A DNA stretch of 64,000 bases, from IMG/VR virus record IMGVR_UViG_3300012003_000002, positions 1 through 64,000 of that record, one strand, 5' to 3'. How positions within the stretch are numbered: the stretch's first letter is position 1; each line of letters begins with the position of its first letter. Shown one piece after another: positions 1-64,000 of this stretch. The notes below the pieces were generated by a model. The model was not told where the DNA came from. It ran no database searches and saw nothing but the letters and a program-made list of their open reading frames with translations. Origin of the DNA: a virus. Both the position numbers and the translations under genes were made by a program.

Positions 1-783
1 GGATATATAGGAAGAACTAAAAATTTTTTAAATAAACGATTAAATGGTCATCTATCTAAAGCTAAAACAAATAAAATAAAAACACATAAAGATAATTGGT
101 TATTATCTTTATCTTCAAAACCTGCAATAGAACAACTTACAACAGTAATGGGTTGGAAAGAAAGTCATATTTACGAACAAAATCTGATTAAAGAATATCT
201 TGAAAAAGGATATAATTTAACAAATTTAGATGATCGTGGTGAAGGAGAAGTTAATAAAATTATAAGTAAGGAACAAAAAATTAAAATTTCTAAAAAAGTT
301 AAAGAAATGCACGACAATAATCAACTTTCGTGCAATAGAAAAGCTGTAGATATTTATGATTTAAAAGGTAATTTTATAATTTCAAAAAGAAGTTATAAAG
401 AAGCATCTGAATTTATTGGAATTAGTCAAAAACAATTTCAATCTTCTATGCGAAGAAATGCTAAAAGAATTAAAAATTATCAGGTAGTTTTGAAAGATTC
501 ATTAAAACCTAATGAATGGAAACAACGAACAGGAGAATTAACTAAAAATTTTAAAAAGATTTATTTATATAATATTGAAACTAGTGAAATTATTGAATTT
601 GAAGCAATAAAAAGATTTAAAGAGTTTTTTAATACTGGGGCAAGTACGGTTAATTATTATTTAAATAGTAATAAATTGTATAAAAATACATTTTTAATTA
701 CCGATGCCCGTTTAAAATTGGATGAATTCAGGGAAACTCCAGAAGTGGACAATCCTGAGCTAAGTACTAATCTAAATGATTAG
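1..783 (+). CDS. Intron-encoded GIY-YIG homing endonuclease (5' end outside window)
   Basis: Frame 1 is open from base 1 (GYIGRTKNFLNKRLNGH...), giving YIG, catalytic Arg, Glu (IYEQ) and GYNLTN. C-terminal NUMOD1-like segments (KAVDIYDLKGNFI..SYKEASEFIGI). The ATG at 148 is internal. Confidence 0.88.
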   Translation, partial: GYIGRTKNFLNKRLNGHLSKAKTNKIKTHKDNWLLSLSSKPAIEQLTTVMGWKESHIYEQNLIKEYLEKGYNLTNLDDRGEGEVNKIISKEQKIKISKKVKEMHDNNQLSCNRKAVDIYDLKGNFIISKRSYKEASEFIGISQKQFQSSMRRNAKRIKNYQVVLKDSLKPNEWKQRTGELTKNFKKIYLYNIETSEIIEFEAIKRFKEFFNTGASTVNYYLNSNKLYKNTFLITDARLKLDEFRETPEVDNPELSTNLND

Positions 784-824
784 TAAAAGTGCAACGACTA
801 GATATTGAAACTAAAAACATTAAA

Positions 825-1052
825 ATGAAAAATATAATATTATATAAACATTCAAGATTTATTCAATTAGGAACTAAAAATAAATTAAAAAATTATTTTT
901 ATAAAAATAAAAACATAACTTCTTATGAGTCTGACTTTATTCAACCAAAAGGTATTTATTGGAAAAGACAATCTAATAAAAAAGTTAGAAAAACTAATTG
1001 TTATAATGGAATGTATTATAAAAAATTATATGGATGGTTTGAATGGAGTTAG
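825..1052 (+). CDS. Small basic protein (75 aa) looped out of the intron P7.1/P7.2 region
   Basis: ATG at 825 with A-rich leader. Lies between the P7 5' strand and the P3 3' strand. Contains WKRQSNKKVRK...YKKLYGWFEW and no nuclease motif. Confidence 0.6.
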   Translation: MKNIILYKHSRFIQLGTKNKLKNYFYKNKNITSYESDFIQPKGIYWKRQSNKKVRKTNCYNGMYYKKLYGWFEWS

Positions 1053-1171
1053 AATATAATATATCCAAGAGCGTCCAACATCTCTGCGAGAGATGATGAT
1101 ATAGTCTGAACTATATATAACAAAATAAAATATAGAAGTAGTAATTAAAAAAGCTACGATAACAAGCTGTG

Positions 1172-2695
1172 GTCGGTTACAGCGTACAAAATCATCATAT
1201 TGATAAACTACCTGAGATAATTAAACCTAAATATACTCGTAAAAAACGATATGTTGTACAAGATAGCATTATAGGTTGGGCAGATGCTATTAAAGTATTA
1301 TTTAAATCATATACAAGTGGTATTACATCACATATTGAATTTGATTTAAGTGATATTAGACCTAAAGGTGCATTATTAGTTACTGCTGGAGGAAAAGCTC
1401 CTGGACCCGAACCTCTTAGAATAACATTAGTTAAAATTGAAGCTATTTTACGTGAAAAAAAAGATGGTTCTAAATTAACAGATATTGAGTGTCACGATAT
1501 TCAATGTCATATTGCAGATGCTGTATTAGCTGGTGGAATTCGCCGTGCTGCAATGATTAGTTTATTTGATTTAGATAGTGATGCTATGTTAAATTGTAAA
1601 GCTGGTAATTGGTGGGAAAATAATCCACAAAGAGGTAGAGCTAATAACTCTGTAACATTATTACGTCATAAAATTGATAAAAAAACTTTTGATAAAGTTT
1701 GGGAAAGAATTGAAGCATCTGGATCAGGTGAACCAGGTATTTATCTTACAAATGATAAAGATTGGGGAACAAATCCCTGCTGTGAGATCGCACTGAGACC
1801 TTATCAATTCTGTAATCTTGTTGAAATTGGAATGGGTGATATTGAATCTCAAGGAGATTTAAACAGACGTGCAGAAGCCGCATCTTTTATAGCAACATTA
1901 CAAGCATCTTATACTGATTTTCATTATCTTAGAGATATATGGACTAAAAATACAGAAAAAGATGCTTTATTAGGTGTTTCTATGACAGGTATTGCTTCAG
2001 AATCTAATTTAGAATTAGATTTTATTCAAGCTTCTGAAATTGTAAAAGAAGTTAATAAAAGTTTAGCTTTAGAAATAGGTATCAATCCTTCTGCTAGAAG
2101 CACTGCTGTGAAACCAGCAGGAACAACTAGTTTAGTATTAGGTTCATCATCAGGCATTCACGCTTGGCACGCACCATTTTATTTAAGAAGAATGCGTATT
2201 AATAAAAATGAATCTTTATATCAATATTTAGCTATTTATCATCCTGAATTAGTTGAAGATGAATATTTTAGTCCTAAAACTACAGCTGTTATTACAGTAC
2301 CACAGAAAGCTCCAATAGGAGCAATTACTAGAACAGAATCTACAATTGATTTACTTGAAAGAGTTAAATTAATTTCTAGAGATTGGGTTAAAAATGGACA
2401 CGTAAAAGGAGAAAATACACATAATGTATCCTGTACAGTTTCTGTTAGACCTAATGAATGGAAAATTGTAGGTGAATGGATGTGGGTTAATAAAGATTAT
2501 TATAATGGTTTATCTGTACTTCCTTTCGACGGAGGAACTTATAAACAAACTCCATTTGAAGATTGTACTGAAGAAGTATATAATAAAATGATGGAAACAT
2601 TAAAAGATGTTGATTTAACTAAAGTTATAGAAATTCAAGATAATACTGCATTTGGGGATAATATAGCTTGTGGAGGAGCTGGATGTGAAATATAA
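1172..2695 (+). CDS. nrdJ: Class II (B12-dependent, RTPR-like) ribonucleotide reductase, 3' exon
   Basis: VGYSVQ, GGKAPGPEPL, AGGIRRAAMI, TNPCCEI (thiyl Cys), QFCNL, VKPAGTTS, C-terminal ACGGAGCEI. Confidence 0.95.
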   Translation, partial: VGYSVQNHHIDKLPEIIKPKYTRKKRYVVQDSIIGWADAIKVLFKSYTSGITSHIEFDLSDIRPKGALLVTAGGKAPGPEPLRITLVKIEAILREKKDGSKLTDIECHDIQCHIADAVLAGGIRRAAMISLFDLDSDAMLNCKAGNWWENNPQRGRANNSVTLLRHKIDKKTFDKVWERIEASGSGEPGIYLTNDKDWGTNPCCEIALRPYQFCNLVEIGMGDIESQGDLNRRAEAASFIATLQASYTDFHYLRDIWTKNTEKDALLGVSMTGIASESNLELDFIQASEIVKEVNKSLALEIGINPSARSTAVKPAGTTSLVLGSSSGIHAWHAPFYLRRMRINKNESLYQYLAIYHPELVEDEYFSPKTTAVITVPQKAPIGAITRTESTIDLLERVKLISRDWVKNGHVKGENTHNVSCTVSVRPNEWKIVGEWMWVNKDYYNGLSVLPFDGGTYKQTPFEDCTEEVYNKMMETLKDVDLTKVIEIQDNTAFGDNIACGGAGCEI

Positions 2696-2735
2696 TTAAC
2701 AAAGTGTGAAAAAAGGTTTATATTAGCACTAATTT

Positions 2736-2906
2736 AAGATACCTCAGAAACCTTGAATCTATATAAGCCCCGTAACTGATAACTCGGTAGGCTATAGAGT
2801 AGACCCAAAATACACAATTAATAGCGAAGTTAGAGGCTTCGAGGTGTTTTTGAAAAAGGCTCCCACGTTTTGATAGTGAGTGTATAGTGAAACTGTAAGG
2901 TATCTT
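2736..2906 (+). ncRNA. Candidate multibranch structured RNA (about 170 nt)
   Basis: Closing stem AAGATACCT-CAG/CTG-AGGTATCTT. Inner stems TCTATA-AGCC-CCG/CGG-GGCT-ATAGA, ATACAC/GTGTAT, CGAAGT/GCTTCG. GC-richer than flanks, no ORF. Confidence 0.55.
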
Positions 2907-2911
2907 TTAAT

Positions 2912-3006
2912 AATAGAGAGAAGTTCTAATTTATTAGAATCGTCATCCATGAAGTTCGTATAGACGTATACCTACGATGTCACAATGAGGCACTTCTCTC
3001 TTTATT
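2912..3006 (+). ncRNA. Candidate three-way-junction RNA or elaborated terminator (about 95 nt)
   Basis: Closing stem AGAGAGAAGT/ACTTCTCTCT, hairpin TTCTAAT/ATTAGAA, stem TCGTA/TACGA, then a T-rich run. Confidence 0.5.
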
Positions 3007-3026
3007 TTAATAAATAAAAATATTGA

Positions 3027-4112
3027 ATGATTAGAAATGAAATTCAAAGAATAATAATTGATAAAATTAAAAAAGCTTATTTTAGAGGAATTATATTAGC
3101 TTCTGTTCGTAGTGGTAAAACAAGAATTCTACTTACGGCAATTAAAGAATTATCAGATAATGACTTAAATATCAATATATTAGTAAGTACACCTCAAGTT
3201 GATATAATGCATAGTTGGATTTCAGAATGTGAAAAATTAGAATATTATCCTAAAATTGAATATTGTAATTTTAAATCTTTACATAAAATTCAAGATAATA
3301 AATATGATTATATAGTATTTGATGAAAGTCATGCTATACCGTTAGTTAATGTATTACCAATTGTAGCTAAAATTACTAAAAATAACAATAAAGTTATATT
3401 AGCATCGGGTACATATAGCGAAGAAACTCTTTTAAATTTAAAGTTTTCAACAGGTTTACAACAAATTGTAGATTATAGTACGGATGATGCAATTAACGAT
3501 GGAATAGTTAACAATTTTAAAGTTGAAATACATTTATTTAAATTAGATAATACTAAATCTGTACAATTTGGAGGATTAAAGAAATGGTATTCAACAGATT
3601 ATAAAGAATGTTTAAGAATGTCTAAAAAAGTAGAAGAATCTTTTGGGCAAGATAAAATGTTTGCAGCTTTATTTAGAATGAAAATGATAAATAGTTGTCA
3701 ATCATTAATTAGAAATGTGCAAAAATGGATTAAAGATAATCCTGATAAACGATTTATATTATTTACAGGAGATGAAAAAGTTGGTATTAATTATAATATA
3801 CCAATGTTTAATTCAAAGAGTAAGAATAACGACGTTTTAAAGGACTTTCAAGAATATCGTAGTAATAAGTTATGTCTTATCAAAAAAGGTGGCACAGGAG
3901 TGACATATGAAGGTCTAGATACTATATTGATTACAGATATTAACTCTAATTCTGAAACATTAGAACAAAGATGTGGTAGAAGTTTATTATTTGAAGAAGA
4001 TAAGGAATCTATAATTCATATATTCTGTAGTACAGAATTGTTCCAGATGAACTGGTTGGAGAAATCTCTAAAATCTATAAATCCTGAAAGAATAAGTTAT
4101 AAATATATATAA
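3027..4112 (+). CDS. Superfamily 2 DExH helicase
   Basis: Walker A ASVRSGKT, motif II FDESH, motif III ASGT, motif V TGVTYEGLD, motif VI QRCGR. Confidence 0.85.
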   Translation: MIRNEIQRIIIDKIKKAYFRGIILASVRSGKTRILLTAIKELSDNDLNINILVSTPQVDIMHSWISECEKLEYYPKIEYCNFKSLHKIQDNKYDYIVFDESHAIPLVNVLPIVAKITKNNNKVILASGTYSEETLLNLKFSTGLQQIVDYSTDDAINDGIVNNFKVEIHLFKLDNTKSVQFGGLKKWYSTDYKECLRMSKKVEESFGQDKMFAALFRMKMINSCQSLIRNVQKWIKDNPDKRFILFTGDEKVGINYNIPMFNSKSKNNDVLKDFQEYRSNKLCLIKKGGTGVTYEGLDTILITDINSNSETLEQRCGRSLLFEEDKESIIHIFCSTELFQMNWLEKSLKSINPERISYKYI

Positions 4113-4117
4113 AAAAT

Positions 4118-4327
4118 ATGATAAAAGAAGAAATTAAAAATGATATTTCCGTAAGTAGTAGAATAAAACATATTACAACAGAACAAGATAATAAAATTAT
4201 TGATTTTATTATAGACTATAGCTTCAAAGATGAAAAAGAATTTTATACAAATGGTACAATATTAGTTCCGTTATTTAGAGTATTAGATGCTATAAGTCAA
4301 AAAGGACAAAGTTACTGTGAAGGATAA
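4118..4327 (+). CDS. Hypothetical protein
   Basis: Tightly packed ORF; YTNGTILVPLFRVLDA segment. Confidence 0.65.
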   Translation: MIKEEIKNDISVSSRIKHITTEQDNKIIDFIIDYSFKDEKEFYTNGTILVPLFRVLDAISQKGQSYCEG

Positions 4328-4338
4328 ATATTAAGTAA

Positions 4339-5064
4339 ATGAAAAAAATTAAAGAATTACAAAAAAGATCTAAGCTTAGTGAAGGTAGAAATTATGGTGT
4401 AGGATTTACTATCTTAAATAAAAAAGGTAGTAAATTTGAAACTTATTTATCATTTACAGCTTGTCGAGATTATTTAAATGATTTTGCTTATGTGGAATCT
4501 ACTAAAAAAGAAATTGGTAAAATTTATGGATATGATCACAAATTATTAAACTGTTTTGATAATAAAAATGTTGTATACTTTGGTGTAAAAACTTTACATT
4601 ACAATAATAATAATGGTAACTATGATAAATTTGATGAACTTCAAAATATTTTAATTAATAAATATGAAAATCTTCAAATATTTTTAAATAAAATTGAAGA
4701 TGATTTGAATATTAATGTTAAATCATCTATAGAATTAGACGAAGATACTTTAATTATAAGATGTTCTAAATTTTGGGTTAAATCGATACCATTAATTAGT
4801 GTTTATACATTATTAATTAGATGTTATTTTAATATTGATTTGATAGATGACAAACCTACTATAGATATTCTTAAAAATAATATACCATTTATCAATGATG
4901 ACTCTATGATGAAAAAACCTTGTATTGATTTTTATGAAATGTATTTGAATAATAAAGATAAATTTATCAATCCTGATTATAAAGGTTATAATTTAGTACA
5001 ACAAGGTAACCCTAGTTTAATTCATAATTTTGGAATAGATGGATTTATTAAAAAAATTAGATAA
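4339..5064 (+). CDS. Hypothetical protein (241 aa)
   Basis: Long ORF in operon; no recognisable catalytic motif. Confidence 0.75.
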   Translation: MKKIKELQKRSKLSEGRNYGVGFTILNKKGSKFETYLSFTACRDYLNDFAYVESTKKEIGKIYGYDHKLLNCFDNKNVVYFGVKTLHYNNNNGNYDKFDELQNILINKYENLQIFLNKIEDDLNINVKSSIELDEDTLIIRCSKFWVKSIPLISVYTLLIRCYFNIDLIDDKPTIDILKNNIPFINDDSMMKKPCIDFYEMYLNNKDKFINPDYKGYNLVQQGNPSLIHNFGIDGFIKKIR

Positions 5065-5371
5065 TATGATAACAGCAGAAGAATTTTTAATAGAAAATAA
5101 AGTAGTTGGGATGACACATTTATTAAGTTCTATTATGATAGAATTTGCAAAATTACACGTAGAAGCAGCTTTAAAAGAAGCTAGTGAAAAAGCTAAATTA
5201 TCAAAAGCTTATAATTATGGAAATTATAATGAATCAACCGCAATTTTTAAACTAATAGAAACAAAATGTTTTGTAAAAACAGAACATGGTCATGGTGATT
5301 GTGGTTATGAAGCAGTTAAAATAAATGAAGATTCCATATTAAAAGCATATCCACTAGAAAATATTAAATAA
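5039..5371 (+). CDS. Hypothetical protein (probable start ATG 5066)
   Basis: MITAEEFL...MIEFAKLHVEAALKEASEKA...SILKAYPLENIK; stop overlaps next start. Confidence 0.7.
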   Translation: MDLLKKLDNMITAEEFLIENKVVGMTHLLSSIMIEFAKLHVEAALKEASEKAKLSKAYNYGNYNESTAIFKLIETKCFVKTEHGHGDCGYEAVKINEDSILKAYPLENIK

Positions 5372-5568
5372 TGAATGTAATTTATAAATTTAATAATGGT
5401 ACAGGAGGAACTATCTGCAATAAATGTAGAACAATAATAGCTACTGGTAAAAGAGTAGAAAGATTTTATTGTGATAAATGTCAAAGTAAATTAAATGAAG
5501 CTTTAACTAAACATTATGAAATAATGGATAAAGAAGTTCATAATAATAGAAACAATTTAAATAAATGA
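5371..5568 (+). CDS. Small Zn-finger protein
   Basis: CNKC...YCDKC; TAATG coupling. Confidence 0.65.
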   Translation: MNVIYKFNNGTGGTICNKCRTIIATGKRVERFYCDKCQSKLNEALTKHYEIMDKEVHNNRNNLNK

Positions 5569-5828
5569 ATTTAGAAGATAAAATAGAATTAGTAGCTTCT
5601 GAAAGAGATTTAACATTTTGTTATCAAAAAGTAGCAGAAGAGATGTTTGAATTAGGTGAAATAATTATGAAACAAATTACTAAACCTAATGGTAGTGATG
5701 AAAGAATTCCACATTTAATTGAAGAATGTGGAGATGTTATATTAAATGTTAAAATTTTAACTTCTAAATTATATATTGAAGATGAAGTTAAAAAAAGAAT
5801 TAGTGATAAATTAGAAACATTACTATGA
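5565..5828 (+). CDS. MazG-like nucleotide pyrophosphohydrolase
   Basis: EExxEL ... EECGDV acidic motifs in a small helical protein. Confidence 0.75.
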   Translation: MNLEDKIELVASERDLTFCYQKVAEEMFELGEIIMKQITKPNGSDERIPHLIEECGDVILNVKILTSKLYIEDEVKKRISDKLETLL

Positions 5829-5953
5829 AAGAAGTTTTAGATAGATTAAAATTAATGTTAAAATGGTCTGATAGAATTGGTTCAGATGAAATAAATGAAA
5901 TTGAAGAACTTATTGAAATTCTTGAAAATCAAATAAAATATGACAGAAAATAG
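5825..5953 (+). CDS. Small hypothetical protein (42 aa; not in ORF track)
   Basis: ATGA overlap with the previous stop; fills the gap (MKEVLDRLKLMLKW...). Confidence 0.5.
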   Translation: MKEVLDRLKLMLKWSDRIGSDEINEIEELIEILENQIKYDRK

Positions 5954-6281
5954 ATTTGAACAAATTGTTGATGAAACTTTAAATCAAATTAGAGAAACTC
6001 TTATCGTAAAAGGTAAAGAATATCGTAGGAATCAAGATCCGTTTCATAATTTTAATCAAGGTGGTATTAGGTCACAACAACATCCATTAAAAGTTTTAGA
6101 TGGATTTTTATTAAAACACGAAGTTTCAATTTCAGATATTTGTGATGATATTATATATTATGATAAAAAACCTAAAATTGAAACAGTTGATGAAAAATTA
6201 GGAGATAATTTAATATATTTAATATTAAAGAAAGCAATGTTAATTGATATAATTGAAAATGAAAAATTGGAAAATAATTAA
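5940..6281 (+). CDS. DUF1599/MazG-superfamily nucleotide-modification-associated protein
   Basis: KGKEYR..DPFHNF ... EKLGDNLIYLIL pattern. Confidence 0.65.
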   Translation: MTENRFEQIVDETLNQIRETLIVKGKEYRRNQDPFHNFNQGGIRSQQHPLKVLDGFLLKHEVSISDICDDIIYYDKKPKIETVDEKLGDNLIYLILKKAMLIDIIENEKLENN

Positions 6282-7002
6282 ATTTTTTAAAAGTTTATTT
6301 TATAAAAAAGTAGTTAAACTTAAAAGAATTTGGCACATTTCGGACACTCATAGCTATCATAGATTATTAACTATTCCTGAAAATATAGATATTGTAATCC
6401 ATAGTGGCGATGAATCTAATTCTAAAGACCAATATACTAATGAACCTGAATTTAGAGATTTTATACTATGGTTTGCTAATTTAAAGATTAAACATAAAGT
6501 TTTTGTAGCTGGAAATCATAGTTCTTTTATATTTCACAATAAAAAAGAAGTTAATAAAATTTGTAAAGATTTAAATATTATATATTTAGAAGATGATTGG
6601 ACACTTGTTGATGGAATATCAATATGGGGAAGTCCAATCACTCCAAACTTTGGAAATTGGTGGTTTATGAAAGATAGAAGTAAAATGGATAAATTATATT
6701 CATCTATTCCTGATTGGATAGATGTGGTAGTGTCTCACGGACCTCCTAAAGGAATATTAGATCTTTCTTATGATAAGGATGGTAAATTAGAATTTTGTGG
6801 CTGTAAAAGCCTTAGGAATCATATGTTAAATAGAGTGCAACCACAGTTATGTCTTTTTGGACACATTCACTCTACTGAAGATATTATAAATGCGGGAACA
6901 GTTAAATTATCTGGTTATGAAACTATTTTTAGTAACGGTTCAGTTGTTACAGATAGAAAATTTGGAAAATTAAGTAGTAATGGTAATATATTTGAAATAT
7001 AA
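6253..7002 (+). CDS. Calcineurin-like metallophosphoesterase (MPPED-type)
   Basis: SDTH, HSGD, AGNH, SHGPP, FGHIH. Confidence 0.9.
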   Translation: MKMKNWKIIKFFKSLFYKKVVKLKRIWHISDTHSYHRLLTIPENIDIVIHSGDESNSKDQYTNEPEFRDFILWFANLKIKHKVFVAGNHSSFIFHNKKEVNKICKDLNIIYLEDDWTLVDGISIWGSPITPNFGNWWFMKDRSKMDKLYSSIPDWIDVVVSHGPPKGILDLSYDKDGKLEFCGCKSLRNHMLNRVQPQLCLFGHIHSTEDIINAGTVKLSGYETIFSNGSVVTDRKFGKLSSNGNIFEI

Positions 7003-7011
7003 AATTAAATT

Positions 7012-7191
7012 ATGGAAGAAATATATAAATTAAAATTTGGAGAATATTTTACAGTTGATGAATTTTTAGATGTTTTAAGAGTTCCAGGTGGATGGATTTA
7101 CGCATTTAGAGAAATGGTTGATGGTAAAGAAACTGAATATTTTTATCAAAAAGTATTTGTACCATTTAATGCTGAATTTATGACTTTTTAA
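7012..7191 (+). CDS. Small hypothetical protein (59 aa; not in ORF track)
   Basis: MEEIYKLKFGE...RVPGGWIY...VFVPF. Confidence 0.65.
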   Translation: MEEIYKLKFGEYFTVDEFLDVLRVPGGWIYAFREMVDGKETEYFYQKVFVPFNAEFMTF

Positions 7192-7193
7192 TT

Positions 7194-7337
7194 ATGATAA
7201 TAGAAAGTTTAGATTTAGAGGAAGGTACAATTGCAATAGAATGTGAAAATTGTAATAAAATAGTAAAAGTTGAAATTCATACTGGAGATAGTTGTCCCAA
7301 TTGTAATGAATGGGTAGATACTCCGTTTGGAGATTAA
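7194..7337 (+). CDS. Small Zn-ribbon protein (47 aa; not in ORF track)
   Basis: CENC...CPNC; ends just before the terminator. Confidence 0.6.
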   Translation: MIIESLDLEEGTIAIECENCNKIVKVEIHTGDSCPNCNEWVDTPFGD

Positions 7338-7341
7338 ACAC

Positions 7342-7389
7342 AAAAAAGCCACAGTGACCTTAATTGGTTACTGTGGCTTTATTTTTTTT
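7342..7389. terminator. Bidirectional intrinsic terminator between convergent modules
   Basis: AAAAAAGCCACAGTGACC-TTAATT-GGTTACTGTGGCTTTATTTTTTT, with T-runs on both strands. Confidence 0.9.
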
Positions 7390-7396
7390 AGACCCT

Positions 7397-10300
7397 TTAA
7401 TTTTGTTTTCCAAATTCTAAACCATATCTTTGTTTATAATTAATACCTACTTGTGGTATAATTGGAATAAGTTTAGATAAATGTTTAGACATTTTATTTT
7501 GACCTTTAGAATTTTCATCTAAATATCCAAATACAGATTCACCTTTACCTGGAACTAAATTAATTGGTGTTGCAACATCATATATAAAATTAAGTCCATT
7601 TTGAATAAATCTAATACCTGCAACTGGATTTTGAATCATTCTAGTTGCTTCTATTGGATTTCTAAATTGAGCTAACTCTTGAGTTAATCTCCTATTGGTG
7701 TACATAGCAAACCATAATAATTTATTATCTTTATCATCTCCACCAGCAGCACCTAATAATAATCCAATAGAAGGTAATATTACCATTGTAAACATTATTT
7801 CTAAGGTAGCTTTTTTTAAATTAGCTTTTTCATATTCAGTAAGATTATCATAATTCATATACATTGTTTGTAACATCTGTAAATTAGGAACCCCTGTTTC
7901 TCTTAAAAATCTTATTAATGTTGTATATGTACCTTCAATATATTCTTTTTCAGCAGAATTATAAAATCTATCATCATCTGTTAAATCTGATTTCTTTTTG
8001 TAAGAAGTTGTAAATCCAGTATATCTATAAGCAGCTGCTACTAAAAAGAAATTCTTAAACATCATTACAGATTTACCCCACCAAGCCTTAGATATTTCAT
8101 TTTTATATTTAATATCATAAACTCCAAATAATTGAAATACTTTAGCTTTAATTAAAAGTTTAATTTGAGATTTACCACCTTCGTGATATTTAGTAGTTAA
8201 ATTAAATCCAGAATAAGCAACTTTAGAATTCATTTGCAATTGACCGTGTTCATCAAAATATAACATATCTGCTAATGAAGCACCTTTATCTTCTGTAGTA
8301 ATATTACCATCTTTATCTAAGTAATTATTATTTTCATCCATTGCTTTAATACCATCTAATATAGATTGTGTTAATATTGAATGCATCATATGTTCACCAG
8401 ATTCATTTATAAAATTACCTGTTTTTCTACTACCTAATTTTCTTATTATATTATTACGTAAAGCATCTTGTTCATTTTGACCAAGACCACCAAACACATC
8501 AAACATTTCAAGTAATTGATTAAAGTAAGAAGTTTTAACAGATCTACCCATATCTTTAAGTAAATTACCGTTCATCATTTCTTTATTGTATTTTAACTCT
8601 GCTTTAGCAAAAGTTTCAACATCAAATCTATGACCTCCTACAGCTTCAGTAAACACTTGAGTTAAACCATTTGCAATATTTACAGTACCAGATGCTAAAT
8701 TAAAAGTCATTGCTAAACCTGCAGCATATCCATTTAAAGCATTAGTTATTTTATTAATATCTGCAGAACCAAATGTTCCACCGTGAGTACTATAAATATC
8801 ATAAACATTACGTTCCATCATACCTACTAATTTCTTATAAGTATTACTTAACTCACCTTTAACTTCAATTTTACTTTTACCAGTATAATATGTATTACTT
8901 TTAGCAATATCTGTAACTAATAATAATTTAGGTTCAATTGCAGTTTTTTCTTTAAAATTTTGACCATTCCAATATTCATTTCTATACATTGTTTCTAAGT
9001 CTAAAGATTGTTCTTTAGGATCAATTTGACCTCTATAAGCTGTTTTAACACGTCTTATAATATCACCTTGACTATTTTTTTCTTCAGAACCAGAATCTAT
9101 ACCAATATCATCAGATTTAATTTTGGTTAAATCAGTCCATTTATCTTTAGTTAGACCTTTTACATCTGTTTCTAAAACTCTCTCTAAATCAGATTTACTT
9201 TTTGAAGGTAATTTGTGAAATTCAGCTCCCATTAAAGTAGTTACTAAAGAATCAAAACCTTCAATTTGATCGTTATCTTTATCTATTTTTTTATAACTAT
9301 CTAAAACTTCTTTTTCAATTCCAGTTAATTCTTTATTTAAAAATTTTGGATGAGGTATTGTTTTACCTTTTTCATTTTTAATAGTATTTTCTTTAAACCA
9401 AGCTTTATACATTTTATTCCTATTTTTAAATGTAGTAGATGTTTTAGAATCTTCTTCCACTTTAACATAAGATATAATATCCATTGAACCAGAATTATTT
9501 ATAAAATTATAAATTTCAGGATACATCTGAGATTTTTTAGAATCTTCTTTAGCATAATCATTTGAATTTTTAAAATCTTCAAAATCTTTATAATTACCTA
9601 CAGCTTTTGCAAAATCATTTTTACGTTCATCACTTAAACTATTAAAATTATTAAAAGTTTTGATTTGATCTATTTGAACTTTTATACCCGTATTAATACC
9701 ATTAACAGTAACTACAGCTATATCATTATCAATGAAATTATGTTCACCAGATTTACGTAAAGAGATAGTTTTCTTATCTTTTCTTAAAGAATCTAAATTA
9801 ATATCTTGAACTTGTAATTTTTTAAAACTATTTTCATAAGAATCTTCAATATCATTTAAAAGTTTAGTAAAAGATTCTTTAAATTTAATACTGTATTTAC
9901 CTTTTAAATATACTTGACCTTCAGAATCTTTTTCAATTAAATTTTTATTTAGTTCAGATAATTTTTTATTACCTTTTTCAGCAACAAATTTATCAAAAGT
10001 TTTACCCATTTGATGAATTTTACTAATAACTAAAGTTTTAACTTTATCAAAAGATTCGGCATAAATTTGATTTACAATTTGAATAGTTTTACTTTTAATA
10101 TTAAGAGGGTCTTCAAGTTTTTGAGACATCATTGTAATATCTTTAGATGGATCATTTAAAATCTTTTCAGCAGATGCTTTTAAATCAGCTTTATAATCAG
10201 CTAAATCTCTTGTTGCTAACATTTTAGATATATATTGATCTGCTGATAAACCTTGTTTATCTGATAATTGATTATATTCTTTAAGTAATTCATCACGTTG

Positions 10301-12175
10301 TTTAGTTTCAACCTCTGTATTATACATAGGATTACTAAAATCCTGTAATACTTGAGCTTTACTAATTGCTAAAAATTTACTTTCAATAGAATCATGTTTT
10401 TTAGATGCTTCAGATAAAAAATCTTTTAATTGTTTATAATCTTCTAATTCTTCTTCAGTTAATTCAAATTGTTTTAAATCAGCTTGACTCATTAATTCTT
10501 TAATTTCAGGAAGTAGATCATAAGCAGATAAATAATCTTTATATCTTTTAAGTAAATCATCCAATTTATCTTCATAAATATTTTTAGTTTCTAATAAATT
10601 ATCTAATAATGAATTTACATGATTAATAGTTTTATCAAAAGATTGAGCATATCCTATTACAGCTTTCCATTTTTGACTTTTTTCATATTTATCTAAAGTT
10701 TCTAATAATTCTTTATTACGAAGTATATGTTCTTCTTTAGAGGGTGTACTATTTTTATTATTAGATTTAATTGTACGATCTTGAATAGATTGAGTTTTTG
10801 TCTTAGCTTTATCTATAATATTAGCTAATTTAGATTGTAAACTACTATATTTAGAATCATCTTCAATTCTTTTTTCAAAAATTAAATCTTGAGAGTTAAG
10901 TCCTGTGTAATGTCTTTTATCAGATTCAACAAAATCTATAATTTTTTCTATTAATAAATCAGATTCTTTAGTTTTAGCTAAACCAATTTTTCTTCTTATA
11001 AAATTTTTTATAAGATTAATAAATTTTTTAAAATATGAAGTATTATTTTCTTTATCTAAATTTTTTAATTCTTGTCTAAATTCTTTATTTACATATATTT
11101 CAGCTACAAATTCAAGTTTATTAGTAAATCCATATTTCATTAAAGATTTTAATTTTTTTTCAAAATCTTCAATTATATCAGAATGGTCATTACCTGTTTT
11201 TTCAGATTCAGATTTTAAATTTTCAATAGTATTTTTCAAACTTGTTAAAGTTGAATCTAAACTTATTTTTTTATCTTTATAAAATTTAAAATATTTTTCA
11301 ACATTATCATTAAATTGATGTTCATCAAAACTTTGAGGATTTTTTAATGCTTCAATTGTTTGAGCATGAGATATTTCATGTAAAATCCCTCTAATAACTG
11401 TTTCTATATTACGAGTATTTATAATATCTCTACTTACTTGAATAGTATTTGTTTTAGTTTTAATATGCATTAATGCCGTTTTACTAAATTCTGATTTATC
11501 TACAATTTCAAATTTAGCTCCAGTTTTACCAACTAATCTTCTAGATTTTTCTAATAATTCTTTACCTATTGGTGATAAGTTTTTATAATTATTTAGAATA
11601 TTTTCAAGAATTTCATCTATTGTAAATTTACCTCGTTTATTATTAAATAATATACTATTATTTTGTTCTTCATATGGTCTGTTTCCAGATTCAATAGGAT
11701 CTATATCTTCTTCAACTAAACTTTCTTTAATATTTGATTCGTATTGAAATTTACTTATAGTTCTATCATTTACAGTATTATCTGGTCTAAATATATATCT
11801 AAAAGTACCATCTTCATTTAAAAATTTAAAATAGATTCCTTTTGGAGTAAAAATTCTATATTGTTGACCACTAAAAAGAGCATGTTCTTTATAATCACCA
11901 ATATCTTCTCTTCTACCCCTATATTCTTTTTCTTTATTAAGAATATCAGATTCTAATTCATTTTTTTTAGACCCTATAAGATCATTAAAATCTATTTTAT
12001 TTTCTAATTTATTATTATCTGTTTTAACTTCTTCAAATTGAATATTATTTTTATAATAACTATTAGGAACATTACCATTATATTCAGTCCATAGAACGTA
12101 AGCTTTATTTTCTCCTACATTCTTGACTAAATTCTTCCATGCAACTAATCGCTTATTCGGGCAAGATATACTCAT
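7397..12175 (-). CDS. Giant virion ejection protein (phi14:2 gp67-like) with zincin HEXXH domain and C-terminal hydrophobic helix
   Basis: 1592 aa downstream of the vRNAP; LHEISH...EFVAE; IMFTMVILPSIGLLLGAAGG; single Cys at residue 5. Confidence 0.8.
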   Translation of the reverse strand: MSISCPNKRLVAWKNLVKNVGENKAYVLWTEYNGNVPNSYYKNNIQFEEVKTDNNKLENKIDFNDLIGSKKNELESDILNKEKEYRGRREDIGDYKEHALFSGQQYRIFTPKGIYFKFLNEDGTFRYIFRPDNTVNDRTISKFQYESNIKESLVEEDIDPIESGNRPYEEQNNSILFNNKRGKFTIDEILENILNNYKNLSPIGKELLEKSRRLVGKTGAKFEIVDKSEFSKTALMHIKTKTNTIQVSRDIINTRNIETVIRGILHEISHAQTIEALKNPQSFDEHQFNDNVEKYFKFYKDKKISLDSTLTSLKNTIENLKSESEKTGNDHSDIIEDFEKKLKSLMKYGFTNKLEFVAEIYVNKEFRQELKNLDKENNTSYFKKFINLIKNFIRRKIGLAKTKESDLLIEKIIDFVESDKRHYTGLNSQDLIFEKRIEDDSKYSSLQSKLANIIDKAKTKTQSIQDRTIKSNNKNSTPSKEEHILRNKELLETLDKYEKSQKWKAVIGYAQSFDKTINHVNSLLDNLLETKNIYEDKLDDLLKRYKDYLSAYDLLPEIKELMSQADLKQFELTEEELEDYKQLKDFLSEASKKHDSIESKFLAISKAQVLQDFSNPMYNTEVETKQRDELLKEYNQLSDKQGLSADQYISKMLATRDLADYKADLKASAEKILNDPSKDITMMSQKLEDPLNIKSKTIQIVNQIYAESFDKVKTLVISKIHQMGKTFDKFVAEKGNKKLSELNKNLIEKDSEGQVYLKGKYSIKFKESFTKLLNDIEDSYENSFKKLQVQDINLDSLRKDKKTISLRKSGEHNFIDNDIAVVTVNGINTGIKVQIDQIKTFNNFNSLSDERKNDFAKAVGNYKDFEDFKNSNDYAKEDSKKSQMYPEIYNFINNSGSMDIISYVKVEEDSKTSTTFKNRNKMYKAWFKENTIKNEKGKTIPHPKFLNKELTGIEKEVLDSYKKIDKDNDQIEGFDSLVTTLMGAEFHKLPSKSKSDLERVLETDVKGLTKDKWTDLTKIKSDDIGIDSGSEEKNSQGDIIRRVKTAYRGQIDPKEQSLDLETMYRNEYWNGQNFKEKTAIEPKLLLVTDIAKSNTYYTGKSKIEVKGELSNTYKKLVGMMERNVYDIYSTHGGTFGSADINKITNALNGYAAGLAMTFNLASGTVNIANGLTQVFTEAVGGHRFDVETFAKAELKYNKEMMNGNLLKDMGRSVKTSYFNQLLEMFDVFGGLGQNEQDALRNNIIRKLGSRKTGNFINESGEHMMHSILTQSILDGIKAMDENNNYLDKDGNITTEDKGASLADMLYFDEHGQLQMNSKVAYSGFNLTTKYHEGGKSQIKLLIKAKVFQLFGVYDIKYKNEISKAWWGKSVMMFKNFFLVAAAYRYTGFTTSYKKKSDLTDDDRFYNSAEKEYIEGTYTTLIRFLRETGVPNLQMLQTMYMNYDNLTEYEKANLKKATLEIMFTMVILPSIGLLLGAAGGDDKDNKLLWFAMYTNRRLTQELAQFRNPIEATRMIQNPVAGIRFIQNGLNFIYDVATPINLVPGKGESVFGYLDENSKGQNKMSKHLSKLIPIIPQVGINYKQRYGLEFGKQN

Positions 12176-12176
12176 A

Positions 12177-12680
12177 TTAATCTAATAAATTTTTACCAAT
12201 ATAATTATCAATAACTAACATATCGGTACTTAGTTTATAAATATCTAAATTAGTAATAGATTTACCAATTTCTTCTTGTTGTTCACTACAATATCTTAAA
12301 GCAAGTTGATATAAGACATGATTACCTTCTTTAAGAGCTAAAGTAGCTAAATCTTCACATTGTTTAGTAACAATTAATTCATGATCATATGCAGCTTCTA
12401 ATACATCAAGTAAATCATCTACCTCCATTTCTGGAGAAGGAAGTGATTGTAAACATGGTGTAAGACCATAATCTAATAAATAACTTTTTGAAAATCCCGC
12501 ATGAACTAATTCTTCATTTGAATAATTTTTAAATAATTTTGCAAAATTTAAATAACCTTTATTATTTAACCATAAAGATAATTGTTCATATATTCTTGAA
12601 GAATGCTCTTCTTGTTGTATTCTATAATTTAAAGTTTCTACAACTTTATCATTTAATAATTGTTTTCTTTGATCTTCCAT
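12177..12680 (-). CDS. Non-heme ferritin (FtnA-like)
   Basis: 167 aa with ferroxidase ligand pattern QEE..S..Y, EExxH (EELVH), HE, EQQEE. Confidence 0.88.
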   Translation of the reverse strand: MEDQRKQLLNDKVVETLNYRIQQEEHSSRIYEQLSLWLNNKGYLNFAKLFKNYSNEELVHAGFSKSYLLDYGLTPCLQSLPSPEMEVDDLLDVLEAAYDHELIVTKQCEDLATLALKEGNHVLYQLALRYCSEQQEEIGKSITNLDIYKLSTDMLVIDNYIGKNLLD

Positions 12681-15088
12681 TATTTACATATTTTTTTTAA
12701 TAATTCTCCTATTTCATCTTCTGATTTATTACTTAAATCTTCAATACTATTTATTCCCAATTCATTAAATTTATTTAACATTAATCCTTGTTCAAACATT
12801 TCTTTTAAATTATTCATTACTTTAGATTCTTGAATATTATCAATTATTGAAGTAGTATTAACATTTTTAATTTCATTATCAACTTTTTTAACATTATCAT
12901 CTTTAACTTCATTTGAAATAACTTCATTATGATATTCAGCATCTCTAGATATTACAGCTAAATCATTTAATATCTTTTGACCTCTTACAGTTGCTAAATT
13001 ACCAATAGCTTCTGAAGATGGTTTTAAAATAATACCTTCTCTACTATAACCATAAATACGATTACCTTTCTTATCTCTTCTATTAAGAGGTTGAACGTCA
13101 ACATATTTACCTTCAGTATTTTCAATAAATCTAGTATAAACACCTTTACCTTCACCTGTATAACCTAATAATTTATAATAACTTATACCAGAATCTGTAG
13201 ATTTAACTTTAAAATAACTTTGTTTACCAAGTTTTTTCATTATAAAACCATTATTTCTAATACTAATACCATGTGGAAATTCTACAGTTTTAACAAGTGT
13301 ATCAATTTGACCTTCAGTTACATTTTTAACATATTTAGTATTATCTATATTTGATAAATAAAATTGATCAATCATATTAGAATCATTAAAACCTTGATTA
13401 TTATAATTATCATTAGTATCAATAATATATCTATTTATGTTATTTCTCATCATCCATTGAGATGGTATATGAGTAAAAAACTGATTAGGATTCATTGAAA
13501 ACCCTGATGTTAAAAATGAATATTTAATTAATTTTTCAGCAAACTCAGGTTCTTTATCTAGTAAGTCTGAAAATGAATTAGTTAAAGATTCTTCAATTTC
13601 TGGACTTTTAATTCTATTATTTAATGTAATATAATCAATTTTACCAGCTCCAGGTTTAACAACTAAAGTATCTACAATAGAATATAATTCTTTATTATTT
13701 TTTTGAAATTCTTTAAATTGATTTACAAAATTTGTAAGTAAATCTGTTTTATCAGCAATTGATATATTTAAAGGTTGAAATCCTGACATTAAATAACTGT
13801 AAGCGTGTTTTTCTAATTCATCACCTAATTCATTATCTAAAAGTTTATCACCACTTAAATCATATGCTATTTCATTAAATGAATTTTGTATAATAGAATT
13901 TGCAGATAAAAATAATTTAGGATTAGCTTTAACAATTTTATCAACACCTAAAATTACATTATTATAATATCTCAAAGCCATTGATTTACTACCATTAGGA
14001 TTTTGAAATATAGTTTGAAAACCTTTTAAAACAATATTTTTATCATTAGGATTTTTATCAAACTTTTCTTCATTTTCACGTATAGAATCTACTAAATTTT
14101 TAGATATTTGCAAATCTGTAATATTCTTACCATTACCATTAACCATATATTTAGTAGCATTAACAACTTTCTGTAAAACTTTAGAACCATCTTGAAAATA
14201 TAGAAATGAATATAATGTATTCATTCTGTGTTCAATAGAACCTTTTTTACTAATTTGATCTCTTAAAGATTCTAATGAATTATTTAAAATATTTCTTTTA
14301 TTATAATCTTTATAAGTATCTTTACCAAATTCTTGTTCAATAAAAGCATCTAAAGTACTTAAACTTTGGTTATCTGATTTCTCGTATTGTTGACTAAATT
14401 TAACATAATCTTGAATTACAGTTTGTGATAGTAAAGCATTAACATAAAATGGATGTACACCATATCTTAATAATAAGTTACCTGTATTAGTAGTCATTGT
14501 TGTCCAACCACCTTCTGTAATATATGGATCTTTTGCAATATCTACAAATGCATTTAATACAGCAGATAATGAATTACTAATTTTAATAGAAGTTAATTCC
14601 TTAACTTGTTCATCTGTAAATTTTAAAACTTTTTTATAATATTTAATATCTTCATTTGATAAATCATTAGAATATTCAGAATCTAATTTATTATTTGAAT
14701 TAGGTACACTAAAGTTAGTTAATGACTGTTTAGACATGCTACCTAATACATAAGACATTAAAGCGTTTGCTTGTTGTCCTACACCAGCTTGACCAGCTAA
14801 AAATCCATATCTAGTATCAATATTTTTTATTGGATTAAATAAGCTTAAATTAGTTATTGCAGATTGTTTATGAATACTCCTAATATCATTCTTCATAAAA
14901 TCAAAGTCAATAGGTGTCATAACCTCTGGAATAACTTTTTCATTTAATAAAACAGATTTGTATAATTCAATTAATCTATTTTGTAAACCTTCTTTAGTTT
15001 TATTTTCAGAATTATAATTAATATAATTTAAATTATTAGATTCTTTATCATAATTAAATGAAGGAAACATTATATACATTTTATCAAT
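12680..15088 (-). CDS. Virion RNA polymerase, exon 2
   Basis: Begins IDKMY, completing DFD|IDK; AFVDIAKDPY motif; ends KKICK. Confidence 0.9.
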   Translation of the reverse strand: MDKMYIMFPSFNYDKESNNLNYINYNSENKTKEGLQNRLIELYKSVLLNEKVIPEVMTPIDFDFMKNDIRSIHKQSAITNLSLFNPIKNIDTRYGFLAGQAGVGQQANALMSYVLGSMSKQSLTNFSVPNSNNKLDSEYSNDLSNEDIKYYKKVLKFTDEQVKELTSIKISNSLSAVLNAFVDIAKDPYITEGGWTTMTTNTGNLLLRYGVHPFYVNALLSQTVIQDYVKFSQQYEKSDNQSLSTLDAFIEQEFGKDTYKDYNKRNILNNSLESLRDQISKKGSIEHRMNTLYSFLYFQDGSKVLQKVVNATKYMVNGNGKNITDLQISKNLVDSIRENEEKFDKNPNDKNIVLKGFQTIFQNPNGSKSMALRYYNNVILGVDKIVKANPKLFLSANSIIQNSFNEIAYDLSGDKLLDNELGDELEKHAYSYLMSGFQPLNISIADKTDLLTNFVNQFKEFQKNNKELYSIVDTLVVKPGAGKIDYITLNNRIKSPEIEESLTNSFSDLLDKEPEFAEKLIKYSFLTSGFSMNPNQFFTHIPSQWMMRNNINRYIIDTNDNYNNQGFNDSNMIDQFYLSNIDNTKYVKNVTEGQIDTLVKTVEFPHGISIRNNGFIMKKLGKQSYFKVKSTDSGISYYKLLGYTGEGKGVYTRFIENTEGKYVDVQPLNRRDKKGNRIYGYSREGIILKPSSEAIGNLATVRGQKILNDLAVISRDAEYHNEVISNEVKDDNVKKVDNEIKNVNTTSIIDNIQESKVMNNLKEMFEQGLMLNKFNELGINSIEDLSNKSEDEIGELLKKICK

Positions 15089-15342
15089 CATTACTACCTT
15101 ATATTTCTATAAGGATTAGACTATATCATAATTATTACAACTGTGTAACAATCCTCTCCGCTTCCACCTGATTAGGTGTACTCTACTTGGTTATTCAGTT
15201 AAACTAAGTTTTAACTTATCCGTTCGATAGTCGTTGAACGTTCCTTAATAAATTAAGGCTTCGCTGCTGATTGTCTTCACTATTATGTGGTCAGAGTTTC
15301 CAGCAATTCAAAGAGTTTTACTTCGACTGTGATTAAATGTTA
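15089..15342 (-). mobile_element. ORF-less group I intron (254 nt) in the vRNAP catalytic motif
   Basis: P1: exon ACTTCGAT pairs with IGS GTCGAAGT, with U.G at the splice site. P10 CATTTAATCA vs exon TGATAAAATG. P3 CTCTTTG/CGGAGAG; P4 TGCTGG/TCAGCA; P7 GACTA/TAGTC; P9 CCTTAT/ATAAGG; terminal G at 15089. Confidence 0.95.
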
Positions 15343-18300
15343 ATCGAAGTCACTACCCGTCTTGGTAGTGATACCTGTATAGGCTACAATAGTATCTCCA
15401 TTTTCTTCAGGAAGGATACCTACAATCTGTAAAGCATCATTAGAAGATAAACCTTGATTAGGAATTCTATATCCTATAATATTGTTAAGAATTTTATCAT
15501 CAATTATACCTTTAACAAATTCACCATTTTCATTTGTATAACCAAATAATTCTTTATCAGATTTTGTAGCATAATCAGGAATATATTTTGCAATAAATGA
15601 ACCCGATATTAATACACCACCTGGTCTAACAATTTTTTTACCATTTTTAGATAATATAAATTCACCTTTACCGTCTTTTAAAAATTGTGGTTCGTGTGTA
15701 GTAGCTAATGCATTTGGACTCCAAATTACATTCTGAGCTTCAGCATTTTCACTATTTAAACCATAATTAGACATTTGTATAAATGAACCACCATTAGTTT
15801 GAATCTTTAAAATACGTTTAGTCATAATAGCACCAAATATATTCTGTAACTTCTTTTGAACTTGTGGTAATCCGTAAATAGAAACTTCAGATTCTAAAGC
15901 TCTAATTACATTTCTAGAACCATTTCTAGATTTTAATTCAGAAATTATTGATTTGTAAAAAGTATCTAAGTTATTAATTTTACCATTAGAGTCAACTCCA
16001 AATTCTTTTAATACACCATTATAACCTAAGTCAGATAAATCTCCTACAACATTTGCAATATTTTCAATCATTTGATCACCAGTAAATAATTCTTCACCAT
16101 TTACTTCAAATTCATTGTCTCTATTAAAAGCTAAACCTTGAAATATATTTTTTTGCAATTGAGAACCTAATTCAGTATCCTTCATTGTCTTAGTTGGTAA
16201 GTCTTGTTGTAACTTCCAACCATTAGAAGGTAATATCATTGGATTTAAGACAAAATCTTCTAAAAGAGTACCATTATCATCATAAGTACGAGTTGGTTTA
16301 TTAGAACCCACTTTAATTGCATCAAATGTTAATAATTCATCAACTTTTGAATTAACCATTTTATTGTAAAGTTTTTCTAAATCATTACCTTTACGTAATC
16401 TTGGTGTTAAAACAGCTTGTGAATATTTTAAAAACACAGGTTGTCCATTTATTAATTGACCATATTGACCTTTAATTGGTTGCGCAGCTTTTTTCAATTC
16501 TTTTTCTGTAAAAGGATCTGTGTTAATACCTTCCATTTTATCATAAGTAGATTGGTATATCATATTCCATTTACCTGTACTTTGAATTAAATCTTTCCAT
16601 CGTTTTGGAGTTATCCAAGCTTGAGCATCTGCAGAATTAATATTTGTATAATATTTCGCAATCTTTTCACCAACCAATTCTTCAATATCTGAATGAAACG
16701 GGCTAGCAATATTTATACTTTCAATAACTGCAATTGTAAAATTTTTAGTTTCTTCGGTAAGTCTTTGATAATTACCATCTCCATATGTCCAAGGAATACG
16801 TTTTTTATAATCAACTCCATTTTTATAATAAGCTACATCTCCAGCAAACATTTTAGAATATTCAACTTGTGCGATTAAAGAGTTAATGTAATAATCGGTA
16901 GCTACTTTAAGTTCTTGGTCTTGACCATATTTATCCCACACTTTAGAATTGATTCCTAAATTCTTATAAGAAGTATCAGCGTTTTGTTCAAATAATTTAA
17001 TTTCTACTAATTTAGACATTGTATCATTAATATCTTGAACTAATGCTTGTTTAATATAACGTTTAATATCTGCTTCAAATTCAGAACCTTTTAAAGTTTC
17101 TAAATAAGCATTACCATTTTCATATATTAAATGAAAATTACTACCAAAACTTTTAGCAACATTAGCAATTTTATTAGGACTTAAAGATGGAAATAACTGT
17201 GATTTAAAAGCATTTCCATCATCTAAATGATAATAAGTAGTTAATTTATCTTTATTATTTTCATCAACCATAAAAGCATTCTCAACTCTCATTCTTCTAT
17301 ATTCAGAATCAAAGTATTCAAATATCACATCTAAAGCTTCTTCATTAAAATCTATACCAAATTCACCACCATATCTTGCATTTGTGGATATATTTCCACC
17401 CATAGATATTTCATACTGAGTACCTTTATCTGCTGGTGGAGCTGTTTTACTATATGTCAAACCTCCATTAATGAATGCTATTGTTTTATTAACATCATCT
17501 AAAATGTATTGATTTTCATTTATTTCTTTAACATTTGCAGATTCTGTAGTATTTTCTTTTTCTTCTTGAAATACATTAAAACTACCTAAACTAATAGCAT
17601 CGATTCTTTTATTAGATTCTTCAATTCTAGCTGCTTCTTGAGCTTCTGATGAAGTTAATTCATCAACTTCATAAGTATCTCCAAATGCTAATAGATATTT
17701 CATTTTATAAGAACCTGAATTGTATTCAGATGCTTGATAATTATTTAATAATATATTTCTATCTTTTTTCCAAGCTTCTATTGTATTAGATAAATATGAT
17801 GGATATGAAAATGTCCACTTTTGTTTATCACCTGTAAATACAGAAAAATCTGCATTTTCAGCCATATAGAATACTTCAGCTCTAGCTAAATTTTTAAATA
17901 TAGGATTACTACTAAAAGCTTCTTCTAAATTCTTAACTTTATTATTTTCAATATCTAAAAAGAAATATTTTAAATCTGTTATAGTTTTATTAAATATTTT
18001 ATCAGATAACTTAGAATCATTTCCAATTAATTTTAAATTATCTAAATAATGATTAAATCCTTTTACTGTTGATTCAATACCTAAATCTCTTAATAATTGA
18101 ACAAATTTGTTTATAGCATCAGGTTGAGAAATATTAAATTTATCAAGTTTATCAGAATAAGATTTTAATATTTGTTTATCTTGATCACTAATTATTAATT
18201 TATCACCATCAACAGTAACGAAATCAGTTTTAAAATTACTTCCCCAAACATATAGAACATCATTTTCTTTCTTAGCAGATTGTGCAGCATTAATATTAGA

Positions 18301-19383
18301 CCATTCTATATTACCATCTTTACCTCTTTTAAATTTAGATGTATTTAAATTACCTTGATGTAAATTAAACGCCGATGAAAATTCATTTTTAATTTCTTCA
18401 GATAATTCTGGATCAGATAACATTCTATAAAGTTCTTTAAAATAAGGTTTTTTACCTACAAATTTTAAAACTTCAGATTTTAATAATTCAAATCTATCTT
18501 CTTGAATACCATCTTTTTCTAATGCTACAATGTTTGATAATTGACTTAATAAATCATTATGAATTACATTAAAATCAATATATACTTTATCATTTAAAAA
18601 ATAGTCTGAATTTTCAACATCTTCAATTAATGATAGTCTAAATTTAATATTAGCTGTAACACCTTCTTTACTACTTTTTTCATTTGATTGAGTATTATAT
18701 GAAGGGTCTTTCTGATTTTCTATAATTTCAATTTCAGATAATTCAGAATCTTCATCAGAATTTAAATTATCTTTAGTTTTAATTTTATTTTGTTCAAAAA
18801 CAGTTTTAACATTATCAACAATTTCATCTAAATTTTCTTTTAAAGAGGTTTCTAATTTATCAGCTACATCTTCAAAATAAACATCTCCTGAAGTTCTTAA
18901 AAAATCAATTCTTTCTCTTAATTTAGAAATAACTGCCATTTTAATTGTAGTAGTTTCTTTTTCTAAATCAATATTGTTAAAATCAACTTTTAAATGATTT
19001 TTAAAATAATCATTAATTAAAACTTTGGTAAGTTGTTGAATTTCTTGATATTCAAATAAAGAATTTAAACTTTTCTTATTCTCAACAAGAACCACTTTGT
19101 TATAATCTTTATCTAAATAATACCAATCACCTGTTTTATCATTTTGATATAACATAGGTTCTCCATTATCTTCAGTTCTGTCAATATAAGATAAATTATC
19201 ATTCAAATTCTCGTAACTATTTTCATAAGCTTTCTTCCAATCACCAAACTCTTTAATGAATTTATCATCTTTAGCAAAAGAAGAATGAAGAGTTTTTGAC
19301 AACTCCTCATCTCCATTAAATGCTGTTAATATTTTATTATACAGTTTTGATTCTGTACCGTTTACTATAAACTTACAACTCAT
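15343..19383 (-). CDS. Virion RNA polymerase (crAss/phi14:2 gp66-like two-barrel RNAP), exon 1; spliced product 2149 aa
   Basis: GYRIPNQGLSS...TGSDFD immediately before the intron; ADAQAWIT, KYSQ, AIKVG, LQQD motifs. Confidence 0.92.
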
Positions 19384-19385
19384 AA

Positions 19386-22300
19386 TTATTTACATTTTTT
19401 TACGTATTCTTCTCCGTATTTATCTTTAAGACTTTCTAATTGTTTAAGATTAGCTTCAGTAGCAGTACCTTTTTCAACTTTATCTTTCAACATAGTTATT
19501 GTTTTAGTATCTTTCTGGCCTTCTAAACCTTTAGGTTCTTTAAATACTTGATTTTGTTTATCCATTTGCTGTTTATTTTCAACTGTATTTGGAATATCTG
19601 AAGATGATACAAATTTATTAGAATCGCTTAAATCTTCTATTACAGTTGTTGATTCTGGCAAAGATACGGAATTATTTTCAATATTCCTAGTATTATTTGA
19701 TTTATTTTCTAAAGCTTTTAATTCTGCATTATATTTAGCATTAATGATATTTTCAAAATTATCTATTATTTCATAAGATTTAAAACTTGGTAATTCCTCA
19801 TTAGTTTCAAAATTAAATTTAATAAAACTATTTGTATCTGTTTTTGAAAAACCTTTACTAAATGTATATTTAGCATTAAAATATTTTTTTAAATATTCTT
19901 GAAACTCGTTTAAAACGTCATCTTTTATTTCAATATTATTTTTATCATTATAAATATACTTAAAGGAAATTGTAATATTAGCTTTTGGATTTTTACTATT
20001 TAATAATAAATCAGTTTGTTCTATTCCTGTATTAATATTTCCAGATTCTCCAACTTTACCACTATGATAATGTTTCTCATTAATAAATTTTTGAATTAAT
20101 TCTTTATTTGAAATTTTTTTAAATTCATCAACAGCTTCTTGTCTTCTTTTTTTAATATCAGCAATTTTAGATTTATTATCTACTTTCTTATTATCACCAA
20201 AATCTAAACCTTCAAAATTATTATTAGCTATTTCAACACCTGCATCAGATACTTTAACTTTACCTTTATTTTCTATTTCAAGTTTTTTTTCTGTAAATAG
20301 AGGTTTATATAAATCCTGGTCTTTATTATTTAAACTTTTAAAACCTTGATATAATTCATCAATAGTTCTAACACCTTTAAGTCTATCTTCAATTTCTGTA
20401 ATAGATTTAGTTGGTTTAGATTTTTTATTAACTTTTTCAGAACCTTTAGTTGTAACTGTGGGACTTATAAATAAATTAGTATAACCTTGAAAAGCTGGTT
20501 GATTAATAACTGCGTTAGTAGATAATATTTTACTTTCTACTAAATATTTAATATAATTAGCAGAATTAGAAGATAAATTAGTTCTTTGATTATCTTCAGC
20601 AGATTTAGGTCTAATCTTAATTTGATGTCTTTTTTGAGTATGTAAGAAATGCATAATCTCTTCTTTTAAAGCATCAATTTCACCAGAATGTGCAGATTTA
20701 TCACCAAAGTATAAAATACCTTCTGTAACATTAATTCTAGATTTAACTTTATCAGATTCATAAACTAATAAATCTATAATTTCACCTAATTTAATATCCT
20801 TTTGTTTAGCAGGTGTTGTAATTACTTTTAATTGTTCACCAAATATATTTTGGATTATAGATAATAATTCAGGACTAATTTCAGATAATGTTGTATTAGA
20901 ACCTTTATCTTGTGTTAAAATTTCTTTATATATTTCAAATAAACCTTCAGATTCTTCAATAGATAATTTACTAATATTAAGTTTTAAAGGAAATTGAGAT
21001 ATACCGTCTGCTTGTGGAATCATTAAATAGATTTCTCCAGCAGCATAAGCTTTAGTTCTATCGTTAACTTTAGTAAACTTGTTTTGAAAGTTTTCAAATT
21101 TACCAGTTAACACATTTTCTAATTGACCGTGAATATTTACAAAATAAGTATTCTCTTTAATATACTTTAAATCTGTAACACCAGCTAAATTTAAAAGACT
21201 ATTTTCAGCAGTTGGTGATTCAACTTGTAACACACCTTTATATTGACCTGTTATAGTAGAATTCATACTTTCAATAGGAACACCAGTAATAAGATTTGCA
21301 ATTATTGATCTTCTTAACATTTCTGTTTCAGGATTCATTTCACCATTAACACGTCTTGTTTCAATAGGTAAATAAGCTCCCTCAGTTAACTTAATATTAA
21401 TTGGAAGGTAATCTATCAAAAGATTAACATCTTTTAAATTACCAGCTTTAAATTGCTTTAGAGCTTCTTTAACGTTATCACTTACTGCACCAGGATTTTC
21501 ATTAATTTCAAAACTAACTTCTGTTCCTACTTTATTAACTGGATTTCTTTCAAACGATAAACCTTTTGGAAATTGTTTTTCAATCCAATCTAAAACTTTA
21601 TTTTTTACTCTATCATAACTAATAAGTTTAACACCTTTACCTTCTGTAGGATTTATTTTTTTAGCTTCTTCTAAATCTCCTGGTGTTTCATTTTCTCCTG
21701 TAACAGGAGTTAAATCATCAGATATATCAGAACCTTCTGTTGAATGAGTTTCTGTTGTAGAAGTGCCATTAAAATCATTATCATCTTCTTTAGCATTAGC
21801 TATAGTATCAGCTTCTTCAGCATCTTTAACTGCTTTTAATTCAGCTTTTTTATCAATTACTTTTTGTTTAAGTGTTTGATATGTTTCTGGATTTAATTTA
21901 TAATTATTATCTAATTTTGTTTTTGATTTTGGTGAACTTGGTTCAATATGTTTAGAATTTAAATCATTTAAATCTTCAAGATTATCAATATTTTTAATTT
22001 TATCAGTTAATATACCAGCTTTAAACTCATCAAATGTTTTTTCAATAGTATTTTTAATAGGTGAATTATTAATAAAATCTTTATTCTCATTACGAACATT
22101 ATCAACTTCTTCTATATTATCATAATTTATATTATCAAGTTTAGATGACATATCTAAAAGTTTTGCAGTATCTTTTGATTTTTTAATATCTGAAGTTACA
22201 ATTTTAGATAATATAGGTTTATCAGTTAACATATTATAATGTTCTTTCAATTCATCATGTAAATCTCCTAAATTTTTATTTTCATTATTTAAATGTTTTA

Positions 22301-24365
22301 TTCTATCAATACTTTCATTATTATCATGCCATACTGAATTTTCTAATGAAGTTATTTCATTATTATTTCTTTCAATTTGAGTTTTTACAAATAATTGTCT
22401 AGCTTTTGTATCATATAATACTTTTTTAACTGTATTTAATGTATTTAAAGCATTTTCATGGTCTTCTGATTTTATATCTAAAGCATCAGGTAATGAAATA
22501 TTTTGATTATTTACACTATTATATGTTTTTCTTAATTCTTTAACATATTTTTTTAATGATTCAGCTTTTTCCGCTGGAGTAATTTCTTCTCCAGTTATAA
22601 GATTATTATCATTTTTCCTATTAGGATCTGCTTCTTCTTTTTTCTTTTGAGCATCAATAAAATCATTAACATATTCAAAACCACCTTGTTTATCTAAAAA
22701 ATCATGAGCTAATCCTGCAATAGCTTCATGATCTGCCCAATTTGCTATTAAATGATCGTTATTAGTACTTCCTAACATTTTATCATCAAAATTAGATTTT
22801 TGTCCAATTTGACCAACAATAGCATTTATAACCTTTTGTTTATCTAATATAGGTTTACCAGTTTGTTTATCTATTTTAGGAGTTATACCATCCGCTTCTT
22901 TAACGTTATAATCTGTTAAAACATTTGAATGATTTAAATTAGCAGTTTCTATTAAATTTTGAAGTTGTTTAATTTTATCATGTTCAGAGGTTTGTTGACC
23001 ACTAGCAATACTTCTATAATGATTAAATGAATGAAATGCACTTTCAAGTATTCCTTGAACAGTTCCTAATAACATATTATTACCCATATTTGGGTCTTCA
23101 TTCCAACCATCTACATATGTTTTTACAAAATCTTTAAAACCATTGTCTTTAAGTTTTCCTTCTCCCCATAATTCATTAGTTCTACCTATTGCAACTTGAG
23201 TTGTTTCATTTAATCCTCCTTCTAAACCTGTTAAAAGAGATTTACCTACTGCTTTTCCAAATTTTTCTAAACCTGTTTCTGCTATTAAAGTTATTGGATT
23301 TAAATTACTATCAACAGCTTTTTCAAATAAATTTTTAGCTCCATTAAAAGAACTATACATTTGTTTTGCAGCTATAAAAGCTGTAGGAATAGCTGTTAAT
23401 CCTGCTTGCCAAAATGCACTATCTGATGCAGCTTTAGCTTTTTCATCAATTTGTTCAGGAGATAAATGTAAAAATTGACCATCTCCTTTAGTATAATAAT
23501 CTCTAACAGCATCTTCTGCTGGTTTAGCAGTAATTGCCATTTGAGGTATTGCTCCTCCTAAAACTTGTTCTACTCCTTTTAAACCATCTACAAATTTTGT
23601 TGCAACAGGATTTAATCCTAATTCAGATTTACCAGCAGCAGTAGCTGTATATCTTTTGAGAAATTGAAATGATTTATTAACATCTGCTGCACCAAAACCA
23701 GCTTTTTCTGCTAATCCTGTTGCATCTAATGCCTCACCTACACCTGCACCAACAAGTCTACTTAATCCAAAACCTTCACCAACAACAGCTCCAGGCATAA
23801 ACATTCCCGCAACTAATGCCGCTCTATCTATACCTTCTTTTAATAACCATTGTGCCCTACCTTTACCATATAAGTTTTCTAACCAAGTATTATTTTCAGC
23901 TTCTCTAGTACCATATAAAGGCATTACTTTTTCTGCCCACTTATTCATATCTTCACCTGCTTTTGCAACAGGATTATCCCATATTTTTGAAGCATCCCAT
24001 GTAGCTAATGCTGGTAATACAGCTCCTAATTGTCCAACAGTAGTTGTTAAAAATCCAGCAGTTTTAACTCCAAAATTACCTAATGCATTACCTAATCTAT
24101 CTAATGTTGGTTGTACTTGACCTCTATGTTCATTAAGATCTGCTTGAACATTATTCCCTATTTCAGCATCCCAATTTAAAGATTTATCATAATCAGAATT
24201 ACCATATCCTGTACCAAAACCACGAACAATACCTCCTGAATTACTAAATGTTTTTTGTAATTCTGTTTGTGGTGCTTTATTTTTACTAGGATCTCTTACA
24301 GGTATTAACATATCTGGATCAACATGAGGTGTTCTTACTGGTATTTTGTTATCTTCTTCTTCCAT
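19386..24365 (-). CDS. Giant virion ejection protein (phi14:2 gp65-like)
   Basis: 1659 aa; Gly/Ala-rich hydrophobic N-terminal third; immediately upstream of vRNAP; only Cys is penultimate (KKCK). Confidence 0.78.
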   Translation of the reverse strand: MEEEDNKIPVRTPHVDPDMLIPVRDPSKNKAPQTELQKTFSNSGGIVRGFGTGYGNSDYDKSLNWDAEIGNNVQADLNEHRGQVQPTLDRLGNALGNFGVKTAGFLTTTVGQLGAVLPALATWDASKIWDNPVAKAGEDMNKWAEKVMPLYGTREAENNTWLENLYGKGRAQWLLKEGIDRAALVAGMFMPGAVVGEGFGLSRLVGAGVGEALDATGLAEKAGFGAADVNKSFQFLKRYTATAAGKSELGLNPVATKFVDGLKGVEQVLGGAIPQMAITAKPAEDAVRDYYTKGDGQFLHLSPEQIDEKAKAASDSAFWQAGLTAIPTAFIAAKQMYSSFNGAKNLFEKAVDSNLNPITLIAETGLEKFGKAVGKSLLTGLEGGLNETTQVAIGRTNELWGEGKLKDNGFKDFVKTYVDGWNEDPNMGNNMLLGTVQGILESAFHSFNHYRSIASGQQTSEHDKIKQLQNLIETANLNHSNVLTDYNVKEADGITPKIDKQTGKPILDKQKVINAIVGQIGQKSNFDDKMLGSTNNDHLIANWADHEAIAGLAHDFLDKQGGFEYVNDFIDAQKKKEEADPNRKNDNNLITGEEITPAEKAESLKKYVKELRKTYNSVNNQNISLPDALDIKSEDHENALNTLNTVKKVLYDTKARQLFVKTQIERNNNEITSLENSVWHDNNESIDRIKHLNNENKNLGDLHDELKEHYNMLTDKPILSKIVTSDIKKSKDTAKLLDMSSKLDNINYDNIEEVDNVRNENKDFINNSPIKNTIEKTFDEFKAGILTDKIKNIDNLEDLNDLNSKHIEPSSPKSKTKLDNNYKLNPETYQTLKQKVIDKKAELKAVKDAEEADTIANAKEDDNDFNGTSTTETHSTEGSDISDDLTPVTGENETPGDLEEAKKINPTEGKGVKLISYDRVKNKVLDWIEKQFPKGLSFERNPVNKVGTEVSFEINENPGAVSDNVKEALKQFKAGNLKDVNLLIDYLPINIKLTEGAYLPIETRRVNGEMNPETEMLRRSIIANLITGVPIESMNSTITGQYKGVLQVESPTAENSLLNLAGVTDLKYIKENTYFVNIHGQLENVLTGKFENFQNKFTKVNDRTKAYAAGEIYLMIPQADGISQFPLKLNISKLSIEESEGLFEIYKEILTQDKGSNTTLSEISPELLSIIQNIFGEQLKVITTPAKQKDIKLGEIIDLLVYESDKVKSRINVTEGILYFGDKSAHSGEIDALKEEIMHFLHTQKRHQIKIRPKSAEDNQRTNLSSNSANYIKYLVESKILSTNAVINQPAFQGYTNLFISPTVTTKGSEKVNKKSKPTKSITEIEDRLKGVRTIDELYQGFKSLNNKDQDLYKPLFTEKKLEIENKGKVKVSDAGVEIANNNFEGLDFGDNKKVDNKSKIADIKKRRQEAVDEFKKISNKELIQKFINEKHYHSGKVGESGNINTGIEQTDLLLNSKNPKANITISFKYIYNDKNNIEIKDDVLNEFQEYLKKYFNAKYTFSKGFSKTDTNSFIKFNFETNEELPSFKSYEIIDNFENIINAKYNAELKALENKSNNTRNIENNSVSLPESTTVIEDLSDSNKFVSSSDIPNTVENKQQMDKQNQVFKEPKGLEGQKDTKTITMLKDKVEKGTATEANLKQLESLKDKYGEEYVKKCK
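19659..19690 (-). promoter_or_regulatory. Bacteroidota-type promoter inside the upstream gene, about 270 nt before the vRNAP start
   Basis: TAGG-N19-TATCTTTG, same layout as the promoters at 28488, 35554 and 63453. Confidence 0.6.
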
Positions 24366-24371
24366 ATTTTT

Positions 24372-26162
24372 TTATTTTATAAAGGAATCATTTTCAAATT
24401 CATCTAAACTTATTCGCTCTGGTTGTTGTCCTGGTTTTGTTAAAATAATAGGTTTACCATCTGTAATATTACTATTATATCTTACTCTAGAATTATATAA
24501 TTTACTATTTTTATCTTGTATTAGTACATTCTCATTTACATGATTTAAAATTCCATTAAATACATTATGTGCACTTTTAACTTGTTTAAAATTAGGACTA
24601 TTTAATTCACTACCTGTTCTACCAATATATACTTGTGATTTTTTACCATCACCATCTGTCATTATACCATAAATTGGTGATATTTTTTGGTCATAAGTTG
24701 CACCATTCATTTTTTGATTACCTAAATTATGAGGACTTCCTATTCCATACAGAGATAAGGAGGTGCCTTTTTTACTAATATCATCTTTTGATATTGGGTC
24801 ACCTGTTTCAACATCATATAATACTCTATTTCCAGAAACAGCATCATTATACATACTATTTCCAATACTATTTAAATCTGAATCTTTTTGTACAGAAGGT
24901 ATTAATGCCCCAATACTTTTTGAAGTAGGTTTTAATATTACTGGTGAAAAAGTTGCAATATCATTAGTAGCTTTTTTAGCAATTAATTTATTTTGATCTT
25001 CTTTTGACATTTTATCAAATCCTGGAGTATTTTTACTAATATCTAATTTAGCATTATTATAAATAGATAATTCTGTTGGATTTAATACATCTTTAGGTTG
25101 AATTCTAGCATTTTTTCTTGCATTATCAAATTCTTCTTTTGTTTGAGCTTGTGGTATTTTACCAGAAAAAACATTTGCTGAATAATTTAATGCTGATTTA
25201 ATTGAATTTGTACCAATACTATTTATTTTATCGCTCAAGTCTGTTGAACCACTAGTATTAGAAGCACCCTGTGGTATTTTATCAAATCCTAAATTTCCTT
25301 GTTTTTGTCCATCATTTTTATAACCAATTATATCATGAGTATCATGCATTGTATTAATGTTACCATATTCAGACTTCATACCAACAGCACTTAATATTCT
25401 ATCACGAATATTTTCAGGACTCATTCCAGCAAATTGTGCAGATTTATAACCTTCTCCATTAGGAGATAACCATTTTGAACCAAAGTTTAATATAGCTGCT
25501 TTTTGTTGTTCGTCATTTGTAGTAGTTAATACTTGACCTGTTCCTGTAGTAGTACTAAGACTACCATCTGGATTATGTACTACATGATAACCATTATTTA
25601 TCATACTAGTTACTTGATTTTTACCAAGTTTAATATTTTTTAAATCTTCATCTAAATCTTGATACTTAGGAGCTTCCATTGGTTGTATATTTGTAACAAC
25701 TCCATTATTTTTAAAATCATTATTGTAATCACCAACATGTTGCGACCATCTTGCATTTGCAACTTGTGTACCATATTTTTTTGCTTCATCAGAAGCCATC
25801 CATTGTTTATAGTTTTCATTTTGAACTGCAGCAGCTTGATTTATTTTACCAATTTCTCCTGTTGGAGACACTAAATCATTATATTGTCTATTAAGTTTTT
25901 GAATATTTTGAAATGTAGTTGGATTATAACCTTCTTTATTTAAAGTATCAACATTTTTAGCAATTTCATTATCCATTTGATTTTTTAATTCTGTTGCTCT
26001 ATTTAAATGAATATCTAAAGGAGTTGCTTGAACCCTAAGCGCTTCAGCTTGTGCAATACTAGCATCGTGTTTTTGACGCATCATCATAGGAGCTATTGAT
26101 AACTCTTGAAATGATAATGGTTGAAAATTGGATATTGAGCCAGTGTCGTATCTATTAGCCAT
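24372..26162 (-). CDS. Virion cargo/ejection protein 2
   Basis: MANRYD...FQPLSFQEL N-terminus; syntenic position; Cys-free. Confidence 0.65.
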   Translation of the reverse strand: MANRYDTGSISNFQPLSFQELSIAPMMMRQKHDASIAQAEALRVQATPLDIHLNRATELKNQMDNEIAKNVDTLNKEGYNPTTFQNIQKLNRQYNDLVSPTGEIGKINQAAAVQNENYKQWMASDEAKKYGTQVANARWSQHVGDYNNDFKNNGVVTNIQPMEAPKYQDLDEDLKNIKLGKNQVTSMINNGYHVVHNPDGSLSTTTGTGQVLTTTNDEQQKAAILNFGSKWLSPNGEGYKSAQFAGMSPENIRDRILSAVGMKSEYGNINTMHDTHDIIGYKNDGQKQGNLGFDKIPQGASNTSGSTDLSDKINSIGTNSIKSALNYSANVFSGKIPQAQTKEEFDNARKNARIQPKDVLNPTELSIYNNAKLDISKNTPGFDKMSKEDQNKLIAKKATNDIATFSPVILKPTSKSIGALIPSVQKDSDLNSIGNSMYNDAVSGNRVLYDVETGDPISKDDISKKGTSLSLYGIGSPHNLGNQKMNGATYDQKISPIYGIMTDGDGKKSQVYIGRTGSELNSPNFKQVKSAHNVFNGILNHVNENVLIQDKNSKLYNSRVRYNSNITDGKPIILTKPGQQPERISLDEFENDSFIK

Positions 26163-26163
26163 A

Positions 26164-28449
26164 TTATTTTACTTTATTTTTAATTAAATAACCACCTAAT
26201 GCTTGTTGTTTAACAGTTCCAGATGATTGTAATTGTTTTAATTTATCTATAGTCATAGGTTTTTTAGTATCAGGATCTGTTACAATATTTCCATCAGGAC
26301 TTTTAACATATTCACCATCCCATTTATAACCAGTAGTTTTAGCAATTATCTTTTTCTCAACTTGTTCTTTACCAACATCTCCAACATCATTACCAATTGC
26401 AGATATATATTTAGATTTCTCATTACGGTAAGCTGCAGAATTTCTGTCATTAATATCTAATTCATTATTAGATTGTTGTAAATTAACTTGATCTATACCT
26501 AAATTAAATTGTTGAGCTCTATCATTAGTAGCTCTATTTTGAACTGCAGCTTGACTATAAGCATCAGATATAGCTTTAGTACGTTGTAATTGAGAACCTA
26601 TTATAGAAGATCTTAATTGACCTTGTGATGCACCAGATTGACCAATAGCACTAACTGAATTATTCATACTATTATTTGCAATGTTTTGTAATGATGCTTC
26701 ATCTACATATTCAGGTTTGTAACGATTAGATAATCTATCTAATCTTTCACCTTGAGGTTTTTTAAGTTGTGATAATTGAAAAGCATTTGCTGCAATTGGT
26801 GCATATCTTGCAATATTACCAGCATTTTGATTTACATAATCTCCAACTTTTCCAGTATTATATTTTAATATATCTAAATTAGAAGGTCCTGGTGTAAATT
26901 GTTTATTTACATTTGAAATATTAACAGTTGGTTGAGTTCCAATTGTATAAGGAACTGTAGTTATAGCAGATTTTAAATTATTTACAGATTCAATAGGTGC
27001 AGTATTTCTAGGAGTTAATTTTAAATCTTCATAATAACCATTATTTGTTTGATTGTTATTTAATTGATTATTAGGTCCTAAAATAGTTCCTGGATTTGTC
27101 ATAAAATAAGGTTTGTTATTTTCATAATAATCACCACCATTATACATTTGATTCGTTTTACCACCCATTGCAAATTGTTCAATTGGTTGTGTAGTTTGTG
27201 TTTGTAAATTATGTCGATACTGTTGTCCTTGTGGAGATTTCATATATGTATCATAACCACCTTGATTTACAAACTCTCTATTTACATTAGGATTAAATCC
27301 TGAATCACCTGGTTTTTTACCATAATATAAATAATGACCTTGTTCACCTGATGAACTATGTTGTATACCACCTTGTTCTCCTACAGCATATCTAAATCTA
27401 TCTGATTGATTAGATATATTTGCTCCTGGAATTATAGTTGTATTTGCTAAATTATCTTTAGTAATTAATGTAGGATCTCCAGACATTAAATTACCACCTA
27501 ATGCATATTGATCTGAAAATTTTCTATTTGTATTTAATGCAAAATTATTTGAATTTGTTAAAGCAGCATGTTTAGCTTTATTCGCACCTAATATCCCAGC
27601 TCCTGCACCTATTACTGCACCAGCAGCTGCACCCCAAGGTCCAAATGCCATACCTGTTTGAGCCCCTTTCATTGCACTACCTGTAATTATATTACCTTTA
27701 TTAACTTCTGTAGATGCATTTAATCCAGAAGTATCTTGTGCAGGTTTACCAAACGCAACTTTGCCTAAATCTAAAGCAGTTGTTGCTGCAGATACTACTC
27801 CTCCTGTACTTATTCCTCCAACAGAAGATCCTCCTGTTAAATCACCTGTACCAGTAGTACCTTGACCATTTGTTAATATTGAAGGTTGTGTTAATACAGA
27901 ATTACTTGTCATTCCAGTAGGTTTATAATTATAACCAATACCTATATTAGGATCTAAACCATACTGAGCAAATCCACCTACATCAAATTTTTTAGTATAA
28001 CCACCAAAAGCCATTTGTTGTTGATCATTTTGATTATTTTGAGGAATACTTTGTTGTTGCATTTCGGGTTGAGGTTGTTCTTGTTGCTCTTGTGGTTGCT
28101 CTATTTCAGGTTCTGGTGGTTTCATAGATTCCTGAGCTTCTGCAACTTTAGATAACATTGAATTTTTAGTAGATTGTGAAATTTTATCATTTCTACCTTT
28201 AAATTTATTATCAATTAATTTACTAGCATCTGCAACAGATTTACCAATTAAAGATTTAGGTAAATTATATTGAGATACAGTATTAGCATCTAGAAATATT
28301 CTATTACTATAAACAAAATTATTTTGTTTTGTTTCGTTTTCTTCTACACTATTATTATTTCCTATATTTACCCCACCATTTGGATTCTGGGAGTGAGTTC
28401 CTCCTGTATCAAATCGAGTAAGACCTCCATTTTGTGCATATTTTGTCAT
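26164..28449 (-). CDS. Virion cargo protein 1 (crAss001 gp45-like)
   Basis: GGTHSQNPNGGV..VEENET..FVYS N-domain, repeated hydrophobic-x-x-GG motifs, glycine-zipper GPWGAAAGAVIGAGAG; directly after muzzle. Confidence 0.72.
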   Translation of the reverse strand: MTKYAQNGGLTRFDTGGTHSQNPNGGVNIGNNNSVEENETKQNNFVYSNRIFLDANTVSQYNLPKSLIGKSVADASKLIDNKFKGRNDKISQSTKNSMLSKVAEAQESMKPPEPEIEQPQEQQEQPQPEMQQQSIPQNNQNDQQQMAFGGYTKKFDVGGFAQYGLDPNIGIGYNYKPTGMTSNSVLTQPSILTNGQGTTGTGDLTGGSSVGGISTGGVVSAATTALDLGKVAFGKPAQDTSGLNASTEVNKGNIITGSAMKGAQTGMAFGPWGAAAGAVIGAGAGILGANKAKHAALTNSNNFALNTNRKFSDQYALGGNLMSGDPTLITKDNLANTTIIPGANISNQSDRFRYAVGEQGGIQHSSSGEQGHYLYYGKKPGDSGFNPNVNREFVNQGGYDTYMKSPQGQQYRHNLQTQTTQPIEQFAMGGKTNQMYNGGDYYENNKPYFMTNPGTILGPNNQLNNNQTNNGYYEDLKLTPRNTAPIESVNNLKSAITTVPYTIGTQPTVNISNVNKQFTPGPSNLDILKYNTGKVGDYVNQNAGNIARYAPIAANAFQLSQLKKPQGERLDRLSNRYKPEYVDEASLQNIANNSMNNSVSAIGQSGASQGQLRSSIIGSQLQRTKAISDAYSQAAVQNRATNDRAQQFNLGIDQVNLQQSNNELDINDRNSAAYRNEKSKYISAIGNDVGDVGKEQVEKKIIAKTTGYKWDGEYVKSPDGNIVTDPDTKKPMTIDKLKQLQSSGTVKQQALGGYLIKNKVK

Positions 28450-28487
28450 ATTTTGTATTGTTATTTAAAATTATCTTTGTTGAATTA

Positions 28488-28519
28488 CAAAGATAAACAA
28501 TTATTCATTTTATTCCTAG
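28488..28519 (-). promoter_or_regulatory. Bacteroidota-type promoter for cargo/ejection genes
   Basis: TAGG-N19-TATCTTTG; the -7 element is one arm of a perfect 10-bp inverted repeat (28471-28496). Confidence 0.75.
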
Positions 28520-28543
28520 TAAATTATTGTATATTTTATAATC

Positions 28544-28589
28544 AAAAAAAGGTATAGATTATATTTTTTAAAATATTACCTATACCTTT
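28544..28589 (-). terminator. Intrinsic terminator after muzzle gene
   Basis: AAAGGTATAG...CTATACCTTTTTTT. Confidence 0.65.
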
Positions 28590-28599
28590 ATGTTGTTTT

Positions 28600-31500
28600 T
28601 TACATAGAATATGAGATTATCACATCGTGTAATATTAATTTATAATTAGAAGTATTATCAAATTGTAATACTAGTTTAACCCAAGGATTTCTAATCCTTT
28701 CTCTAGAATTTTGATTTCGAGGTAGAATAGCATTCCAATTTCTAAATTTTCTTCTAAGATTTGAATTTCTACCTACTGTTAATGGTACTAAACCAGAATC
28801 TTGATATTCATTATAAAGTCTAACTTTAGTTAATGTTTTATCAGGTTGATCAATATCATTTAAATATACTTCAGATTTATACATTATATTGTCAAATACT
28901 GTATCCATATCTGCTTCAGGATTAACATTTAATATAATATAAGAAGGATAATTTATTCCATAAAAATTATTATAATTTCCTGCATATTGACGATATAATG
29001 ATTTTAAATTAGGATTAGTTGTAATAAAATAATTACCATTTCCTATATATATACTTGGTAAATAATCATAAGAAGATATAAATTCATTACGTCTTTCATT
29101 ATATGAAATAGTAAAAGATTCATTTTCTTTATGAAATGTCATAAATATATCATCATTAATTTGATCATAACCTGAAGAAATTCCTTGTTTAATTAAAGGA
29201 TTATCTATTTTAAGATAATTTAATTCTGTATTTTTTATAAAATAAGAATGCATATTTTTTTCATCAGAAATATTATGTATTTGACCATTAAATAACATAA
29301 ATGCTTTATTTAATAAATCATAATAATAAACACCTTTAGATGTTGGTATAATACTCCATTTATTAACTGTACCACTTTCAGTACTTGCATATCGATATTC
29401 TTGTAATACTGAACCATATCCTAACTCTACAGCAATACCATCACTACCTTGTACCTGAACTCTAGGATTTATAGATATAAAAGCAAATGCTTTATTTTGT
29501 AATGTATATAATTGATCATTAAAACTTGTCAAACCATTTATAGAACCATATTTACCATCTAAAGTTAATACTTCATTTTGTAATATATCTGTCCAACTAT
29601 CTATTAATTCTCCAGATAATTTTAATTTTGAAGAAATAATATTAGTATCAAAACTATTTAATTTTTTAATATTATAATTAATATCTCTATTTTTAATTAA
29701 ATTTGACATTTGAGAATATACTCTATTATATTTATGATATTCTTTATCTTGATATTGAAATTTAGAATCCCAATTATTAATACTTATATCATTTCTATTT
29801 TTTAAATCTACAGTAGTTTCACATAAAACTTCTATAATTTCTTCATATTTATATACTCCTTGTGTTAAAATATCAGTATCTGTATTAGTAATTCTTAAAA
29901 ATTTAAAATTTCTAACAAAAGTATCTCCTGGACTATCAATTATATTAGATAATTGAGATAATGTTGAAGTTATAGATAAATTAATTAAATTACCAATTTC
30001 AATATAATTAGTTCTTTTTTTATCTTCATATGTATTTCCACCATATATATTACCTAAATATATTTCATCATCAGATTTTACAAATTCTCCAATTATAGCT
30101 TTATTATCTCCTCCATTACCAGTATTGGAATATAATGTTTCTAATTTAGTTCTATCCCAACTATTTATACTACTATTAGAATTTAAAACAAAAGTAAGAC
30201 ATTTGTTACCATAACTATTTATAGATATAATTTTTCTATTATATAACCCATCCTCCTTCCAACTACTATCTCCATCTGAATAAAAACTTTGTAAAGAATT
30301 TGAATATCTATATTTTGGATCATTATTATATGTTGTAAAATCCTGACCTTTTTCAGTAATTTCTGGAATACCATAAACATCATAAGTAACTTTATTATTA
30401 GGAGTAGAAAAGATAAGACTATTATTACTCATATCGTCTTGTGAATATTTTCTATAGAATAACGTATGTATTACTTTATTAGCATCACTACCTCCTGGAT
30501 GAGCAATTAAACCGTAACCATATACATTATTTACATCTCCTACAATTGATTCTTTTGATCCAGAATAAAATGAAGATATACCATTAAATACTTTACCTTC
30601 TTGTAAAATAGTACTAGTTAAAGGTTCAATAACTCTACCCCATGAATCATTAGATTTATTTGTAATAATTCCTTTTATTTTAAATTTTAAATTTTGAGAT
30701 AAAGGAATACTTTCATTAAATAATATTTCAGGAGAATATAGTTGCATCATTGAATTATATTGATAAAATCTACCTGCAGTATCTTTATTTCCATAAAAAG
30801 CTCTTTGAATCTCTGTATTTGGATCTTCTGTAAGATTGTTCATTATATCAAGATGACTACATTTCCTTAAAGGTTGTGTATTACCATATAAATTAGTATT
30901 ACAATTTCTAGCTAATATATTTGGTAATTTAGGTAAAGTATCTGTAATACTTTTAGTAGCTAATAATATAGAATCTGCATATTGATTTGTAGTTTTATAA
31001 TTAATCATCATAGATGTTAAAAATCCATTTGCAACAATTGTTTTATCATTAATGGTTCTTTCAGCAATTAATATTTTATAACCTACTGGTATATCATATT
31101 CTGTTTGAAAATTAGAACTTGTATTTAACCAAACTAAAAATTCATTTTTAAAATCTACTTTTAAAGTATTATATAAATTTTTTAAATTACCAGAATTACT
31201 TTTAAAATCAGCCATCCATTTTGGTAAAGATTTTTGTCCATATTTATTATAAAATATAACTCCTAATCTATAAATTTCATCATCTTTAAAATATTTATTA
31301 TTTTTATTATAGTTATTACTTTGAGTAAGTGTATATTTTAAATATTTACCTTCTCCTCCTTGTATTGAACTGTTGTATTGATAACGTCTAGTATCATAAT
31401 TAAGATTAATAGAATCATGATTTTCAGGAACATTATAATCTGCAAAAACAGTTAATGATGTTCCATCAGGATTTCCATTATTTAATATTAAATCTTTATA

Positions 31501-32625
31501 TATTAATGTACTTGTACTATTTAATGGAAAACTATATGCTTTTGTATCTAAAGTTACATCAAAATTTATTTCTTGATAGTTAGCAAAAAATAATCTATTA
31601 TGTTTACTATTTATATGTTTAGGAATTATAATATCAGAACCTAAAAATATAAATTCTTCTAATGATAAACTACTAATAATAGAACCATCATCAAATACTT
31701 GAATTGATTTATTATTAGGAATAAGTCTATCTTCTATTATATTTATAGAAGGTATTTCATTATAAGATGTATATTTTATTGCATAAACTCTAATATTAGT
31801 ATAATTAGAATCTATATTATCTATATTAATTATTGGTAATGTTCCTACAACTTCATTTATATCTCCACCTTGATTACTTTTACCTAATGAAATTAAGTCA
31901 GTTAAAGGGCTAATTTTAGTTTGAGAAGAATTTAATCTATATAAATTGTATGCATATTGTATAACCCCTGATGTATGATTTCCTCCAGAAATTACACTAG
32001 ATATAATAGGTTGATTTAAATTATATTTACCAACCATATCAATCACATCAATAGAAATATCTATTAATTCTTCAATATCTTTATTATTTATAGAATGATA
32101 AATATTTATAAATCTCATTTGTGATTTAGAATCAACCCAATATACCTTATCAACATCTTTATTTTCAAAATTATTAATTGTTTGTATAGGATTATTTTCA
32201 GAGAATCCCATATTTCTAATATATAATAATGTTAAATCATATGTATCATAAGTTAATTTCCAAATACAATCAAAACCATTATTATCTGTTGTAAATAAAA
32301 TTACATGATTTCTACTATTAGAATGACCTATAATTATCTGTTCTCCACTCATAGATAAATTATCAATCTCAGAATTTTTATAAATTAATTCTTTATTATT
32401 ATAAAGAATCTTTTTTAAATTAATATTTGAATTATTAATAACTGGAGTTGGAATTGTTAAAATTAAAGAATTACCTTTTTCATTTGTAATTGCCGTTGTA
32501 CTTTGTGAGTCAGTTGCATTAATCCTAATATTTCGTCCTTCATAATAAAAATTTTGTTGAGGTTTAGATGCTGAAATATCTTGAGACATCCCTCCATAAG
32601 AATGACGTATATTTTTATTTTCCAT
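28600..32625 (-). CDS. Tail muzzle / stabilization protein
   Basis: 1341 aa beta-rich; GMSQDIS..YEGRNIRI, YRLGVIFYNKYGQKS, GDTFV, RRKFRNW, RIRNPW; crAss synteny. Confidence 0.85.
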   Translation of the reverse strand: MENKNIRHSYGGMSQDISASKPQQNFYYEGRNIRINATDSQSTTAITNEKGNSLILTIPTPVINNSNINLKKILYNNKELIYKNSEIDNLSMSGEQIIIGHSNSRNHVILFTTDNNGFDCIWKLTYDTYDLTLLYIRNMGFSENNPIQTINNFENKDVDKVYWVDSKSQMRFINIYHSINNKDIEELIDISIDVIDMVGKYNLNQPIISSVISGGNHTSGVIQYAYNLYRLNSSQTKISPLTDLISLGKSNQGGDINEVVGTLPIINIDNIDSNYTNIRVYAIKYTSYNEIPSINIIEDRLIPNNKSIQVFDDGSIISSLSLEEFIFLGSDIIIPKHINSKHNRLFFANYQEINFDVTLDTKAYSFPLNSTSTLIYKDLILNNGNPDGTSLTVFADYNVPENHDSINLNYDTRRYQYNSSIQGGEGKYLKYTLTQSNNYNKNNKYFKDDEIYRLGVIFYNKYGQKSLPKWMADFKSNSGNLKNLYNTLKVDFKNEFLVWLNTSSNFQTEYDIPVGYKILIAERTINDKTIVANGFLTSMMINYKTTNQYADSILLATKSITDTLPKLPNILARNCNTNLYGNTQPLRKCSHLDIMNNLTEDPNTEIQRAFYGNKDTAGRFYQYNSMMQLYSPEILFNESIPLSQNLKFKIKGIITNKSNDSWGRVIEPLTSTILQEGKVFNGISSFYSGSKESIVGDVNNVYGYGLIAHPGGSDANKVIHTLFYRKYSQDDMSNNSLIFSTPNNKVTYDVYGIPEITEKGQDFTTYNNDPKYRYSNSLQSFYSDGDSSWKEDGLYNRKIISINSYGNKCLTFVLNSNSSINSWDRTKLETLYSNTGNGGDNKAIIGEFVKSDDEIYLGNIYGGNTYEDKKRTNYIEIGNLINLSITSTLSQLSNIIDSPGDTFVRNFKFLRITNTDTDILTQGVYKYEEIIEVLCETTVDLKNRNDISINNWDSKFQYQDKEYHKYNRVYSQMSNLIKNRDINYNIKKLNSFDTNIISSKLKLSGELIDSWTDILQNEVLTLDGKYGSINGLTSFNDQLYTLQNKAFAFISINPRVQVQGSDGIAVELGYGSVLQEYRYASTESGTVNKWSIIPTSKGVYYYDLLNKAFMLFNGQIHNISDEKNMHSYFIKNTELNYLKIDNPLIKQGISSGYDQINDDIFMTFHKENESFTISYNERRNEFISSYDYLPSIYIGNGNYFITTNPNLKSLYRQYAGNYNNFYGINYPSYIILNVNPEADMDTVFDNIMYKSEVYLNDIDQPDKTLTKVRLYNEYQDSGLVPLTVGRNSNLRRKFRNWNAILPRNQNSRERIRNPWVKLVLQFDNTSNYKLILHDVIISYSM

Positions 32626-32634
32626 ATTTATAAT

Positions 32635-33342
32635 TTAGTTATGTCTTTTAACAACTTCTCTAATTCCAAAATTTTTATAGAATGTTTCTTGAGGATTAAC
32701 ATCTACAATCATTCTATTAATTGCATTCATCATAGTTTCCATTTGATCCATATTTTTAATAGTCATTGAATTAGTAGATTGTGCTGAATAATAATGACGT
32801 TTTTGCTCATAATATTGAAATACTTTATCTGTAATTTTACCCATTGACCATAATCCTTCAAGTGTTCTATGAATAATATAATATTCTAAAGCAACTTTAA
32901 ATGATTCATTATCAGGTATTAAAGGATAACCAAACTCATCTGTAGCTAACGCACTAAATGAAATATTAACCCATCCATCTTTCATTGAAGTAGTTACAAC
33001 ATTATTTTGAGTTATATATGTATATTCTTGATTACCAATAGAATTTCTATCAATATCAGTATGATAAATATCACTAGCATATCTCATTGCAATACCACCA
33101 TCACATTCAGAATCAGTATATTGAATACCTTTTATATTAATAAGATTTACTGGTAATAAACCTTTATAATTACTAAGTTTAATACGTTCAACTTTATCTT
33201 CAAAAGTTAAAGGAGCTCCTATTAATCTTAGATATTCAATTGCATATTCTGCAGCATCTTCATATTTTAAATCTTGAACTATTGGTTGTTTTAATACTTT
33301 CCATAGTATATTCCCGACACTTATATTTTTTCCTGAGACCAT
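32635..33342 (-). CDS. Tail ring protein 1 / tail tubular protein
   Basis: DEFGYPLIPDNESFKVALEYYI motif; directly upstream of muzzle. Confidence 0.75.
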   Translation of the reverse strand: MVSGKNISVGNILWKVLKQPIVQDLKYEDAAEYAIEYLRLIGAPLTFEDKVERIKLSNYKGLLPVNLINIKGIQYTDSECDGGIAMRYASDIYHTDIDRNSIGNQEYTYITQNNVVTTSMKDGWVNISFSALATDEFGYPLIPDNESFKVALEYYIIHRTLEGLWSMGKITDKVFQYYEQKRHYYSAQSTNSMTIKNMDQMETMMNAINRMIVDVNPQETFYKNFGIREVVKRHN

Positions 33343-33351
33343 TTTTTATAT

Positions 33352-33873
33352 TTAATATTGTTTATATGCTTCATAATTGTCTAAATTTGGATTTAATATC
33401 CTTTTAGCTAAAGTTCTTTGAAAAGAACGTGGTGGTTTATATCTAAAAAATCTTTTATTTAAATATGAACCTTTACCTTTTAACATTAATATTCTAAATA
33501 CATATTTAGAAGTATGATTATTTAAAAATCTAATAATCAACTTTTTTTCTCTAGCCTCTTCATCATTTTCCCATAATTGAGTTGTTGTTTTCCAATCAAT
33601 TGGATGTGTATTTACAACTTTATTATCTACTAATTTAATACCTCGTTTATTTTTTCTAATACAGAATGTAAATTTAGTTTTAACTGGTGTAAATTCCAAA
33701 TCTTCATTAATTATCTTTTCTACAATTCTTTTATTAAAGTCGTAAACTACTTTATCAAATAAAGTTTTAGATTTAGGTTCTTTAGATTTAGACTTGTAAT
33801 AATTGTAATAATCTTTAATACCAAAATCCGTATTTATCCTACCCTCAGATCTGATATTAATCATTAGCGTCAT
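33352..33873 (-). CDS. crAss IHF-like basic DNA-binding protein
   Basis: PIDWKTT..W..D..A.EKK.IIRF.N.HT..Y pattern; position between ring genes. Confidence 0.65.
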   Translation of the reverse strand: MTLMINIRSEGRINTDFGIKDYYNYYKSKSKEPKSKTLFDKVVYDFNKRIVEKIINEDLEFTPVKTKFTFCIRKNKRGIKLVDNKVVNTHPIDWKTTTQLWENDEEAREKKLIIRFLNNHTSKYVFRILMLKGKGSYLNKRFFRYKPPRSFQRTLAKRILNPNLDNYEAYKQY

Positions 33874-34537
33874 TAATATTATCTTCAGGAAGTTTTAAAG
33901 TTCCTATAAGAGTTTGTATAATCTCAGAACGAATTGCATCAATGTGATGAGCTTGTAATGGATATTCTGTTTCATCTTCATCAAAACAAGGTTTAGAATC
34001 TTCACAATTACAACAATTTTTATAATTTTGTAATTCTAAAGGATCTTCAAATATACCTGTAACTGTAATACAATCAATTAATTTAACTGTTTCAGATTTA
34101 CTTATTAAATAGATTTTTTTATCTGTATCTAAAAAAGCATAGATTGAATTTGCAAAAGGTGAGTACTGACTCCAAACAGCTCGTTCTTTATTAACAAAGT
34201 TAAATGGTTTAGTTATTTTAACAGAAGGTTTAACTTCTGTTATAGCTGATTTAAGATGTAATTCTAATGGAATGGGAATAGTATTCTTAGAACGCATTAT
34301 AGTATCGCAATCGTAGTCTAAACCACATTCATTAACAGATACTTCTTCCATATCCATACAGAATTTCTGTAATATTGAAGTATCTATTAATTTTTGTAAA
34401 TTATTTGCGTCATTACGCAGATATTTACTACGTTTTAAATTATATAGATATATAATATATCTATTGGAAAACTTCTGATCGTCTACAGTATCTCTAATAG
34501 CTGTTCTGACATCGTAAATTAATTTGGAAATTACCAT
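33857..34537 (-). CDS. Tail ring protein 2
   Basis: LIYDV..., ITVTGIFEDP, EYPL, DNINDAND C-terminus. Confidence 0.72.
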   Translation of the reverse strand: MVISKLIYDVRTAIRDTVDDQKFSNRYIIYLYNLKRSKYLRNDANNLQKLIDTSILQKFCMDMEEVSVNECGLDYDCDTIMRSKNTIPIPLELHLKSAITEVKPSVKITKPFNFVNKERAVWSQYSPFANSIYAFLDTDKKIYLISKSETVKLIDCITVTGIFEDPLELQNYKNCCNCEDSKPCFDEDETEYPLQAHHIDAIRSEIIQTLIGTLKLPEDNINDAND

Positions 34538-34551
34538 ATATTTGTGTATAT

Positions 34552-34579
34552 AAAAAAAGCCACCCTTACGGAATGGCTT
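34552..34579 (-). terminator. Intrinsic terminator
   Basis: AAGCCATTCC-GTAA-GGGTGGCTTTTTTT. Confidence 0.8.
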
Positions 34580-34602
34580 CGATTTGTTATTATTATATTT
34601 TA

Positions 34603-35529
34603 TTATTTTAAATCCATTACTTCTAAATAAGGATGTAAACCTTCAATTACTACACCACAACTAATTACAGGTTTTGGAAAATTTCTTCCATATTCCATAG
34701 CATAAGATTTCATATCAACTCCACACCCTACCTGAAACCCAAAGATTCTAGATTTAGCTCCAACATAAAATTGGACACCTGCTTGCGAATGAAGATGACC
34801 TTGAACTGTGGACATTAAATTTTGCTTAGCTTTAGTATAAGCATTTGTAGTTCCATGTGTATATAATACATCGTCAATTACAACATCTGTAACCCATTCC
34901 CAACCTGGAGTTCCTAAAACTTGTGAATAATTTTGAATCCATCTTTTAGAAATACCTGCACTCATTGCTTTTCTATATATTAAAGCATCATGGTTACCAA
35001 TTGTTACATAAGCTTTCGGAAATGCTTTATACCATTTTCTTAACATTTCTACTGATAAATCATGCTCTTGTGTAGCACCATAACCTTCTGTAGAAGTCTC
35101 ATGGTATGATGTGAAATGGAGGTCTAATATATCACCTATAAAAATAACAGTGTCACAATTATATTTTTTATAAACTTTAATACAATGTTCTAAATAACCA
35201 TCTAATGTAAAAGGTAAATGTAAATCTCCAATAACTAAAACATTTTTACCAGATTTAAATTTTTTAACAAAACATTCATCTGTAGTCATTGGGTATTCTT
35301 GATATTTAAACGCATTCCCAAATACATCTTGAGAAGATTTAAAATTTTGTTCAATAATATCTCTAGTTTCCTTATTTTCTTTATATTGTTTAAATTCTTT
35401 ACGAATTTCACCTAATGCTTGATAACATAAATCTTCATTACAATCTAATATTGTAGATAATTTATAAGCTCCAAACTTGATGTATCCATTTTTTTCCCTA
35501 AGAAAGTTTTTTATATCTTCCAGCTTCAT
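34603..35529 (-). CDS. Calcineurin-like metallophosphoesterase with N-terminal helical domain
   Basis: GDLH, GDILD, GNHD, THG, GHLH. Start moved to ATG 35529 because TTG 35556 lies inside the -7 promoter element. Confidence 0.88.
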   Translation of the reverse strand: MKLEDIKNFLREKNGYIKFGAYKLSTILDCNEDLCYQALGEIRKEFKQYKENKETRDIIEQNFKSSQDVFGNAFKYQEYPMTTDECFVKKFKSGKNVLVIGDLHLPFTLDGYLEHCIKVYKKYNCDTVIFIGDILDLHFTSYHETSTEGYGATQEHDLSVEMLRKWYKAFPKAYVTIGNHDALIYRKAMSAGISKRWIQNYSQVLGTPGWEWVTDVVIDDVLYTHGTTNAYTKAKQNLMSTVQGHLHSQAGVQFYVGAKSRIFGFQVGCGVDMKSYAMEYGRNFPKPVISCGVVIEGLHPYLEVMDLK

Positions 35530-35553
35530 ATATAATATATTGATTAATAATTG

Positions 35554-35584
35554 CAAAGATAAACAATTATTTTGTAAAAACCTA
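35554..35584 (-). promoter_or_regulatory. Bacteroidota-type promoter
   Basis: TAGG-N19-TATCTTTG. Confidence 0.75.
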
Positions 35585-35616
35585 ATAAAATTGCAATTAT
35601 TTTATAATTATTTTTA

Positions 35617-36228
35617 TTATAGTTTCAAATTAATTAAATATCCAATTTGAATTGATTTATCAAATATCCCATAAGAACCCAATATAAGATCTCCATTTTT
35701 ACGTTGAATACCTAAATTTGCATTAAAATTAAATTTGTCTAATTTAACAGTATTTGATATACTACCACCTAATAATAAATTTATTGTTGGTTTATTAATT
35801 TTAACTGGTATATCAAAAGTTCTTTGTTTAATTGTCCAATTATATGTTAAAGATTTTAATTCACCTTGAACTTCTACATCTCCTACAATTTTAATAGTGT
35901 CATTTTCAAAAGGGATTTGATATTTTCTAAGTTCTATTGATTTTATAAATTCTTTTAAACGTTCTGTTTCAGATTCTAAATTAACATATTTATCCGCTAA
36001 TTCTTTATTAAAAGGATTCTCTGTGATAATTAAACTGTCTTTATATATCAAACTATCTTTAATTTGTATTAATGGTTTAGGATTAATTATAATAGGTGAT
36101 TTACCAGATAATTCTGGTATAGTTACTTTAATAGTTTTAATTTCTTTAGGTGATGTCCATCTACCTATAAAGAAAGATAATATTAAAACAACCACTCCGA
36201 TTATAATATATTTTATAGTTGAGATCAT
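35617..36228 (-). CDS. Membrane-anchored lysis accessory protein (spanin-like candidate)
   Basis: N-terminal TM, C-terminal amphipathic beta strands; overlaps the endolysin stop. Confidence 0.5.
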   Translation of the reverse strand: MISTIKYIIIGVVVLILSFFIGRWTSPKEIKTIKVTIPELSGKSPIIINPKPLIQIKDSLIYKDSLIITENPFNKELADKYVNLESETERLKEFIKSIELRKYQIPFENDTIKIVGDVEVQGELKSLTYNWTIKQRTFDIPVKINKPTINLLLGGSISNTVKLDKFNFNANLGIQRKNGDLILGSYGIFDKSIQIGYLINLKL

Positions 36229-36734
36229 ATATTTATATATTTAATATTATTTTCTAAAATATAATCTTCATTATCTATTTTAGATTTCATTTTTTGCCAA
36301 GTTAATCCAAAAGATTTTTGAAGATGAGGATAATCCTTAAATGATTTCCAATCACCACCCCATTCATAACCTTTTGATTTAAAATAATTAATTACTTCCA
36401 TCCAATCAGCAATTTTATCTTTATCAAAATCTTTATTCATATCCCATGAGGTAGTTTCAAATGTACCATTATTATCTAAATCATATAATAATACAATATC
36501 TAAAGCTAAACCATAGTTATGTATAGATTGCCAACTTTTAGCATTTGTAACTTTAGGTTTTTGATTAAATAGTTTATTTTGCTCCTCTGGTGAACGATAT
36601 GTAGAAGTAAATCTTAATCTAATACCTTTTCCTAATAATTTTTCATTAACATAACTATATATCTCCAAAACTTCTTCTCTAATCTTAGGATGTAAAGTTT
36701 TAATTTTACCAAGTGTAATAATATCTGATGCCAT
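36225..36734 (-). CDS. Endolysin, peptidase M15 (L-Ala-D-Glu endopeptidase)
   Basis: YRSPEEQNKL, SIHNYGLALD, WGGDWKSFKDYPH. Confidence 0.9.
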   Translation of the reverse strand: MASDIITLGKIKTLHPKIREEVLEIYSYVNEKLLGKGIRLRFTSTYRSPEEQNKLFNQKPKVTNAKSWQSIHNYGLALDIVLLYDLDNNGTFETTSWDMNKDFDKDKIADWMEVINYFKSKGYEWGGDWKSFKDYPHLQKSFGLTWQKMKSKIDNEDYILENNIKYINI

Positions 36735-36736
36735 AA

Positions 36737-36925
36737 TTATTTAATTTTATATTTATAATAAGGGTCATTTAAAATTTTATTAATTTCAATTAATCCTTTT
36801 TCTGTTTTATCTAAACTTTTTTTAATTTGTAAAGTTTCTTCTTCTAAACTTAATTTGATATTTTGATTATAACTTGTACATATTAAAAAAGTAAACAATA
36901 TAAATAATATTTTTAATCTTTTCAT
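36737..36925 (-). CDS. Small secreted or lipoprotein-like lysis protein
   Basis: Signal-like N-terminus ending in LIC, then coiled coil; overlaps upstream gene. Confidence 0.45.
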   Translation of the reverse strand: MKRLKILFILFTFLICTSYNQNIKLSLEEETLQIKKSLDKTEKGLIEINKILNDPYYKYKIK

Positions 36926-37293
36926 TGTCCTAATTTTTTACGTATGTTGTTTAAATCTCTTTCTAATTTATTAGCTTTTTCTTTTAATTCTTTATTATAA
37001 TTATCTCTCAAATTATCTAATTCTACTTTATTTTCAATATCTTTGTTTCTTTCAGCTTCTCTAATTGCCTTTAAACAATCTTTACTGTCTGATAGATTTA
37101 AAGTTTTTTGAACTTCTAATTTTTGGTATGTATTCGATTCTCTATTTTCAGCATTATTAGCTCTAGAATAAAAAAAGAAATTACCCGCAGCTAAGATAAT
37201 GATTATTATTAAAGATAGAACCCATGATCTATTTCCAGGTTCTGTATCAATAACTTTAACTAAAACATCTTTAGCATCTCCACTATCTATCAT
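36922..37293 (-). CDS. TM + coiled-coil protein (i-spanin- or holin-like)
   Basis: WVLSLIIIIILAAGNFFFY followed by coiled coil, in lysis cassette. Confidence 0.5.
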   Translation of the reverse strand: MIDSGDAKDVLVKVIDTEPGNRSWVLSLIIIIILAAGNFFFYSRANNAENRESNTYQKLEVQKTLNLSDSKDCLKAIREAERNKDIENKVELDNLRDNYNKELKEKANKLERDLNNIRKKLGQ

Positions 37294-37314
37294 ATTTTAT
37301 TTTATTTAGTTATT

Positions 37315-37506
37315 TTATAATTTATTTTTTAATTTTAATATAGTTTCTGTTACTTTTGTTGATCCTATATAGGCAGTTGCAATTACAGTCCACTCACTAC
37401 CTGTTAACTTAGAACCAAATAAAGCGGTTGTAGCAATTAAAAAAACTGTGAAAGTTTTACTAATTGCTTTTCCTAAATATTTATCTATATATTCTTGTCT
37501 ATTCAT
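37315..37506 (-). CDS. Putative holin (two TM segments)
   Basis: 63 aa, two hydrophobic helices, basic C-terminus, upstream of endolysin. Confidence 0.55.
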   Translation of the reverse strand: MNRQEYIDKYLGKAISKTFTVFLIATTALFGSKLTGSEWTVIATAYIGSTKVTETILKLKNKL

Positions 37507-37576
37507 ATTTATTTATTTAAAGATTAATTATTTGGGTTTGAATATTCAACTTCTAAATTTATTTATTAATTTTAAT

Positions 37577-40500
37577 TTATAAAGCTGCTGGTTGCCAGAT
37601 TATATTCCCATAAGTTGCATTAATATCTCCATTTCCCCCAGTTGCACCGTTAGCTGTGCCAGTTATTTTTAGAATCGCTGATGCTGAAAAAGTCAGTCCT
37701 GTTAAAGGAGTATAATTCGTGTAAGACGCTGTACTTGCACCTGGTGTAGAAATATTTACCATTGCTCTTGCAGTTGTTGCTCCAGTTCGTATAATTGAAA
37801 CATTCACTATCCATGCGCCTGTAACGCTCATTGTTAATGCTCCCGTATCTGCTATTACTGAACCTGCATAGTACACTCTCAATTGACTTGTTGCGGTTGC
37901 ATCATTGAAAATACCTCCATAAATGGCTACTAATTTTTCACCTGGTGCATTTAGCCTATTTGTACCTATAGTGTAAGTGAGTAAGTCTGTTTCGTTAATA
38001 CCTATATTTGCCGCGGAATCTGGGTAAAAGTCTTTTAGTTGGATAGGAGCTGTCCCCGCAGTTGATGTACTACCATCAGCCATTAAGAATTGAGAAGATG
38101 TACCTCCTGATTTTATGAGTGCTGTTGCCGTAACACTTGAAGAGAAGGTGGCTGCTCCTGCCTGAATTCCTCCGTTATCTGTAATAGTTAGTTTATCTAC
38201 TCCATTTTTTTGGATAGTAAACGGAATACCAGTTGCTGCTGTTGTGTTATTAATAACAACGCCTTTACCCGATGAGGTATTATAAGTAAAGAATCCCGTC
38301 CCTGTTGAATCATTAGCAGAATAGAGTCCAATTCCTGTTGAGGAGTTACCGGAATAGAATCCCGTACCTATTGAGGTATTAGAGGAACTTATCCCGATAC
38401 CCGTTGATGAGTTTCCAGAAATTATACCACCAGTAAATGTTTTTTCCCCCGTTATACTTTGATTTCCAGTAAGTAATACTGCATTTGAAGGTGGATTAGC
38501 CAATACAAAAGCAGTTGTCGCTATCTGTGTGGTGTTTGTTCCTGCTGTGGCCGTTGGTGCTGTTGGTGTTCCTGATAATGACGGTGAATCTAAAGGAGCA
38601 TATACCGTAGCATCTAAACTCCCATCTCCTTTTACAAATTGACTTGCTATACCGCCTGTTGTTACGTGTGATGCTGACGTTACACTTGAAGAGAAGGTGG
38701 CTGATGTTCCGTTTAAAGCACCGCTTAAAGTCCCTCCCGTTAATGGCAAATAAGCAGTAGAGTTATAAGCATTAGAACCTAAAGTTCCTCCCTCTACAAC
38801 TGTCCCCGCTATTGTTCCAAAGTTTTTATTGAATGCAGTATTCTTAGTAAATGCAGTTTCATAACTTCCTGATGCTTGTTTCCCATTTAACTGAGTTTGA
38901 ATACTACTCGTTGCATCAACATAAGCCATAGTAGCTGCACTCACTCCATTAGTAGAAGTAGGTGTAATAGCTCCTAATCCTATAACTGGTGTTGTTGTTC
39001 CAGTTGCTACGGTTACCCCGTTTGTGCCTGTTACAGAGGTTACTGTGCCGCTTCCTGTACCATATACTGTGCTATCTACGCTTCCATCGGCTTTTAAGAA
39101 TTGTGATGAAGTTCCTCCTGATTTTATTAATGACGTTGCCGTTACACTTGAAGCGAAGGTGGCTGTTGTCCCATTCAAACTACCATCTGAATTTAATTTG
39201 AAACCTGTATTAACATAACTAGATCCGTTAAAATGCCACAAGTCTAGCCCGTTACTGGCATTCAATTGGAATAAAGTTTGTCGATTAGATGCTCCTGATA
39301 GTCCATTCCCAAAGTTTATAAGTGAACCTCCACCTATGGTGTTAGATGCTCCTTTAAGGGTAGTAAAATCAGCATACGTAATAAACGCTCCTGTTGCCGT
39401 AACACTTGAAGAGAAGGTGGCTGCTCCTGTTTTTGATACAGTAAAATCATTTTGACCAACACCCGCGACCTGATGTCCTAATCTAAAAAAATCATTATTT
39501 GGCACATCGTAAGTAATCCCCATTGAGAATAAAGTCGGTGAATTGACATTAATACTTCTATCTAAGATTATGCTCTGATATACATCGCGTAATATTTTTA
39601 TATCTCCAAAAGTTCCATTCCCATTAACCCACATATTAGCAGATTGAGTAGAAGCATTTTGATTTTGAATGTAGTTTGCGGAACCTGTTGCTGGAGCAGC
39701 TCCTAAACTTGATAAGGTTGGGAGTGCAATATCTCCTGTACCTAAAACTGTAGTTCCTCCAACTGTTTTAATGTTTGTGTTTGAAACTAAAGTAGGTTGT
39801 TTCCCGTTCAATTGTGTCTGAATAGAACTCGTAGCATCATTATTAGTTCTTTGAGCAGGTGTCTGAAATACTCTTGTGGCGGTTTCACCTATCTGGTCTG
39901 CATTGTAATCATTTGTCTGAGCTACTACCCCACCATTTCTTCCAAATACAGTAGTAACTGCGCTAGTAGGTGTTAGTAATTCTTGCCAATCTGAAAGTAA
40001 AGTTGGGTCGGTACCTTTTAGAATAAATGATTTATTTAAGTCTGTACGTACAGATATATCTCCTGTTTGTGCTATTAAGGCTAGCATTGTAGCCTGTGAA
40101 ACAGTCACAAAAGTATCTGATATAGTAATGCTCGGAAGCTGGGAATATATTAATTTTCCGTCAACTCCTAATCCTGCATAGCCACTTGCTATATTTTTGT
40201 TGGCTGTGTTTTCTGGTGTGAAACCTAATGCAGATTGCTTCCCATTCCATATTACTTTTTCAGCATCCGTAACAAATCTATTGCTCACATCTTGAGTGAT
40301 GATACTCGGAGGATGATTTGCTGGATGTGTATAATTAGCCAATGTTGCTAATCTTGTAATTTCAGTATCTAAGATTAAACTTTTACCTGTAACTTTATCA
40401 ACTTTACCCGAAATATCAACGTTTGAAACTCCTGCTAATCTTGTGATTTCTGTATCTGAAATTAACGACTTGCCTGTTACCTTATCAACTTTCAAAGCCA

Positions 40501-42061
40501 ATCCAGAATTTATTGCATCCACAGTAGGAAACTTAACCCCTGTTCCATCAATTGCTAATGAGTTTTGTTTGTTTACCGTGTTTTCTTTACTTGAAATATC
40601 CTGGTCTCCTGTATTACTTCCTGATAGAGTAGTAATCCCAAGTTTAGTCTTAATTGTAGATAAAGTTTCATCACCTGTATTAGTTCCAGTTGAATTACCT
40701 GAACCACTTGGTGCGCCTACTTGTGTAGCAGTATAATCCCCTGTTTGAGCAGTAACCGCTCCGTTTCTACCAAATACAGTTGTAACAGCACTTGTGGGTG
40801 TAAGTAGTTCTTGCCAATCAGTGAGTGTAGAATAAAGATTTCCTTTTAAAATAAACGATTTATTTAAGTCAGTTCGTACTGCTACATCACCTTTATCTGC
40901 CAAGGTTAATCCTAACATTTCAGCCTGAGAAGCTACTACATAAGTGTCTGAAATAGTGATACTAGGTAGTTGTGATGAAATTAATTTTCCATCTGCGCCA
41001 AGTCCAGCATAACCACTCGCTATGTTTTTATTAGCTGTATTTTCTGGAGTGAACCCTAAATCATTTTGTTTAGCATTCCATGTTGCCTTTTCAGCGTCAG
41101 TGACAAATCTATTACTAACATCTTGGGTAATAATACTTGGAGGATGATTAGTAGGGTGTGTATAGTTAGCGAGGGTTCCTAATCGTGTGATTTCAGTATC
41201 TAAGATTAAACTTTTACCTGCAACTTTATCTACTTTCAAATTCAGTCCAGAATTAACCGCATCTACCGTAGGGAACTTAACTCCTGTTCCGTCAACTGCT
41301 AATGAGTTTTGTTTATTTGAAGTGTTTTCTTTTCCTGATAAATCTTGGTCGCCTGTATTCGTTCCTGACTGATTAGAAAGCTTGGTGATTTCAAGAGCAT
41401 TAATAAGTCTTTCACCTGTAACTTTGTCTACCTTACCTGAAATGTCAACGTTTGAAACACCTGCTAATCTTGTAATCTCTGTATCTGAAATAAGGCTTTT
41501 ACCTGTTACTTTGTCAACTTTGCTCGCTAAATCAGTCACCAATCCTGTCACCTGACTTTCAGTAATATTTCCTGTAATAGTTGACGCAGTACCTTCAATA
41601 CTTAATGAAGTTGCTGTTCCAGTTAATCCTGTACCAGCGCCTATAAAATTTGAAGCAGAAATAGAACCTATTCTTGAAATATTTTCAGTTTTTGTATTTC
41701 CTGCGTCAGTTGTTGTTCTAGTTAAATAGAAATTAGATAATGATTGTATTGTTTTTGTTATATATGTTAATGTACTACTATTATAAACCCAAGTTGATGC
41801 ATCACTTCCTATATATAAATTATTAATATCTATTTTTAATAAATTATCATTTATTGTTGGAGGATTATTTAAATCAAATATTGTTGCTATTGTTGGTGTT
41901 AGTGCATTTACATAAACAATTTTAGAATAGTCAGTTGGTACTCCATTTTCTAAAACATCAATTCTAGTATCTAAATCTTGTGCATTTCCTATATAAGTGG
42001 ATTTATCTAGTTTTAATTCTAAAGATGATGTACTTACAAGGGTAGTTGTTATTTTTGCCAT
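37577..42061 (-). CDS. Long mosaic tail fibre / receptor-binding protein
   Basis: 1494 aa Thr/Ser/Gly-rich; SPSLSGTPTAPTA..TTQIATTAFV, SSQFLKADGS, KVDKVTGK repeats; visibly GC-richer. Confidence 0.85.
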   Translation of the reverse strand: MAKITTTLVSTSSLELKLDKSTYIGNAQDLDTRIDVLENGVPTDYSKIVYVNALTPTIATIFDLNNPPTINDNLLKIDINNLYIGSDASTWVYNSSTLTYITKTIQSLSNFYLTRTTTDAGNTKTENISRIGSISASNFIGAGTGLTGTATSLSIEGTASTITGNITESQVTGLVTDLASKVDKVTGKSLISDTEITRLAGVSNVDISGKVDKVTGERLINALEITKLSNQSGTNTGDQDLSGKENTSNKQNSLAVDGTGVKFPTVDAVNSGLNLKVDKVAGKSLILDTEITRLGTLANYTHPTNHPPSIITQDVSNRFVTDAEKATWNAKQNDLGFTPENTANKNIASGYAGLGADGKLISSQLPSITISDTYVVASQAEMLGLTLADKGDVAVRTDLNKSFILKGNLYSTLTDWQELLTPTSAVTTVFGRNGAVTAQTGDYTATQVGAPSGSGNSTGTNTGDETLSTIKTKLGITTLSGSNTGDQDISSKENTVNKQNSLAIDGTGVKFPTVDAINSGLALKVDKVTGKSLISDTEITRLAGVSNVDISGKVDKVTGKSLILDTEITRLATLANYTHPANHPPSIITQDVSNRFVTDAEKVIWNGKQSALGFTPENTANKNIASGYAGLGVDGKLIYSQLPSITISDTFVTVSQATMLALIAQTGDISVRTDLNKSFILKGTDPTLLSDWQELLTPTSAVTTVFGRNGGVVAQTNDYNADQIGETATRVFQTPAQRTNNDATSSIQTQLNGKQPTLVSNTNIKTVGGTTVLGTGDIALPTLSSLGAAPATGSANYIQNQNASTQSANMWVNGNGTFGDIKILRDVYQSIILDRSINVNSPTLFSMGITYDVPNNDFFRLGHQVAGVGQNDFTVSKTGAATFSSSVTATGAFITYADFTTLKGASNTIGGGSLINFGNGLSGASNRQTLFQLNASNGLDLWHFNGSSYVNTGFKLNSDGSLNGTTATFASSVTATSLIKSGGTSSQFLKADGSVDSTVYGTGSGTVTSVTGTNGVTVATGTTTPVIGLGAITPTSTNGVSAATMAYVDATSSIQTQLNGKQASGSYETAFTKNTAFNKNFGTIAGTVVEGGTLGSNAYNSTAYLPLTGGTLSGALNGTSATFSSSVTSASHVTTGGIASQFVKGDGSLDATVYAPLDSPSLSGTPTAPTATAGTNTTQIATTAFVLANPPSNAVLLTGNQSITGEKTFTGGIISGNSSTGIGISSSNTSIGTGFYSGNSSTGIGLYSANDSTGTGFFTYNTSSGKGVVINNTTAATGIPFTIQKNGVDKLTITDNGGIQAGAATFSSSVTATALIKSGGTSSQFLMADGSTSTAGTAPIQLKDFYPDSAANIGINETDLLTYTIGTNRLNAPGEKLVAIYGGIFNDATATSQLRVYYAGSVIADTGALTMSVTGAWIVNVSIIRTGATTARAMVNISTPGASTASYTNYTPLTGLTFSASAILKITGTANGATGGNGDINATYGNIIWQPAAL
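38122..39429 (-). repeat. Four dispersed DNA repeats encoding ATF(S/A)SSVT
   Basis: Identical 39-mers at 38122-38160 and 39391-39429; near-identical copies at 38678-38703 and 39135-39165. Confidence 0.9.
39905..41523 (-). repeat. Internal duplication of about 200-240 codons in the fibre
   Basis: KENT.NKQNSLA..NYTHP.NHPPSIITQD..TVFGRNG unit at about 40735-41370 and 39905-40620, plus duplicated KVDKVTGKSLISDTEITRLAGVSNVDISG. Confidence 0.85.
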
Positions 42062-42063
42062 TA

Positions 42064-42459
42064 TTAAATAATTACAGTTTCAATTATATATTCTACAGAT
42101 ACTTGACTACCCGCCTTCACTGTAAATGTTACAGAAGTTTGATTAAGAGTTGTTACTTCTATATTTTGAGTTGTACCTGCTGGAAATGTAAATGAATTAT
42201 ATATAATACTTCCACTTATAACAATTATGGTTATTGAGTGAAATGTATTTACTGGATATGTAACTATTTGATCTGTTATTGGAGAATATGAATTCGTAAC
42301 TAACGTATTATAATTTGGACCACCATTTTGACAAGTATTAACCGCAGATACTAATTCTACCAATCTTCTTAAATCAGAATTTTTTATTTTATTACAATCT
42401 TGAAAAGCGATTAACAGTTCGTTAATATTTTGGGAAATTGTATTACATTCTATTACCAT
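42064..42459 (-). CDS. Fibre-associated structural protein
   Basis: 131 aa, beta-rich C-terminus, in fibre cluster. Confidence 0.55.
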   Translation of the reverse strand: MVIECNTISQNINELLIAFQDCNKIKNSDLRRLVELVSAVNTCQNGGPNYNTLVTNSYSPITDQIVTYPVNTFHSITIIVISGSIIYNSFTFPAGTTQNIEVTTLNQTSVTFTVKAGSQVSVEYIIETVII

Positions 42460-42479
42460 ATTTTATATTTTTAATCTTC

Positions 42480-43328
42480 TTAAACAGAAGGTGTTGTTGT
42501 ATCATTATTATTTAATGTTCCTATATTATTACTTAAATTATAAGTAAGTGTTGCAACTCTTTCGCCTGAACTAGTTGATTTATCTCCAGTAGGAGCTAAT
42601 GTAATCATTTTACCAACAGAACTTATTTGAAAAGCATCTGTTGCTGTAGGATTGTCCCATAAGAAACCATTCTTAATTGGTGAACCGCCTTTCCATAAAG
42701 TAGCAGCTACATTTACAGGTGTTGTACCTACTGTATTATACCAAAAACATCTAGCATCAATTACTAAAATATTTTCTAAAGGATAAGTATTTTTAAATAA
42801 ATTTATATTAAATAAAACAGATTCGTACCCTGTTCCTGTATTATCACCACCCCAAGTTTCATACGGAGTTCCTGTGATAGGATATTGAGTTTGTCTTCCC
42901 CATCCTAAATATGTAGTTTGTGTATTTTGTCCTACATCTGGTGTAACGATTCTAGTTCTAGTATCTAAATCCATTCCAGTTGTAAATTCATAAGTTAACA
43001 TTATATAATCAGCATTAAATTGAAATGATGATTCACCTAAATTAAAATTAATTAATTTTTGACAACCTTCTTCAAAATCATCTTTTACTACAATAGTATA
43101 TGCAGTAGCAGCGGTTAATCCTATAATAGTAAATGGAGATGATAATACTTGATAAAATGTACCATTATTTATATTATATGATATATTTCCCTGATTACCA
43201 GAATAGGTTATTGTTGCTGTACCATCATCACCAGTTTGATTTGTTGGATTTGTAGTAGTAATTACTAATGGTCTAAGATTACAACTCCTATTATCTAATT
43301 TATATATGTTTTTTTTAAAAGCTCTCAT
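42480..43328 (-). CDS. Ig/FN3-like structural protein
   Basis: FTIIGLTAATAYTIVVKD FN3-like strand; DLDTRT...WGGDNTGTGYE. Confidence 0.55.
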   Translation of the reverse strand: MRAFKKNIYKLDNRSCNLRPLVITTTNPTNQTGDDGTATITYSGNQGNISYNINNGTFYQVLSSPFTIIGLTAATAYTIVVKDDFEEGCQKLINFNLGESSFQFNADYIMLTYEFTTGMDLDTRTRIVTPDVGQNTQTTYLGWGRQTQYPITGTPYETWGGDNTGTGYESVLFNINLFKNTYPLENILVIDARCFWYNTVGTTPVNVAATLWKGGSPIKNGFLWDNPTATDAFQISSVGKMITLAPTGDKSTSSGERVATLTYNLSNNIGTLNNNDTTTPSV

Positions 43329-43333
43329 TTATT

Positions 43334-44623
43334 TTAAATTTTAGTATTACCTAATAGATAATAAATATTTGTATTTAATTTCTTTTCAATGAAAGTTTGT
43401 TGACCATATCCTTTTATTTTATAACCGATAGAATTTATTAATGTTACACCTGATGTTAAATGAGTTACTATACCTGTACCTTCTTGAATAAATCCTACTG
43501 AAAAATTTGGAATATTCACTCCTGAATCAATTGTAATTGATACATCTACAGTACCATTATTTATAAAGATAATATAATTATAATCACTATTTGTTATTGT
43601 ATAATTTGTACCTGTAAAATCTGCAGGATAAGTTATAATTTTTTGTAAATTATCTCCTATTTGAATATTTCCAATACCAACTATAGATTCTCCATTAATT
43701 GTCTTGAGTATTGGAGATGTGATAATTGGGTTTAAAGGGTCTGTATTATCTATAATATTACCAGTAACAGATTGAACACTTATTGAATTTATTATATAAG
43801 GGGTATTAACATTACCATTTCCAGTAATATTAATACCAGTTCCTTGGTTTATATAAGTTGGAGGTGTATTAATAACAGCTTCAATTGTATAAGGACTTAA
43901 AACTGTTCCTGAACCTACTATTGTAACATTATTTCCAGCATTTAATTTAGTTTCTGAACCATCTGGTACTGAAGGAATTATACTTTGTACATATTCTTTT
44001 GTAGTTAATACTTTACCAGTAGTCTCATTATTTATAATTAATAATGACTGTGCTGGAGCTATAACTTCATTACCTACTGTTTTAACTATACCTAAATCTG
44101 TTAAATTTGCGTTAACAATATAAGGAGTTAGTGTTGTACCTGTACCAGTTATAGTAATATTAGTACCTTGATTTATTTTAGTCTCAGAACCATTAGCTAC
44201 AGTATCTGTACTATTTATAACATATGGGGAAGCTATTGTTCCAACTCCTGTTACTGTAGTATTTGTTCCTGCATTTATTTTAGTTTCTGAACCATTAGCT
44301 GGTGTTGTATTGGAATTTGATACTAAGAAAAAATTAAAAGATTTTCCAGAATAGTCAATACCATCTACTGCCGTATAAGTTGGATATACAAAGTTTGAAG
44401 TTAATAATCCTGTTTCAAGATCTACAACTTGTCTCCAAACATATTCAGTTTTTTCATCTTTACAATAAACTTTTAAACCTTCATAATATTTAAATGCTAG
44501 GTTATTACCTACTCCTAAATCTTTAAGAGTTAATTCATTTTGAATACCTGTTATAGAATCTAATCTAACCTGTTTAGGTACGTTAAAACCTTTAGGTATA
44601 TCTGCACTATATTGATTTGCCAT
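43334..44623 (-). CDS. Fibre protein with four GSETKINAG.N.T.TG.GT..SPY repeats
   Basis: Repeats visible in translation; LKTINGESIVG motif. Confidence 0.7.
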   Translation of the reverse strand: MANQYSADIPKGFNVPKQVRLDSITGIQNELTLKDLGVGNNLAFKYYEGLKVYCKDEKTEYVWRQVVDLETGLLTSNFVYPTYTAVDGIDYSGKSFNFFLVSNSNTTPANGSETKINAGTNTTVTGVGTIASPYVINSTDTVANGSETKINQGTNITITGTGTTLTPYIVNANLTDLGIVKTVGNEVIAPAQSLLIINNETTGKVLTTKEYVQSIIPSVPDGSETKLNAGNNVTIVGSGTVLSPYTIEAVINTPPTYINQGTGINITGNGNVNTPYIINSISVQSVTGNIIDNTDPLNPIITSPILKTINGESIVGIGNIQIGDNLQKIITYPADFTGTNYTITNSDYNYIIFINNGTVDVSITIDSGVNIPNFSVGFIQEGTGIVTHLTSGVTLINSIGYKIKGYGQQTFIEKKLNTNIYYLLGNTKI

Positions 44624-44627
44624 TTTA

Positions 44628-45290
44628 TTATATTATTTTTTTAAATTTGAAAAATATATCACTAGGTGTATAAAAATCTTTAGATATAAACAAAGTATTA
44701 TTTAAAGTAGATGAATAATTGGTATCAAATATGTCTGTAACATTATTATTTAATATATCTGTAATTATAAAATTTTTATTATCTGATTCTGTAGCATAAA
44801 AACAAATTCTACCTAAATAAGGATAATTTATAGTTTTACCTATATTTTCAAAATTAATATAACTATCAAATAATTTATTTGTAAAATAATTTGTAGTAGT
44901 TAATAATGGAATTATATCACTTATTGTAGTAAGATAAGATTGTTCTTGCCAATAATATATTTTATTTACTTTTGGTTGTATAGGAATATTATTAGCATCT
45001 GTTTTTTGAGATTGTATGAATTTATCCTTTTTAGTCATTTGATATATTTCTTGATAATTATTATTACAAATTACTTTAGAACTATGTAAAATAGTATTAT
45101 ATATTTTTAAAAGTTGTTTTATTTCTATATCACTTAATACTAAATGAGTTCCATATAAAAAATCATATACAATATCTAATAAATAAATATCATTTGGTAT
45201 TATTGTTTTACCAATTTTAGTTTTTTTATATTCTTTATTTAAAGAACTAATTATTGTAGCATTATGTGATTTTTCATTTATTTGTTGCAT
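44628..45290 (-). CDS. Tail hub / fibre-anchoring protein (putative)
   Basis: Synteny only. Confidence 0.4.
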   Translation of the reverse strand: MQQINEKSHNATIISSLNKEYKKTKIGKTIIPNDIYLLDIVYDFLYGTHLVLSDIEIKQLLKIYNTILHSSKVICNNNYQEIYQMTKKDKFIQSQKTDANNIPIQPKVNKIYYWQEQSYLTTISDIIPLLTTTNYFTNKLFDSYINFENIGKTINYPYLGRICFYATESDNKNFIITDILNNNVTDIFDTNYSSTLNNTLFISKDFYTPSDIFFKFKKII

Positions 45291-45297
45291 AATTTAA

Positions 45298-45879
45298 TTA
45301 TTGTTGTATAAATTTACTACAAGAACTACAAGTAACTGTTTCACAATTTTTACATTTAGATATGTTACAAAGTTTTTTAAGATTATTTAACATTTCAATT
45401 GCTTGTAAATAATATCCAATACTTAATGATTTTTCAATAGAATCTATTAATAAATTTACAGTAATTGTTAAATTATTTGAATAAACAGTTGTAGAATTAT
45501 AATCTATAGATTTTTCTGACTCTAATAAATAATTTAACATACACTTATAATAAGGTTGTAAATTATAAGTAATAGCTAAAGCAGGATCTTGACAATTTAC
45601 ACAACCATCTATACCTATATAATTACTTTGAATTTCTACAAACCAAATATCAGTAAAGGAATAAACACTTACTTCTTTAGCATCTATTATAAAAACTTCT
45701 TTATTATTAATTTGTTGTAATTTATAATTTAAATTAATACTTAAAGAATCATCTTTAAAAGTATCAATATTCCATAATTTAATTGAAGTTATTATACTTC
45801 CTGCAACAGTTTCTGCGTCAATTGCAAGTTGTTGTCCATCATTTAAAATTTCAAAGTTATTTACGATAACTGCTGCCAT
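45298..45879 (-). CDS. Tail hub protein (putative)
   Basis: Synteny after auxiliary capsid gene; Cys-rich C-terminus CNISKCKNC...CSSC. Confidence 0.5.
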   Translation of the reverse strand: MAAVIVNNFEILNDGQQLAIDAETVAGSIITSIKLWNIDTFKDDSLSINLNYKLQQINNKEVFIIDAKEVSVYSFTDIWFVEIQSNYIGIDGCVNCQDPALAITYNLQPYYKCMLNYLLESEKSIDYNSTTVYSNNLTITVNLLIDSIEKSLSIGYYLQAIEMLNNLKKLCNISKCKNCETVTCSSCSKFIQQ

Positions 45880-45890
45880 ATTTTTTATAT

Positions 45891-45936
45891 AAAAAAAGGC
45901 TGACTGTGTACAAATTAATGTTTACAATCAGCCTTT
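45891..45936 (-). terminator. Intrinsic terminator after auxiliary capsid gene
   Basis: AAAGGCTGATTGTA...ACAGTCAGCCTTTTTTT. Confidence 0.8.
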
Positions 45937-45959
45937 AAGGTTATTATTTATTTATTTTA

Positions 45960-46967
45960 TTATATTACTGCGAAATTAGCTGGTACTACAGCAAAAGTAT
46001 CTACTGCTGTTCTAATAGAAGTAAGAATTGCATTTGTAGCAGCATTGTTTGCTAATGTATCAGCAACTTTATCTACTGCAATAGTTAAAACTTTATATTG
46101 ACGTTCTACAGAAGTTTCTGTACGTGGCATATAATGTTTAATATGAATAAGATTATAAACACCTGATCCAGATGCATATGTTGGAGTTAAGTTTCCAAAA
46201 TTAGCTGGAAAACCATATTCTCTTGCTGGATCATATTTAAATCCTTTAAGAACATATTCTGCATTAGTAACCCATTTTCCAGTACCTGTTCCAGTATATG
46301 GTGCAGTTATTTGAGTAGTAGTTAAAACATTAAGGTTTGAACCATTATCTCCTGTTGGTACATTTTCAAAAACTTTACCTTTAATAGTAAATCGTAATTT
46401 ACGACCAGTATCACGTCCAACACGATTAGCTTGATATTTTTCAGTAACTAAAATTCCAGTACCATCTGCAACTGCAGTGAATTCTTTTCCACCACGATTA
46501 GATAGATTTTTATTTAAAGATACTAAAACACCATCTCTTACAGTTGTTGCTGTATCAGAACCTAGTACTTGACCTGTTACATAATATCCTTGAATAGTTG
46601 TAAAATTTTCAGGAGATAATTGATCTTCTAATCTAATTTCAACTTCATAAGTTCTTTTAGCTGCTACAACACCTGCTGTGTTGAAACCATCTACTTTATA
46701 AGAACCTAACACTTCAGCAGAATAAGCTGTAACTGTAACTTTATCTACATATTTAGGATCTACTTTATCAGAGAATTCAAATCCTCCAGGAATTCCATCT
46801 GCCTTTTGTAAAATATAAAAGGGTTTTTTTGCTGCAACATCACTACCATCTTTAGATAGTACTTTTAATTCTTTGTCTGATGCTGTTGCAATAAAAGTAG
46901 GTACAGTTGTTTCTATAGCTACTGCGTTTCCAATCATCATTTCACCCACTTGATTTGGTGTTATCAT
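45960..46967 (-). CDS. Auxiliary capsid protein (crAss001 gp36-like)
   Basis: 335 aa; NQV start, GTGKWVTNAEY..G...GFP..TYA...YNLIHI pattern; strong terminator follows. Confidence 0.68.
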   Translation of the reverse strand: MITPNQVGEMMIGNAVAIETTVPTFIATASDKELKVLSKDGSDVAAKKPFYILQKADGIPGGFEFSDKVDPKYVDKVTVTAYSAEVLGSYKVDGFNTAGVVAAKRTYEVEIRLEDQLSPENFTTIQGYYVTGQVLGSDTATTVRDGVLVSLNKNLSNRGGKEFTAVADGTGILVTEKYQANRVGRDTGRKLRFTIKGKVFENVPTGDNGSNLNVLTTTQITAPYTGTGTGKWVTNAEYVLKGFKYDPAREYGFPANFGNLTPTYASGSGVYNLIHIKHYMPRTETSVERQYKVLTIAVDKVADTLANNAATNAILTSIRTAVDTFAVVPANFAVI

Positions 46968-47001
46968 TCTGTTTTAATTTTTAATTAATAATAATTTTTG
47001 T

Positions 47002-47589
47002 TTATAAATATCTGAAATCAGATTTATTTGGATTTTGACCGTTTAACCACGCAATCAATGTGGATTTTTTAATATTATTTTGTTCAGCACAATTTGCTGC
47101 ATAATCCCAAATTTCTTTGGTTTTAGTATTAATTACTTTTTTAGCATTGGGATTATTTTCTCCTGTATTAAGTTTTGAACCATAAAAATAATTATCTTTA
47201 CCATATCTAATAGATTTTGGATTCTTTTTACCTTTCATAGGACTAATTCTACCAAGATTCTTACCTTTTAAAGCTATAGATAATTTATTTCTAGTTTCTT
47301 TTGAAGGTTTACATCCTGGTGAACCATCTCCACCATCTGTAAGATTAACTAAATTTCCTAACCCTAAATCACGTCTTCCATATAATTTAATTAATTGAAT
47401 TTCTGCTTCTTGTGCACTTTCCCAATTTAAATTATCTGATAATATTTCTATTATATAATCGTGTTTATTAACTTCATTTTTCCAAAAACTAGATCTTGTA
47501 CTTTTTATATATGGTCTTTTATTGTTTCCAATACCTATATAAAATATTTCTTTATCTGATTTTCTTTTATGTATATATAAACAATACAT
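47002..47589 (-). CDS. Free-standing GIY-YIG homing endonuclease with NUMOD3-like repeats
   Basis: CLYIH...FYIGIG..R, EIQLIKLYGR, LVNLTDGGDG, PSKETRNKLS, GENNPNAK. Confidence 0.85.
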   Translation of the reverse strand: MYCLYIHKRKSDKEIFYIGIGNNKRPYIKSTRSSFWKNEVNKHDYIIEILSDNLNWESAQEAEIQLIKLYGRRDLGLGNLVNLTDGGDGSPGCKPSKETRNKLSIALKGKNLGRISPMKGKKNPKSIRYGKDNYFYGSKLNTGENNPNAKKVINTKTKEIWDYAANCAEQNNIKKSTLIAWLNGQNPNKSDFRYL

Positions 47590-47591
47590 GT

Positions 47592-48341
47592 TTATTCATT
47601 TGTTTGACTCATCTGAGCCTTTACTTGTAAATTTTGAGGTCTATAGTCTACTAGTGCAAGCATTACTGCACGATCTAATATTTCTCTACAGATTTCTGTA
47701 TTTAATTCACAAGGTGTTTCTACATAAATTCCATCAATTGTTAAATTATCTGATGGAAAAGCAGTATTTAAATTTGTAATAATAATTGGTTTTGGATATT
47801 TAATATATCTAATTCTATACTCTAATGATCCTAAAACATTATATGGTGATATAATTTCAACAACTTTAACATTATTAATATTTGATAAATCTAATCTCCA
47901 AGCAATTTGTTTATTTGGTTTTTCAAAAGGATTATCATTTTGAATATTATATTCATCATAAGATATTGGTTTAATATTTTTTAAAAAAGTATTATTATAA
48001 CAATCTTCAGAAATTATTTTAGCTGTTTCATTAACAATTAAAAATAAATCATCAGGTACAGTATAAAACTTTGCTTCTGGTTCAATATTAAAAGAATTTA
48101 AAATAGTATTAGTTGTTTTATAATCTTTTACTAATTGATTTAAATCTCTACGTCTTTTTTCAGTAGCTTCAAAACCTTTTTGTTTACGATTACTTAAAGG
48201 ATCATAATAATTTTTAATAATCTCAAGTTGAGCTTTTGTTAAATAAACGCTTAATTCGTAATCGTCAATTCCTGGTGAGCTCATAGAGGCTATTGCATTA
48301 TATGCTAAATTGAACTCATTTTTGAACTCTAAATTGGTCAT
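47592..48341 (-). CDS. Tail ring protein
   Basis: EFKNEFNLAYN...PGIDDYELSVYLTKAQ, GFEATEKRRRDL, YIKYPKPII, EILDRAV. Confidence 0.78.
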   Translation of the reverse strand: MTNLEFKNEFNLAYNAIASMSSPGIDDYELSVYLTKAQLEIIKNYYDPLSNRKQKGFEATEKRRRDLNQLVKDYKTTNTILNSFNIEPEAKFYTVPDDLFLIVNETAKIISEDCYNNTFLKNIKPISYDEYNIQNDNPFEKPNKQIAWRLDLSNINNVKVVEIISPYNVLGSLEYRIRYIKYPKPIIITNLNTAFPSDNLTIDGIYVETPCELNTEICREILDRAVMLALVDYRPQNLQVKAQMSQTNE

Positions 48342-48343
48342 AA

Positions 48344-49201
48344 CTATTTAATTTTATTTATCTTAGCTTCAATCAACGATCTTACATCTTGATTTTTTAC
48401 ATTGTCTAAATAAGCAATTGCATTATCAAATGTTGCAATTTCTCCTGAATTACAGAGATCTAAACCATCTTCTGTTGAATATTTATTTGATTTTTTTACA
48501 ATTATACCTTTATCAAGTCCTGTATTAATTAACATTTTTGTATAAAGAGTTTTATCATTCATTACATTAACAAATTTAGCAGCTTCATTATCAATAAATT
48601 CTTCAACTTTATGTTGTAACCAATCTAATTTAGATTCTGGTGAAATAGGTTTATTTGTAAGTAATTTAAGAACACTAAGTAATTTATCCTTATCATCTTC
48701 AATTTTACCATACATTTTAAAAGCTTCTTTCTTAGAATCATATTTACCTTTATTTTCTAACATCTCTTCGTTTTCTCTACAGATTGCAAATTGATAAGTT
48801 TGTTTAGTATTACGACTTGCCCAAGAAGGAGCTATTTCATTTTTTAATGATTCTAAAATTTTTAAAGATATAAAATCCATTGGATTACTTGTATCTAATC
48901 TATTATTAGCATCTTCTTTATGTAATGCAATTCTAAATGTATTCCAAAAATCACCATATACAGATAAATTTAAACCTGTAACAGATTCTAAATATTCTTT
49001 TTCTTCATTACTTAAAACATTAGCAATTGATCCATTTCTCATAAGAGGTGTACAAAATTTACGAACTGCTTTTGATAATAGACCACCTGCTATTACGTGG
49101 TTTTTATCTACATTTGCAGCCATTCCTCTATTTCTATGAATATATCTAAGTGTAATAATTTCTTGTGGTAATGTAAAATTACCTTTTAATGTTTTTTCCA
49201 T
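48344..49201 (-). CDS. Conserved crAss protein downstream of MCP
   Basis: EEKEYLE, FW, LDTSNPMDFI, IAPS motifs; synteny. Confidence 0.65.
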   Translation of the reverse strand: MEKTLKGNFTLPQEIITLRYIHRNRGMAANVDKNHVIAGGLLSKAVRKFCTPLMRNGSIANVLSNEEKEYLESVTGLNLSVYGDFWNTFRIALHKEDANNRLDTSNPMDFISLKILESLKNEIAPSWASRNTKQTYQFAICRENEEMLENKGKYDSKKEAFKMYGKIEDDKDKLLSVLKLLTNKPISPESKLDWLQHKVEEFIDNEAAKFVNVMNDKTLYTKMLINTGLDKGIIVKKSNKYSTEDGLDLCNSGEIATFDNAIAYLDNVKNQDVRSLIEAKINKIK

Positions 49202-49246
49202 TCTTCTTTTTATTTGTCTTCTTCCGAAAGATTTTTAATTTATTAT

Positions 49247-49328
49247 AAAAATAGAAATGGGGAAATGACCCAGAGACAATACTCACCTATGATCCAATCC
49301 CACACGTCCTAAACGCAACCTCTATTTT
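49247..49328 (-). ncRNA. Structured element downstream of MCP (three-way junction or attenuator)
   Basis: Closing stem AAAATAGAGGT/ATTTCTATTTT whose G.U pairs fix the strand; hairpin TGCGT/ACGTG; G-rich inner stem; GC-rich island. Confidence 0.5.
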
Positions 49329-49336
49329 AATTTATT

Positions 49337-50848
49337 TTAGTTTAACAATGATGGAATCATTGATGCAGTTCTAGAAGCATCTTTTACCAATGAACCAACT
49401 CCTTCTACAAGAGCAGTCATTGTTGCAGAATCTTCCATTAATTGCATTGTTCCACCTCTACGACCTGTATAAGGATCTCTAATACCTGCCATATATCCAC
49501 GTAATTCGTCAGAACCTCTAACTTTTACTTTTTGAATATTTGGTTCTTCCATTGAACCGATATAAAGAATATCGTATCTGTAAGATTCAGCTACACCACC
49601 ATCTGGGTGAAGAATTTTATTACGAACTTTATCATCATACATTGGATCGACTTCTAACATTACGTGAATGTTATTAGGAGCTCTATATTCAGTAAATTGG
49701 AATCCTGCACTAAATGCATTATTGTGGAATTTAGAAGATACTTGTTTAATTGCATTTTGGTTTGTATTATCAAATCCTAATGAAGCCCAACCTGAAGCAA
49801 TTTCTGATACAGCTCTATGAAATTGAGCAGCTCCTCTTTCACCTGTACGTAACATAAATTTACGTTGATCCCAATCTAATTTACCTTCTGATAATTCAGA
49901 TAGTAAATCTTCCAACATACGAATAGAAAATCTATTGTAATAAGTGGTATTAGAAACTTCCATTTGTTCACGAATTCCTGAACCAGCTTTAATTTCAATA
50001 TTAGCATTACCTTTATTCAAGAAACGTCCATTTTCATCACGGTTTGTTTTACCAAACATGATAGTACGAGATTTAATACGAGATAAAGCTTTTTCAAATT
50101 GCCAGTAAACTTCCTGCATCCAAGTTGTAGAACTATGTACTTTTCCTGTGTTAGGATCTCTTGTTTCAATACCTGCATGATATACTGGTTGAATTTTACA
50201 ATCAATCATTGCACCTGAAACTTTATGTTCCATACGAATTGAAGTAACAGAATTTCTCATTAAGAAAGGAGAGGTAAATTGAATACCTGCACCTTGAATA
50301 GAAAGTTCATCTTCAACAGGAGCACCCTCAATAGAGAATCTATTTCCTGGTAAAAATTCATCTCCTGGAATACCTAATAGAGATTCTTGACCACCCCATA
50401 CTTCACAAGTATAAACATAGTTAGAACCTTCTTCATAAGGATCTTCAATAATTCTCATTTGATATGTATCTGGTCTATGACCTGCTATCAAATGCATTTT
50501 TGTAAACCATTTTTCAGCGAATACCATTTCAAATGTTGCTCTAGCAGCTCCAACACCGACAGTGTTAGCATCTACAACAGCTCCATTATATCTAGATTCA
50601 ACTAATGCAATACTACGTTCATCAGAACCAACAACTTTCCATACAAAATCATCTGCAGTGGCTATAATTTTTTCAGGAAATAATGATAAGGTTGTATCCA
50701 AATTTTTCATTCCTGAGTTTTGCAACAATACAGTTGTTAATGGTGAAATTAATTGTGGTTGAGAACCAAACAATTGAGAGATGTGATTTTTGAGACTAAG
50801 GCCGCTCCAAGCTTGACTTTTCGTCATAATAAATTTGCCTGCTGACAT
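49337..50848 (-). CDS. Major capsid protein (crAss-type)
   Basis: WSGLSLKNHI..FGSQPQ, GAPVEDELS, GSGIREQM, TGERGAAQF, AGFQFTEYRAPN, GGVAESYRYDI. Confidence 0.93.
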   Translation of the reverse strand: MSAGKFIMTKSQAWSGLSLKNHISQLFGSQPQLISPLTTVLLQNSGMKNLDTTLSLFPEKIIATADDFVWKVVGSDERSIALVESRYNGAVVDANTVGVGAARATFEMVFAEKWFTKMHLIAGHRPDTYQMRIIEDPYEEGSNYVYTCEVWGGQESLLGIPGDEFLPGNRFSIEGAPVEDELSIQGAGIQFTSPFLMRNSVTSIRMEHKVSGAMIDCKIQPVYHAGIETRDPNTGKVHSSTTWMQEVYWQFEKALSRIKSRTIMFGKTNRDENGRFLNKGNANIEIKAGSGIREQMEVSNTTYYNRFSIRMLEDLLSELSEGKLDWDQRKFMLRTGERGAAQFHRAVSEIASGWASLGFDNTNQNAIKQVSSKFHNNAFSAGFQFTEYRAPNNIHVMLEVDPMYDDKVRNKILHPDGGVAESYRYDILYIGSMEEPNIQKVKVRGSDELRGYMAGIRDPYTGRRGGTMQLMEDSATMTALVEGVGSLVKDASRTASMIPSLLN

Positions 50849-50901
50849 ATTATATATATATTTAAGTATATCACTTCATTGTAATATACAAAGTTTTCCA
50901 T

Positions 50902-51501
50902 TTAATCTTGGAAGGAGATTTTATTTATAAAACATTCATTGTAACCTCCAAATGTTTTTTGTGGAATATATTTTTCTACATTATTTAATAATTCAATTTC
51001 TTTATAAATAGCGTCGTATTTATTTAACATTGTTAATTCTAGAATTTCTGCAGTATATGGAATATTCTTTAATCTAGTTTTAATATCTTTTGTTAAACCG
51101 TATTTATAAAATTCAAAACCATTATCTTCGATTAATTTAAGATGATAGAAATAAAGAGTTTCAGTTAACCATAATTCTTTATTTCTTTCTGCAAGTGTTA
51201 AATTATATACTCCAGGAGCTTTTATTCTTTCAACACCTTCTCTAGCTTTTCTATTTCTTTTGTTTTGACATTCGTTAATTTTATCCCTATTATTTTTTGT
51301 ATAAAGTTTTCTTTTTTCTTTTAAGAGTTCTTTATTTTTATCATAATATTCTTTTCTAGATTTAGATCTATCTCGACTTCTATCTTTTTCACGAATTTCT
51401 TCTAGATTATTTAATCTCCATTGTTTTTTACGAGTATTAATACTTTCTTTATTTTCTTCGTAATATTTTTTATAAGTCTCTGGATTATATTTACCTCCCA
51501 A
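50902..51501 (-). CDS. Free-standing GIY-YIG/T5orf172-like endonuclease with basic helical repeats
   Basis: K.YYE.NKE repeats; YFYHL...FYKYGLT..I.TR...E..L...FGGYNECF. Confidence 0.7.
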   Translation of the reverse strand: MGGKYNPETYKKYYEENKESINTRKKQWRLNNLEEIREKDRSRDRSKSRKEYYDKNKELLKEKRKLYTKNNRDKINECQNKRNRKAREGVERIKAPGVYNLTLAERNKELWLTETLYFYHLKLIEDNGFEFYKYGLTKDIKTRLKNIPYTAEILELTMLNKYDAIYKEIELLNNVEKYIPQKTFGGYNECFINKISFQD

Positions 51502-51507
51502 AATTTA

Positions 51508-52590
51508 TTATAAATTTAACACATGACCTGAGAAATTACTATATGTATTTTCATCTTGTGCCCATAATGGAGTACCATTATCTTTTAATTTTGTTTTACG
51601 TGCAATTTGTTCTAAATCTTTTACAGCACTTGATTTAGCACTTATTGATATTTTACTTAAATCTTTAAAACCATTTGTAAGTTCATAAAAATGATACATT
51701 CTAATTTCAAATTCTAATGGATTTTCTCTTCGTTCTTTCATGAATTTATTTTCAAAAGTTCCATCTGGAGATTTACCAACAATATCATTAATTGACTTAT
51801 AAACTTTATCTTGTAAAACTTTATTAGGTTTTAATCCTGAAATTAAATCTTTAGATTCATAAATGGTTTTTTTCATTTGTTCATTTAATCTAGACTGTTC
51901 TAACTTATCTGATTCTAATCTTTCTTTATAAGAATTAGTTTCTTTTTCAATTTCACGATTCTTAAATTCTTTAAGACTTTCTAATGATTCTTCTGCATCT
52001 TCCAATATAGCATCATCACCTAAATCAACTAATCGATTTAACATCCTATTAGCTTTTTTTTCATCTAAACCCTGATTAAGATAATCATCGTAAATTATAC
52101 GTTTGGCTAAATCAATATCATTTTTTAATAAAGAAATATCAATAGAATTTAAATCATTAATTTCTTTTTTAACAGTTCCTATTTTATTTAAATCTAAATT
52201 TGCTAAATAATCATTTAGTCTTAATTCTGCTTGGATATCTAGTTCTTTATTAAAAACATTTGCAAAATCATCAGCAGATTTAATATCTTTTAAATCGATG
52301 TCAAGAGAAGGTAGCAATCCTTGTTCGTGAACAAAAGCGGCTAAAGAAGAATATAGGTTGGAAGAAGACTCACCGCCTTCACTACCTTCATCTTCAACAT
52401 CTTCCTCGTCTACTTCCTCTGAACTATTGTCCTCAACGTGGTTATTATTTTCTAATGTAGTATCTTCTACATTTGTGTTATTATTATTTTCTTCTTCATT
52501 GGTATTGTCATCTTCAGGTACTGCAAAATTAAAGTTTAATTCTTGATTTCCTTCAAATAAACCCATACCTAATTCATTATCGTCTTCCAT
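51508..52590 (-). CDS. Acidic scaffold-like head protein between portal and MCP
   Basis: D/E-rich N-terminus, helical body, ELTNGFKDLSK; crAss synteny. Confidence 0.65.
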   Translation of the reverse strand: MEDDNELGMGLFEGNQELNFNFAVPEDDNTNEEENNNNTNVEDTTLENNNHVEDNSSEEVDEEDVEDEGSEGGESSSNLYSSLAAFVHEQGLLPSLDIDLKDIKSADDFANVFNKELDIQAELRLNDYLANLDLNKIGTVKKEINDLNSIDISLLKNDIDLAKRIIYDDYLNQGLDEKKANRMLNRLVDLGDDAILEDAEESLESLKEFKNREIEKETNSYKERLESDKLEQSRLNEQMKKTIYESKDLISGLKPNKVLQDKVYKSINDIVGKSPDGTFENKFMKERRENPLEFEIRMYHFYELTNGFKDLSKISISAKSSAVKDLEQIARKTKLKDNGTPLWAQDENTYSNFSGHVLNL

Positions 52591-52629
52591 TCGATTATTT
52601 ATTATGTTTATGTTTTATTATAATTAATA

Positions 52630-52708
52630 CAAATATAATAAATTTTATGGTAAAAGTCAACTAAAAATTACAATATTCTTAGTTGATTAATTTTCGTCCA
52701 TAGCGTTT
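52630..52708 (-). promoter_or_regulatory. Promoter with upstream AAACGCTAT box (head genes)
   Basis: TTGA-N19-TATATTTG (52630-52660); box at 52700-52708. Confidence 0.75.
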
Positions 52709-52714
52709 ATCTTA

Positions 52715-55102
52715 TTATTTTTTCTTAATTCTAGCAATTTTATTTGCTTCTTCTCTTAATTTTACATTATCTGTATGTTTTTTCATATCATCATTTAATG
52801 CTTTTAATTTAAGATTATAATCCTTTCTAGCTTCAGTTATATTAAATTGAAGTTTTTCTTGTGCTAAAGGATCTTTAATTCCATCATCAATAACACTCAC
52901 TCCGTTAATATCTGCAGATAATTCTGCAATATAAACTTTAGTATCATTATCTCTTTGATTTTTTACATCTTCAAGTTCAAGTTTTCTATTTTCTAAATCA
53001 GCAGAAGTAGCATTTGCTTCTTGTTGTGTTTTATTAGCATCTTGTGCTTGTTGAGATTGATTTTGTTGCATTTGTTCTTCCGCCATTTCTAACTTACGTC
53101 TCATATCCATTAATGAAGGACTAAAATAAATATCCATTATTGTAGTCATTGAACCACCATTTTGAATAAATGCTTGAGCATATTGTTTAATAGCATTTTC
53201 AAGTTCCATTATTTTAGGAGTATTTGATACTAATAAACCGTAATCAGACTCTGCAAAAGTTTCACCTTCCATATTTAAAATCTCAATAGTTTGATCATCT
53301 AGTATATACTGCACTTTTTTATTTTCAACATCTTTTAATGCTATTTTAGCAGTTTCTAAAAATGCTTCTAATACTCTAATTTTAACAGCTTCGTGTTGCA
53401 TAAACCAATATTCAGTAATATGACTTGATTGATTTACAGAACGTTCTACACCACCTACAGTTTCACTATTTGAAATTTGTCCTTCACGTTGTCTTGATAC
53501 ACCACAAAGTTCACCCATTTCAACTTTAATAAATTCTAGTAATTGAATATGTTGTTGTATATAAGCACCTGTTTCCATATCAATAGCTCTTCCACCAACA
53601 GTATTCATATTACCTGCAAGTTTACCTGTAGATTGACCATGTTGACCTTCTTTGAATGAATCTACTACAGCAATCTTATTTACTACTGCAAAATGCATCC
53701 ATTTTTCAATTTCCCAGTTAGCTGGTACTTTTGCTAAATCAAGTTCTAATATTTTACCATAGTTTGTAGATATTGCTTTATTAAGTCTATCAAACATTAC
53801 ATCATACATATATTGAAAGTTTTTAGCTCTATCTACTAAAGATACAGATTTACCTTGATTAGTATTATATATTTGACCAATTACACCTAAATGACCTTTA
53901 GATGGGTTATTAGCTTTTACATACTGAACTTGTAAAGGTCTCATTTTAAGATAAATATCTCTACCTAATTTTACACCTTCCCAACCTTCGGATACCCAAA
54001 AGTCTGTAGATTCTTCACCTAAATTTTTATCTACTTTATATTCTTCAGATTCAAATCTAAATTGTTCATCACCATATTCATCATAGAATTTAATCTTTTT
54101 AACTTTACGTAATGATTTCCATCTAACTTTTAATTCTCTAATATTACCATTTTCATCAGTATAGTTAGTATTAAAATAATGACCATTTAATTCAGCCATT
54201 TGAGTCATACTATCATATAATCCAGCAGCATCAGTTCTATCTCTAAATAACGTATGATTATCATAATCTTCAGAGTAAGTACCTCTACTTGTTCTTGTAG
54301 AGTATTCTAATAAATGATCAATTTCATCAGGTTTAAGTTCATCGTAATATTCATCTACTAATTGATTAGGAGATTTATGATCTTCCATAATAATAATATC
54401 AGCATCTTCAAATCTATTTGAATTACCCGTTCTAACAGAATGAACTTTTAATGGATTTAATTTTTGAAAAGTAGGTTCACCATGAGATATATTAACTAAA
54501 TATATTTCTTCTGCAACAAGTAAAGCGTCTTTAAATCCTTCTGTAAATTTCTCAGAAAATTTTAATTCTTGCCAATAATGTCTAAGAATTTGATTTGCCA
54601 TTTTTTCACGAATGTCTTTCCAAGTATATTTCATATATTTACCTAATTCATCCATTTTTTGTTTTAACTCATCATCTTTATAATTTTCTTGTAACATTTG
54701 ACTAAGTTTTTGAAAAAGAAATGTTTTTTTATCTTCTTCTTTCTTAGTAATTGCATCTGGATTAGTTACAATAACAGACCAATCAAATCTACGTTTAATT
54801 TCTTCACCTACTAATAAATCAATTTTAGGAACAATGATAGGTATATGTGGTATCATTTTAGGTACATAACTTGCTTCTAAGTGATGTGGATTAACAACTT
54901 CTGTTAAATCCTGCATATCTAAAATACCATTATAAAGATTATAATTAATAACTTTATTTTTAAATGTACGTCTAATTCTATCATCATGATAAAATGAATG
55001 TTTATCTGAAAAATCTAAATTATCTTTTCTCCATTCTTTATCTTTTTTACTATAAGGTAATCTTTGTCGTGGTTGTTGTATTCTTAAATTACGTACTTCC
55101 AT
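52715..55102 (-). CDS. Portal protein
   Basis: PRQRLPYSKK..EW, NYNLYNG, PKIDLLVGEE.KR, GVSRQREGQI, ETVGGVERS; after TerL. Confidence 0.92.
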   Translation of the reverse strand: MEVRNLRIQQPRQRLPYSKKDKEWRKDNLDFSDKHSFYHDDRIRRTFKNKVINYNLYNGILDMQDLTEVVNPHHLEASYVPKMIPHIPIIVPKIDLLVGEEIKRRFDWSVIVTNPDAITKKEEDKKTFLFQKLSQMLQENYKDDELKQKMDELGKYMKYTWKDIREKMANQILRHYWQELKFSEKFTEGFKDALLVAEEIYLVNISHGEPTFQKLNPLKVHSVRTGNSNRFEDADIIIMEDHKSPNQLVDEYYDELKPDEIDHLLEYSTRTSRGTYSEDYDNHTLFRDRTDAAGLYDSMTQMAELNGHYFNTNYTDENGNIRELKVRWKSLRKVKKIKFYDEYGDEQFRFESEEYKVDKNLGEESTDFWVSEGWEGVKLGRDIYLKMRPLQVQYVKANNPSKGHLGVIGQIYNTNQGKSVSLVDRAKNFQYMYDVMFDRLNKAISTNYGKILELDLAKVPANWEIEKWMHFAVVNKIAVVDSFKEGQHGQSTGKLAGNMNTVGGRAIDMETGAYIQQHIQLLEFIKVEMGELCGVSRQREGQISNSETVGGVERSVNQSSHITEYWFMQHEAVKIRVLEAFLETAKIALKDVENKKVQYILDDQTIEILNMEGETFAESDYGLLVSNTPKIMELENAIKQYAQAFIQNGGSMTTIMDIYFSPSLMDMRRKLEMAEEQMQQNQSQQAQDANKTQQEANATSADLENRKLELEDVKNQRDNDTKVYIAELSADINGVSVIDDGIKDPLAQEKLQFNITEARKDYNLKLKALNDDMKKHTDNVKLREEANKIARIKKK

Positions 55103-55124
55103 TTATCTAATTTTATTTAACTTT

Positions 55125-55204
55125 ACAATATACAACATTTTACTTTTAATTCAAAATGATTTATCATATATTAATAGTATATTTGATTTTCGTTCATAGC
55201 GTTT
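55125..55204 (-). promoter_or_regulatory. Portal promoter with upstream AAACGCTAT box embedded in terL 3' end
   Basis: Variant -7 TATATTGT, TTTG upstream; box at 55196-55204. Confidence 0.6.
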
Positions 55205-57444
55205 GGTTTATTAAAATTTTTATTAAAGAATTTATCATTTGCTAAAGTTTCAACTTGTTTATCTTTATTAGCTATTGCAGATTGTGTTCTTTTATATCTA
55301 TCTTCTCGAAGTATAAATAACATACCACCTGCAGATACTCTATCAAAGTTACCATCTGAATTCCATTTAATACATTCTTCAATATATGCCAAACCTCTTA
55401 TAGTATGTAATTTTAATTTACCAGGATTTTCTTCATCTTCTACAGATGTATTCATCCAATCAGCTTGTAACTTTCTGCCCCATTTATTTACTTCAGCATT
55501 TGCCATTGTACCTTTTGATGTATTACCATAACCCATATCTTTAGTCATTTGCATATCTTTAAGAATTTGAGGTGTGTCACATAATCTAAACAATGCATTC
55601 TTTTTATCAAAGTAACTAAATAAACCTTTTAAGTTTTTTTCATAATTAGCTATAGCATTATAAAATTCTAATGTTCTTAATGCTATTTCATAAGCTTCTT
55701 CTGCCAATCTAGGTCTTCCTGAAAATTCTGCTACAATTCTATCTGTAAATAAATCCATAACTATTATTGAAAATAATGAAGTTCCTGAATCTGCATCGAT
55801 TGGATCAATTCCTGCAATATATCTACCATGTGCTATTTCACCATTTGCGTTTTCAGAAGGCATTTCAAATATTTCTAAACATCCTTCACGATTAGCATTA
55901 TCTTTATCATAACTTCTTAATGGAAATTTATCATTATTTAATCTCCATTTAAGTTTACCATCACTAGTTCTAACTATTTCTCCAACATAATGTTCAGCTA
56001 AAAAAGATTCTTTTCTTACCATTATAGTTTCTAAATAATCTTTAAGATCTGATACTGGAAATACAGTTCCCTCAGTACGCATAATAGCTTCTTGAGGAGT
56101 AATTGGTTCCTCAGCTTTCTTTTGAGTAATTGCAGAAGGATCTGACGAATTATATTTAATTTTATATCTATTCGTAAGAATTTGTAATAAAGCTTTAATT
56201 ACATCAGGTTCACCACATTCTTCATCATAACAACCATTACGATTTAAATATCCACCCCAAAAGAATCCACAAGTAGTATCTCCTCTAGTATTTTTATCAA
56301 ATACATTAGGAATACCATATATTTCATAAGCAGCAGTATTGTAAAATAGTTTTTCAGAACCTTCAAATGAACCTCCTTCAACTCCACCTGTTCCGCCTGC
56401 TAACATAAATCCAAAACCTACATCTCCATCCTCAACAGCTTTTAAATTCACATTCCAAGCTTTTTCAAGATTAGGAAATAAACCATCTTCTTCATAATGA
56501 ATAAGTGGTCCACGAATACCCCTAGCTTTATCAGGATTATCTTTTAATGATATTCCGTGTACAGAAGATAATAATCCTTGACGTACACCATATTCATCTT
56601 TAAATCCTAATTGTATTTCTAAAGTACTACCAGCTCTATCTACAGTTCTCATTCTAGGTAAAGGTGTATGTTTTGCAATCCAGTCAAGAGTATCTACAAC
56701 TTTACCCCAAATACCTTTATCACCAGCTAAGAAAGTTTTTTCAGATGCTAAGTGAAAATTAGGGTTTCCTGTTCCAGGATATACATACATATTACAAGGT
56801 GATATTGCTCCCATTTTAAACGAAAATCCAACCCCCCTTGTTTTAAGAAGTTTACCGTGCATACCACCATCTCTAGCTTGTTGCATATAATGATAGAATA
56901 AATAATCTCCTAACCAAGGTTTTGGAAATTTTTGTACACGTTCTCCTTTTTGTTTCCTGCCTGTACTTTCAGTTTTAACAATTTCAACTAACCATATTGG
57001 ACTATAATTCCAATAAAAATATAATTGACCTGGAATCCATTCACCATCACTTTCTCTAACTAATCCATATTTCCATCTACGTTGTTCTTCTTTCCAGAAT
57101 TCAGCATATGTAGATTTGGGATTTGGATTAGGTGTTAAATGAGTATATTTATTATGTTTTTCAAAGAATAATGCACGTTCTCTAAAGAAATCCATATCTT
57201 CTAAAATATGAGGATTTGTTAAATCTACATTAACTCTACTATCATTATAAAACTTAGTTTCTCTAGGTCTATTTTTAGCATAACCACGAATATCTTCAGT
57301 AGCTACTAATCTTCTAATAAATTCTATAGAAGATAAAAAGTCTATTAATTCCAACCAAACTTCTCTTGGGACTGAGTTTTTAATTTCATCAGTTAAAGGA
57401 GTTTGAAATTTATTCATTTTATAAAGGGATTTTATTTCATCCAT
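55171..57444 (-). CDS. terL: Terminase large subunit
   Basis: LKTRGVGFS Walker A, YEEDG Walker B, GGTGG, YIAGIDP, NFDRVSA. Confidence 0.95.
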   Translation of the reverse strand: MDEIKSLYKMNKFQTPLTDEIKNSVPREVWLELIDFLSSIEFIRRLVATEDIRGYAKNRPRETKFYNDSRVNVDLTNPHILEDMDFFRERALFFEKHNKYTHLTPNPNPKSTYAEFWKEEQRRWKYGLVRESDGEWIPGQLYFYWNYSPIWLVEIVKTESTGRKQKGERVQKFPKPWLGDYLFYHYMQQARDGGMHGKLLKTRGVGFSFKMGAISPCNMYVYPGTGNPNFHLASEKTFLAGDKGIWGKVVDTLDWIAKHTPLPRMRTVDRAGSTLEIQLGFKDEYGVRQGLLSSVHGISLKDNPDKARGIRGPLIHYEEDGLFPNLEKAWNVNLKAVEDGDVGFGFMLAGGTGGVEGGSFEGSEKLFYNTAAYEIYGIPNVFDKNTRGDTTCGFFWGGYLNRNGCYDEECGEPDVIKALLQILTNRYKIKYNSSDPSAITQKKAEEPITPQEAIMRTEGTVFPVSDLKDYLETIMVRKESFLAEHYVGEIVRTSDGKLKWRLNNDKFPLRSYDKDNANREGCLEIFEMPSENANGEIAHGRYIAGIDPIDADSGTSLFSIIVMDLFTDRIVAEFSGRPRLAEEAYEIALRTLEFYNAIANYEKNLKGLFSYFDKKNALFRLCDTPQILKDMQMTKDMGYGNTSKGTMANAEVNKWGRKLQADWMNTSVEDEENPGKLKLHTIRGLAYIEECIKWNSDGNFDRVSAGGMLFILREDRYKRTQSAIANKDKQVETLANDKFFNKNFNKPNAMNENQIYY

Positions 57445-58916
57445 TCTTCAGAATTTAATACTACAGCTTCAGTACTGAGTATAACTTTAGCAACTGATAC
57501 TGCATTTTCTAATGCACATCTAGTTACTTTAAGAGGGTCAATAATATTTAAATCAAAACCTATACCTGGAGTTTGATCTTTTATATTACAACCATTTTGT
57601 TTTATTGTATTTAATGGTGCAAAAAAACAACTATAAATAGAATCTATTAAATTTTTAGAATCAAAGGTATCATAAAAATTTAAATTAAAAACACATTGTT
57701 TTAAAGCTATTCCAGCACCTTCTACAATACCTTCTTCTAATGCACAAGCTACAGCTTTAACAGCATCATCATATCTATCAAAACGTTCTTTTACTTCAAG
57801 TTCTGATTTACCACCAACTTTAATAATAGATATTTTACCTTTAAGATATTCAATTCTTTGTTTAATTAAATCTTTATCGTGTTCAGCTAACTCTATATTC
57901 TTAGATAATTCAGTTAGAGATTCTAATTTAATAGAAACATCTACAGAATCATCTTTAACTAATATACTATTGTTTTTAGATATTTTACAAGATTGTAATT
58001 TACCAAGAATATCTGTGTTATAAGATTTAGATATATCTGTAATTAATGTACTCCCAGTAAACTCACATAGATCTTGCAATAGATCTTTACGGTGTTTAGA
58101 GAAGCCTGGCGACTTAATAATACATATTGGTAATGATTGTGATAGAACTAAAGTTTCAAGCTTTCTAAGAGCTTGTTCGTGAATATCTTCAACAATTATT
58201 AATAGTGAATTATTAGGTTGTTGTGTCAATTCTAATATAGCTCTAAAGTTTTCTAACTTTTCTAATTTACCATCAATAATTAAAGTGTTAACATTAGTAA
58301 ATTCACAAATACCTTTAGATTGATTTGTAATAAAATGTTTAGAGAAGTAACTCACTGGAAGTGCCATTCCTGGTAAAGTATCTAACACATCTTCTGTATT
58401 AGAACTCTCTTCAATTTTAACTATATCAGAATGGTTATAAGCCTGTTGAATAAGCTCACCAATCTGTAGATCGTTATTAGCAGATATGCTAGCAACGTGT
58501 TTAATATCTTCATGTTTTAATTCTCGTGAATTAAGTTTTAGTTGTTCAATAACTTTTGGTATAATCTCATCAAAAGCTTTGTTAATATCTACAGATTTAA
58601 AATCTTTTAAATTATTAACAAATGCTGTAGCTAATACTATTGATGTTGTTGTACCATCTCCCGCTTCATCAGCTGTTTTTTTAGCAACCTGTTTAATTAA
58701 GTTTGCACCAATATTCTTTAATGGGTCTTTAAATGTGATTTGTTCTGCAACGGATACTCCATCTTTAGTTATAATATATTCCCCATATTTGTTTTTATTA
58801 GGTATAATTACAGTAGCACCATTTGGTCCCATTGTAGAACTAACAGCTCTATTTAAATCATTAATACCTTCTATAATCTTATCTCTCGCTTCTTTTCCAA
58901 AATATAATTCTTCCAT
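57432..58916 (-). CDS. groEL: Phage GroEL-like chaperonin
   Basis: STMGPNG, ITKDGVSVA, AGDGTTT, ISANND, KSPGF, IKVGG.SE.E.KE..DR.DDA, IIDPLKV; no GGM tail. Confidence 0.93.
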   Translation of the reverse strand: MEELYFGKEARDKIIEGINDLNRAVSSTMGPNGATVIIPNKNKYGEYIITKDGVSVAEQITFKDPLKNIGANLIKQVAKKTADEAGDGTTTSIVLATAFVNNLKDFKSVDINKAFDEIIPKVIEQLKLNSRELKHEDIKHVASISANNDLQIGELIQQAYNHSDIVKIEESSNTEDVLDTLPGMALPVSYFSKHFITNQSKGICEFTNVNTLIIDGKLEKLENFRAILELTQQPNNSLLIIVEDIHEQALRKLETLVLSQSLPICIIKSPGFSKHRKDLLQDLCEFTGSTLITDISKSYNTDILGKLQSCKISKNNSILVKDDSVDVSIKLESLTELSKNIELAEHDKDLIKQRIEYLKGKISIIKVGGKSELEVKERFDRYDDAVKAVACALEEGIVEGAGIALKQCVFNLNFYDTFDSKNLIDSIYSCFFAPLNTIKQNGCNIKDQTPGIGFDLNIIDPLKVTRCALENAVSVAKVILSTEAVVLNSEEWMK

Positions 58917-59077
58917 TATCGTTTTAATTTTAAATTAGCAACATCTATATCTAAAAAATAACCTAAATCTTCAACATATATTAATTTAAAAGGTCCTTTA
59001 TATTTTTCCAACTTATCTTTAAAAGCATTAAACTCTGGTTGTATATCTTTTAAAAAATCTTCTATTGTTATTTCCAT
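58916..59077 (-). CDS. Small hypothetical protein (53 aa; not in ORF track)
   Basis: MEITIEDFLKD...KLKR; TAATG coupling to groEL. Confidence 0.55.
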   Translation of the reverse strand: MEITIEDFLKDIQPEFNAFKDKLEKYKGPFKLIYVEDLGYFLDIDVANLKLKR

Positions 59078-59078
59078 A

Positions 59079-59648
59079 TTATTCAAATTTTAAACCTCCT
59101 TCGTATATTCCCATAGCCTGTTGACCTTTCATACGTCCTTCAGTTTCTATTTTCTCTTTAATTAATTCTTTTTCTGCTGCTTTTAAATCCTGCATCACAA
59201 CTTTAATTTTACTAATACCACCTACAATAGTTGTTAATGTAGTTACTGGTTTGTTTCTATCATCACGTTCTTCTAATAGCTCTTTAGTCTTAGTTAAGTA
59301 TTCTGATATATCATTAGCAGCTAATAAAGCATTTTTATACAATTTACCAATTACAGTTAAACTTCGTTCTTCATAGAAGTTAATTGCATCTTGCATTACA
59401 GAATCTATCTTCCAATTATCAGGAAGTTGTAAATCTTTTATAATTTCTTCAGTTCTAAATTTAATATCTATAATTAAATAATCAGATTTAATATCTGTAT
59501 AGTAATATATAAATAACATTTCTTTTAATGCTAAATCTTTATTACGACTCTTATCTCGTTTTAATATTTTTTTAAAGGGTTCTAATCCCCATATTTGGTC
59601 CTCAACAGTGAGAACTCCATCTTTTAATAGGAAACCATTCATCGGCAT
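59079..59648 (-). CDS. Conserved crAss protein upstream of terL (possible small terminase)
   Basis: RDKSRNK..A.KE..FIY..D..SDY; synteny. The TerS role is inference. Confidence 0.55.
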   Translation of the reverse strand: MPMNGFLLKDGVLTVEDQIWGLEPFKKILKRDKSRNKDLALKEMLFIYYYTDIKSDYLIIDIKFRTEEIIKDLQLPDNWKIDSVMQDAINFYEERSLTVIGKLYKNALLAANDISEYLTKTKELLEERDDRNKPVTTLTTIVGGISKIKVVMQDLKAAEKELIKEKIETEGRMKGQQAMGIYEGGLKFE

Positions 59649-59664
59649 TAATTTTGTTTTATAC

Positions 59665-59702
59665 CTATAAAACCCAACTAGATTTCTCAGGTTGGGTTAT
59701 AG
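59665..59702 (-). terminator. Hairpin / terminator
   Basis: AACCCAAC...GTTGGGTT followed by TTAT. Confidence 0.55.
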
Positions 59703-59706
59703 TTTA

Positions 59707-59880
59707 TTATTTTTTAACTTTTGATAGTTCTTCTTTAACTTCTACAGGTTCTTGTAAAGCATTTTTAACTACATTTAAAGCTGCTAGAATTGTAGCAGAT
59801 TCTTCTAATTTAAAAGCACCTTTAGAATTTGCTAAATTTAAAGCTTGTTCAATAATTTGTATTCCTTGTTCTTTTTCCAT
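59707..59880 (-). CDS. Small helical protein (57 aa; not in ORF track)
   Basis: MEKEQGIQIIEQALNLANSKGAFKLEESATILAAL... Confidence 0.7.
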   Translation of the reverse strand: MEKEQGIQIIEQALNLANSKGAFKLEESATILAALNVVKNALQEPVEVKEELSKVKK

Positions 59881-59898
59881 ATTTAATTTAATTATAAT

Positions 59899-60279
59899 TT
59901 ATTCGTTTGTTTGTAAATCTTTAGAATTTGTAAATCTTGTTTTAATTAATCTATCTTCAATAATAGCAAATATCTTACCATCAAATTCAATAGGATCTAA
60001 TTTAATTGTGGTAAAATCTTCATGTGAATTATTAGGATTAATTTGTTTACTTAACATTTTATCTAAATCAAGTCTAATCTTATCACCTACTTCGATATTA
60101 TGACAGTTTGGACCTTTTGCTATAATGTATTGAAATTGACTCATTGCATTATCAGATAAATCTAAACTATCTAATGTATCTTCTGTATTTAAAGTAATTA
60201 CTACTTTGTTAAACATTGGTTGCTCCAACCATTCTTTACTAATCTCTAAAGCATCATATGCTGTTACGTTCTCTTTCAT
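59899..60279 (-). CDS. groES: GroES-like co-chaperonin
   Basis: QPMFNKVVIT (cf. RPLHDRVIV), IIAKGP..IEVGDKI, IEFDGKIFAIIEDRLI. Confidence 0.72.
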   Translation of the reverse strand: MKENVTAYDALEISKEWLEQPMFNKVVITLNTEDTLDSLDLSDNAMSQFQYIIAKGPNCHNIEVGDKIRLDLDKMLSKQINPNNSHEDFTTIKLDPIEFDGKIFAIIEDRLIKTRFTNSKDLQTNE

Positions 60280-60553
60280 CTTTTTCTTCCTTACTTTTTT
60301 GTAATCTATATTTATGTTTATCTACTATTTCTCCTGATGTATATACTTTCCCTAAGTATTTAAAAAAGAAGTTTGTTTTTAAATTATCAATCTCTTCCGC
60401 AGTCATTGTATCTAATAACATTTTCCTAATCTCCTCATACATAAACCTGAATTGTGATTCGACTATCTCTCTTACTTCACAATCTCTAAGATTATTATTT
60501 AAACCTATTGTATGAATAATATCATTTACTTTCTTTTCTTGAATTTTATCCAT
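60254..60553 (-). CDS. HU/IHF-like protein
   Basis: Two helices then NFFFKYLGKVY strand-turn. Confidence 0.5.
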   Translation of the reverse strand: MDKIQEKKVNDIIHTIGLNNNLRDCEVREIVESQFRFMYEEIRKMLLDTMTAEEIDNLKTNFFFKYLGKVYTSGEIVDKHKYRLQKSKEEKDERERNSI

Positions 60554-60932
60554 CTATAATTTTAAAATTAATATTAATAGTAAATACTTTATTCTTTTTA
60601 TTCATTTGAGGAATATATACAGAAGATATTTCATTATCAATTATAACCTTATTTTTTCTAAGTTTTGTATATATATTTTCTAAACCTTGTGTTGTAATAC
60701 CTAATTCATCTGTAATTAAAATTTTAGTATCATAATCAAATACTGTCTTCCATAAAATTTTATTATTAGTAATCTCTTTAGAAAACTGATAATGATAATA
60801 TAATAACAAAGCAACTACTGTATATTGTTGTTTCTGAAGTTTATGAAAAGGTTGTAAAAACTCAATATATCTGAAAAAGAAATTTTTAACCTTTACATTT
60901 ATAGTTGCATTTTTAACATTCTCCACTTTCAT
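60546..60932 (-). CDS. Winged-HTH DNA-binding protein
   Basis: ITDELGITTQGLENIYTKLRKNKVI helix-turn-helix. Confidence 0.65.
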   Translation of the reverse strand: MKVENVKNATINVKVKNFFFRYIEFLQPFHKLQKQQYTVVALLLYYHYQFSKEITNNKILWKTVFDYDTKILITDELGITTQGLENIYTKLRKNKVIIDNEISSVYIPQMNKKNKVFTININFKIIDG

Positions 60933-61095
60933 TTTTTTTTATAAAACCTTCTCTAACTACTTTAACTTCTGAATTTAATACATATTGTATTTCTCCTAAT
61001 TTTAATTTATAAGAATTACATTCATTAGTTTTATTTTCTAATTGTTGTAATAAATATTTAATTAAATCTTGATGTTGAATTATTAAATCTTCCAT
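60913..61095 (-). CDS. Hypothetical coiled-coil protein
   Basis: Operon-packed ORF. Confidence 0.55.
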   Translation of the reverse strand: MEDLIIQHQDLIKYLLQQLENKTNECNSYKLKLGEIQYVLNSEVKVVREGFIKKNESGEC

Positions 61096-61101
61096 TTATA
61101 A

Positions 61102-61428
61102 TTAATATTTAGGTTTAATCTTCTGTTCTTTATTATATTCAAATATGTTTTTATATTCTTTTACTTCGTTTACTGAATTACATCGTTGACATATTTCATT
61201 ACCATCATCATCTACTTCATATTGATTTGGTACAACTAATGTACCACAATGTTTACAAGCAAAGACTGGTTCGTTATCATAATCTTTCTTATTCATTTTA
61301 ATTTCATTTATTTTATCTTTTATATCTTGTTGCCATTCTGTATCATAGAATGGAAACGGGCTCATCTTATTATGATACTCCACATACTTATATAGTGAGT
61401 TAAGATGTTTGAGTATTTGTTTGTTCAT
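61102..61428 (-). CDS. Zn-ribbon protein
   Basis: YDNEPVFACKHC...CQRCNS. Confidence 0.7.
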   Translation of the reverse strand: MNKQILKHLNSLYKYVEYHNKMSPFPFYDTEWQQDIKDKINEIKMNKKDYDNEPVFACKHCGTLVVPNQYEVDDDGNEICQRCNSVNEVKEYKNIFEYNKEQKIKPKY

Positions 61429-61603
61429 ATTTCGTTTTAATATTTAATAGTATTAACCATCCTTCATCTTCTTTACTTACATTTACAGTATAACTAAACC
61501 TTGGATATTTACCTGTAAATAATTCCATTTTAGTTTGAAAGGTATCTAATTGATCTAATGCTTTTTTTAAATCCTTTTCAAAGATTGTATATTCTTTATT
61601 CAT
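61400..61603 (-). CDS. Hypothetical protein
   Basis: Operon-packed ORF. Confidence 0.6.
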   Translation of the reverse strand: MNKEYTIFEKDLKKALDQLDTFQTKMELFTGKYPRFSYTVNVSKEDEGWLILLNIKTKYEQTNTQTS

Positions 61604-61886
61604 TTATTTTATTATCTATTTTATATAATTCCCAATCTATCTTACTCATTAGATCTGGAAAACGATCCCCATTATTACAGGATTTACTAACGTACATTTT
61701 TCCTGGCACATCACATCCGCAGTATTTACATTGTTTTGTAATCATACAATCATCTTTACATTGTAGCATTCTATAAGATACTTGTTCTTGTAAGTGTTTA
61801 GATTCAAATCCTAATTTATTTAAAAACATTTTAGAATTACCTTCAATATATTGTTTTATATTATTAATAGTTATTTTATGCTTCAT
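61596..61886 (-). CDS. Cys-rich metal-binding protein
   Basis: R..CKDDC...QCKYCGC....K.....C pattern. Confidence 0.65.
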   Translation of the reverse strand: MKHKITINNIKQYIEGNSKMFLNKLGFESKHLQEQVSYRMLQCKDDCMITKQCKYCGCDVPGKMYVSKSCNNGDRFPDLMSKIDWELYKIDNKINE

Positions 61887-62121
61887 TACTAAGTCGACTA
61901 AGTATTAAACTTTTCTCCATTGAATCTAAATCTCTACTAATTAACTCTGGTACAATATTATCAATATTATCTTCTGTAACAGGTTCTGGTAATATTTTAA
62001 GATAATCAGATAATTCATTAATCTGTTTTAGTTTAGTATAAAATATTTTAACTTGTTTTTTAGTGTTAAGTTTATCTAAAACATTTTTCTTTCTAATTCC
62101 GTTTTTATTGAATGTATGCAT
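61876..62121 (-). CDS. Hypothetical protein
   Basis: Operon-packed ORF. Confidence 0.6.
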   Translation of the reverse strand: MHTFNKNGIRKKNVLDKLNTKKQVKIFYTKLKQINELSDYLKILPEPVTEDNIDNIVPELISRDLDSMEKSLILSRLSNEA

Positions 62122-62123
62122 TT

Positions 62124-62327
62124 TTATAATCTATTAAATTTTAAATATTTAGGATTTTCTTTACTCCATCTAATTCTATATTCTTCTAATTCATTATCAG
62201 TTTTAGTTGGAAATATATTTCTCCAATATTCTAATTCTTTAGGATTGTTCTTATTATTCATAAATATTCTATTTTCGTATTTAATTTCTTCTTCAGTTCT
62301 TAAATCTATAAGTTCTCCGTTTCTCAT
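62124..62327 (-). CDS. Hypothetical protein
   Basis: TAATG-coupled ORF. Confidence 0.6.
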   Translation of the reverse strand: MRNGELIDLRTEEEIKYENRIFMNNKNNPKELEYWRNIFPTKTDNELEEYRIRWSKENPKYLKFNRL

Positions 62328-62599
62328 TAAAATGTAGTATTTAAAATTTTAGTATCTATTATTGTATCTCCAGCTTTATTAAATATTAAATGTTTCTTTA
62401 AGTATCCAGTCTTGTTTCTAGCAAAGATTTGAACTGTTGGTATATTACCCTCTCCTATAAAGATCCCTACGTTTAAATCATTAATTCTGTTACCTCTCCA
62501 TTTCTTAGTATAATGATTATACATATTGAAAATATCTTTTTGATTATCTATAATATGATTCTCTATCTCGGTAACTTTATTTTGTATATTTATTAACAT
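62327..62599 (-). CDS. Hypothetical protein
   Basis: Operon-packed ORF. Confidence 0.6.
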   Translation of the reverse strand: MLINIQNKVTEIENHIIDNQKDIFNMYNHYTKKWRGNRINDLNVGIFIGEGNIPTVQIFARNKTGYLKKHLIFNKAGDTIIDTKILNTTF

Positions 62600-62744
62600 C
62601 TTTATCTTTTATTGGTTTAATTATTAAATTACAGTTTATACAATTTCCTGTAAAACTATTTGGTCTTGGTAAATTACATCTACATTCTAATTGTTGAAAA
62701 TTATTCCATTCTTCATTAAAATAAATTCTTTTGTCTTCTTCCAT
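62577..62744 (-). CDS. Small Cys-containing protein (55 aa; not in ORF track)
   Basis: MEEDKRIYF...CRC...CINC; TAATG coupling. Confidence 0.55.
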   Translation of the reverse strand: MEEDKRIYFNEEWNNFQQLECRCNLPRPNSFTGNCINCNLIIKPIKDKDVNKYTK

Positions 62745-62986
62745 TATAAGGTTTCTTTAAATCTATTTACTAAGAAGTTAGTAAAATCATTATTTTTAAA
62801 TACTCCATTTAAATTAATATACATTCTAATATCTATTGAAGTCTTATCTGGTAAAGTTACTCTACATTTATTTTGTATTAATAACTTTGACCAATCTTCA
62901 AATCCAATAGGTTGTTGATCGTTATAAACAATCTCTATATTAAAATCACAATCTTGTTCTAGTTTATTACATTTAAAACCTGTCAT
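62744..62986 (-). CDS. Hypothetical protein, first gene after the 63010 promoter
   Basis: ORF directly downstream of promoter. Confidence 0.6.
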   Translation of the reverse strand: MTGFKCNKLEQDCDFNIEIVYNDQQPIGFEDWSKLLIQNKCRVTLPDKTSIDIRMYINLNGVFKNNDFTNFLVNRFKETL

Positions 62987-63009
62987 TAAGCTTATTTTTA
63001 AATTCTATA

Positions 63010-63040
63010 CAAAGGTAATCAATTAAAATGACATATGCAA
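63010..63040 (-). promoter_or_regulatory. Bacteroidota-type promoter
   Basis: TTGC-N19-TACCTTTG. Confidence 0.75.
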
Positions 63041-63102
63041 GCTTTTTATCATTTATTTTACAAAAATATGTAAAATAATTTATTTAAATGACAATTAGAC
63101 AT

Positions 63103-63134
63103 AAAAAAACCCTTCTCAATTAAGAGAAAGGTTT
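63103..63134 (-). terminator. Intrinsic terminator
   Basis: AAACCTTTCTC-TTAATT-GAGAAGGGTTTTTTT. Confidence 0.85.
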
Positions 63135-63447
63135 ATATATAAGTTACCCATAACCATAATATTGTAATTTACAAATAATTAGTTAATAATTAGTTAATAA
63201 TTAAACACAAAAGGGTTTCCCAAGAAATCTAATTCTTAGGAACCACTTGGCTTATATAGTTTGTTGAAGTCGTCATACCCTTAAACCCGTTATCTATTCA
63301 CATATCTTCTTTTGCCCTAGATTGTATATTAAATATACTGTGAAATAGCAACAACCACCTATATAAGTTGCGTAATTATGTCTTGTTATTAAATTGTCTA
63401 ATATTAATTCTGTTTAAAACTGTCTAAATTAATTATCTTTTTAATAA
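63103..63447 (-). ncRNA. Candidate stand-alone structured ncRNA (about 345 nt)
   Basis: Own promoter and terminator; ATG-ORFs found are 15 aa or less; stems CTTATATAG/CTATATAAG, CTATTTCACA/TGTGAATAG, GGTTCCTAAGAA/TTCTTGGGAAACC. Confidence 0.6.
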
Positions 63448-63452
63448 CAGTA

Positions 63453-63531
63453 CAAAGATACAACATTTATTTGTAAATTCCTAATAAAAAGTAATTTATT
63501 TTACATAAATTGTTAATCACCTATAGCGTTT
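63453..63531 (-). promoter_or_regulatory. Promoter with upstream AAACGCTAT box
   Basis: TAGG-N19-TATCTTTG (63453-63483); box at 63523-63531. Confidence 0.78.
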
Positions 63532-63534
63532 ATG

Positions 63535-63864
63535 TTATTTCTTATTTAAGAACTTATCTATTTTATTAAATATCCAACCTGTTAAGTAAGCTTGCGATTC
63601 ATCATTATCAATATCTAACTCAACACATCTATCTTTAAATATATAATTAACTAAGTGAGTTACTTCATGTGCTATAATAGATCCTTCACTATATTCAAAT
63701 GCTATAATATATTCACTATGTTTATTAGGAACTCTCATTGTAACTGCACCATAATCTGATAAATCAATTGTTTTATACTTTTTAGTTATATACGATAAGT
63801 CTTTATCTAATATTATAGTTAATTTACATTGATAAATTGGTATTTTAATGGTTTTCTTTCTCAT
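63535..63864 (-). CDS. Small zincin-like HEXXH protein
   Basis: IIAHEVTH...DESQAYL. Confidence 0.7.
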   Translation of the reverse strand: MRKKTIKIPIYQCKLTIILDKDLSYITKKYKTIDLSDYGAVTMRVPNKHSEYIIAFEYSEGSIIAHEVTHLVNYIFKDRCVELDIDNDESQAYLTGWIFNKIDKFLNKK

Positions 63865-63868
63865 AGAT

Positions 63869-64000
63869 TTATATTATTTTGTTATATTTAGCTAAATTGT
63901 CTTTAGCCCATAATGGTTGTAGATTAGTATAATGATTTAACTTATATAAATCATCTATTGTTTGTGCTGATGATATAGGTATAATATGATCTATATGTAA
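63869..64000 (-). CDS. HNH endonuclease, C-terminal fragment (starts beyond window)
   Basis: LHIDHIIP...NHYTNLQPLWAKDNLAK. Confidence 0.85.
   Translation of the reverse strand, partial: LHIDHIIPISSAQTIDDLYKLNHYTNLQPLWAKDNLAKYNKII

Follow-up and report, generated by a model that had tools for sequence, protein, structure and literature searches.

Paired terminal cysteines at the junctions of giant crassvirus cargo proteins suggest a head-to-tail disulfide linkage

Three giant cargo proteins of a crassvirus, here called protein A, the virion RNA polymerase (RNAP) and protein C, carry single cysteines at the chain ends that face one another in gene order and nowhere else, a pattern that is conserved among relatives and varies together with gene architecture. 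The reading that we favour, with a probability of roughly 65%, is that a single disulfide at each junction joins A, RNAP and C head to tail; it would stand in place of a peptide bond, retain the three proteins at 1:1:1 and possibly let them leave the particle as a single thread. Among the phages of the human gut crassviruses are the most abundant, and a conserved end-to-end tether would, if true, provide a testable rule for cargo stoichiometry, exit order and cysteine avoidance, and explain how these genes can be fused, split and invaded by introns or cassettes without loss of function. The cargo is not resolved in the structural atlas of crAss001 (PMC10172136).

The window (the whole stretch of viral DNA analysed, 64,000 nucleotides) encodes the three proteins together with the features listed in Table 1. 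A first-pass annotation of this DNA had reported that A, RNAP and C hold four cysteines, all terminal, and that the outer ends of A and C and the two smaller cargo proteins have none; the residues, their coordinates and the absences were all confirmed. The 5,400 residues of A, spliced RNAP and C contain these four cysteines (A at -2, RNAP at 3 and -2, C at 5), each no more than five residues from a facing end. At the rate observed in the other open reading frames of the window (0.86%) approximately 46 cysteines would be expected; the probability of finding four or fewer is 1.6e-15, and that of finding one in each of the four facing five-residue end zones is about 2e-11. Chance or composition as the cause of the pattern is ruled out from the window alone (P of approximately 1e-11 to 1e-15).

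Table 1. Coordinates of the cargo genes, their terminal cysteine codons and associated features in the window.
Feature	Position	Strand	Description
Protein A	19386..24365	-	1659 aa; orthologue of phi14:2 g067 and crAss001 gp47; sole Cys 1658
A tail Cys codon (TGT)	19392..19394	-	second-last residue, ..KKCK*
Virion RNA polymerase exon 1	15343..19383	-	residues 1-1347, ends ..GSDFD; sole Cys 3
RNAP head Cys codon (TGT)	19375..19377	-	residue 3, MSCK
Group I intron	15089..15342	-	splits catalytic DFD|ID motif; no Cys at exon junction
Virion RNA polymerase exon 2	12680..15088	-	residues 1348-2149 and stop; sole Cys second-last
RNAP tail module	12683..12817	-	final 45 aa, ending ..ELLKKICK
RNAP tail Cys codon (TGT)	12686..12688	-	second-last residue, ..KICK*
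Ferritin-like gene (predicted)	12177..12680	-	167 aa, three internal Cys; Pfam PF00210
Protein C	7397..12175	-	1592 aa; orthologue of phi14:2 g065 and crAss001 gp49; sole Cys 5
C head module	12041..12175	-	initial 45 aa, MSISCPNK..W..LV..G..KA..W
C head Cys codon (TGC)	12161..12163	-	residue 5, MSISCP
Two Cys-free cargo proteins	24372..28449	-	596 aa and 761 aa, upstream of A; outside the Cys chain

The identity of these proteins follows from comparison with cultured crassviruses. RNAP exon 1 is 31% identical to phi14:2 g066 over 100% of its length (tblastn, E 2e-148), and an AF2 model of the N-terminal 450 aa resembles 6vr4_A (Z 11.9, rmsd 13.1 Å, 375 residues aligned). Protein A matches g067 (E 2e-23) and also crAss001 gp47, and protein C matches g065 (E 3e-78) and also gp49; protein C includes a zincin-like HExxH motif (HEISH, residues 266-270) that is kept in the four closest C homologues aligned (L005, L003, L041, L022). 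The 596-aa cargo protein resembles g068, the 761-aa protein resembles g069 and corresponds to Pfam PF25725 crAss_CARG1 (E 1.7e-16), and a 1341-aa open reading frame on the same strand matches phrog_28748, a virion structural protein. Proteins of the A, RNAP and C types have been detected by mass spectrometry in virions of the cultured relatives phi14:2 and crAss001; A, RNAP and C are most likely packed in the particle of the window phage.

That the RNAP is a spliced protein of 2149 aa, as the first-pass annotation had it, is borne out by a group I intron match (Rfam RF00028 at 15097..15374, 85.1 bits, E 2e-22, full model 1-253, gathering score 50) and by a relative with an unsplit gene, 88% identical and reading ..GSDFDIDKMY.., by comparison with which the exon junction was placed. 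Splicing restores DFD|IDKMY, with DFDID at residue 1345, and leaves cysteines at 3 and 2148 of the product. An Rfam scan of the whole window at the gathering threshold overlooked this intron; the local scan gave 85 bits.

Conservation of the pattern was assessed in about 85 relatives, which with few exceptions retain the cysteines wherever two separate genes meet, and this strongly supports the earlier proposal that the retained residues pair across junctions. When junctions between large separate open reading frames were scored in 75 non-redundant environmental IMG/VR loci, a cysteine was present within 12 aa on both sides in 127 of 130; the three non-conforming cases were a tail cysteine at -32, a broken gene and a junction that does not belong to the chain. 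The chain proteins of these loci hold 265 terminal and 19 internal cysteines in 380,521 residues. Junction pairs are likewise kept at 11 of 11 junctions in gut crassviruses (n=9), and the rule spans all three Crassvirales families sampled. In phi14:2 the sole cysteine of g067 is its last residue (..NTIC), g066 has cysteines at 3 (MACK) and 2179 (of 2180; ..QECK), and the sole cysteine of g065 is at 3 (MSCK). Cysteine is the only invariant column among 51 aligned A tails (mean identity 12%), as it is among 51 aligned RNAP N-termini. It usually stands at -1 to -7 in tails and at 3 to 8 in heads, with different flanking codons and residues, and lies further in at the tail of crAss001 gp50 (-9) and of two environmental loci (-12 in L051, -32 in L035), positions that count against the favoured reading.

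Internal cysteines make up 0.005% of residues in environmental lineages against 0.10% in gut (anoxic) lineages, a contrast that is as expected if oxidation selects against stray cysteines. The gut is an anoxic and reducing habitat, in which disulfides may not form on their own. Gut crassviruses retain the cysteine pairs despite this, an observation that counts against the disulfide reading.

The same comparisons bear on whether the cysteine codons have any function in the protein at all. It is scarcely credible that they are by-products of nucleotide signals, such as translational coupling or promoter and terminator motifs, or of chance. The motif TGTAAATAAT is indeed common to both C-terminal junctions of the window, and is present in eight copies where 1.7 are expected, but just two of the eight lie at gene ends, and relatives differ in flanking codons, in the positions of the cysteines and in the intergenic gaps between chain genes (-13 to 1212 nt). 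Furthermore, crAss001 gp47 retains its cysteine at -3 when its gene is now on the strand opposite gp50-gp49, away from the RNAP gene and with no partner gene downstream. Given this retention and the variable gaps and flanks, the signal must lie at the protein and not the nucleotide level, and the comparative data contradict a nucleotide origin.

Gene fusions and splits act as natural experiments on the pairing, and the homologue comparison proposed in the first-pass annotation came out as it predicted: junction pairs co-occur, and are absent where genes are fused or merely interrupted by an intron. A and RNAP are fused in four loci (L075-77, L080) and in five Suoliviridae, and RNAP and C in three loci (L044/47/81) and in two Intestiviridae; in each case only the pair of the remaining junction is kept. 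On a tree of the RNAP core the A+RNAP state needs at least four changes and the RNAP+C state at least two, making at least six independent transitions. Where the RNAP is split by an intron alone (the window and four other loci) the exon joint has no cysteine, whereas in locus L078, where two genuine genes share out the RNAP, the new joint carries a new cysteine pair.

These events also speak to the idea that each cysteine acts alone, forming homodimers of A, C or RNAP, or attaching the protein to a portal, tail or host component, with the facing layout incidental. Each cysteine is nearly always present, so that only fusions and splits can reveal co-dependence, and this leaves such an arrangement some room. 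It is nevertheless highly improbable: at every fusion both cysteines of the fused junction are gone together and the other pair stays, both members of the new pair appear together at the L078 split, and pairings away from the junctions would leave orphan cysteines in the fused forms. A single four-cysteine metal cluster joining the four ends is ruled out, because fusions drop exactly one pair and leave the other in place. A relic of a polyprotein cleavage site is ruled out because the fused forms have no cysteine at the joint, and intein-like or native-chemical-ligation chemistry is unlikely because the head cysteine occupies position 3-8 and is never the first residue.

From these patterns we infer that the ends dock, that the chemistry is that of a disulfide, that the linkage serves packaging or exit, and that host reduction releases it. 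A Cys1658 would bond with RNAP Cys3, and RNAP Cys2148 with C Cys5. Each junction would comprise a short helical C-terminal tail ending in cysteine and a small N-terminal head of the form M-x(1-6)-Cys; tail and head would probably dock first, and the bond would close later, once the particle meets oxidising conditions. Since each cysteine lies within about seven residues of a chain end, the linked product would be in effect one linear polymer of 5,400 residues, in which the disulfide does the work of the peptide bond seen in phages with fused genes. The linkage would keep the three proteins together in the capsid, could allow them to exit via the tail as one thread, and would be released by reduction in the host. 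Internal cysteines may have been purged to avoid stray cross-links, any of which would put a branch or knot in such a thread. Structural disulfides do occur in crAss001 virions, in the tail, which favours this reading. The mass spectrometry in the same study covered virion samples with and without reduction and makes no mention of cross-links in the cargo, which counts against it (PMC10172136).

Docking at the A|RNAP junction receives weak support from co-folding, a check that had been suggested at the outset. The A tail (100 aa) and the RNAP head (450 aa) gave an ipSAE of 0.48, against 0.00 for the best of three controls, with at least 53% of contacts common to the runs and a partner pLDDT of at least 59. 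Among solved complexes 58 of 80 pass the mark applied, as do 2 of 110 mismatched pairs, and scores of 0.60 or below came from just 7 of the 80 solved complexes and from both passing mismatches, counts that hold only roughly because our own alignments were used. Searches for redox genes found neither thioredoxin nor glutaredoxin encoded in the phage genome (97.5 kb, 97% complete), which counts against the disulfide reading; an Erv1-type oxidase model had no match there, nor in any of 14 control genomes, and is uninformative.

The same Cys-Cys bond could instead act as a fixed staple within an ordered body inside the capsid, with no threading, ordered exit or redox gating, which we regard as rather unlikely. 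Its model is the pre-ejectosome of phage A4, a pentameric body above the portal whose outer ring is made up of gp27-gp26 pairs, each joined by a disulfide that the authors describe as stabilising (PMC12002296). A staple leaves unexplained why the cysteines have to sit only a few residues from the chain ends, and why gene fusion cleanly replaces the pair in at least six lineages, and crAss001 capsids are without resolved ordered cargo density (PMC10172136).

A different chemistry is improbable, though pairwise cysteine chemistries look alike in sequence data: the ends might dock non-covalently, with the cysteine pair holding a metal ion between them or taking part in a Cys-Lys (NOS) bridge. Lysine often follows the cysteine (CK at both ends in the window), and a gene of the ferritin-like, iron-binding family or a short insert occupies the junction in the window and approximately 15 relatives. 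Two thiolates alone are, however, a poor metal site, no histidine, aspartate or further cysteine is conserved beside the invariant residue, and the lysine itself is not conserved (..ICGF and ..NPC tails; CPNK and CIN heads). Most relatives lack the ferritin gene, and the bond in the A4 structure is a plain disulfide (PMC12002296).

The 167-aa open reading frame of the window is predicted to belong to the ferritin-like superfamily by a profile match above the curated cut-off (66.8 bits against 24.5, E 2.5e-18, residues 15-138). It occupies the RNAP|C junction precisely, and its start overlaps the RNAP stop (TAATG), so the RNAP and C genes, whose ends had been described as facing each other in gene order, are not adjacent; the first-pass annotation had missed this gene. 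That this gene parts two partner genes in the window counts against the disulfide reading.

The end regions themselves appear to move between proteins and lineages. The RNAP tail module is 71-87% identical in three relatives (L003, L005, L041) whose RNAP body just upstream is 30-50% identical, and is absent from the closest relative, L009. In hand-checked cases C carries the CIN..WQ..NG head in many loci, as do both RNAP parts in L078, and the CPNK head is on C in the window and on RNAP in three other loci (L082-84). Where RNAP and C are fused in L047, a divergent linker of about 117 aa takes the place of the tail and head regions of separate relatives, with similar length. The AF2 model of the C head is confident only for residues 1-40, which form an extended start and then two short helices, ahead of a disordered linker; a profile of this head against PDB sequences gave no match with E < 0.01. 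Single-linkage clustering of tails and heads by short BLAST was too crude, one head cluster taking in most sequences. Tentatively, crassviruses may possess a modular 'clasp', a cysteine-ended tail and a cysteine-headed mini-domain that can be exchanged horizontally, sometimes with a ferritin-like gene. Giant injected proteins could then be split and joined at will, with the disulfide as stand-in for a peptide bond, and the injected set, RNAP included, might be stored and leave as a single linear thread exceeding 0.6 MDa, undone by reduction in the host cytoplasm.

Our search of the crassvirus literature, including the Drobysheva preprint, Bayfield 2023 and a 2023 review, found no report of terminal cysteines or of cargo cross-links. 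The suggestion in the first-pass annotation that the linkage might be unreported stands for crassviruses to that extent, but not for the idea in kind, because of the disulfide in phage A4.

Orthologous cargo blocks of two cultured phages show the same cysteine pattern: phi14:2 gp67-gp66-gp65, which also share the gene order of the window, and crAss001 gp47-gp50-gp49. The model of phi14:2 gp66 (6VR4) starts at residue 2, which places the Cys3 region within the folded N-terminal domain. Compared with these cultured phages, the window has in addition the group I intron in the RNAP and the ferritin-like gene between RNAP and C. The Schitoviridae ejection operon (N4 gp50-52, DEV gp71-73) similarly combines a giant virion RNA polymerase and co-ejected proteins with strong cysteine suppression, attributed to the oxidising periplasm that the proteins have to cross; that ejected proteins of the N4 type are free of cysteine, as the first-pass annotation stated, is borne out by that study (PMC11445570). 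There, however, cysteine is wholly absent (0.00075% in gp71 homologues) and no terminal pairs occur, whereas in the environmental crassvirus lineages internal suppression is as strong (0.005%) and one cysteine remains at every facing end; the window accordingly departs from complete absence in its four terminal cysteines, kept and conserved.

Cyanopodophage A4 offers the most direct precedent for the chemistry. Cryo-EM of its virion pre-ejectosome revealed a disulfide between gp27 Cys1715 and gp26 Cys5, with the C-terminal helix of gp27 lying in a cleft of gp26 (PNAS 2025, PMC12002296). Each is the sole cysteine of its protein: two neighbouring genes of the A-4L genome encode a 1717-aa protein (upstream) and a 1114-aa protein (downstream), with cysteines at -3 (..NPCQF) and 5 (MSKHC) respectively, much as in the window (-2|3 and -2|5), and the end motifs resemble crassvirus tails (..NPC) and heads (MSKxC). 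A blastp comparison of A-4L gp26-gp29 with all chain proteins returned no hit with an E-value under 0.39; our claim is therefore that the crassvirus junctions would work like that of A4, not that they belong to its family. A4 differs in that it has a single junction, lacks an RNA polymerase and possesses a T7-like podophage core of fivefold symmetry, and its bond was reported as a structural detail rather than a conserved rule. In crassviruses there are two junctions, and more in some relatives, the cysteine pairs come and go as genes are split and fused, and the end modules can be exchanged; a tether of this kind, if true, would raise the single structural detail of A4 to a general principle of protein ejection.

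The genes considered here lie in a co-oriented block on the minus strand (7397-28449), in which two upstream cargo proteins precede a 1659-aa protein (A), an intron-split virion RNA polymerase (RNAP) and a 1592-aa protein (C). Among cultured phages the nearest is Cellulophaga phage phi14:2 (Crassvirales, Steigviridae), and A, RNAP and C are orthologous to its virion proteins g067, g066 and g065 respectively, as also to gp47, gp50 and gp49 of crAss001. C contains an HExxH motif (HEISH, residues 266-270; 11366-11380, minus strand), which is kept in four IMG/VR relatives (loci L005, L003, L041 and L022) and agrees with the proposal of a zincin-like protease domain in phi14:2 gp65.

Features of the ejection-protein gene block in the window
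Feature	Position	Strand	Match or remark
761-aa protein	block gene 1 in transcription order	(-)	crassvirus cargo-protein-1 domain PF25725
596-aa protein	block gene 2 in transcription order	(-)	
A, 1659 aa	block gene 3 in transcription order	(-)	
RNAP, two ORFs of 1347 and 803 aa	after A in transcription order	(-)	
Group I intron	15089-15342	(-)	between the two RNAP ORFs; Rfam RF00028
167-aa ORF, ferritin-like	12177-12680	(-)	PF00210, 66.8 bits
C, 1592 aa	last of block in transcription order	(-)	

The intron was recovered by a local Rfam scan (15097..15374; 85 bits, E 2e-22), having gone undetected in a whole-window scan at the gathering threshold, and it splits the catalytic DFDID motif between DFD and ID. 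An intron-less relative, 88% identical, reads ..GSDFDIDKMY.. without interruption, which indicates that splicing joins ..GSDFD to IDKMY.. in a product of 2149 aa. Four relatives (L003, L010, L013 and L041) carry an intron at the same site enclosing a 214-217-aa ORF, possibly a homing endonuclease.

A has a single cysteine (residue 1658 of 1659), spliced RNAP has two (residues 3 and 2148 of 2149) and C has one (residue 5). The first-pass annotation had given coordinates for these codons and described the outer ends of A and C, and both upstream cargo proteins, as Cys-free; every coordinate is exactly reproduced, the outer ends have no cysteine and the cargo proteins contain none. It had also treated RNAP and C as neighbouring genes, which they are not: the ferritin-like gene, with three internal cysteines, fills the junction, its start overlapping the RNAP stop. 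At the cysteine content of the window's other ORFs (0.86%), 46 would be expected in the 5,400 residues of the three proteins; the probability of four or fewer is 1.6e-15, and that of four falling one in each facing five-residue end zone is approximately 2e-11. The 10-mer TGTAAATAAT occurs 8 times in the window (1.7 expected), two copies (12679-12688 and 19385-19394) forming the Cys-Lys-stop ends of RNAP and A, and the remaining six lying elsewhere.

In phi14:2 the single cysteine of g067 is its last residue, the same pattern at only 31% identity, while g066 has cysteines at 3 and 2179 of 2180 and g065 a single one at 3. IMG/VR was scanned with an RNAP-core alignment, yielding 80 loci at 28-89% identity (75 non-redundant); junctions, the facing ends of two partner proteins, were scored between large separate ORFs, a pair being counted when each of the two ends has a cysteine among its 12 terminal residues. 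Tabulation across these homologues bears out the proposed co-occurrence of C- and N-terminal cysteines, which are present on both sides at 127 of 130 scored junctions in the non-redundant loci. The exceptions are L035, with its tail cysteine at -32 from the C-terminus; L053, where a gene is broken by a frameshift or assembly error; and L077, where the upstream partner is a Cys-free cargo protein and not a member of the chain. In L053 (2186-7575) the A gene comes as 1556-aa and 184-aa ORFs, whereas the near-identical L051 has it whole (1796 aa); the break is probably an error of sequencing or assembly and not biological.

Across 380,521 residues of chain proteins (A, RNAP and C) from the 75 loci there are 19 internal against 265 terminal cysteines; 83 of 129 head cysteines occupy position 3, and 111 of 127 tail cysteines lie at -1 to -3. 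When 51 A tails (mean column identity 12%) and 51 RNAP N-termini were aligned, cysteine was the sole invariant column in each. All 11 junction pairs are kept in nine gut crassviruses of the Steigviridae, Intestiviridae and Suoliviridae. The gut loci (L006-L008, L087-L090, L092-L094) are of anoxic lineages, and that these keep the pairs counts against simple air oxidation. Internal cysteines are more frequent here (56 in 54,564 residues, 0.10%, approximately 20 times the environmental 0.005%), which would fit oxidising surroundings driving selection against stray cysteines.

It had been proposed to test whether the pairs vanish in gene fusions, and the pair is indeed missing at each fused joint while the other is kept. 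Where A and RNAP form a single gene (L075, L076, L077, L080, cr1_1, cr56_1, cr52_1, cr118_1 and cr114_1) there is no pair at the joint and only the C-terminal cysteine, facing that of the C head; L086 is similarly fused, but its gene runs off the contig. Where RNAP and C are fused (L044, L047, L081, cr107_1 and cr271_1), only the N-terminal cysteine is left, facing that of the A tail. A FastTree phylogeny built from 85 RNAP-core rows requires at least four changes between fused and separate states at the A-RNAP junction and at least two at the RNAP-C junction; the pattern is not one inherited accident. No cysteine is found where the exons meet in RNAPs split by the intron only (the window, L003, L010, L013 and L041), which is what splicing of the mRNA into one chain would predict. 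In L078 (7616-17643), RNAP is genuinely encoded by two genes (1536 and 661 aa), with a Dps-like ORF of approximately 115 aa between them, and the 661-aa product aligns with the C-terminal region of other RNAPs; the new joint has a new pair, at -2 and 4, such that every joint of the four-protein chain is paired. Furthermore, crAss001 gp47 keeps its cysteine at -3 with its gene now on the strand opposite gp50-gp49, partner genes are separated by gaps of -13 to 1212 nt, and the sequence around the cysteines varies widely. Together, these fusions, splits, gp47 and variable gaps and flanks rule out chance and a nucleotide-level signal, and the same joint evidence disposes of a single four-Cys metal site, a relic of polyprotein cleavage and pairings other than at junctions. 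What they say is that a cysteine pair is needed precisely where the peptide bond is missing.

The ends of chain proteins are small modules, and which protein a given head type caps varies between phages. In the window the CPNK head is on C, but in L082-84 it is on RNAP, and a CIN..WQ..NG head is on C in many loci and on both RNAP parts in L078. The head of C in the window, roughly its first 45 residues (MSISCPNK..W..LV..G..KA..W; 12041-12175), is common to 14 otherwise divergent proteins, with M1, C5, L16 and A25 invariant; in the AF2 model, residues 1-40 (pLDDT 76-90) start in extended form and then make two short helices, beyond which comes a linker that is disordered. The RNAP head lies within a folded N-terminal domain (pLDDT 75 for residues 1-10), and in the solved phi14:2 structure 6VR4 (Z 11.9, AF2 model 2..450 against chain 2..462) the modelled chain begins at residue 2.

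The RNAP tail, its final 45 residues (..ELLKKICK; 12683-12817), matches the tails of L003, L005 and L041 at 71-87% identity, whereas the body immediately upstream is only 30-50% identical, and L009, the closest relative overall (84% over RNAP exon 2), ends in a tail of another kind. RNAP tail, ferritin-like gene and C head look, from sequence comparison, like one mobile cassette: the set is common to the window, L003, L005, L013 and L041 at higher identity than its flanks (ferritin-like proteins 65-80%), is absent from the window's closest relative, and has a patchy distribution that spans at least four clades of the RNAP tree and needs at least four gains or losses. The ferritin-like gene might encode a virion protein or a helper in iron or redox chemistry, or it might be selfish cargo. 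At the RNAP-C junction, inserts of 350-550 nt are seen in about 15 further loci, several of them with 160-167-aa ORFs, and L078 with its Dps-like ORF. L002 (16505-22673; same contig as L009; RNAP core 88% identical) has three extra genes between RNAP and C (781, 500 and 440 aa, with 7, 2 and 7 cysteines), and its RNAP tail (..LLIKCIGL) and C head (MSCKDKQK) are both unlike those of the window.

Co-folding of the A tail with the RNAP head hints that the two might dock: its ipSAE is 0.48, the best of three controls reaching 0.00, the runs have at least 53% of their contacts in common, and partner pLDDT is at least 59. Among solved complexes 58 of 80 attained the mark, as did 2 of 110 mismatched pairs; only 7 of those 80 complexes scored 0.60 or less, and so did both passing mismatches. 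These counts hold only roughly here, the co-fold having used its own alignments.

The best-supported reading is that a disulfide at each junction would join A, RNAP and C in a linear string. Such a bond might act in co-packaging, in a static core or in ordered exit, and the proteins might be set free by reduction in the host. Cysteines within a few residues of the chain ends would keep the linked product unbranched, which would suit passage through a narrow tail channel and explain the purge of internal cysteines. Ejection proteins of N4-like phages are Cys-free, the same purge (PMC11445570). Searches of the phage genome for thioredoxin and glutaredoxin returned no matches, and an Erv1 model was uninformative, as none of 14 control genomes matched it either; the crassvirus literature searched held no mention of terminal cysteines.

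The disulfide chemistry is inferred from structural disulfides in the tail of crAss001 virions (PMC10172136) and from the cryo-EM structure of cyanopodophage A4 (A-4L), in which gp27 places its C-terminal helix in a cleft of gp26 and a bond links its Cys1715 to Cys5 of gp26 (PMC12002296). In the A-4L genome, these are the only cysteines of the 1717-aa and 1114-aa products of neighbouring genes, and their ends (..NPCQF and MSKHC) resemble crassvirus tails and heads, although BLAST of the A-4L ejection proteins against crassvirus chain proteins found no homology. A4 has one such bond, reported as a structural detail (PMC12002296). The crassviruses differ in having several junctions, an RNA polymerase in the chain and exchangeable end modules, and in a rule that is conserved in every family sampled and co-varies strictly with gene fusion and fission.

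Follow-up and report, generated by a model that had tools for sequence, protein, structure and literature searches.

The DNA analysed here, referred to below as the window, comprises 64,000 nucleotides (positions 1-64,000) of IMGVR_UViG_3300012003_000002, the genome of a crAss-like phage of 97,561 bases. Three promoters on its minus strand are each preceded by a copy of a short sequence, which we call the box. The features that concern us are the following.

52630 to 52660, minus strand: core promoter B, with the -33 TTG at 52660-52658 and the -7 element TATATTTG at 52637-52630
52646 to 52702, minus strand: two-tier hairpin that begins inside box B and whose 3' arm lies over the -33 element
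52700 to 52708, minus strand: box B, AAACGCTAT, core G at 52704, a few nucleotides past the tandem portal stops TAA TAA
52715 to 55102, minus strand: portal gene, 68.7% identical in DNA to the g093 portal gene of phi14:2 and served by promoter A
55126 to 55154, minus strand: core promoter A (portal), with the -33 TTG at 55154-55152 and the -7 element TATATTG at 55132-55126
55171 to 57444, minus strand: terL, whose variable C-terminal tail reads through box A
55196 to 55204, minus strand: box A, AAACGCTAT, core G at 55200, within the last terL codons
60254 to 60553, minus strand: protein of 99 aa, weakly similar to crAss001 Gp14 'HU'
60546 to 60932, minus strand: predicted winged-helix protein of 128 aa, candidate box-binding factor, homologue of crAss001 Gp13 and phi14:2 g098
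63103 to 63447, minus strand: ORF-free unit, candidate non-coding RNA, driven by promoter C, with an intrinsic terminator at 63134-63107
63453 to 63502, minus strand: core promoter C, of full middle type, with AAAATA at 63502-63497, TTAGG ending at 63481 and the -7 element TATCTTTG at 63460-63453
63523 to 63531, minus strand: box C, AAACGCTAT, core G at 63527, 3 nt past the stop of ORF 63535-63864

Promoter B serves a g092-like gene, whose product is 34% identical to g092 of phi14:2, a gene for a protein of 199 aa and the major capsid protein gene (49337-50848, Crass_capsid Pfam match). The ORF-free unit gave no match in Rfam; it is without ORFs in 14 relatives too, and occurs as two alternative sequence families. 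No known RNA or tRNA was found near the box sites.

Published work on crAss-like phages assigns the early genes to a virion polymerase and the middle and late genes to the host polymerase. The middle and late promoters of phi14:2 are tripartite and read by the host polymerase and transcripts are reported to start just downstream of the promoter and to depend on the rifampicin-sensitive host enzyme (Drobysheva et al., bioRxiv 10.1101/2020.03.07.982082). The promoters described here share the -33 TTG and the -7 TAnnTTTG of that architecture, and the same core lies ahead of the homologues of g092 and g093 (portal) in our genome. Promoters B and C carry TAnnTTTG; the TATATTG of promoter A is one T short, a form that is kept throughout the close lineage and replaced by TATATTTG or TATATTAG in other lineages. 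The box promoters also have the TTG, some 20 nt ahead of the -7 element, and promoter C has the top PWM score in the genome. A scan with a sigma-70-type consensus was uninformative (98 sites against 108 expected).

The 97.5-kb genome has three copies of the box AAACGCTAT, every one in gene sense. Written on the plus strand as ATAGCGTTT, it lies at 52700, 55196 and 63523 with no further copy in the window, and a scan of the full 97,561-base genome, a check suggested by an earlier reading of this DNA (below, the sequence-only reading), returned three forward and no reverse copies. Variants with one mismatch are not enriched (9 found, 15 expected). On the minus strand the -7 elements end in a G at 52630 (TATATTTG), 55126 (TATATTG) and 63453 (TATCTTTG), and at all three promoters the near edge of the box is 70 nt from that G, so that the spacing and coordinates claimed by the sequence-only reading were reproduced. 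The same reading had correctly extended two of the copies to an 18-mer with one mismatch (52691-52708 and 55187-55204) and placed one copy, 55196-55204, inside the end of the terL ORF. Counted from the G of the GCTAT core, each of the three boxes precedes the -7 G by 74 nt; pairs of GCTAT followed by TAnnTTTG occur three times in the genome at a distance of 74 and at most once at each other distance from 20 to 140.

The geometry is conserved. In a set of 67 crAss-like loci (portal 52-93% identical) the GCTAT(T/G) core recurs at three sites corresponding to A, B and C, namely upstream of the portal gene, directly past the portal stop, and 8-14 kb upstream, before the ORF-free unit. This three-site arrangement is kept in about 60 relatives, at portal identities as low as 52%, and box B is kept past the portal stop in 59. 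The distance from core to -7, whose conservation had likewise been named as a check, is 74 nt at 121 of 139 sites and 73-76 nt at the rest, and the intervening sequence is unconserved despite the fixed spacing. When GCTAT-TAnnTTTG pairs were pooled over the 67 loci, 78 fell at 74 nt, six at 75 nt, three at 73 nt and one at 76 nt; elsewhere there were mostly 0-6 pairs per distance, with up to 14 at one distance, and the antisense count was flat. The G of the -33 TTG/TAGG is 46 nt from the core G in almost every B and C site; for most A sites the figure is 46-48 nt. The consensus of the box across sites is AAAnGCTAT[T/G]A, in which GCTAT, the core, stays the same even between deeply diverged phages.

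It is extremely unlikely that this pattern has arisen by chance, from constraint on coding, or as a functionless cassette that was duplicated recently. The motif was picked after the sequence had been read, and the genome is AT-rich with common -7-like octamers (104 in the window, not above chance). However, shuffles of the window gave an expectation of 0.29 ATAGCGTTT copies against the three exact copies found, with none of 100 shuffles reaching three; the spacing peak extends across about 60 genomes; the sequence common to all three sites consists of the box and the core promoter elements only; and reversed-pattern controls gave no match in five complete genomes. As to coding constraint, the terL end is informative. 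Among unique terL tails the core stands in codon phase 1 in 26, phase 2 in two and phase 3 in one, and it overlaps or follows the stop in a further seven. Because it is found in all codon phases or past the terL stop, the constraint is on the DNA and not on the protein, and we rejected coding constraint on this ground.

The positions flanking the core also carry information. When sites A and B of the same genome are compared, 7.1 of 9 flanking positions agree, in a count that ignores kinship; after genomes had been shuffled the agreement was 4.97 +/- 0.24, and 0 of 10,000 shuffles was as high. The flanks thus drift among phage lineages and stay alike inside one genome, which fits one factor reading all copies. 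The copies within a genome evolve in concert, and gene conversion could be the source.

The box arrangement is restricted to this crAss-like clade. Pattern matches in IMG/VR lie at a distance of 74 in 29 of 32 crAss-like cases versus 3 of 45 others, and no unrelated phage was found to carry it. This bears on whether the box could be bound by a host transcription factor or by the C-terminal domain of the RNA polymerase alpha subunit, the phage having copied a host accessory site. A conserved reader of that kind would be expected to leave GCTAT invariant across deep phage divergence, as is observed. The absence of the arrangement from unrelated phages, the flanks that differ between lineages and match within a genome, and the different sequence that gut relatives have at the place of the box nevertheless make a host reader unlikely. 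Cellular genomes likewise show no bias in spacing: TAAACGCTAT-N61-63-TATNTTTG gave 28, 42 and 50 occurrences at the three spacings among at least 120 matches listed, which is weak evidence since it covers one 10-mer variant. For Bacteroidota among the cellular matches listed, the corresponding counts are 11, 10 and 11, with a -33 element in place in 1 of 32.

In phi14:2 the box is found at P092 and P093 only, with a distance of 75, and there is no third, C-type site. The genes of P092 and P093 are called late, and P070, P075, P108 and P110 are given as middle promoters, in the available part of the published report (bioRxiv 10.1101/2020.03.07.982082); the box is absent from all four middle promoters and coincides with the late pair. 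As far as the available text goes, the published motif was built on four promoters, all without the GCTAT box, which lies 25 nt beyond the motif's apparent upstream reach, and that text makes no mention of the box. A stated discriminator between middle and late promoters is also absent from the available portions of the published work on crAss-like phage transcription. The GCTAT box, by comparison, is confined to promoters of the P092/P093 type plus one more. The promoters at 19659, 28488, 35554 and 63010 of our genome are without it, as the sequence-only reading had stated.

A further difference concerns the third promoter block, which we take as AAAATA, 49 nt before the -7 G, from our own reading of P070 and P075. 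It is carried by our promoters at 19659, 28488, 35554, 63010 and 63453 and by P070 and P075 of phi14:2, and is missing at our promoters A and B and at P092/P093, which therefore look incomplete by themselves. Among unique sites it is present at 14 of 15 C sites, 18 of 46 B sites and 7 of 48 A sites. An UP element would be an A/T-only tract at about -40 to -60; the box, at about -74 to -83 with an invariant G and C, is not such a tract. AAAATA, 49 nt before the -7 G, answers that description better. The core of promoter C is complete, so that an activator should be unnecessary there, and because this core is of full middle type the box is not simply a head-gene switch. In the proposal of an activator site at about -80 for head genes, the core has the best support: a cis-element that marks a subset of host-type promoters, those of the head genes among them, and that a phage factor probably reads.

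These observations also touch on the opposite possibility, that the regulator bound at the box is negative or acts as a timer; an early or middle protein of the phage could, for instance, keep the promoters silent until late. Promoter C and many B sites, with their complete cores, should fire unaided, and the arguments from geometry and conservation hold equally for a repressor. A site about 45 bp upstream of the -33 element is, however, poorly placed for blocking polymerase, and the lack of AAAATA at A and B in this lineage and at P092/P093 fits promoters that need help. We regard negative control as improbable.

The hairpin at site B has a minimum free energy of -13.7 kcal/mol (z -3.0). Among unique relatives it is at or below -12 kcal/mol in 27 of 41, with arms that differ yet remain complementary, the compensatory changes being judged by eye, and it resembles a terminator or a structure for the 3' end of the portal transcript. 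No stable hairpin is present at sites A and C of our genome (z +0.4 and +0.9), and across the set hairpins were confined to site B and, in other lineages, some of the A sites. RNAalifold across all lineages gave no common structure because the stems are out of register. The hairpin was considered as the actual general element and rejected, as it is strong at site B only.

The box itself might still act in RNA: placed where the transcript of the upstream gene ends, it could serve in processing, stability or anti-termination. Every copy is in sense orientation and no more than 30 nt from the stop codon of the gene before it, and a lineage-variable, complementary hairpin begins inside box B. Nut sites of phage lambda consist of boxA plus a boxB hairpin, and the succession of box and hairpin at site B is similar, with a faint resemblance of GCTAT(T) to the boxA CGCTCTT. 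In contrast to nut, the hairpin is missing at our A and C sites, and whereas nut lies inside the transcript that it regulates, the box is upstream of its promoter. The remaining gene ends and terminators are without a box, and a role in RNA would leave the invariant distance to the -7 DNA element unexplained, which makes such a role distinctly unlikely. That the distance to the DNA promoter elements is fixed, whether or not a hairpin is present, points instead to a role in initiation.

On balance we lean towards the view that a regulator encoded by the phage, probably an activator, binds the box at about -80, and that this site has been added to the published tripartite promoter. It would be a double-stranded-DNA site forming the outermost, fourth block of three promoters of the host RNA polymerase. 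One trans-acting protein, most likely phage-encoded and expressed from the middle genes, would bind the asymmetric box from a single face of the helix and assist the sigma-A RNA polymerase of the host at the -33/-7 core. The result would be a rise of the portal gene, the g092-MCP operon and the non-coding RNA late in infection.

A similar position is occupied at the late promoter A3 of phi29, which is without a -35 box and where the host primary-sigma polymerase works with the regulator p4 bound at about -82; p4 acts by upstream contact and DNA bending and binds inverted repeats as a dimer. Like the p4 site, the box lies at about -80 on a predicted late promoter of the host polymerase. Whereas the p4 site is an inverted repeat, the box is single and asymmetric, without a conserved dyad partner, and unlike A3 the box promoters keep the -33 TTG, often without AAAATA. 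No relationship to p4 in sequence or protein is implied. IHF-assisted promoters such as lambda pL and ilvPG, with a site near -85 to -90, offer a second comparison. As with the box, the site is asymmetric, spans some 11-13 bp next to an A-rich stretch on its 5' side, and lies at about -80 of a host-polymerase promoter, and the phages studied here carry genes annotated as HU/IHF-like. The IHF consensus WATCAANNNNTTR, however, is not matched by AAAnGCTATKA, and an ATCAA found 15 nt downstream of the core at our A and B sites only is without TTR and unconserved in relatives. A lone asymmetric site about 45 bp upstream of the -33 element, without variants displaced by a helical turn, is unusual for classical activators, a point that counts against an activator.

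As a candidate for the box-binding factor, the sequence-only reading had pointed to the winged-helix protein encoded at 60546-60932. This protein shares 41% identity with crAss001 Gp13, which carries the annotation 'VpsT-like regulator', and is modelled by AF2 with a pLDDT of 88.3 and a pTM of 0.81. In the model, helices at 57-64, 67-77 and 81-93 are followed by short strands at 97-102. Structural comparison gave VIA Z scores of 7.0-7.4 to the DNA-binding domain of LexA, a plasmid initiator and the N-terminal domain of DnaD, and of 6.7 to MarR, under the value of 8 below which the tool advises caution; Foldseek gave E of about 1 at best, and there was no sequence match in Pfam, PHROG or PDB. 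All relatives whose flanks extend far enough encode it among the genes that lie upstream of terL. Ten small upstream proteins searched against Pfam and PHROGs gave no DNA-binding family. The modelled winged-helix fold and the likeness to Gp13 support the earlier proposal in part, with the protein as a putative reader only. The recognition helix reads xLQNxLT in GCTAT phages versus HFQVIMG in box-less gut phages; this split between helix and box type occurs once and is a hint only. It is possible, although we hold the idea tentatively, that the winged-helix protein of the g098/Gp13 family, perhaps with a neighbouring small protein, binds the box and constitutes a switch from middle to late transcription throughout a clade of environmental crAss-like phages, directing the host's Bacteroidota sigma-A polymerase to the portal and capsid promoters and to a late non-coding RNA.

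The two IHF-like proteins named in the same reading are putative HU/IHF proteins by their annotated homologues, which supports that proposal in part. For 60254-60553, 29% identity over 62 residues to an HU-annotated protein is the sole ground for the term 'IHF-like', and the all-helical model (pLDDT 66) is too poor for a fold search for HU/IHF. The product of 33352-33873 matches nothing in Pfam; it is a homologue of g073 of phi14:2, whose annotation reads 'IHF subunit'.

Phages of the crAss-like group are among the most abundant phages. The box sets the promoters of the portal gene and the capsid operon apart from the middle ones, and it offers a testable candidate for the switch to late genes; its occurrence in the cultivable model phage phi14:2 makes it approachable by experiment. 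To our knowledge, the activation geometry of a site at about -80 is undescribed for the Bacteroidota polymerase, and the box, if our reading is true, would be a rare example of accessory promoter architecture for the sigma-A polymerase of this phylum. It is also of practical use as a marker when late promoters of uncultured relatives are annotated.

The element ATAGCGTTT occurs on the plus strand at 52700, 55196 and 63523 and nowhere else in the entire genome, which gives three copies in the window against about 0.29 expected, a number that none of 100 shuffles reached; variants with one mismatch show no enrichment. Written in gene orientation, every copy is AAACGCTAT, a box with the core GCTAT, and in all three exactly 74 nt separate the G of the core from the G closing a downstream -7 element. 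The fixed offset reported in the sequence-only reading is therefore borne out, and the genome scan places the box at three promoter sites alone:

-7 elements downstream of the three box copies
G at 52630, minus strand: site B, promoter of the g092-like/major capsid protein operon, TATATTTG
G at 55126, minus strand: site A, portal promoter, TATATTG
G at 63453, minus strand: site C, promoter of a unit free of open reading frames, TATCTTTG

Beyond the box and the -33 and -7 elements the three regions share no likeness, so they do not represent a single cassette in three copies. A core-promoter weight matrix gives six genome sites at a score of at least 14 (63453, 35554, 52630, 64511, 28488 and 97391, the last on the plus strand), and the weaker promoters 19659, 63010 and 55126 were identified by direct reading; among all these the box is present at only three.

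The virus record totals 97,561 bases, of which the window is bases 1-64000, with a G+C content of about 26%. Cellulophaga phage phi14:2 and other crAss-like phages of the Steigviridae have the most similar portal-terL region. The minus strand carries the genes between 7397 and about 64489, and the plus strand the remainder.

Genes around the box sites, in minus-strand order
60546-60932, minus strand: 128-aa protein, first in the listed order
60254-60553, minus strand: 99-aa protein, following the 128-aa gene
59899-60279, minus strand: 126-aa gene, in the position of the crAss001 '10 kDa chaperonin'
57432-58916, minus strand: Cpn60/GroEL-like gene (Pfam E 5e-42), directly upstream of terL
55171-57444, minus strand: terL
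52715-55102, minus strand: portal
51508-52590, minus strand: g092-like gene (34% identity to phi14:2 g092)
between the g092-like gene and the major capsid protein, minus strand: 199-aa gene
49337-50848, minus strand: major capsid protein (Crass_capsid, E 4e-167)

The GroEL gene of phi14:2 is located farther upstream of terL, by several genes.

Conservation was assessed in 67 loci from an IMG/VR portal search (portal identity 52-93%, phi14:2 included as one). The core GCTAT(T/G) is found at the same places in essentially all of them: upstream of portal (A), directly after the portal stop as TAAacGCTAT or as TAGCTAT with the stop inside the motif (B), and 8-14 kb further upstream (C), with the consensus AAAnGCTAT[T/G]A. 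When all loci are pooled and GCTAT is paired with a TAnnTTTG downstream of it, 78 pairs are spaced by 74 nt, six by 75, three by 73 and one by 76; most other spacings have 0-6 counts, with a maximum of 14 at one of them, and the antisense profile is flat. When imperfect -7 forms are included the spacing holds across relatives, at 74 nt in 121 of 139 sites and 73-76 nt in the remainder. Applied to five complete genomes, the strict pattern picks out nothing but sites B and C and a single match that is probably due to chance, and a reversed control pattern has no match. The box is real, non-random and deeply conserved. Two relatives (L024 and L029) have an additional gene between the box A promoter and portal, which puts box and promoter about 750-770 nt ahead of portal; the pair remains together at the end of terL. 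In another, L021 (about 12396-12480), box B is kept and the -7 element reads TATCTTTA, a G to A change; this promoter may be weakened or drifting.

According to a study of phi14:2 (Drobysheva et al., bioRxiv 10.1101/2020.03.07.982082), a virion polymerase transcribes the early genes, middle and late genes depend on the rifampicin-sensitive host polymerase, and an 'extended tripartite motif' precedes middle genes g070, g075, g108 and g110, with similar motifs upstream of homologues of late genes g092 and g093. In the phi14:2 genome the g070 and g075 promoters (P070, P075) contain AAAATA at an offset of exactly 49 nt upstream of the -7 G, as do the promoters at 19659, 28488, 35554, 63010 and 63453 here; in our interpretation it represents the third block of the published motif. 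It is absent from P093 and P092, the only phi14:2 promoters with the GCTAT box (75 nt from the -7 G), and from our sites A and B; in relatives it accompanies 7/48 A, 18/46 B and 14/15 C sites. From this distribution the box is therefore a fourth promoter element, further upstream, which marks promoters of genes classed as late and one further promoter, and these are often incomplete by the middle-promoter standard. The accessible literature contains no mention of it that we found. The promoter at 63010-63045 (minus strand), GCTTGCATATGTCATTTTAATTGATTACCTTTG, closely resembles phi14:2 middle promoter P108, GTTTGCATATGTCAAATATTTTACGTAGTTTTG; the two look homologous in sequence, a likeness that anchors the middle-promoter class in this genome.

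Neither protein coding nor RNA structure accounts for the three sites together. Among the unique terL C-terminal tails, 26 read the site A core in codon phase 1 (as Ala-Ile or Ala-Met), two in phase 2, phi14:2 among them (AAA-CGC-TAT-TAA), and one in phase 3, and in seven the core overlaps or follows the stop; the terL tail simply reads into the upstream region of the portal promoter. Site B has a two-tier hairpin that starts within the box and takes in the -33 element with its 3' arm. Of 41 unique sequences, 27 give a value of -12 kcal/mol or below; the arms, read by eye, vary by lineage yet remain complementary (CAACTAAGAAT/ATTTTTAGTTG, TTCCAAATATTAAT/ATTAATGTTTGGAA, CAAGGATTAA/TTAATCCTTG), and the hairpin has the look of a terminator or 3'-end structure belonging to the portal transcript. 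That the box is an RNA-level signal is nevertheless less well supported, as our sites A and C lack such a hairpin (z +0.4 and +0.9 versus -3.0 for B) but are spaced in the same way. What does not vary is thus how far the box lies from a DNA promoter element, and this favours a function in initiation on duplex DNA.

Over nine box-flanking positions, sites A and B of one genome agree at 7.1 on average, compared with 4.97 +/- 0.24 after shuffling genomes (observed value reached in 0/10,000, phylogeny ignored). Agreement is highest at -1, +5, +7 and +8, and lineages with C, A or T at -1 have the identical base at both sites. This pattern fits a single factor with which the sites co-evolve, or gene conversion from one of its sites to another, on a statistic that ignores phylogeny. 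A host factor is a rival candidate for the reader. Of the matches to TAAACGCTAT-N61-63-TATNTTTG in IMG/VR, 32 are on crAss-like contigs, where 29 have the 74-nt spacing, and 45 are elsewhere, where only three have it; most of the 45 belong to groups of homologous coding sequences with a 73-nt spacing. Cellular genomes gave 28/42/50 at 73/74/75 nt among the at least 120 matches listed; for Bacteroidota the listed matches divide 11/10/11, with the -33 element rightly placed in only 1/32. Neither IMG/VR nor the cellular matches listed give any hint that a host regulon exists or that unrelated phages use this arrangement, which leaves a host factor less well supported.

Three phage proteins are candidate readers. 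The 128-aa protein, 41% identical to crAss001 Gp13 (annotated VpsT-like regulator), is found in every relative with enough flank (g098 in phi14:2). The winged-helix assignment proposed for it stands in part: its model (pLDDT 88, pTM 0.81) has three helices then short strands and is winged-helix-like, but the top VIA-align ranks (winged-helix LexA, MarR, DnaD-NTD, plasmid initiator) have Z 6.7-7.4, below the caution line of 8, and Foldseek returned nothing significant, so that a DNA-binding fold is plausible on the model. The IHF-like labels fared less well: the 99-aa neighbour bears only weak similarity to a protein annotated HU and has a poor model, and the 173-aa protein (33352-33873) is the homologue of phi14:2 g073, annotated 'IHF subunit', with no Pfam match.

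The gut relatives crAss001, IAS virus and cr116_1 lack the GCTAT box. What gut Asinivirinae have in common is a different sequence, CAGTAAATTTAGT, which spans the terL stop and precedes a hairpin and the portal promoter; this sequence may represent an analogous upstream box.

Sites of CAGTAAATTTAGT, with distance from its first C to the -7 G
L074, 5982, minus strand: cr116_1, 72 nt
L075, 5875, minus strand: IAS virus, 71 nt
L076, 7930, minus strand: crAss001, 81 nt, about one helical turn longer

In nearly all relatives the promoter C unit (63103-63447, minus strand, in the window) extends for about 270-400 nt with no open reading frame of at least 30 aa, and in most cases a T run or a terminator-like hairpin closes it; Rfam gave no match. 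Viewed downstream of site C in the window and 13 relatives (L008, L010, L020, L021, L028, L030, L035, L037, L038, L041, L048, L050, L053), the slot holds two unrelated sequence families, one common to the window with conserved GGTATGACGACTTC, AAGCCAAG and GGGAAACC, the other in L008, L020, L035 and L053.

The proposal of an activator site for host RNA polymerase at about -80 remains the most likely mechanism, in the form of a putative phage-encoded regulator, probably an activator, that would sit at about -80 of three host-type promoters; a negative regulator acting at the box is less well supported. The closest analogue in principle would be phi29 p4 at promoter A3, although site type and promoter defect differ.
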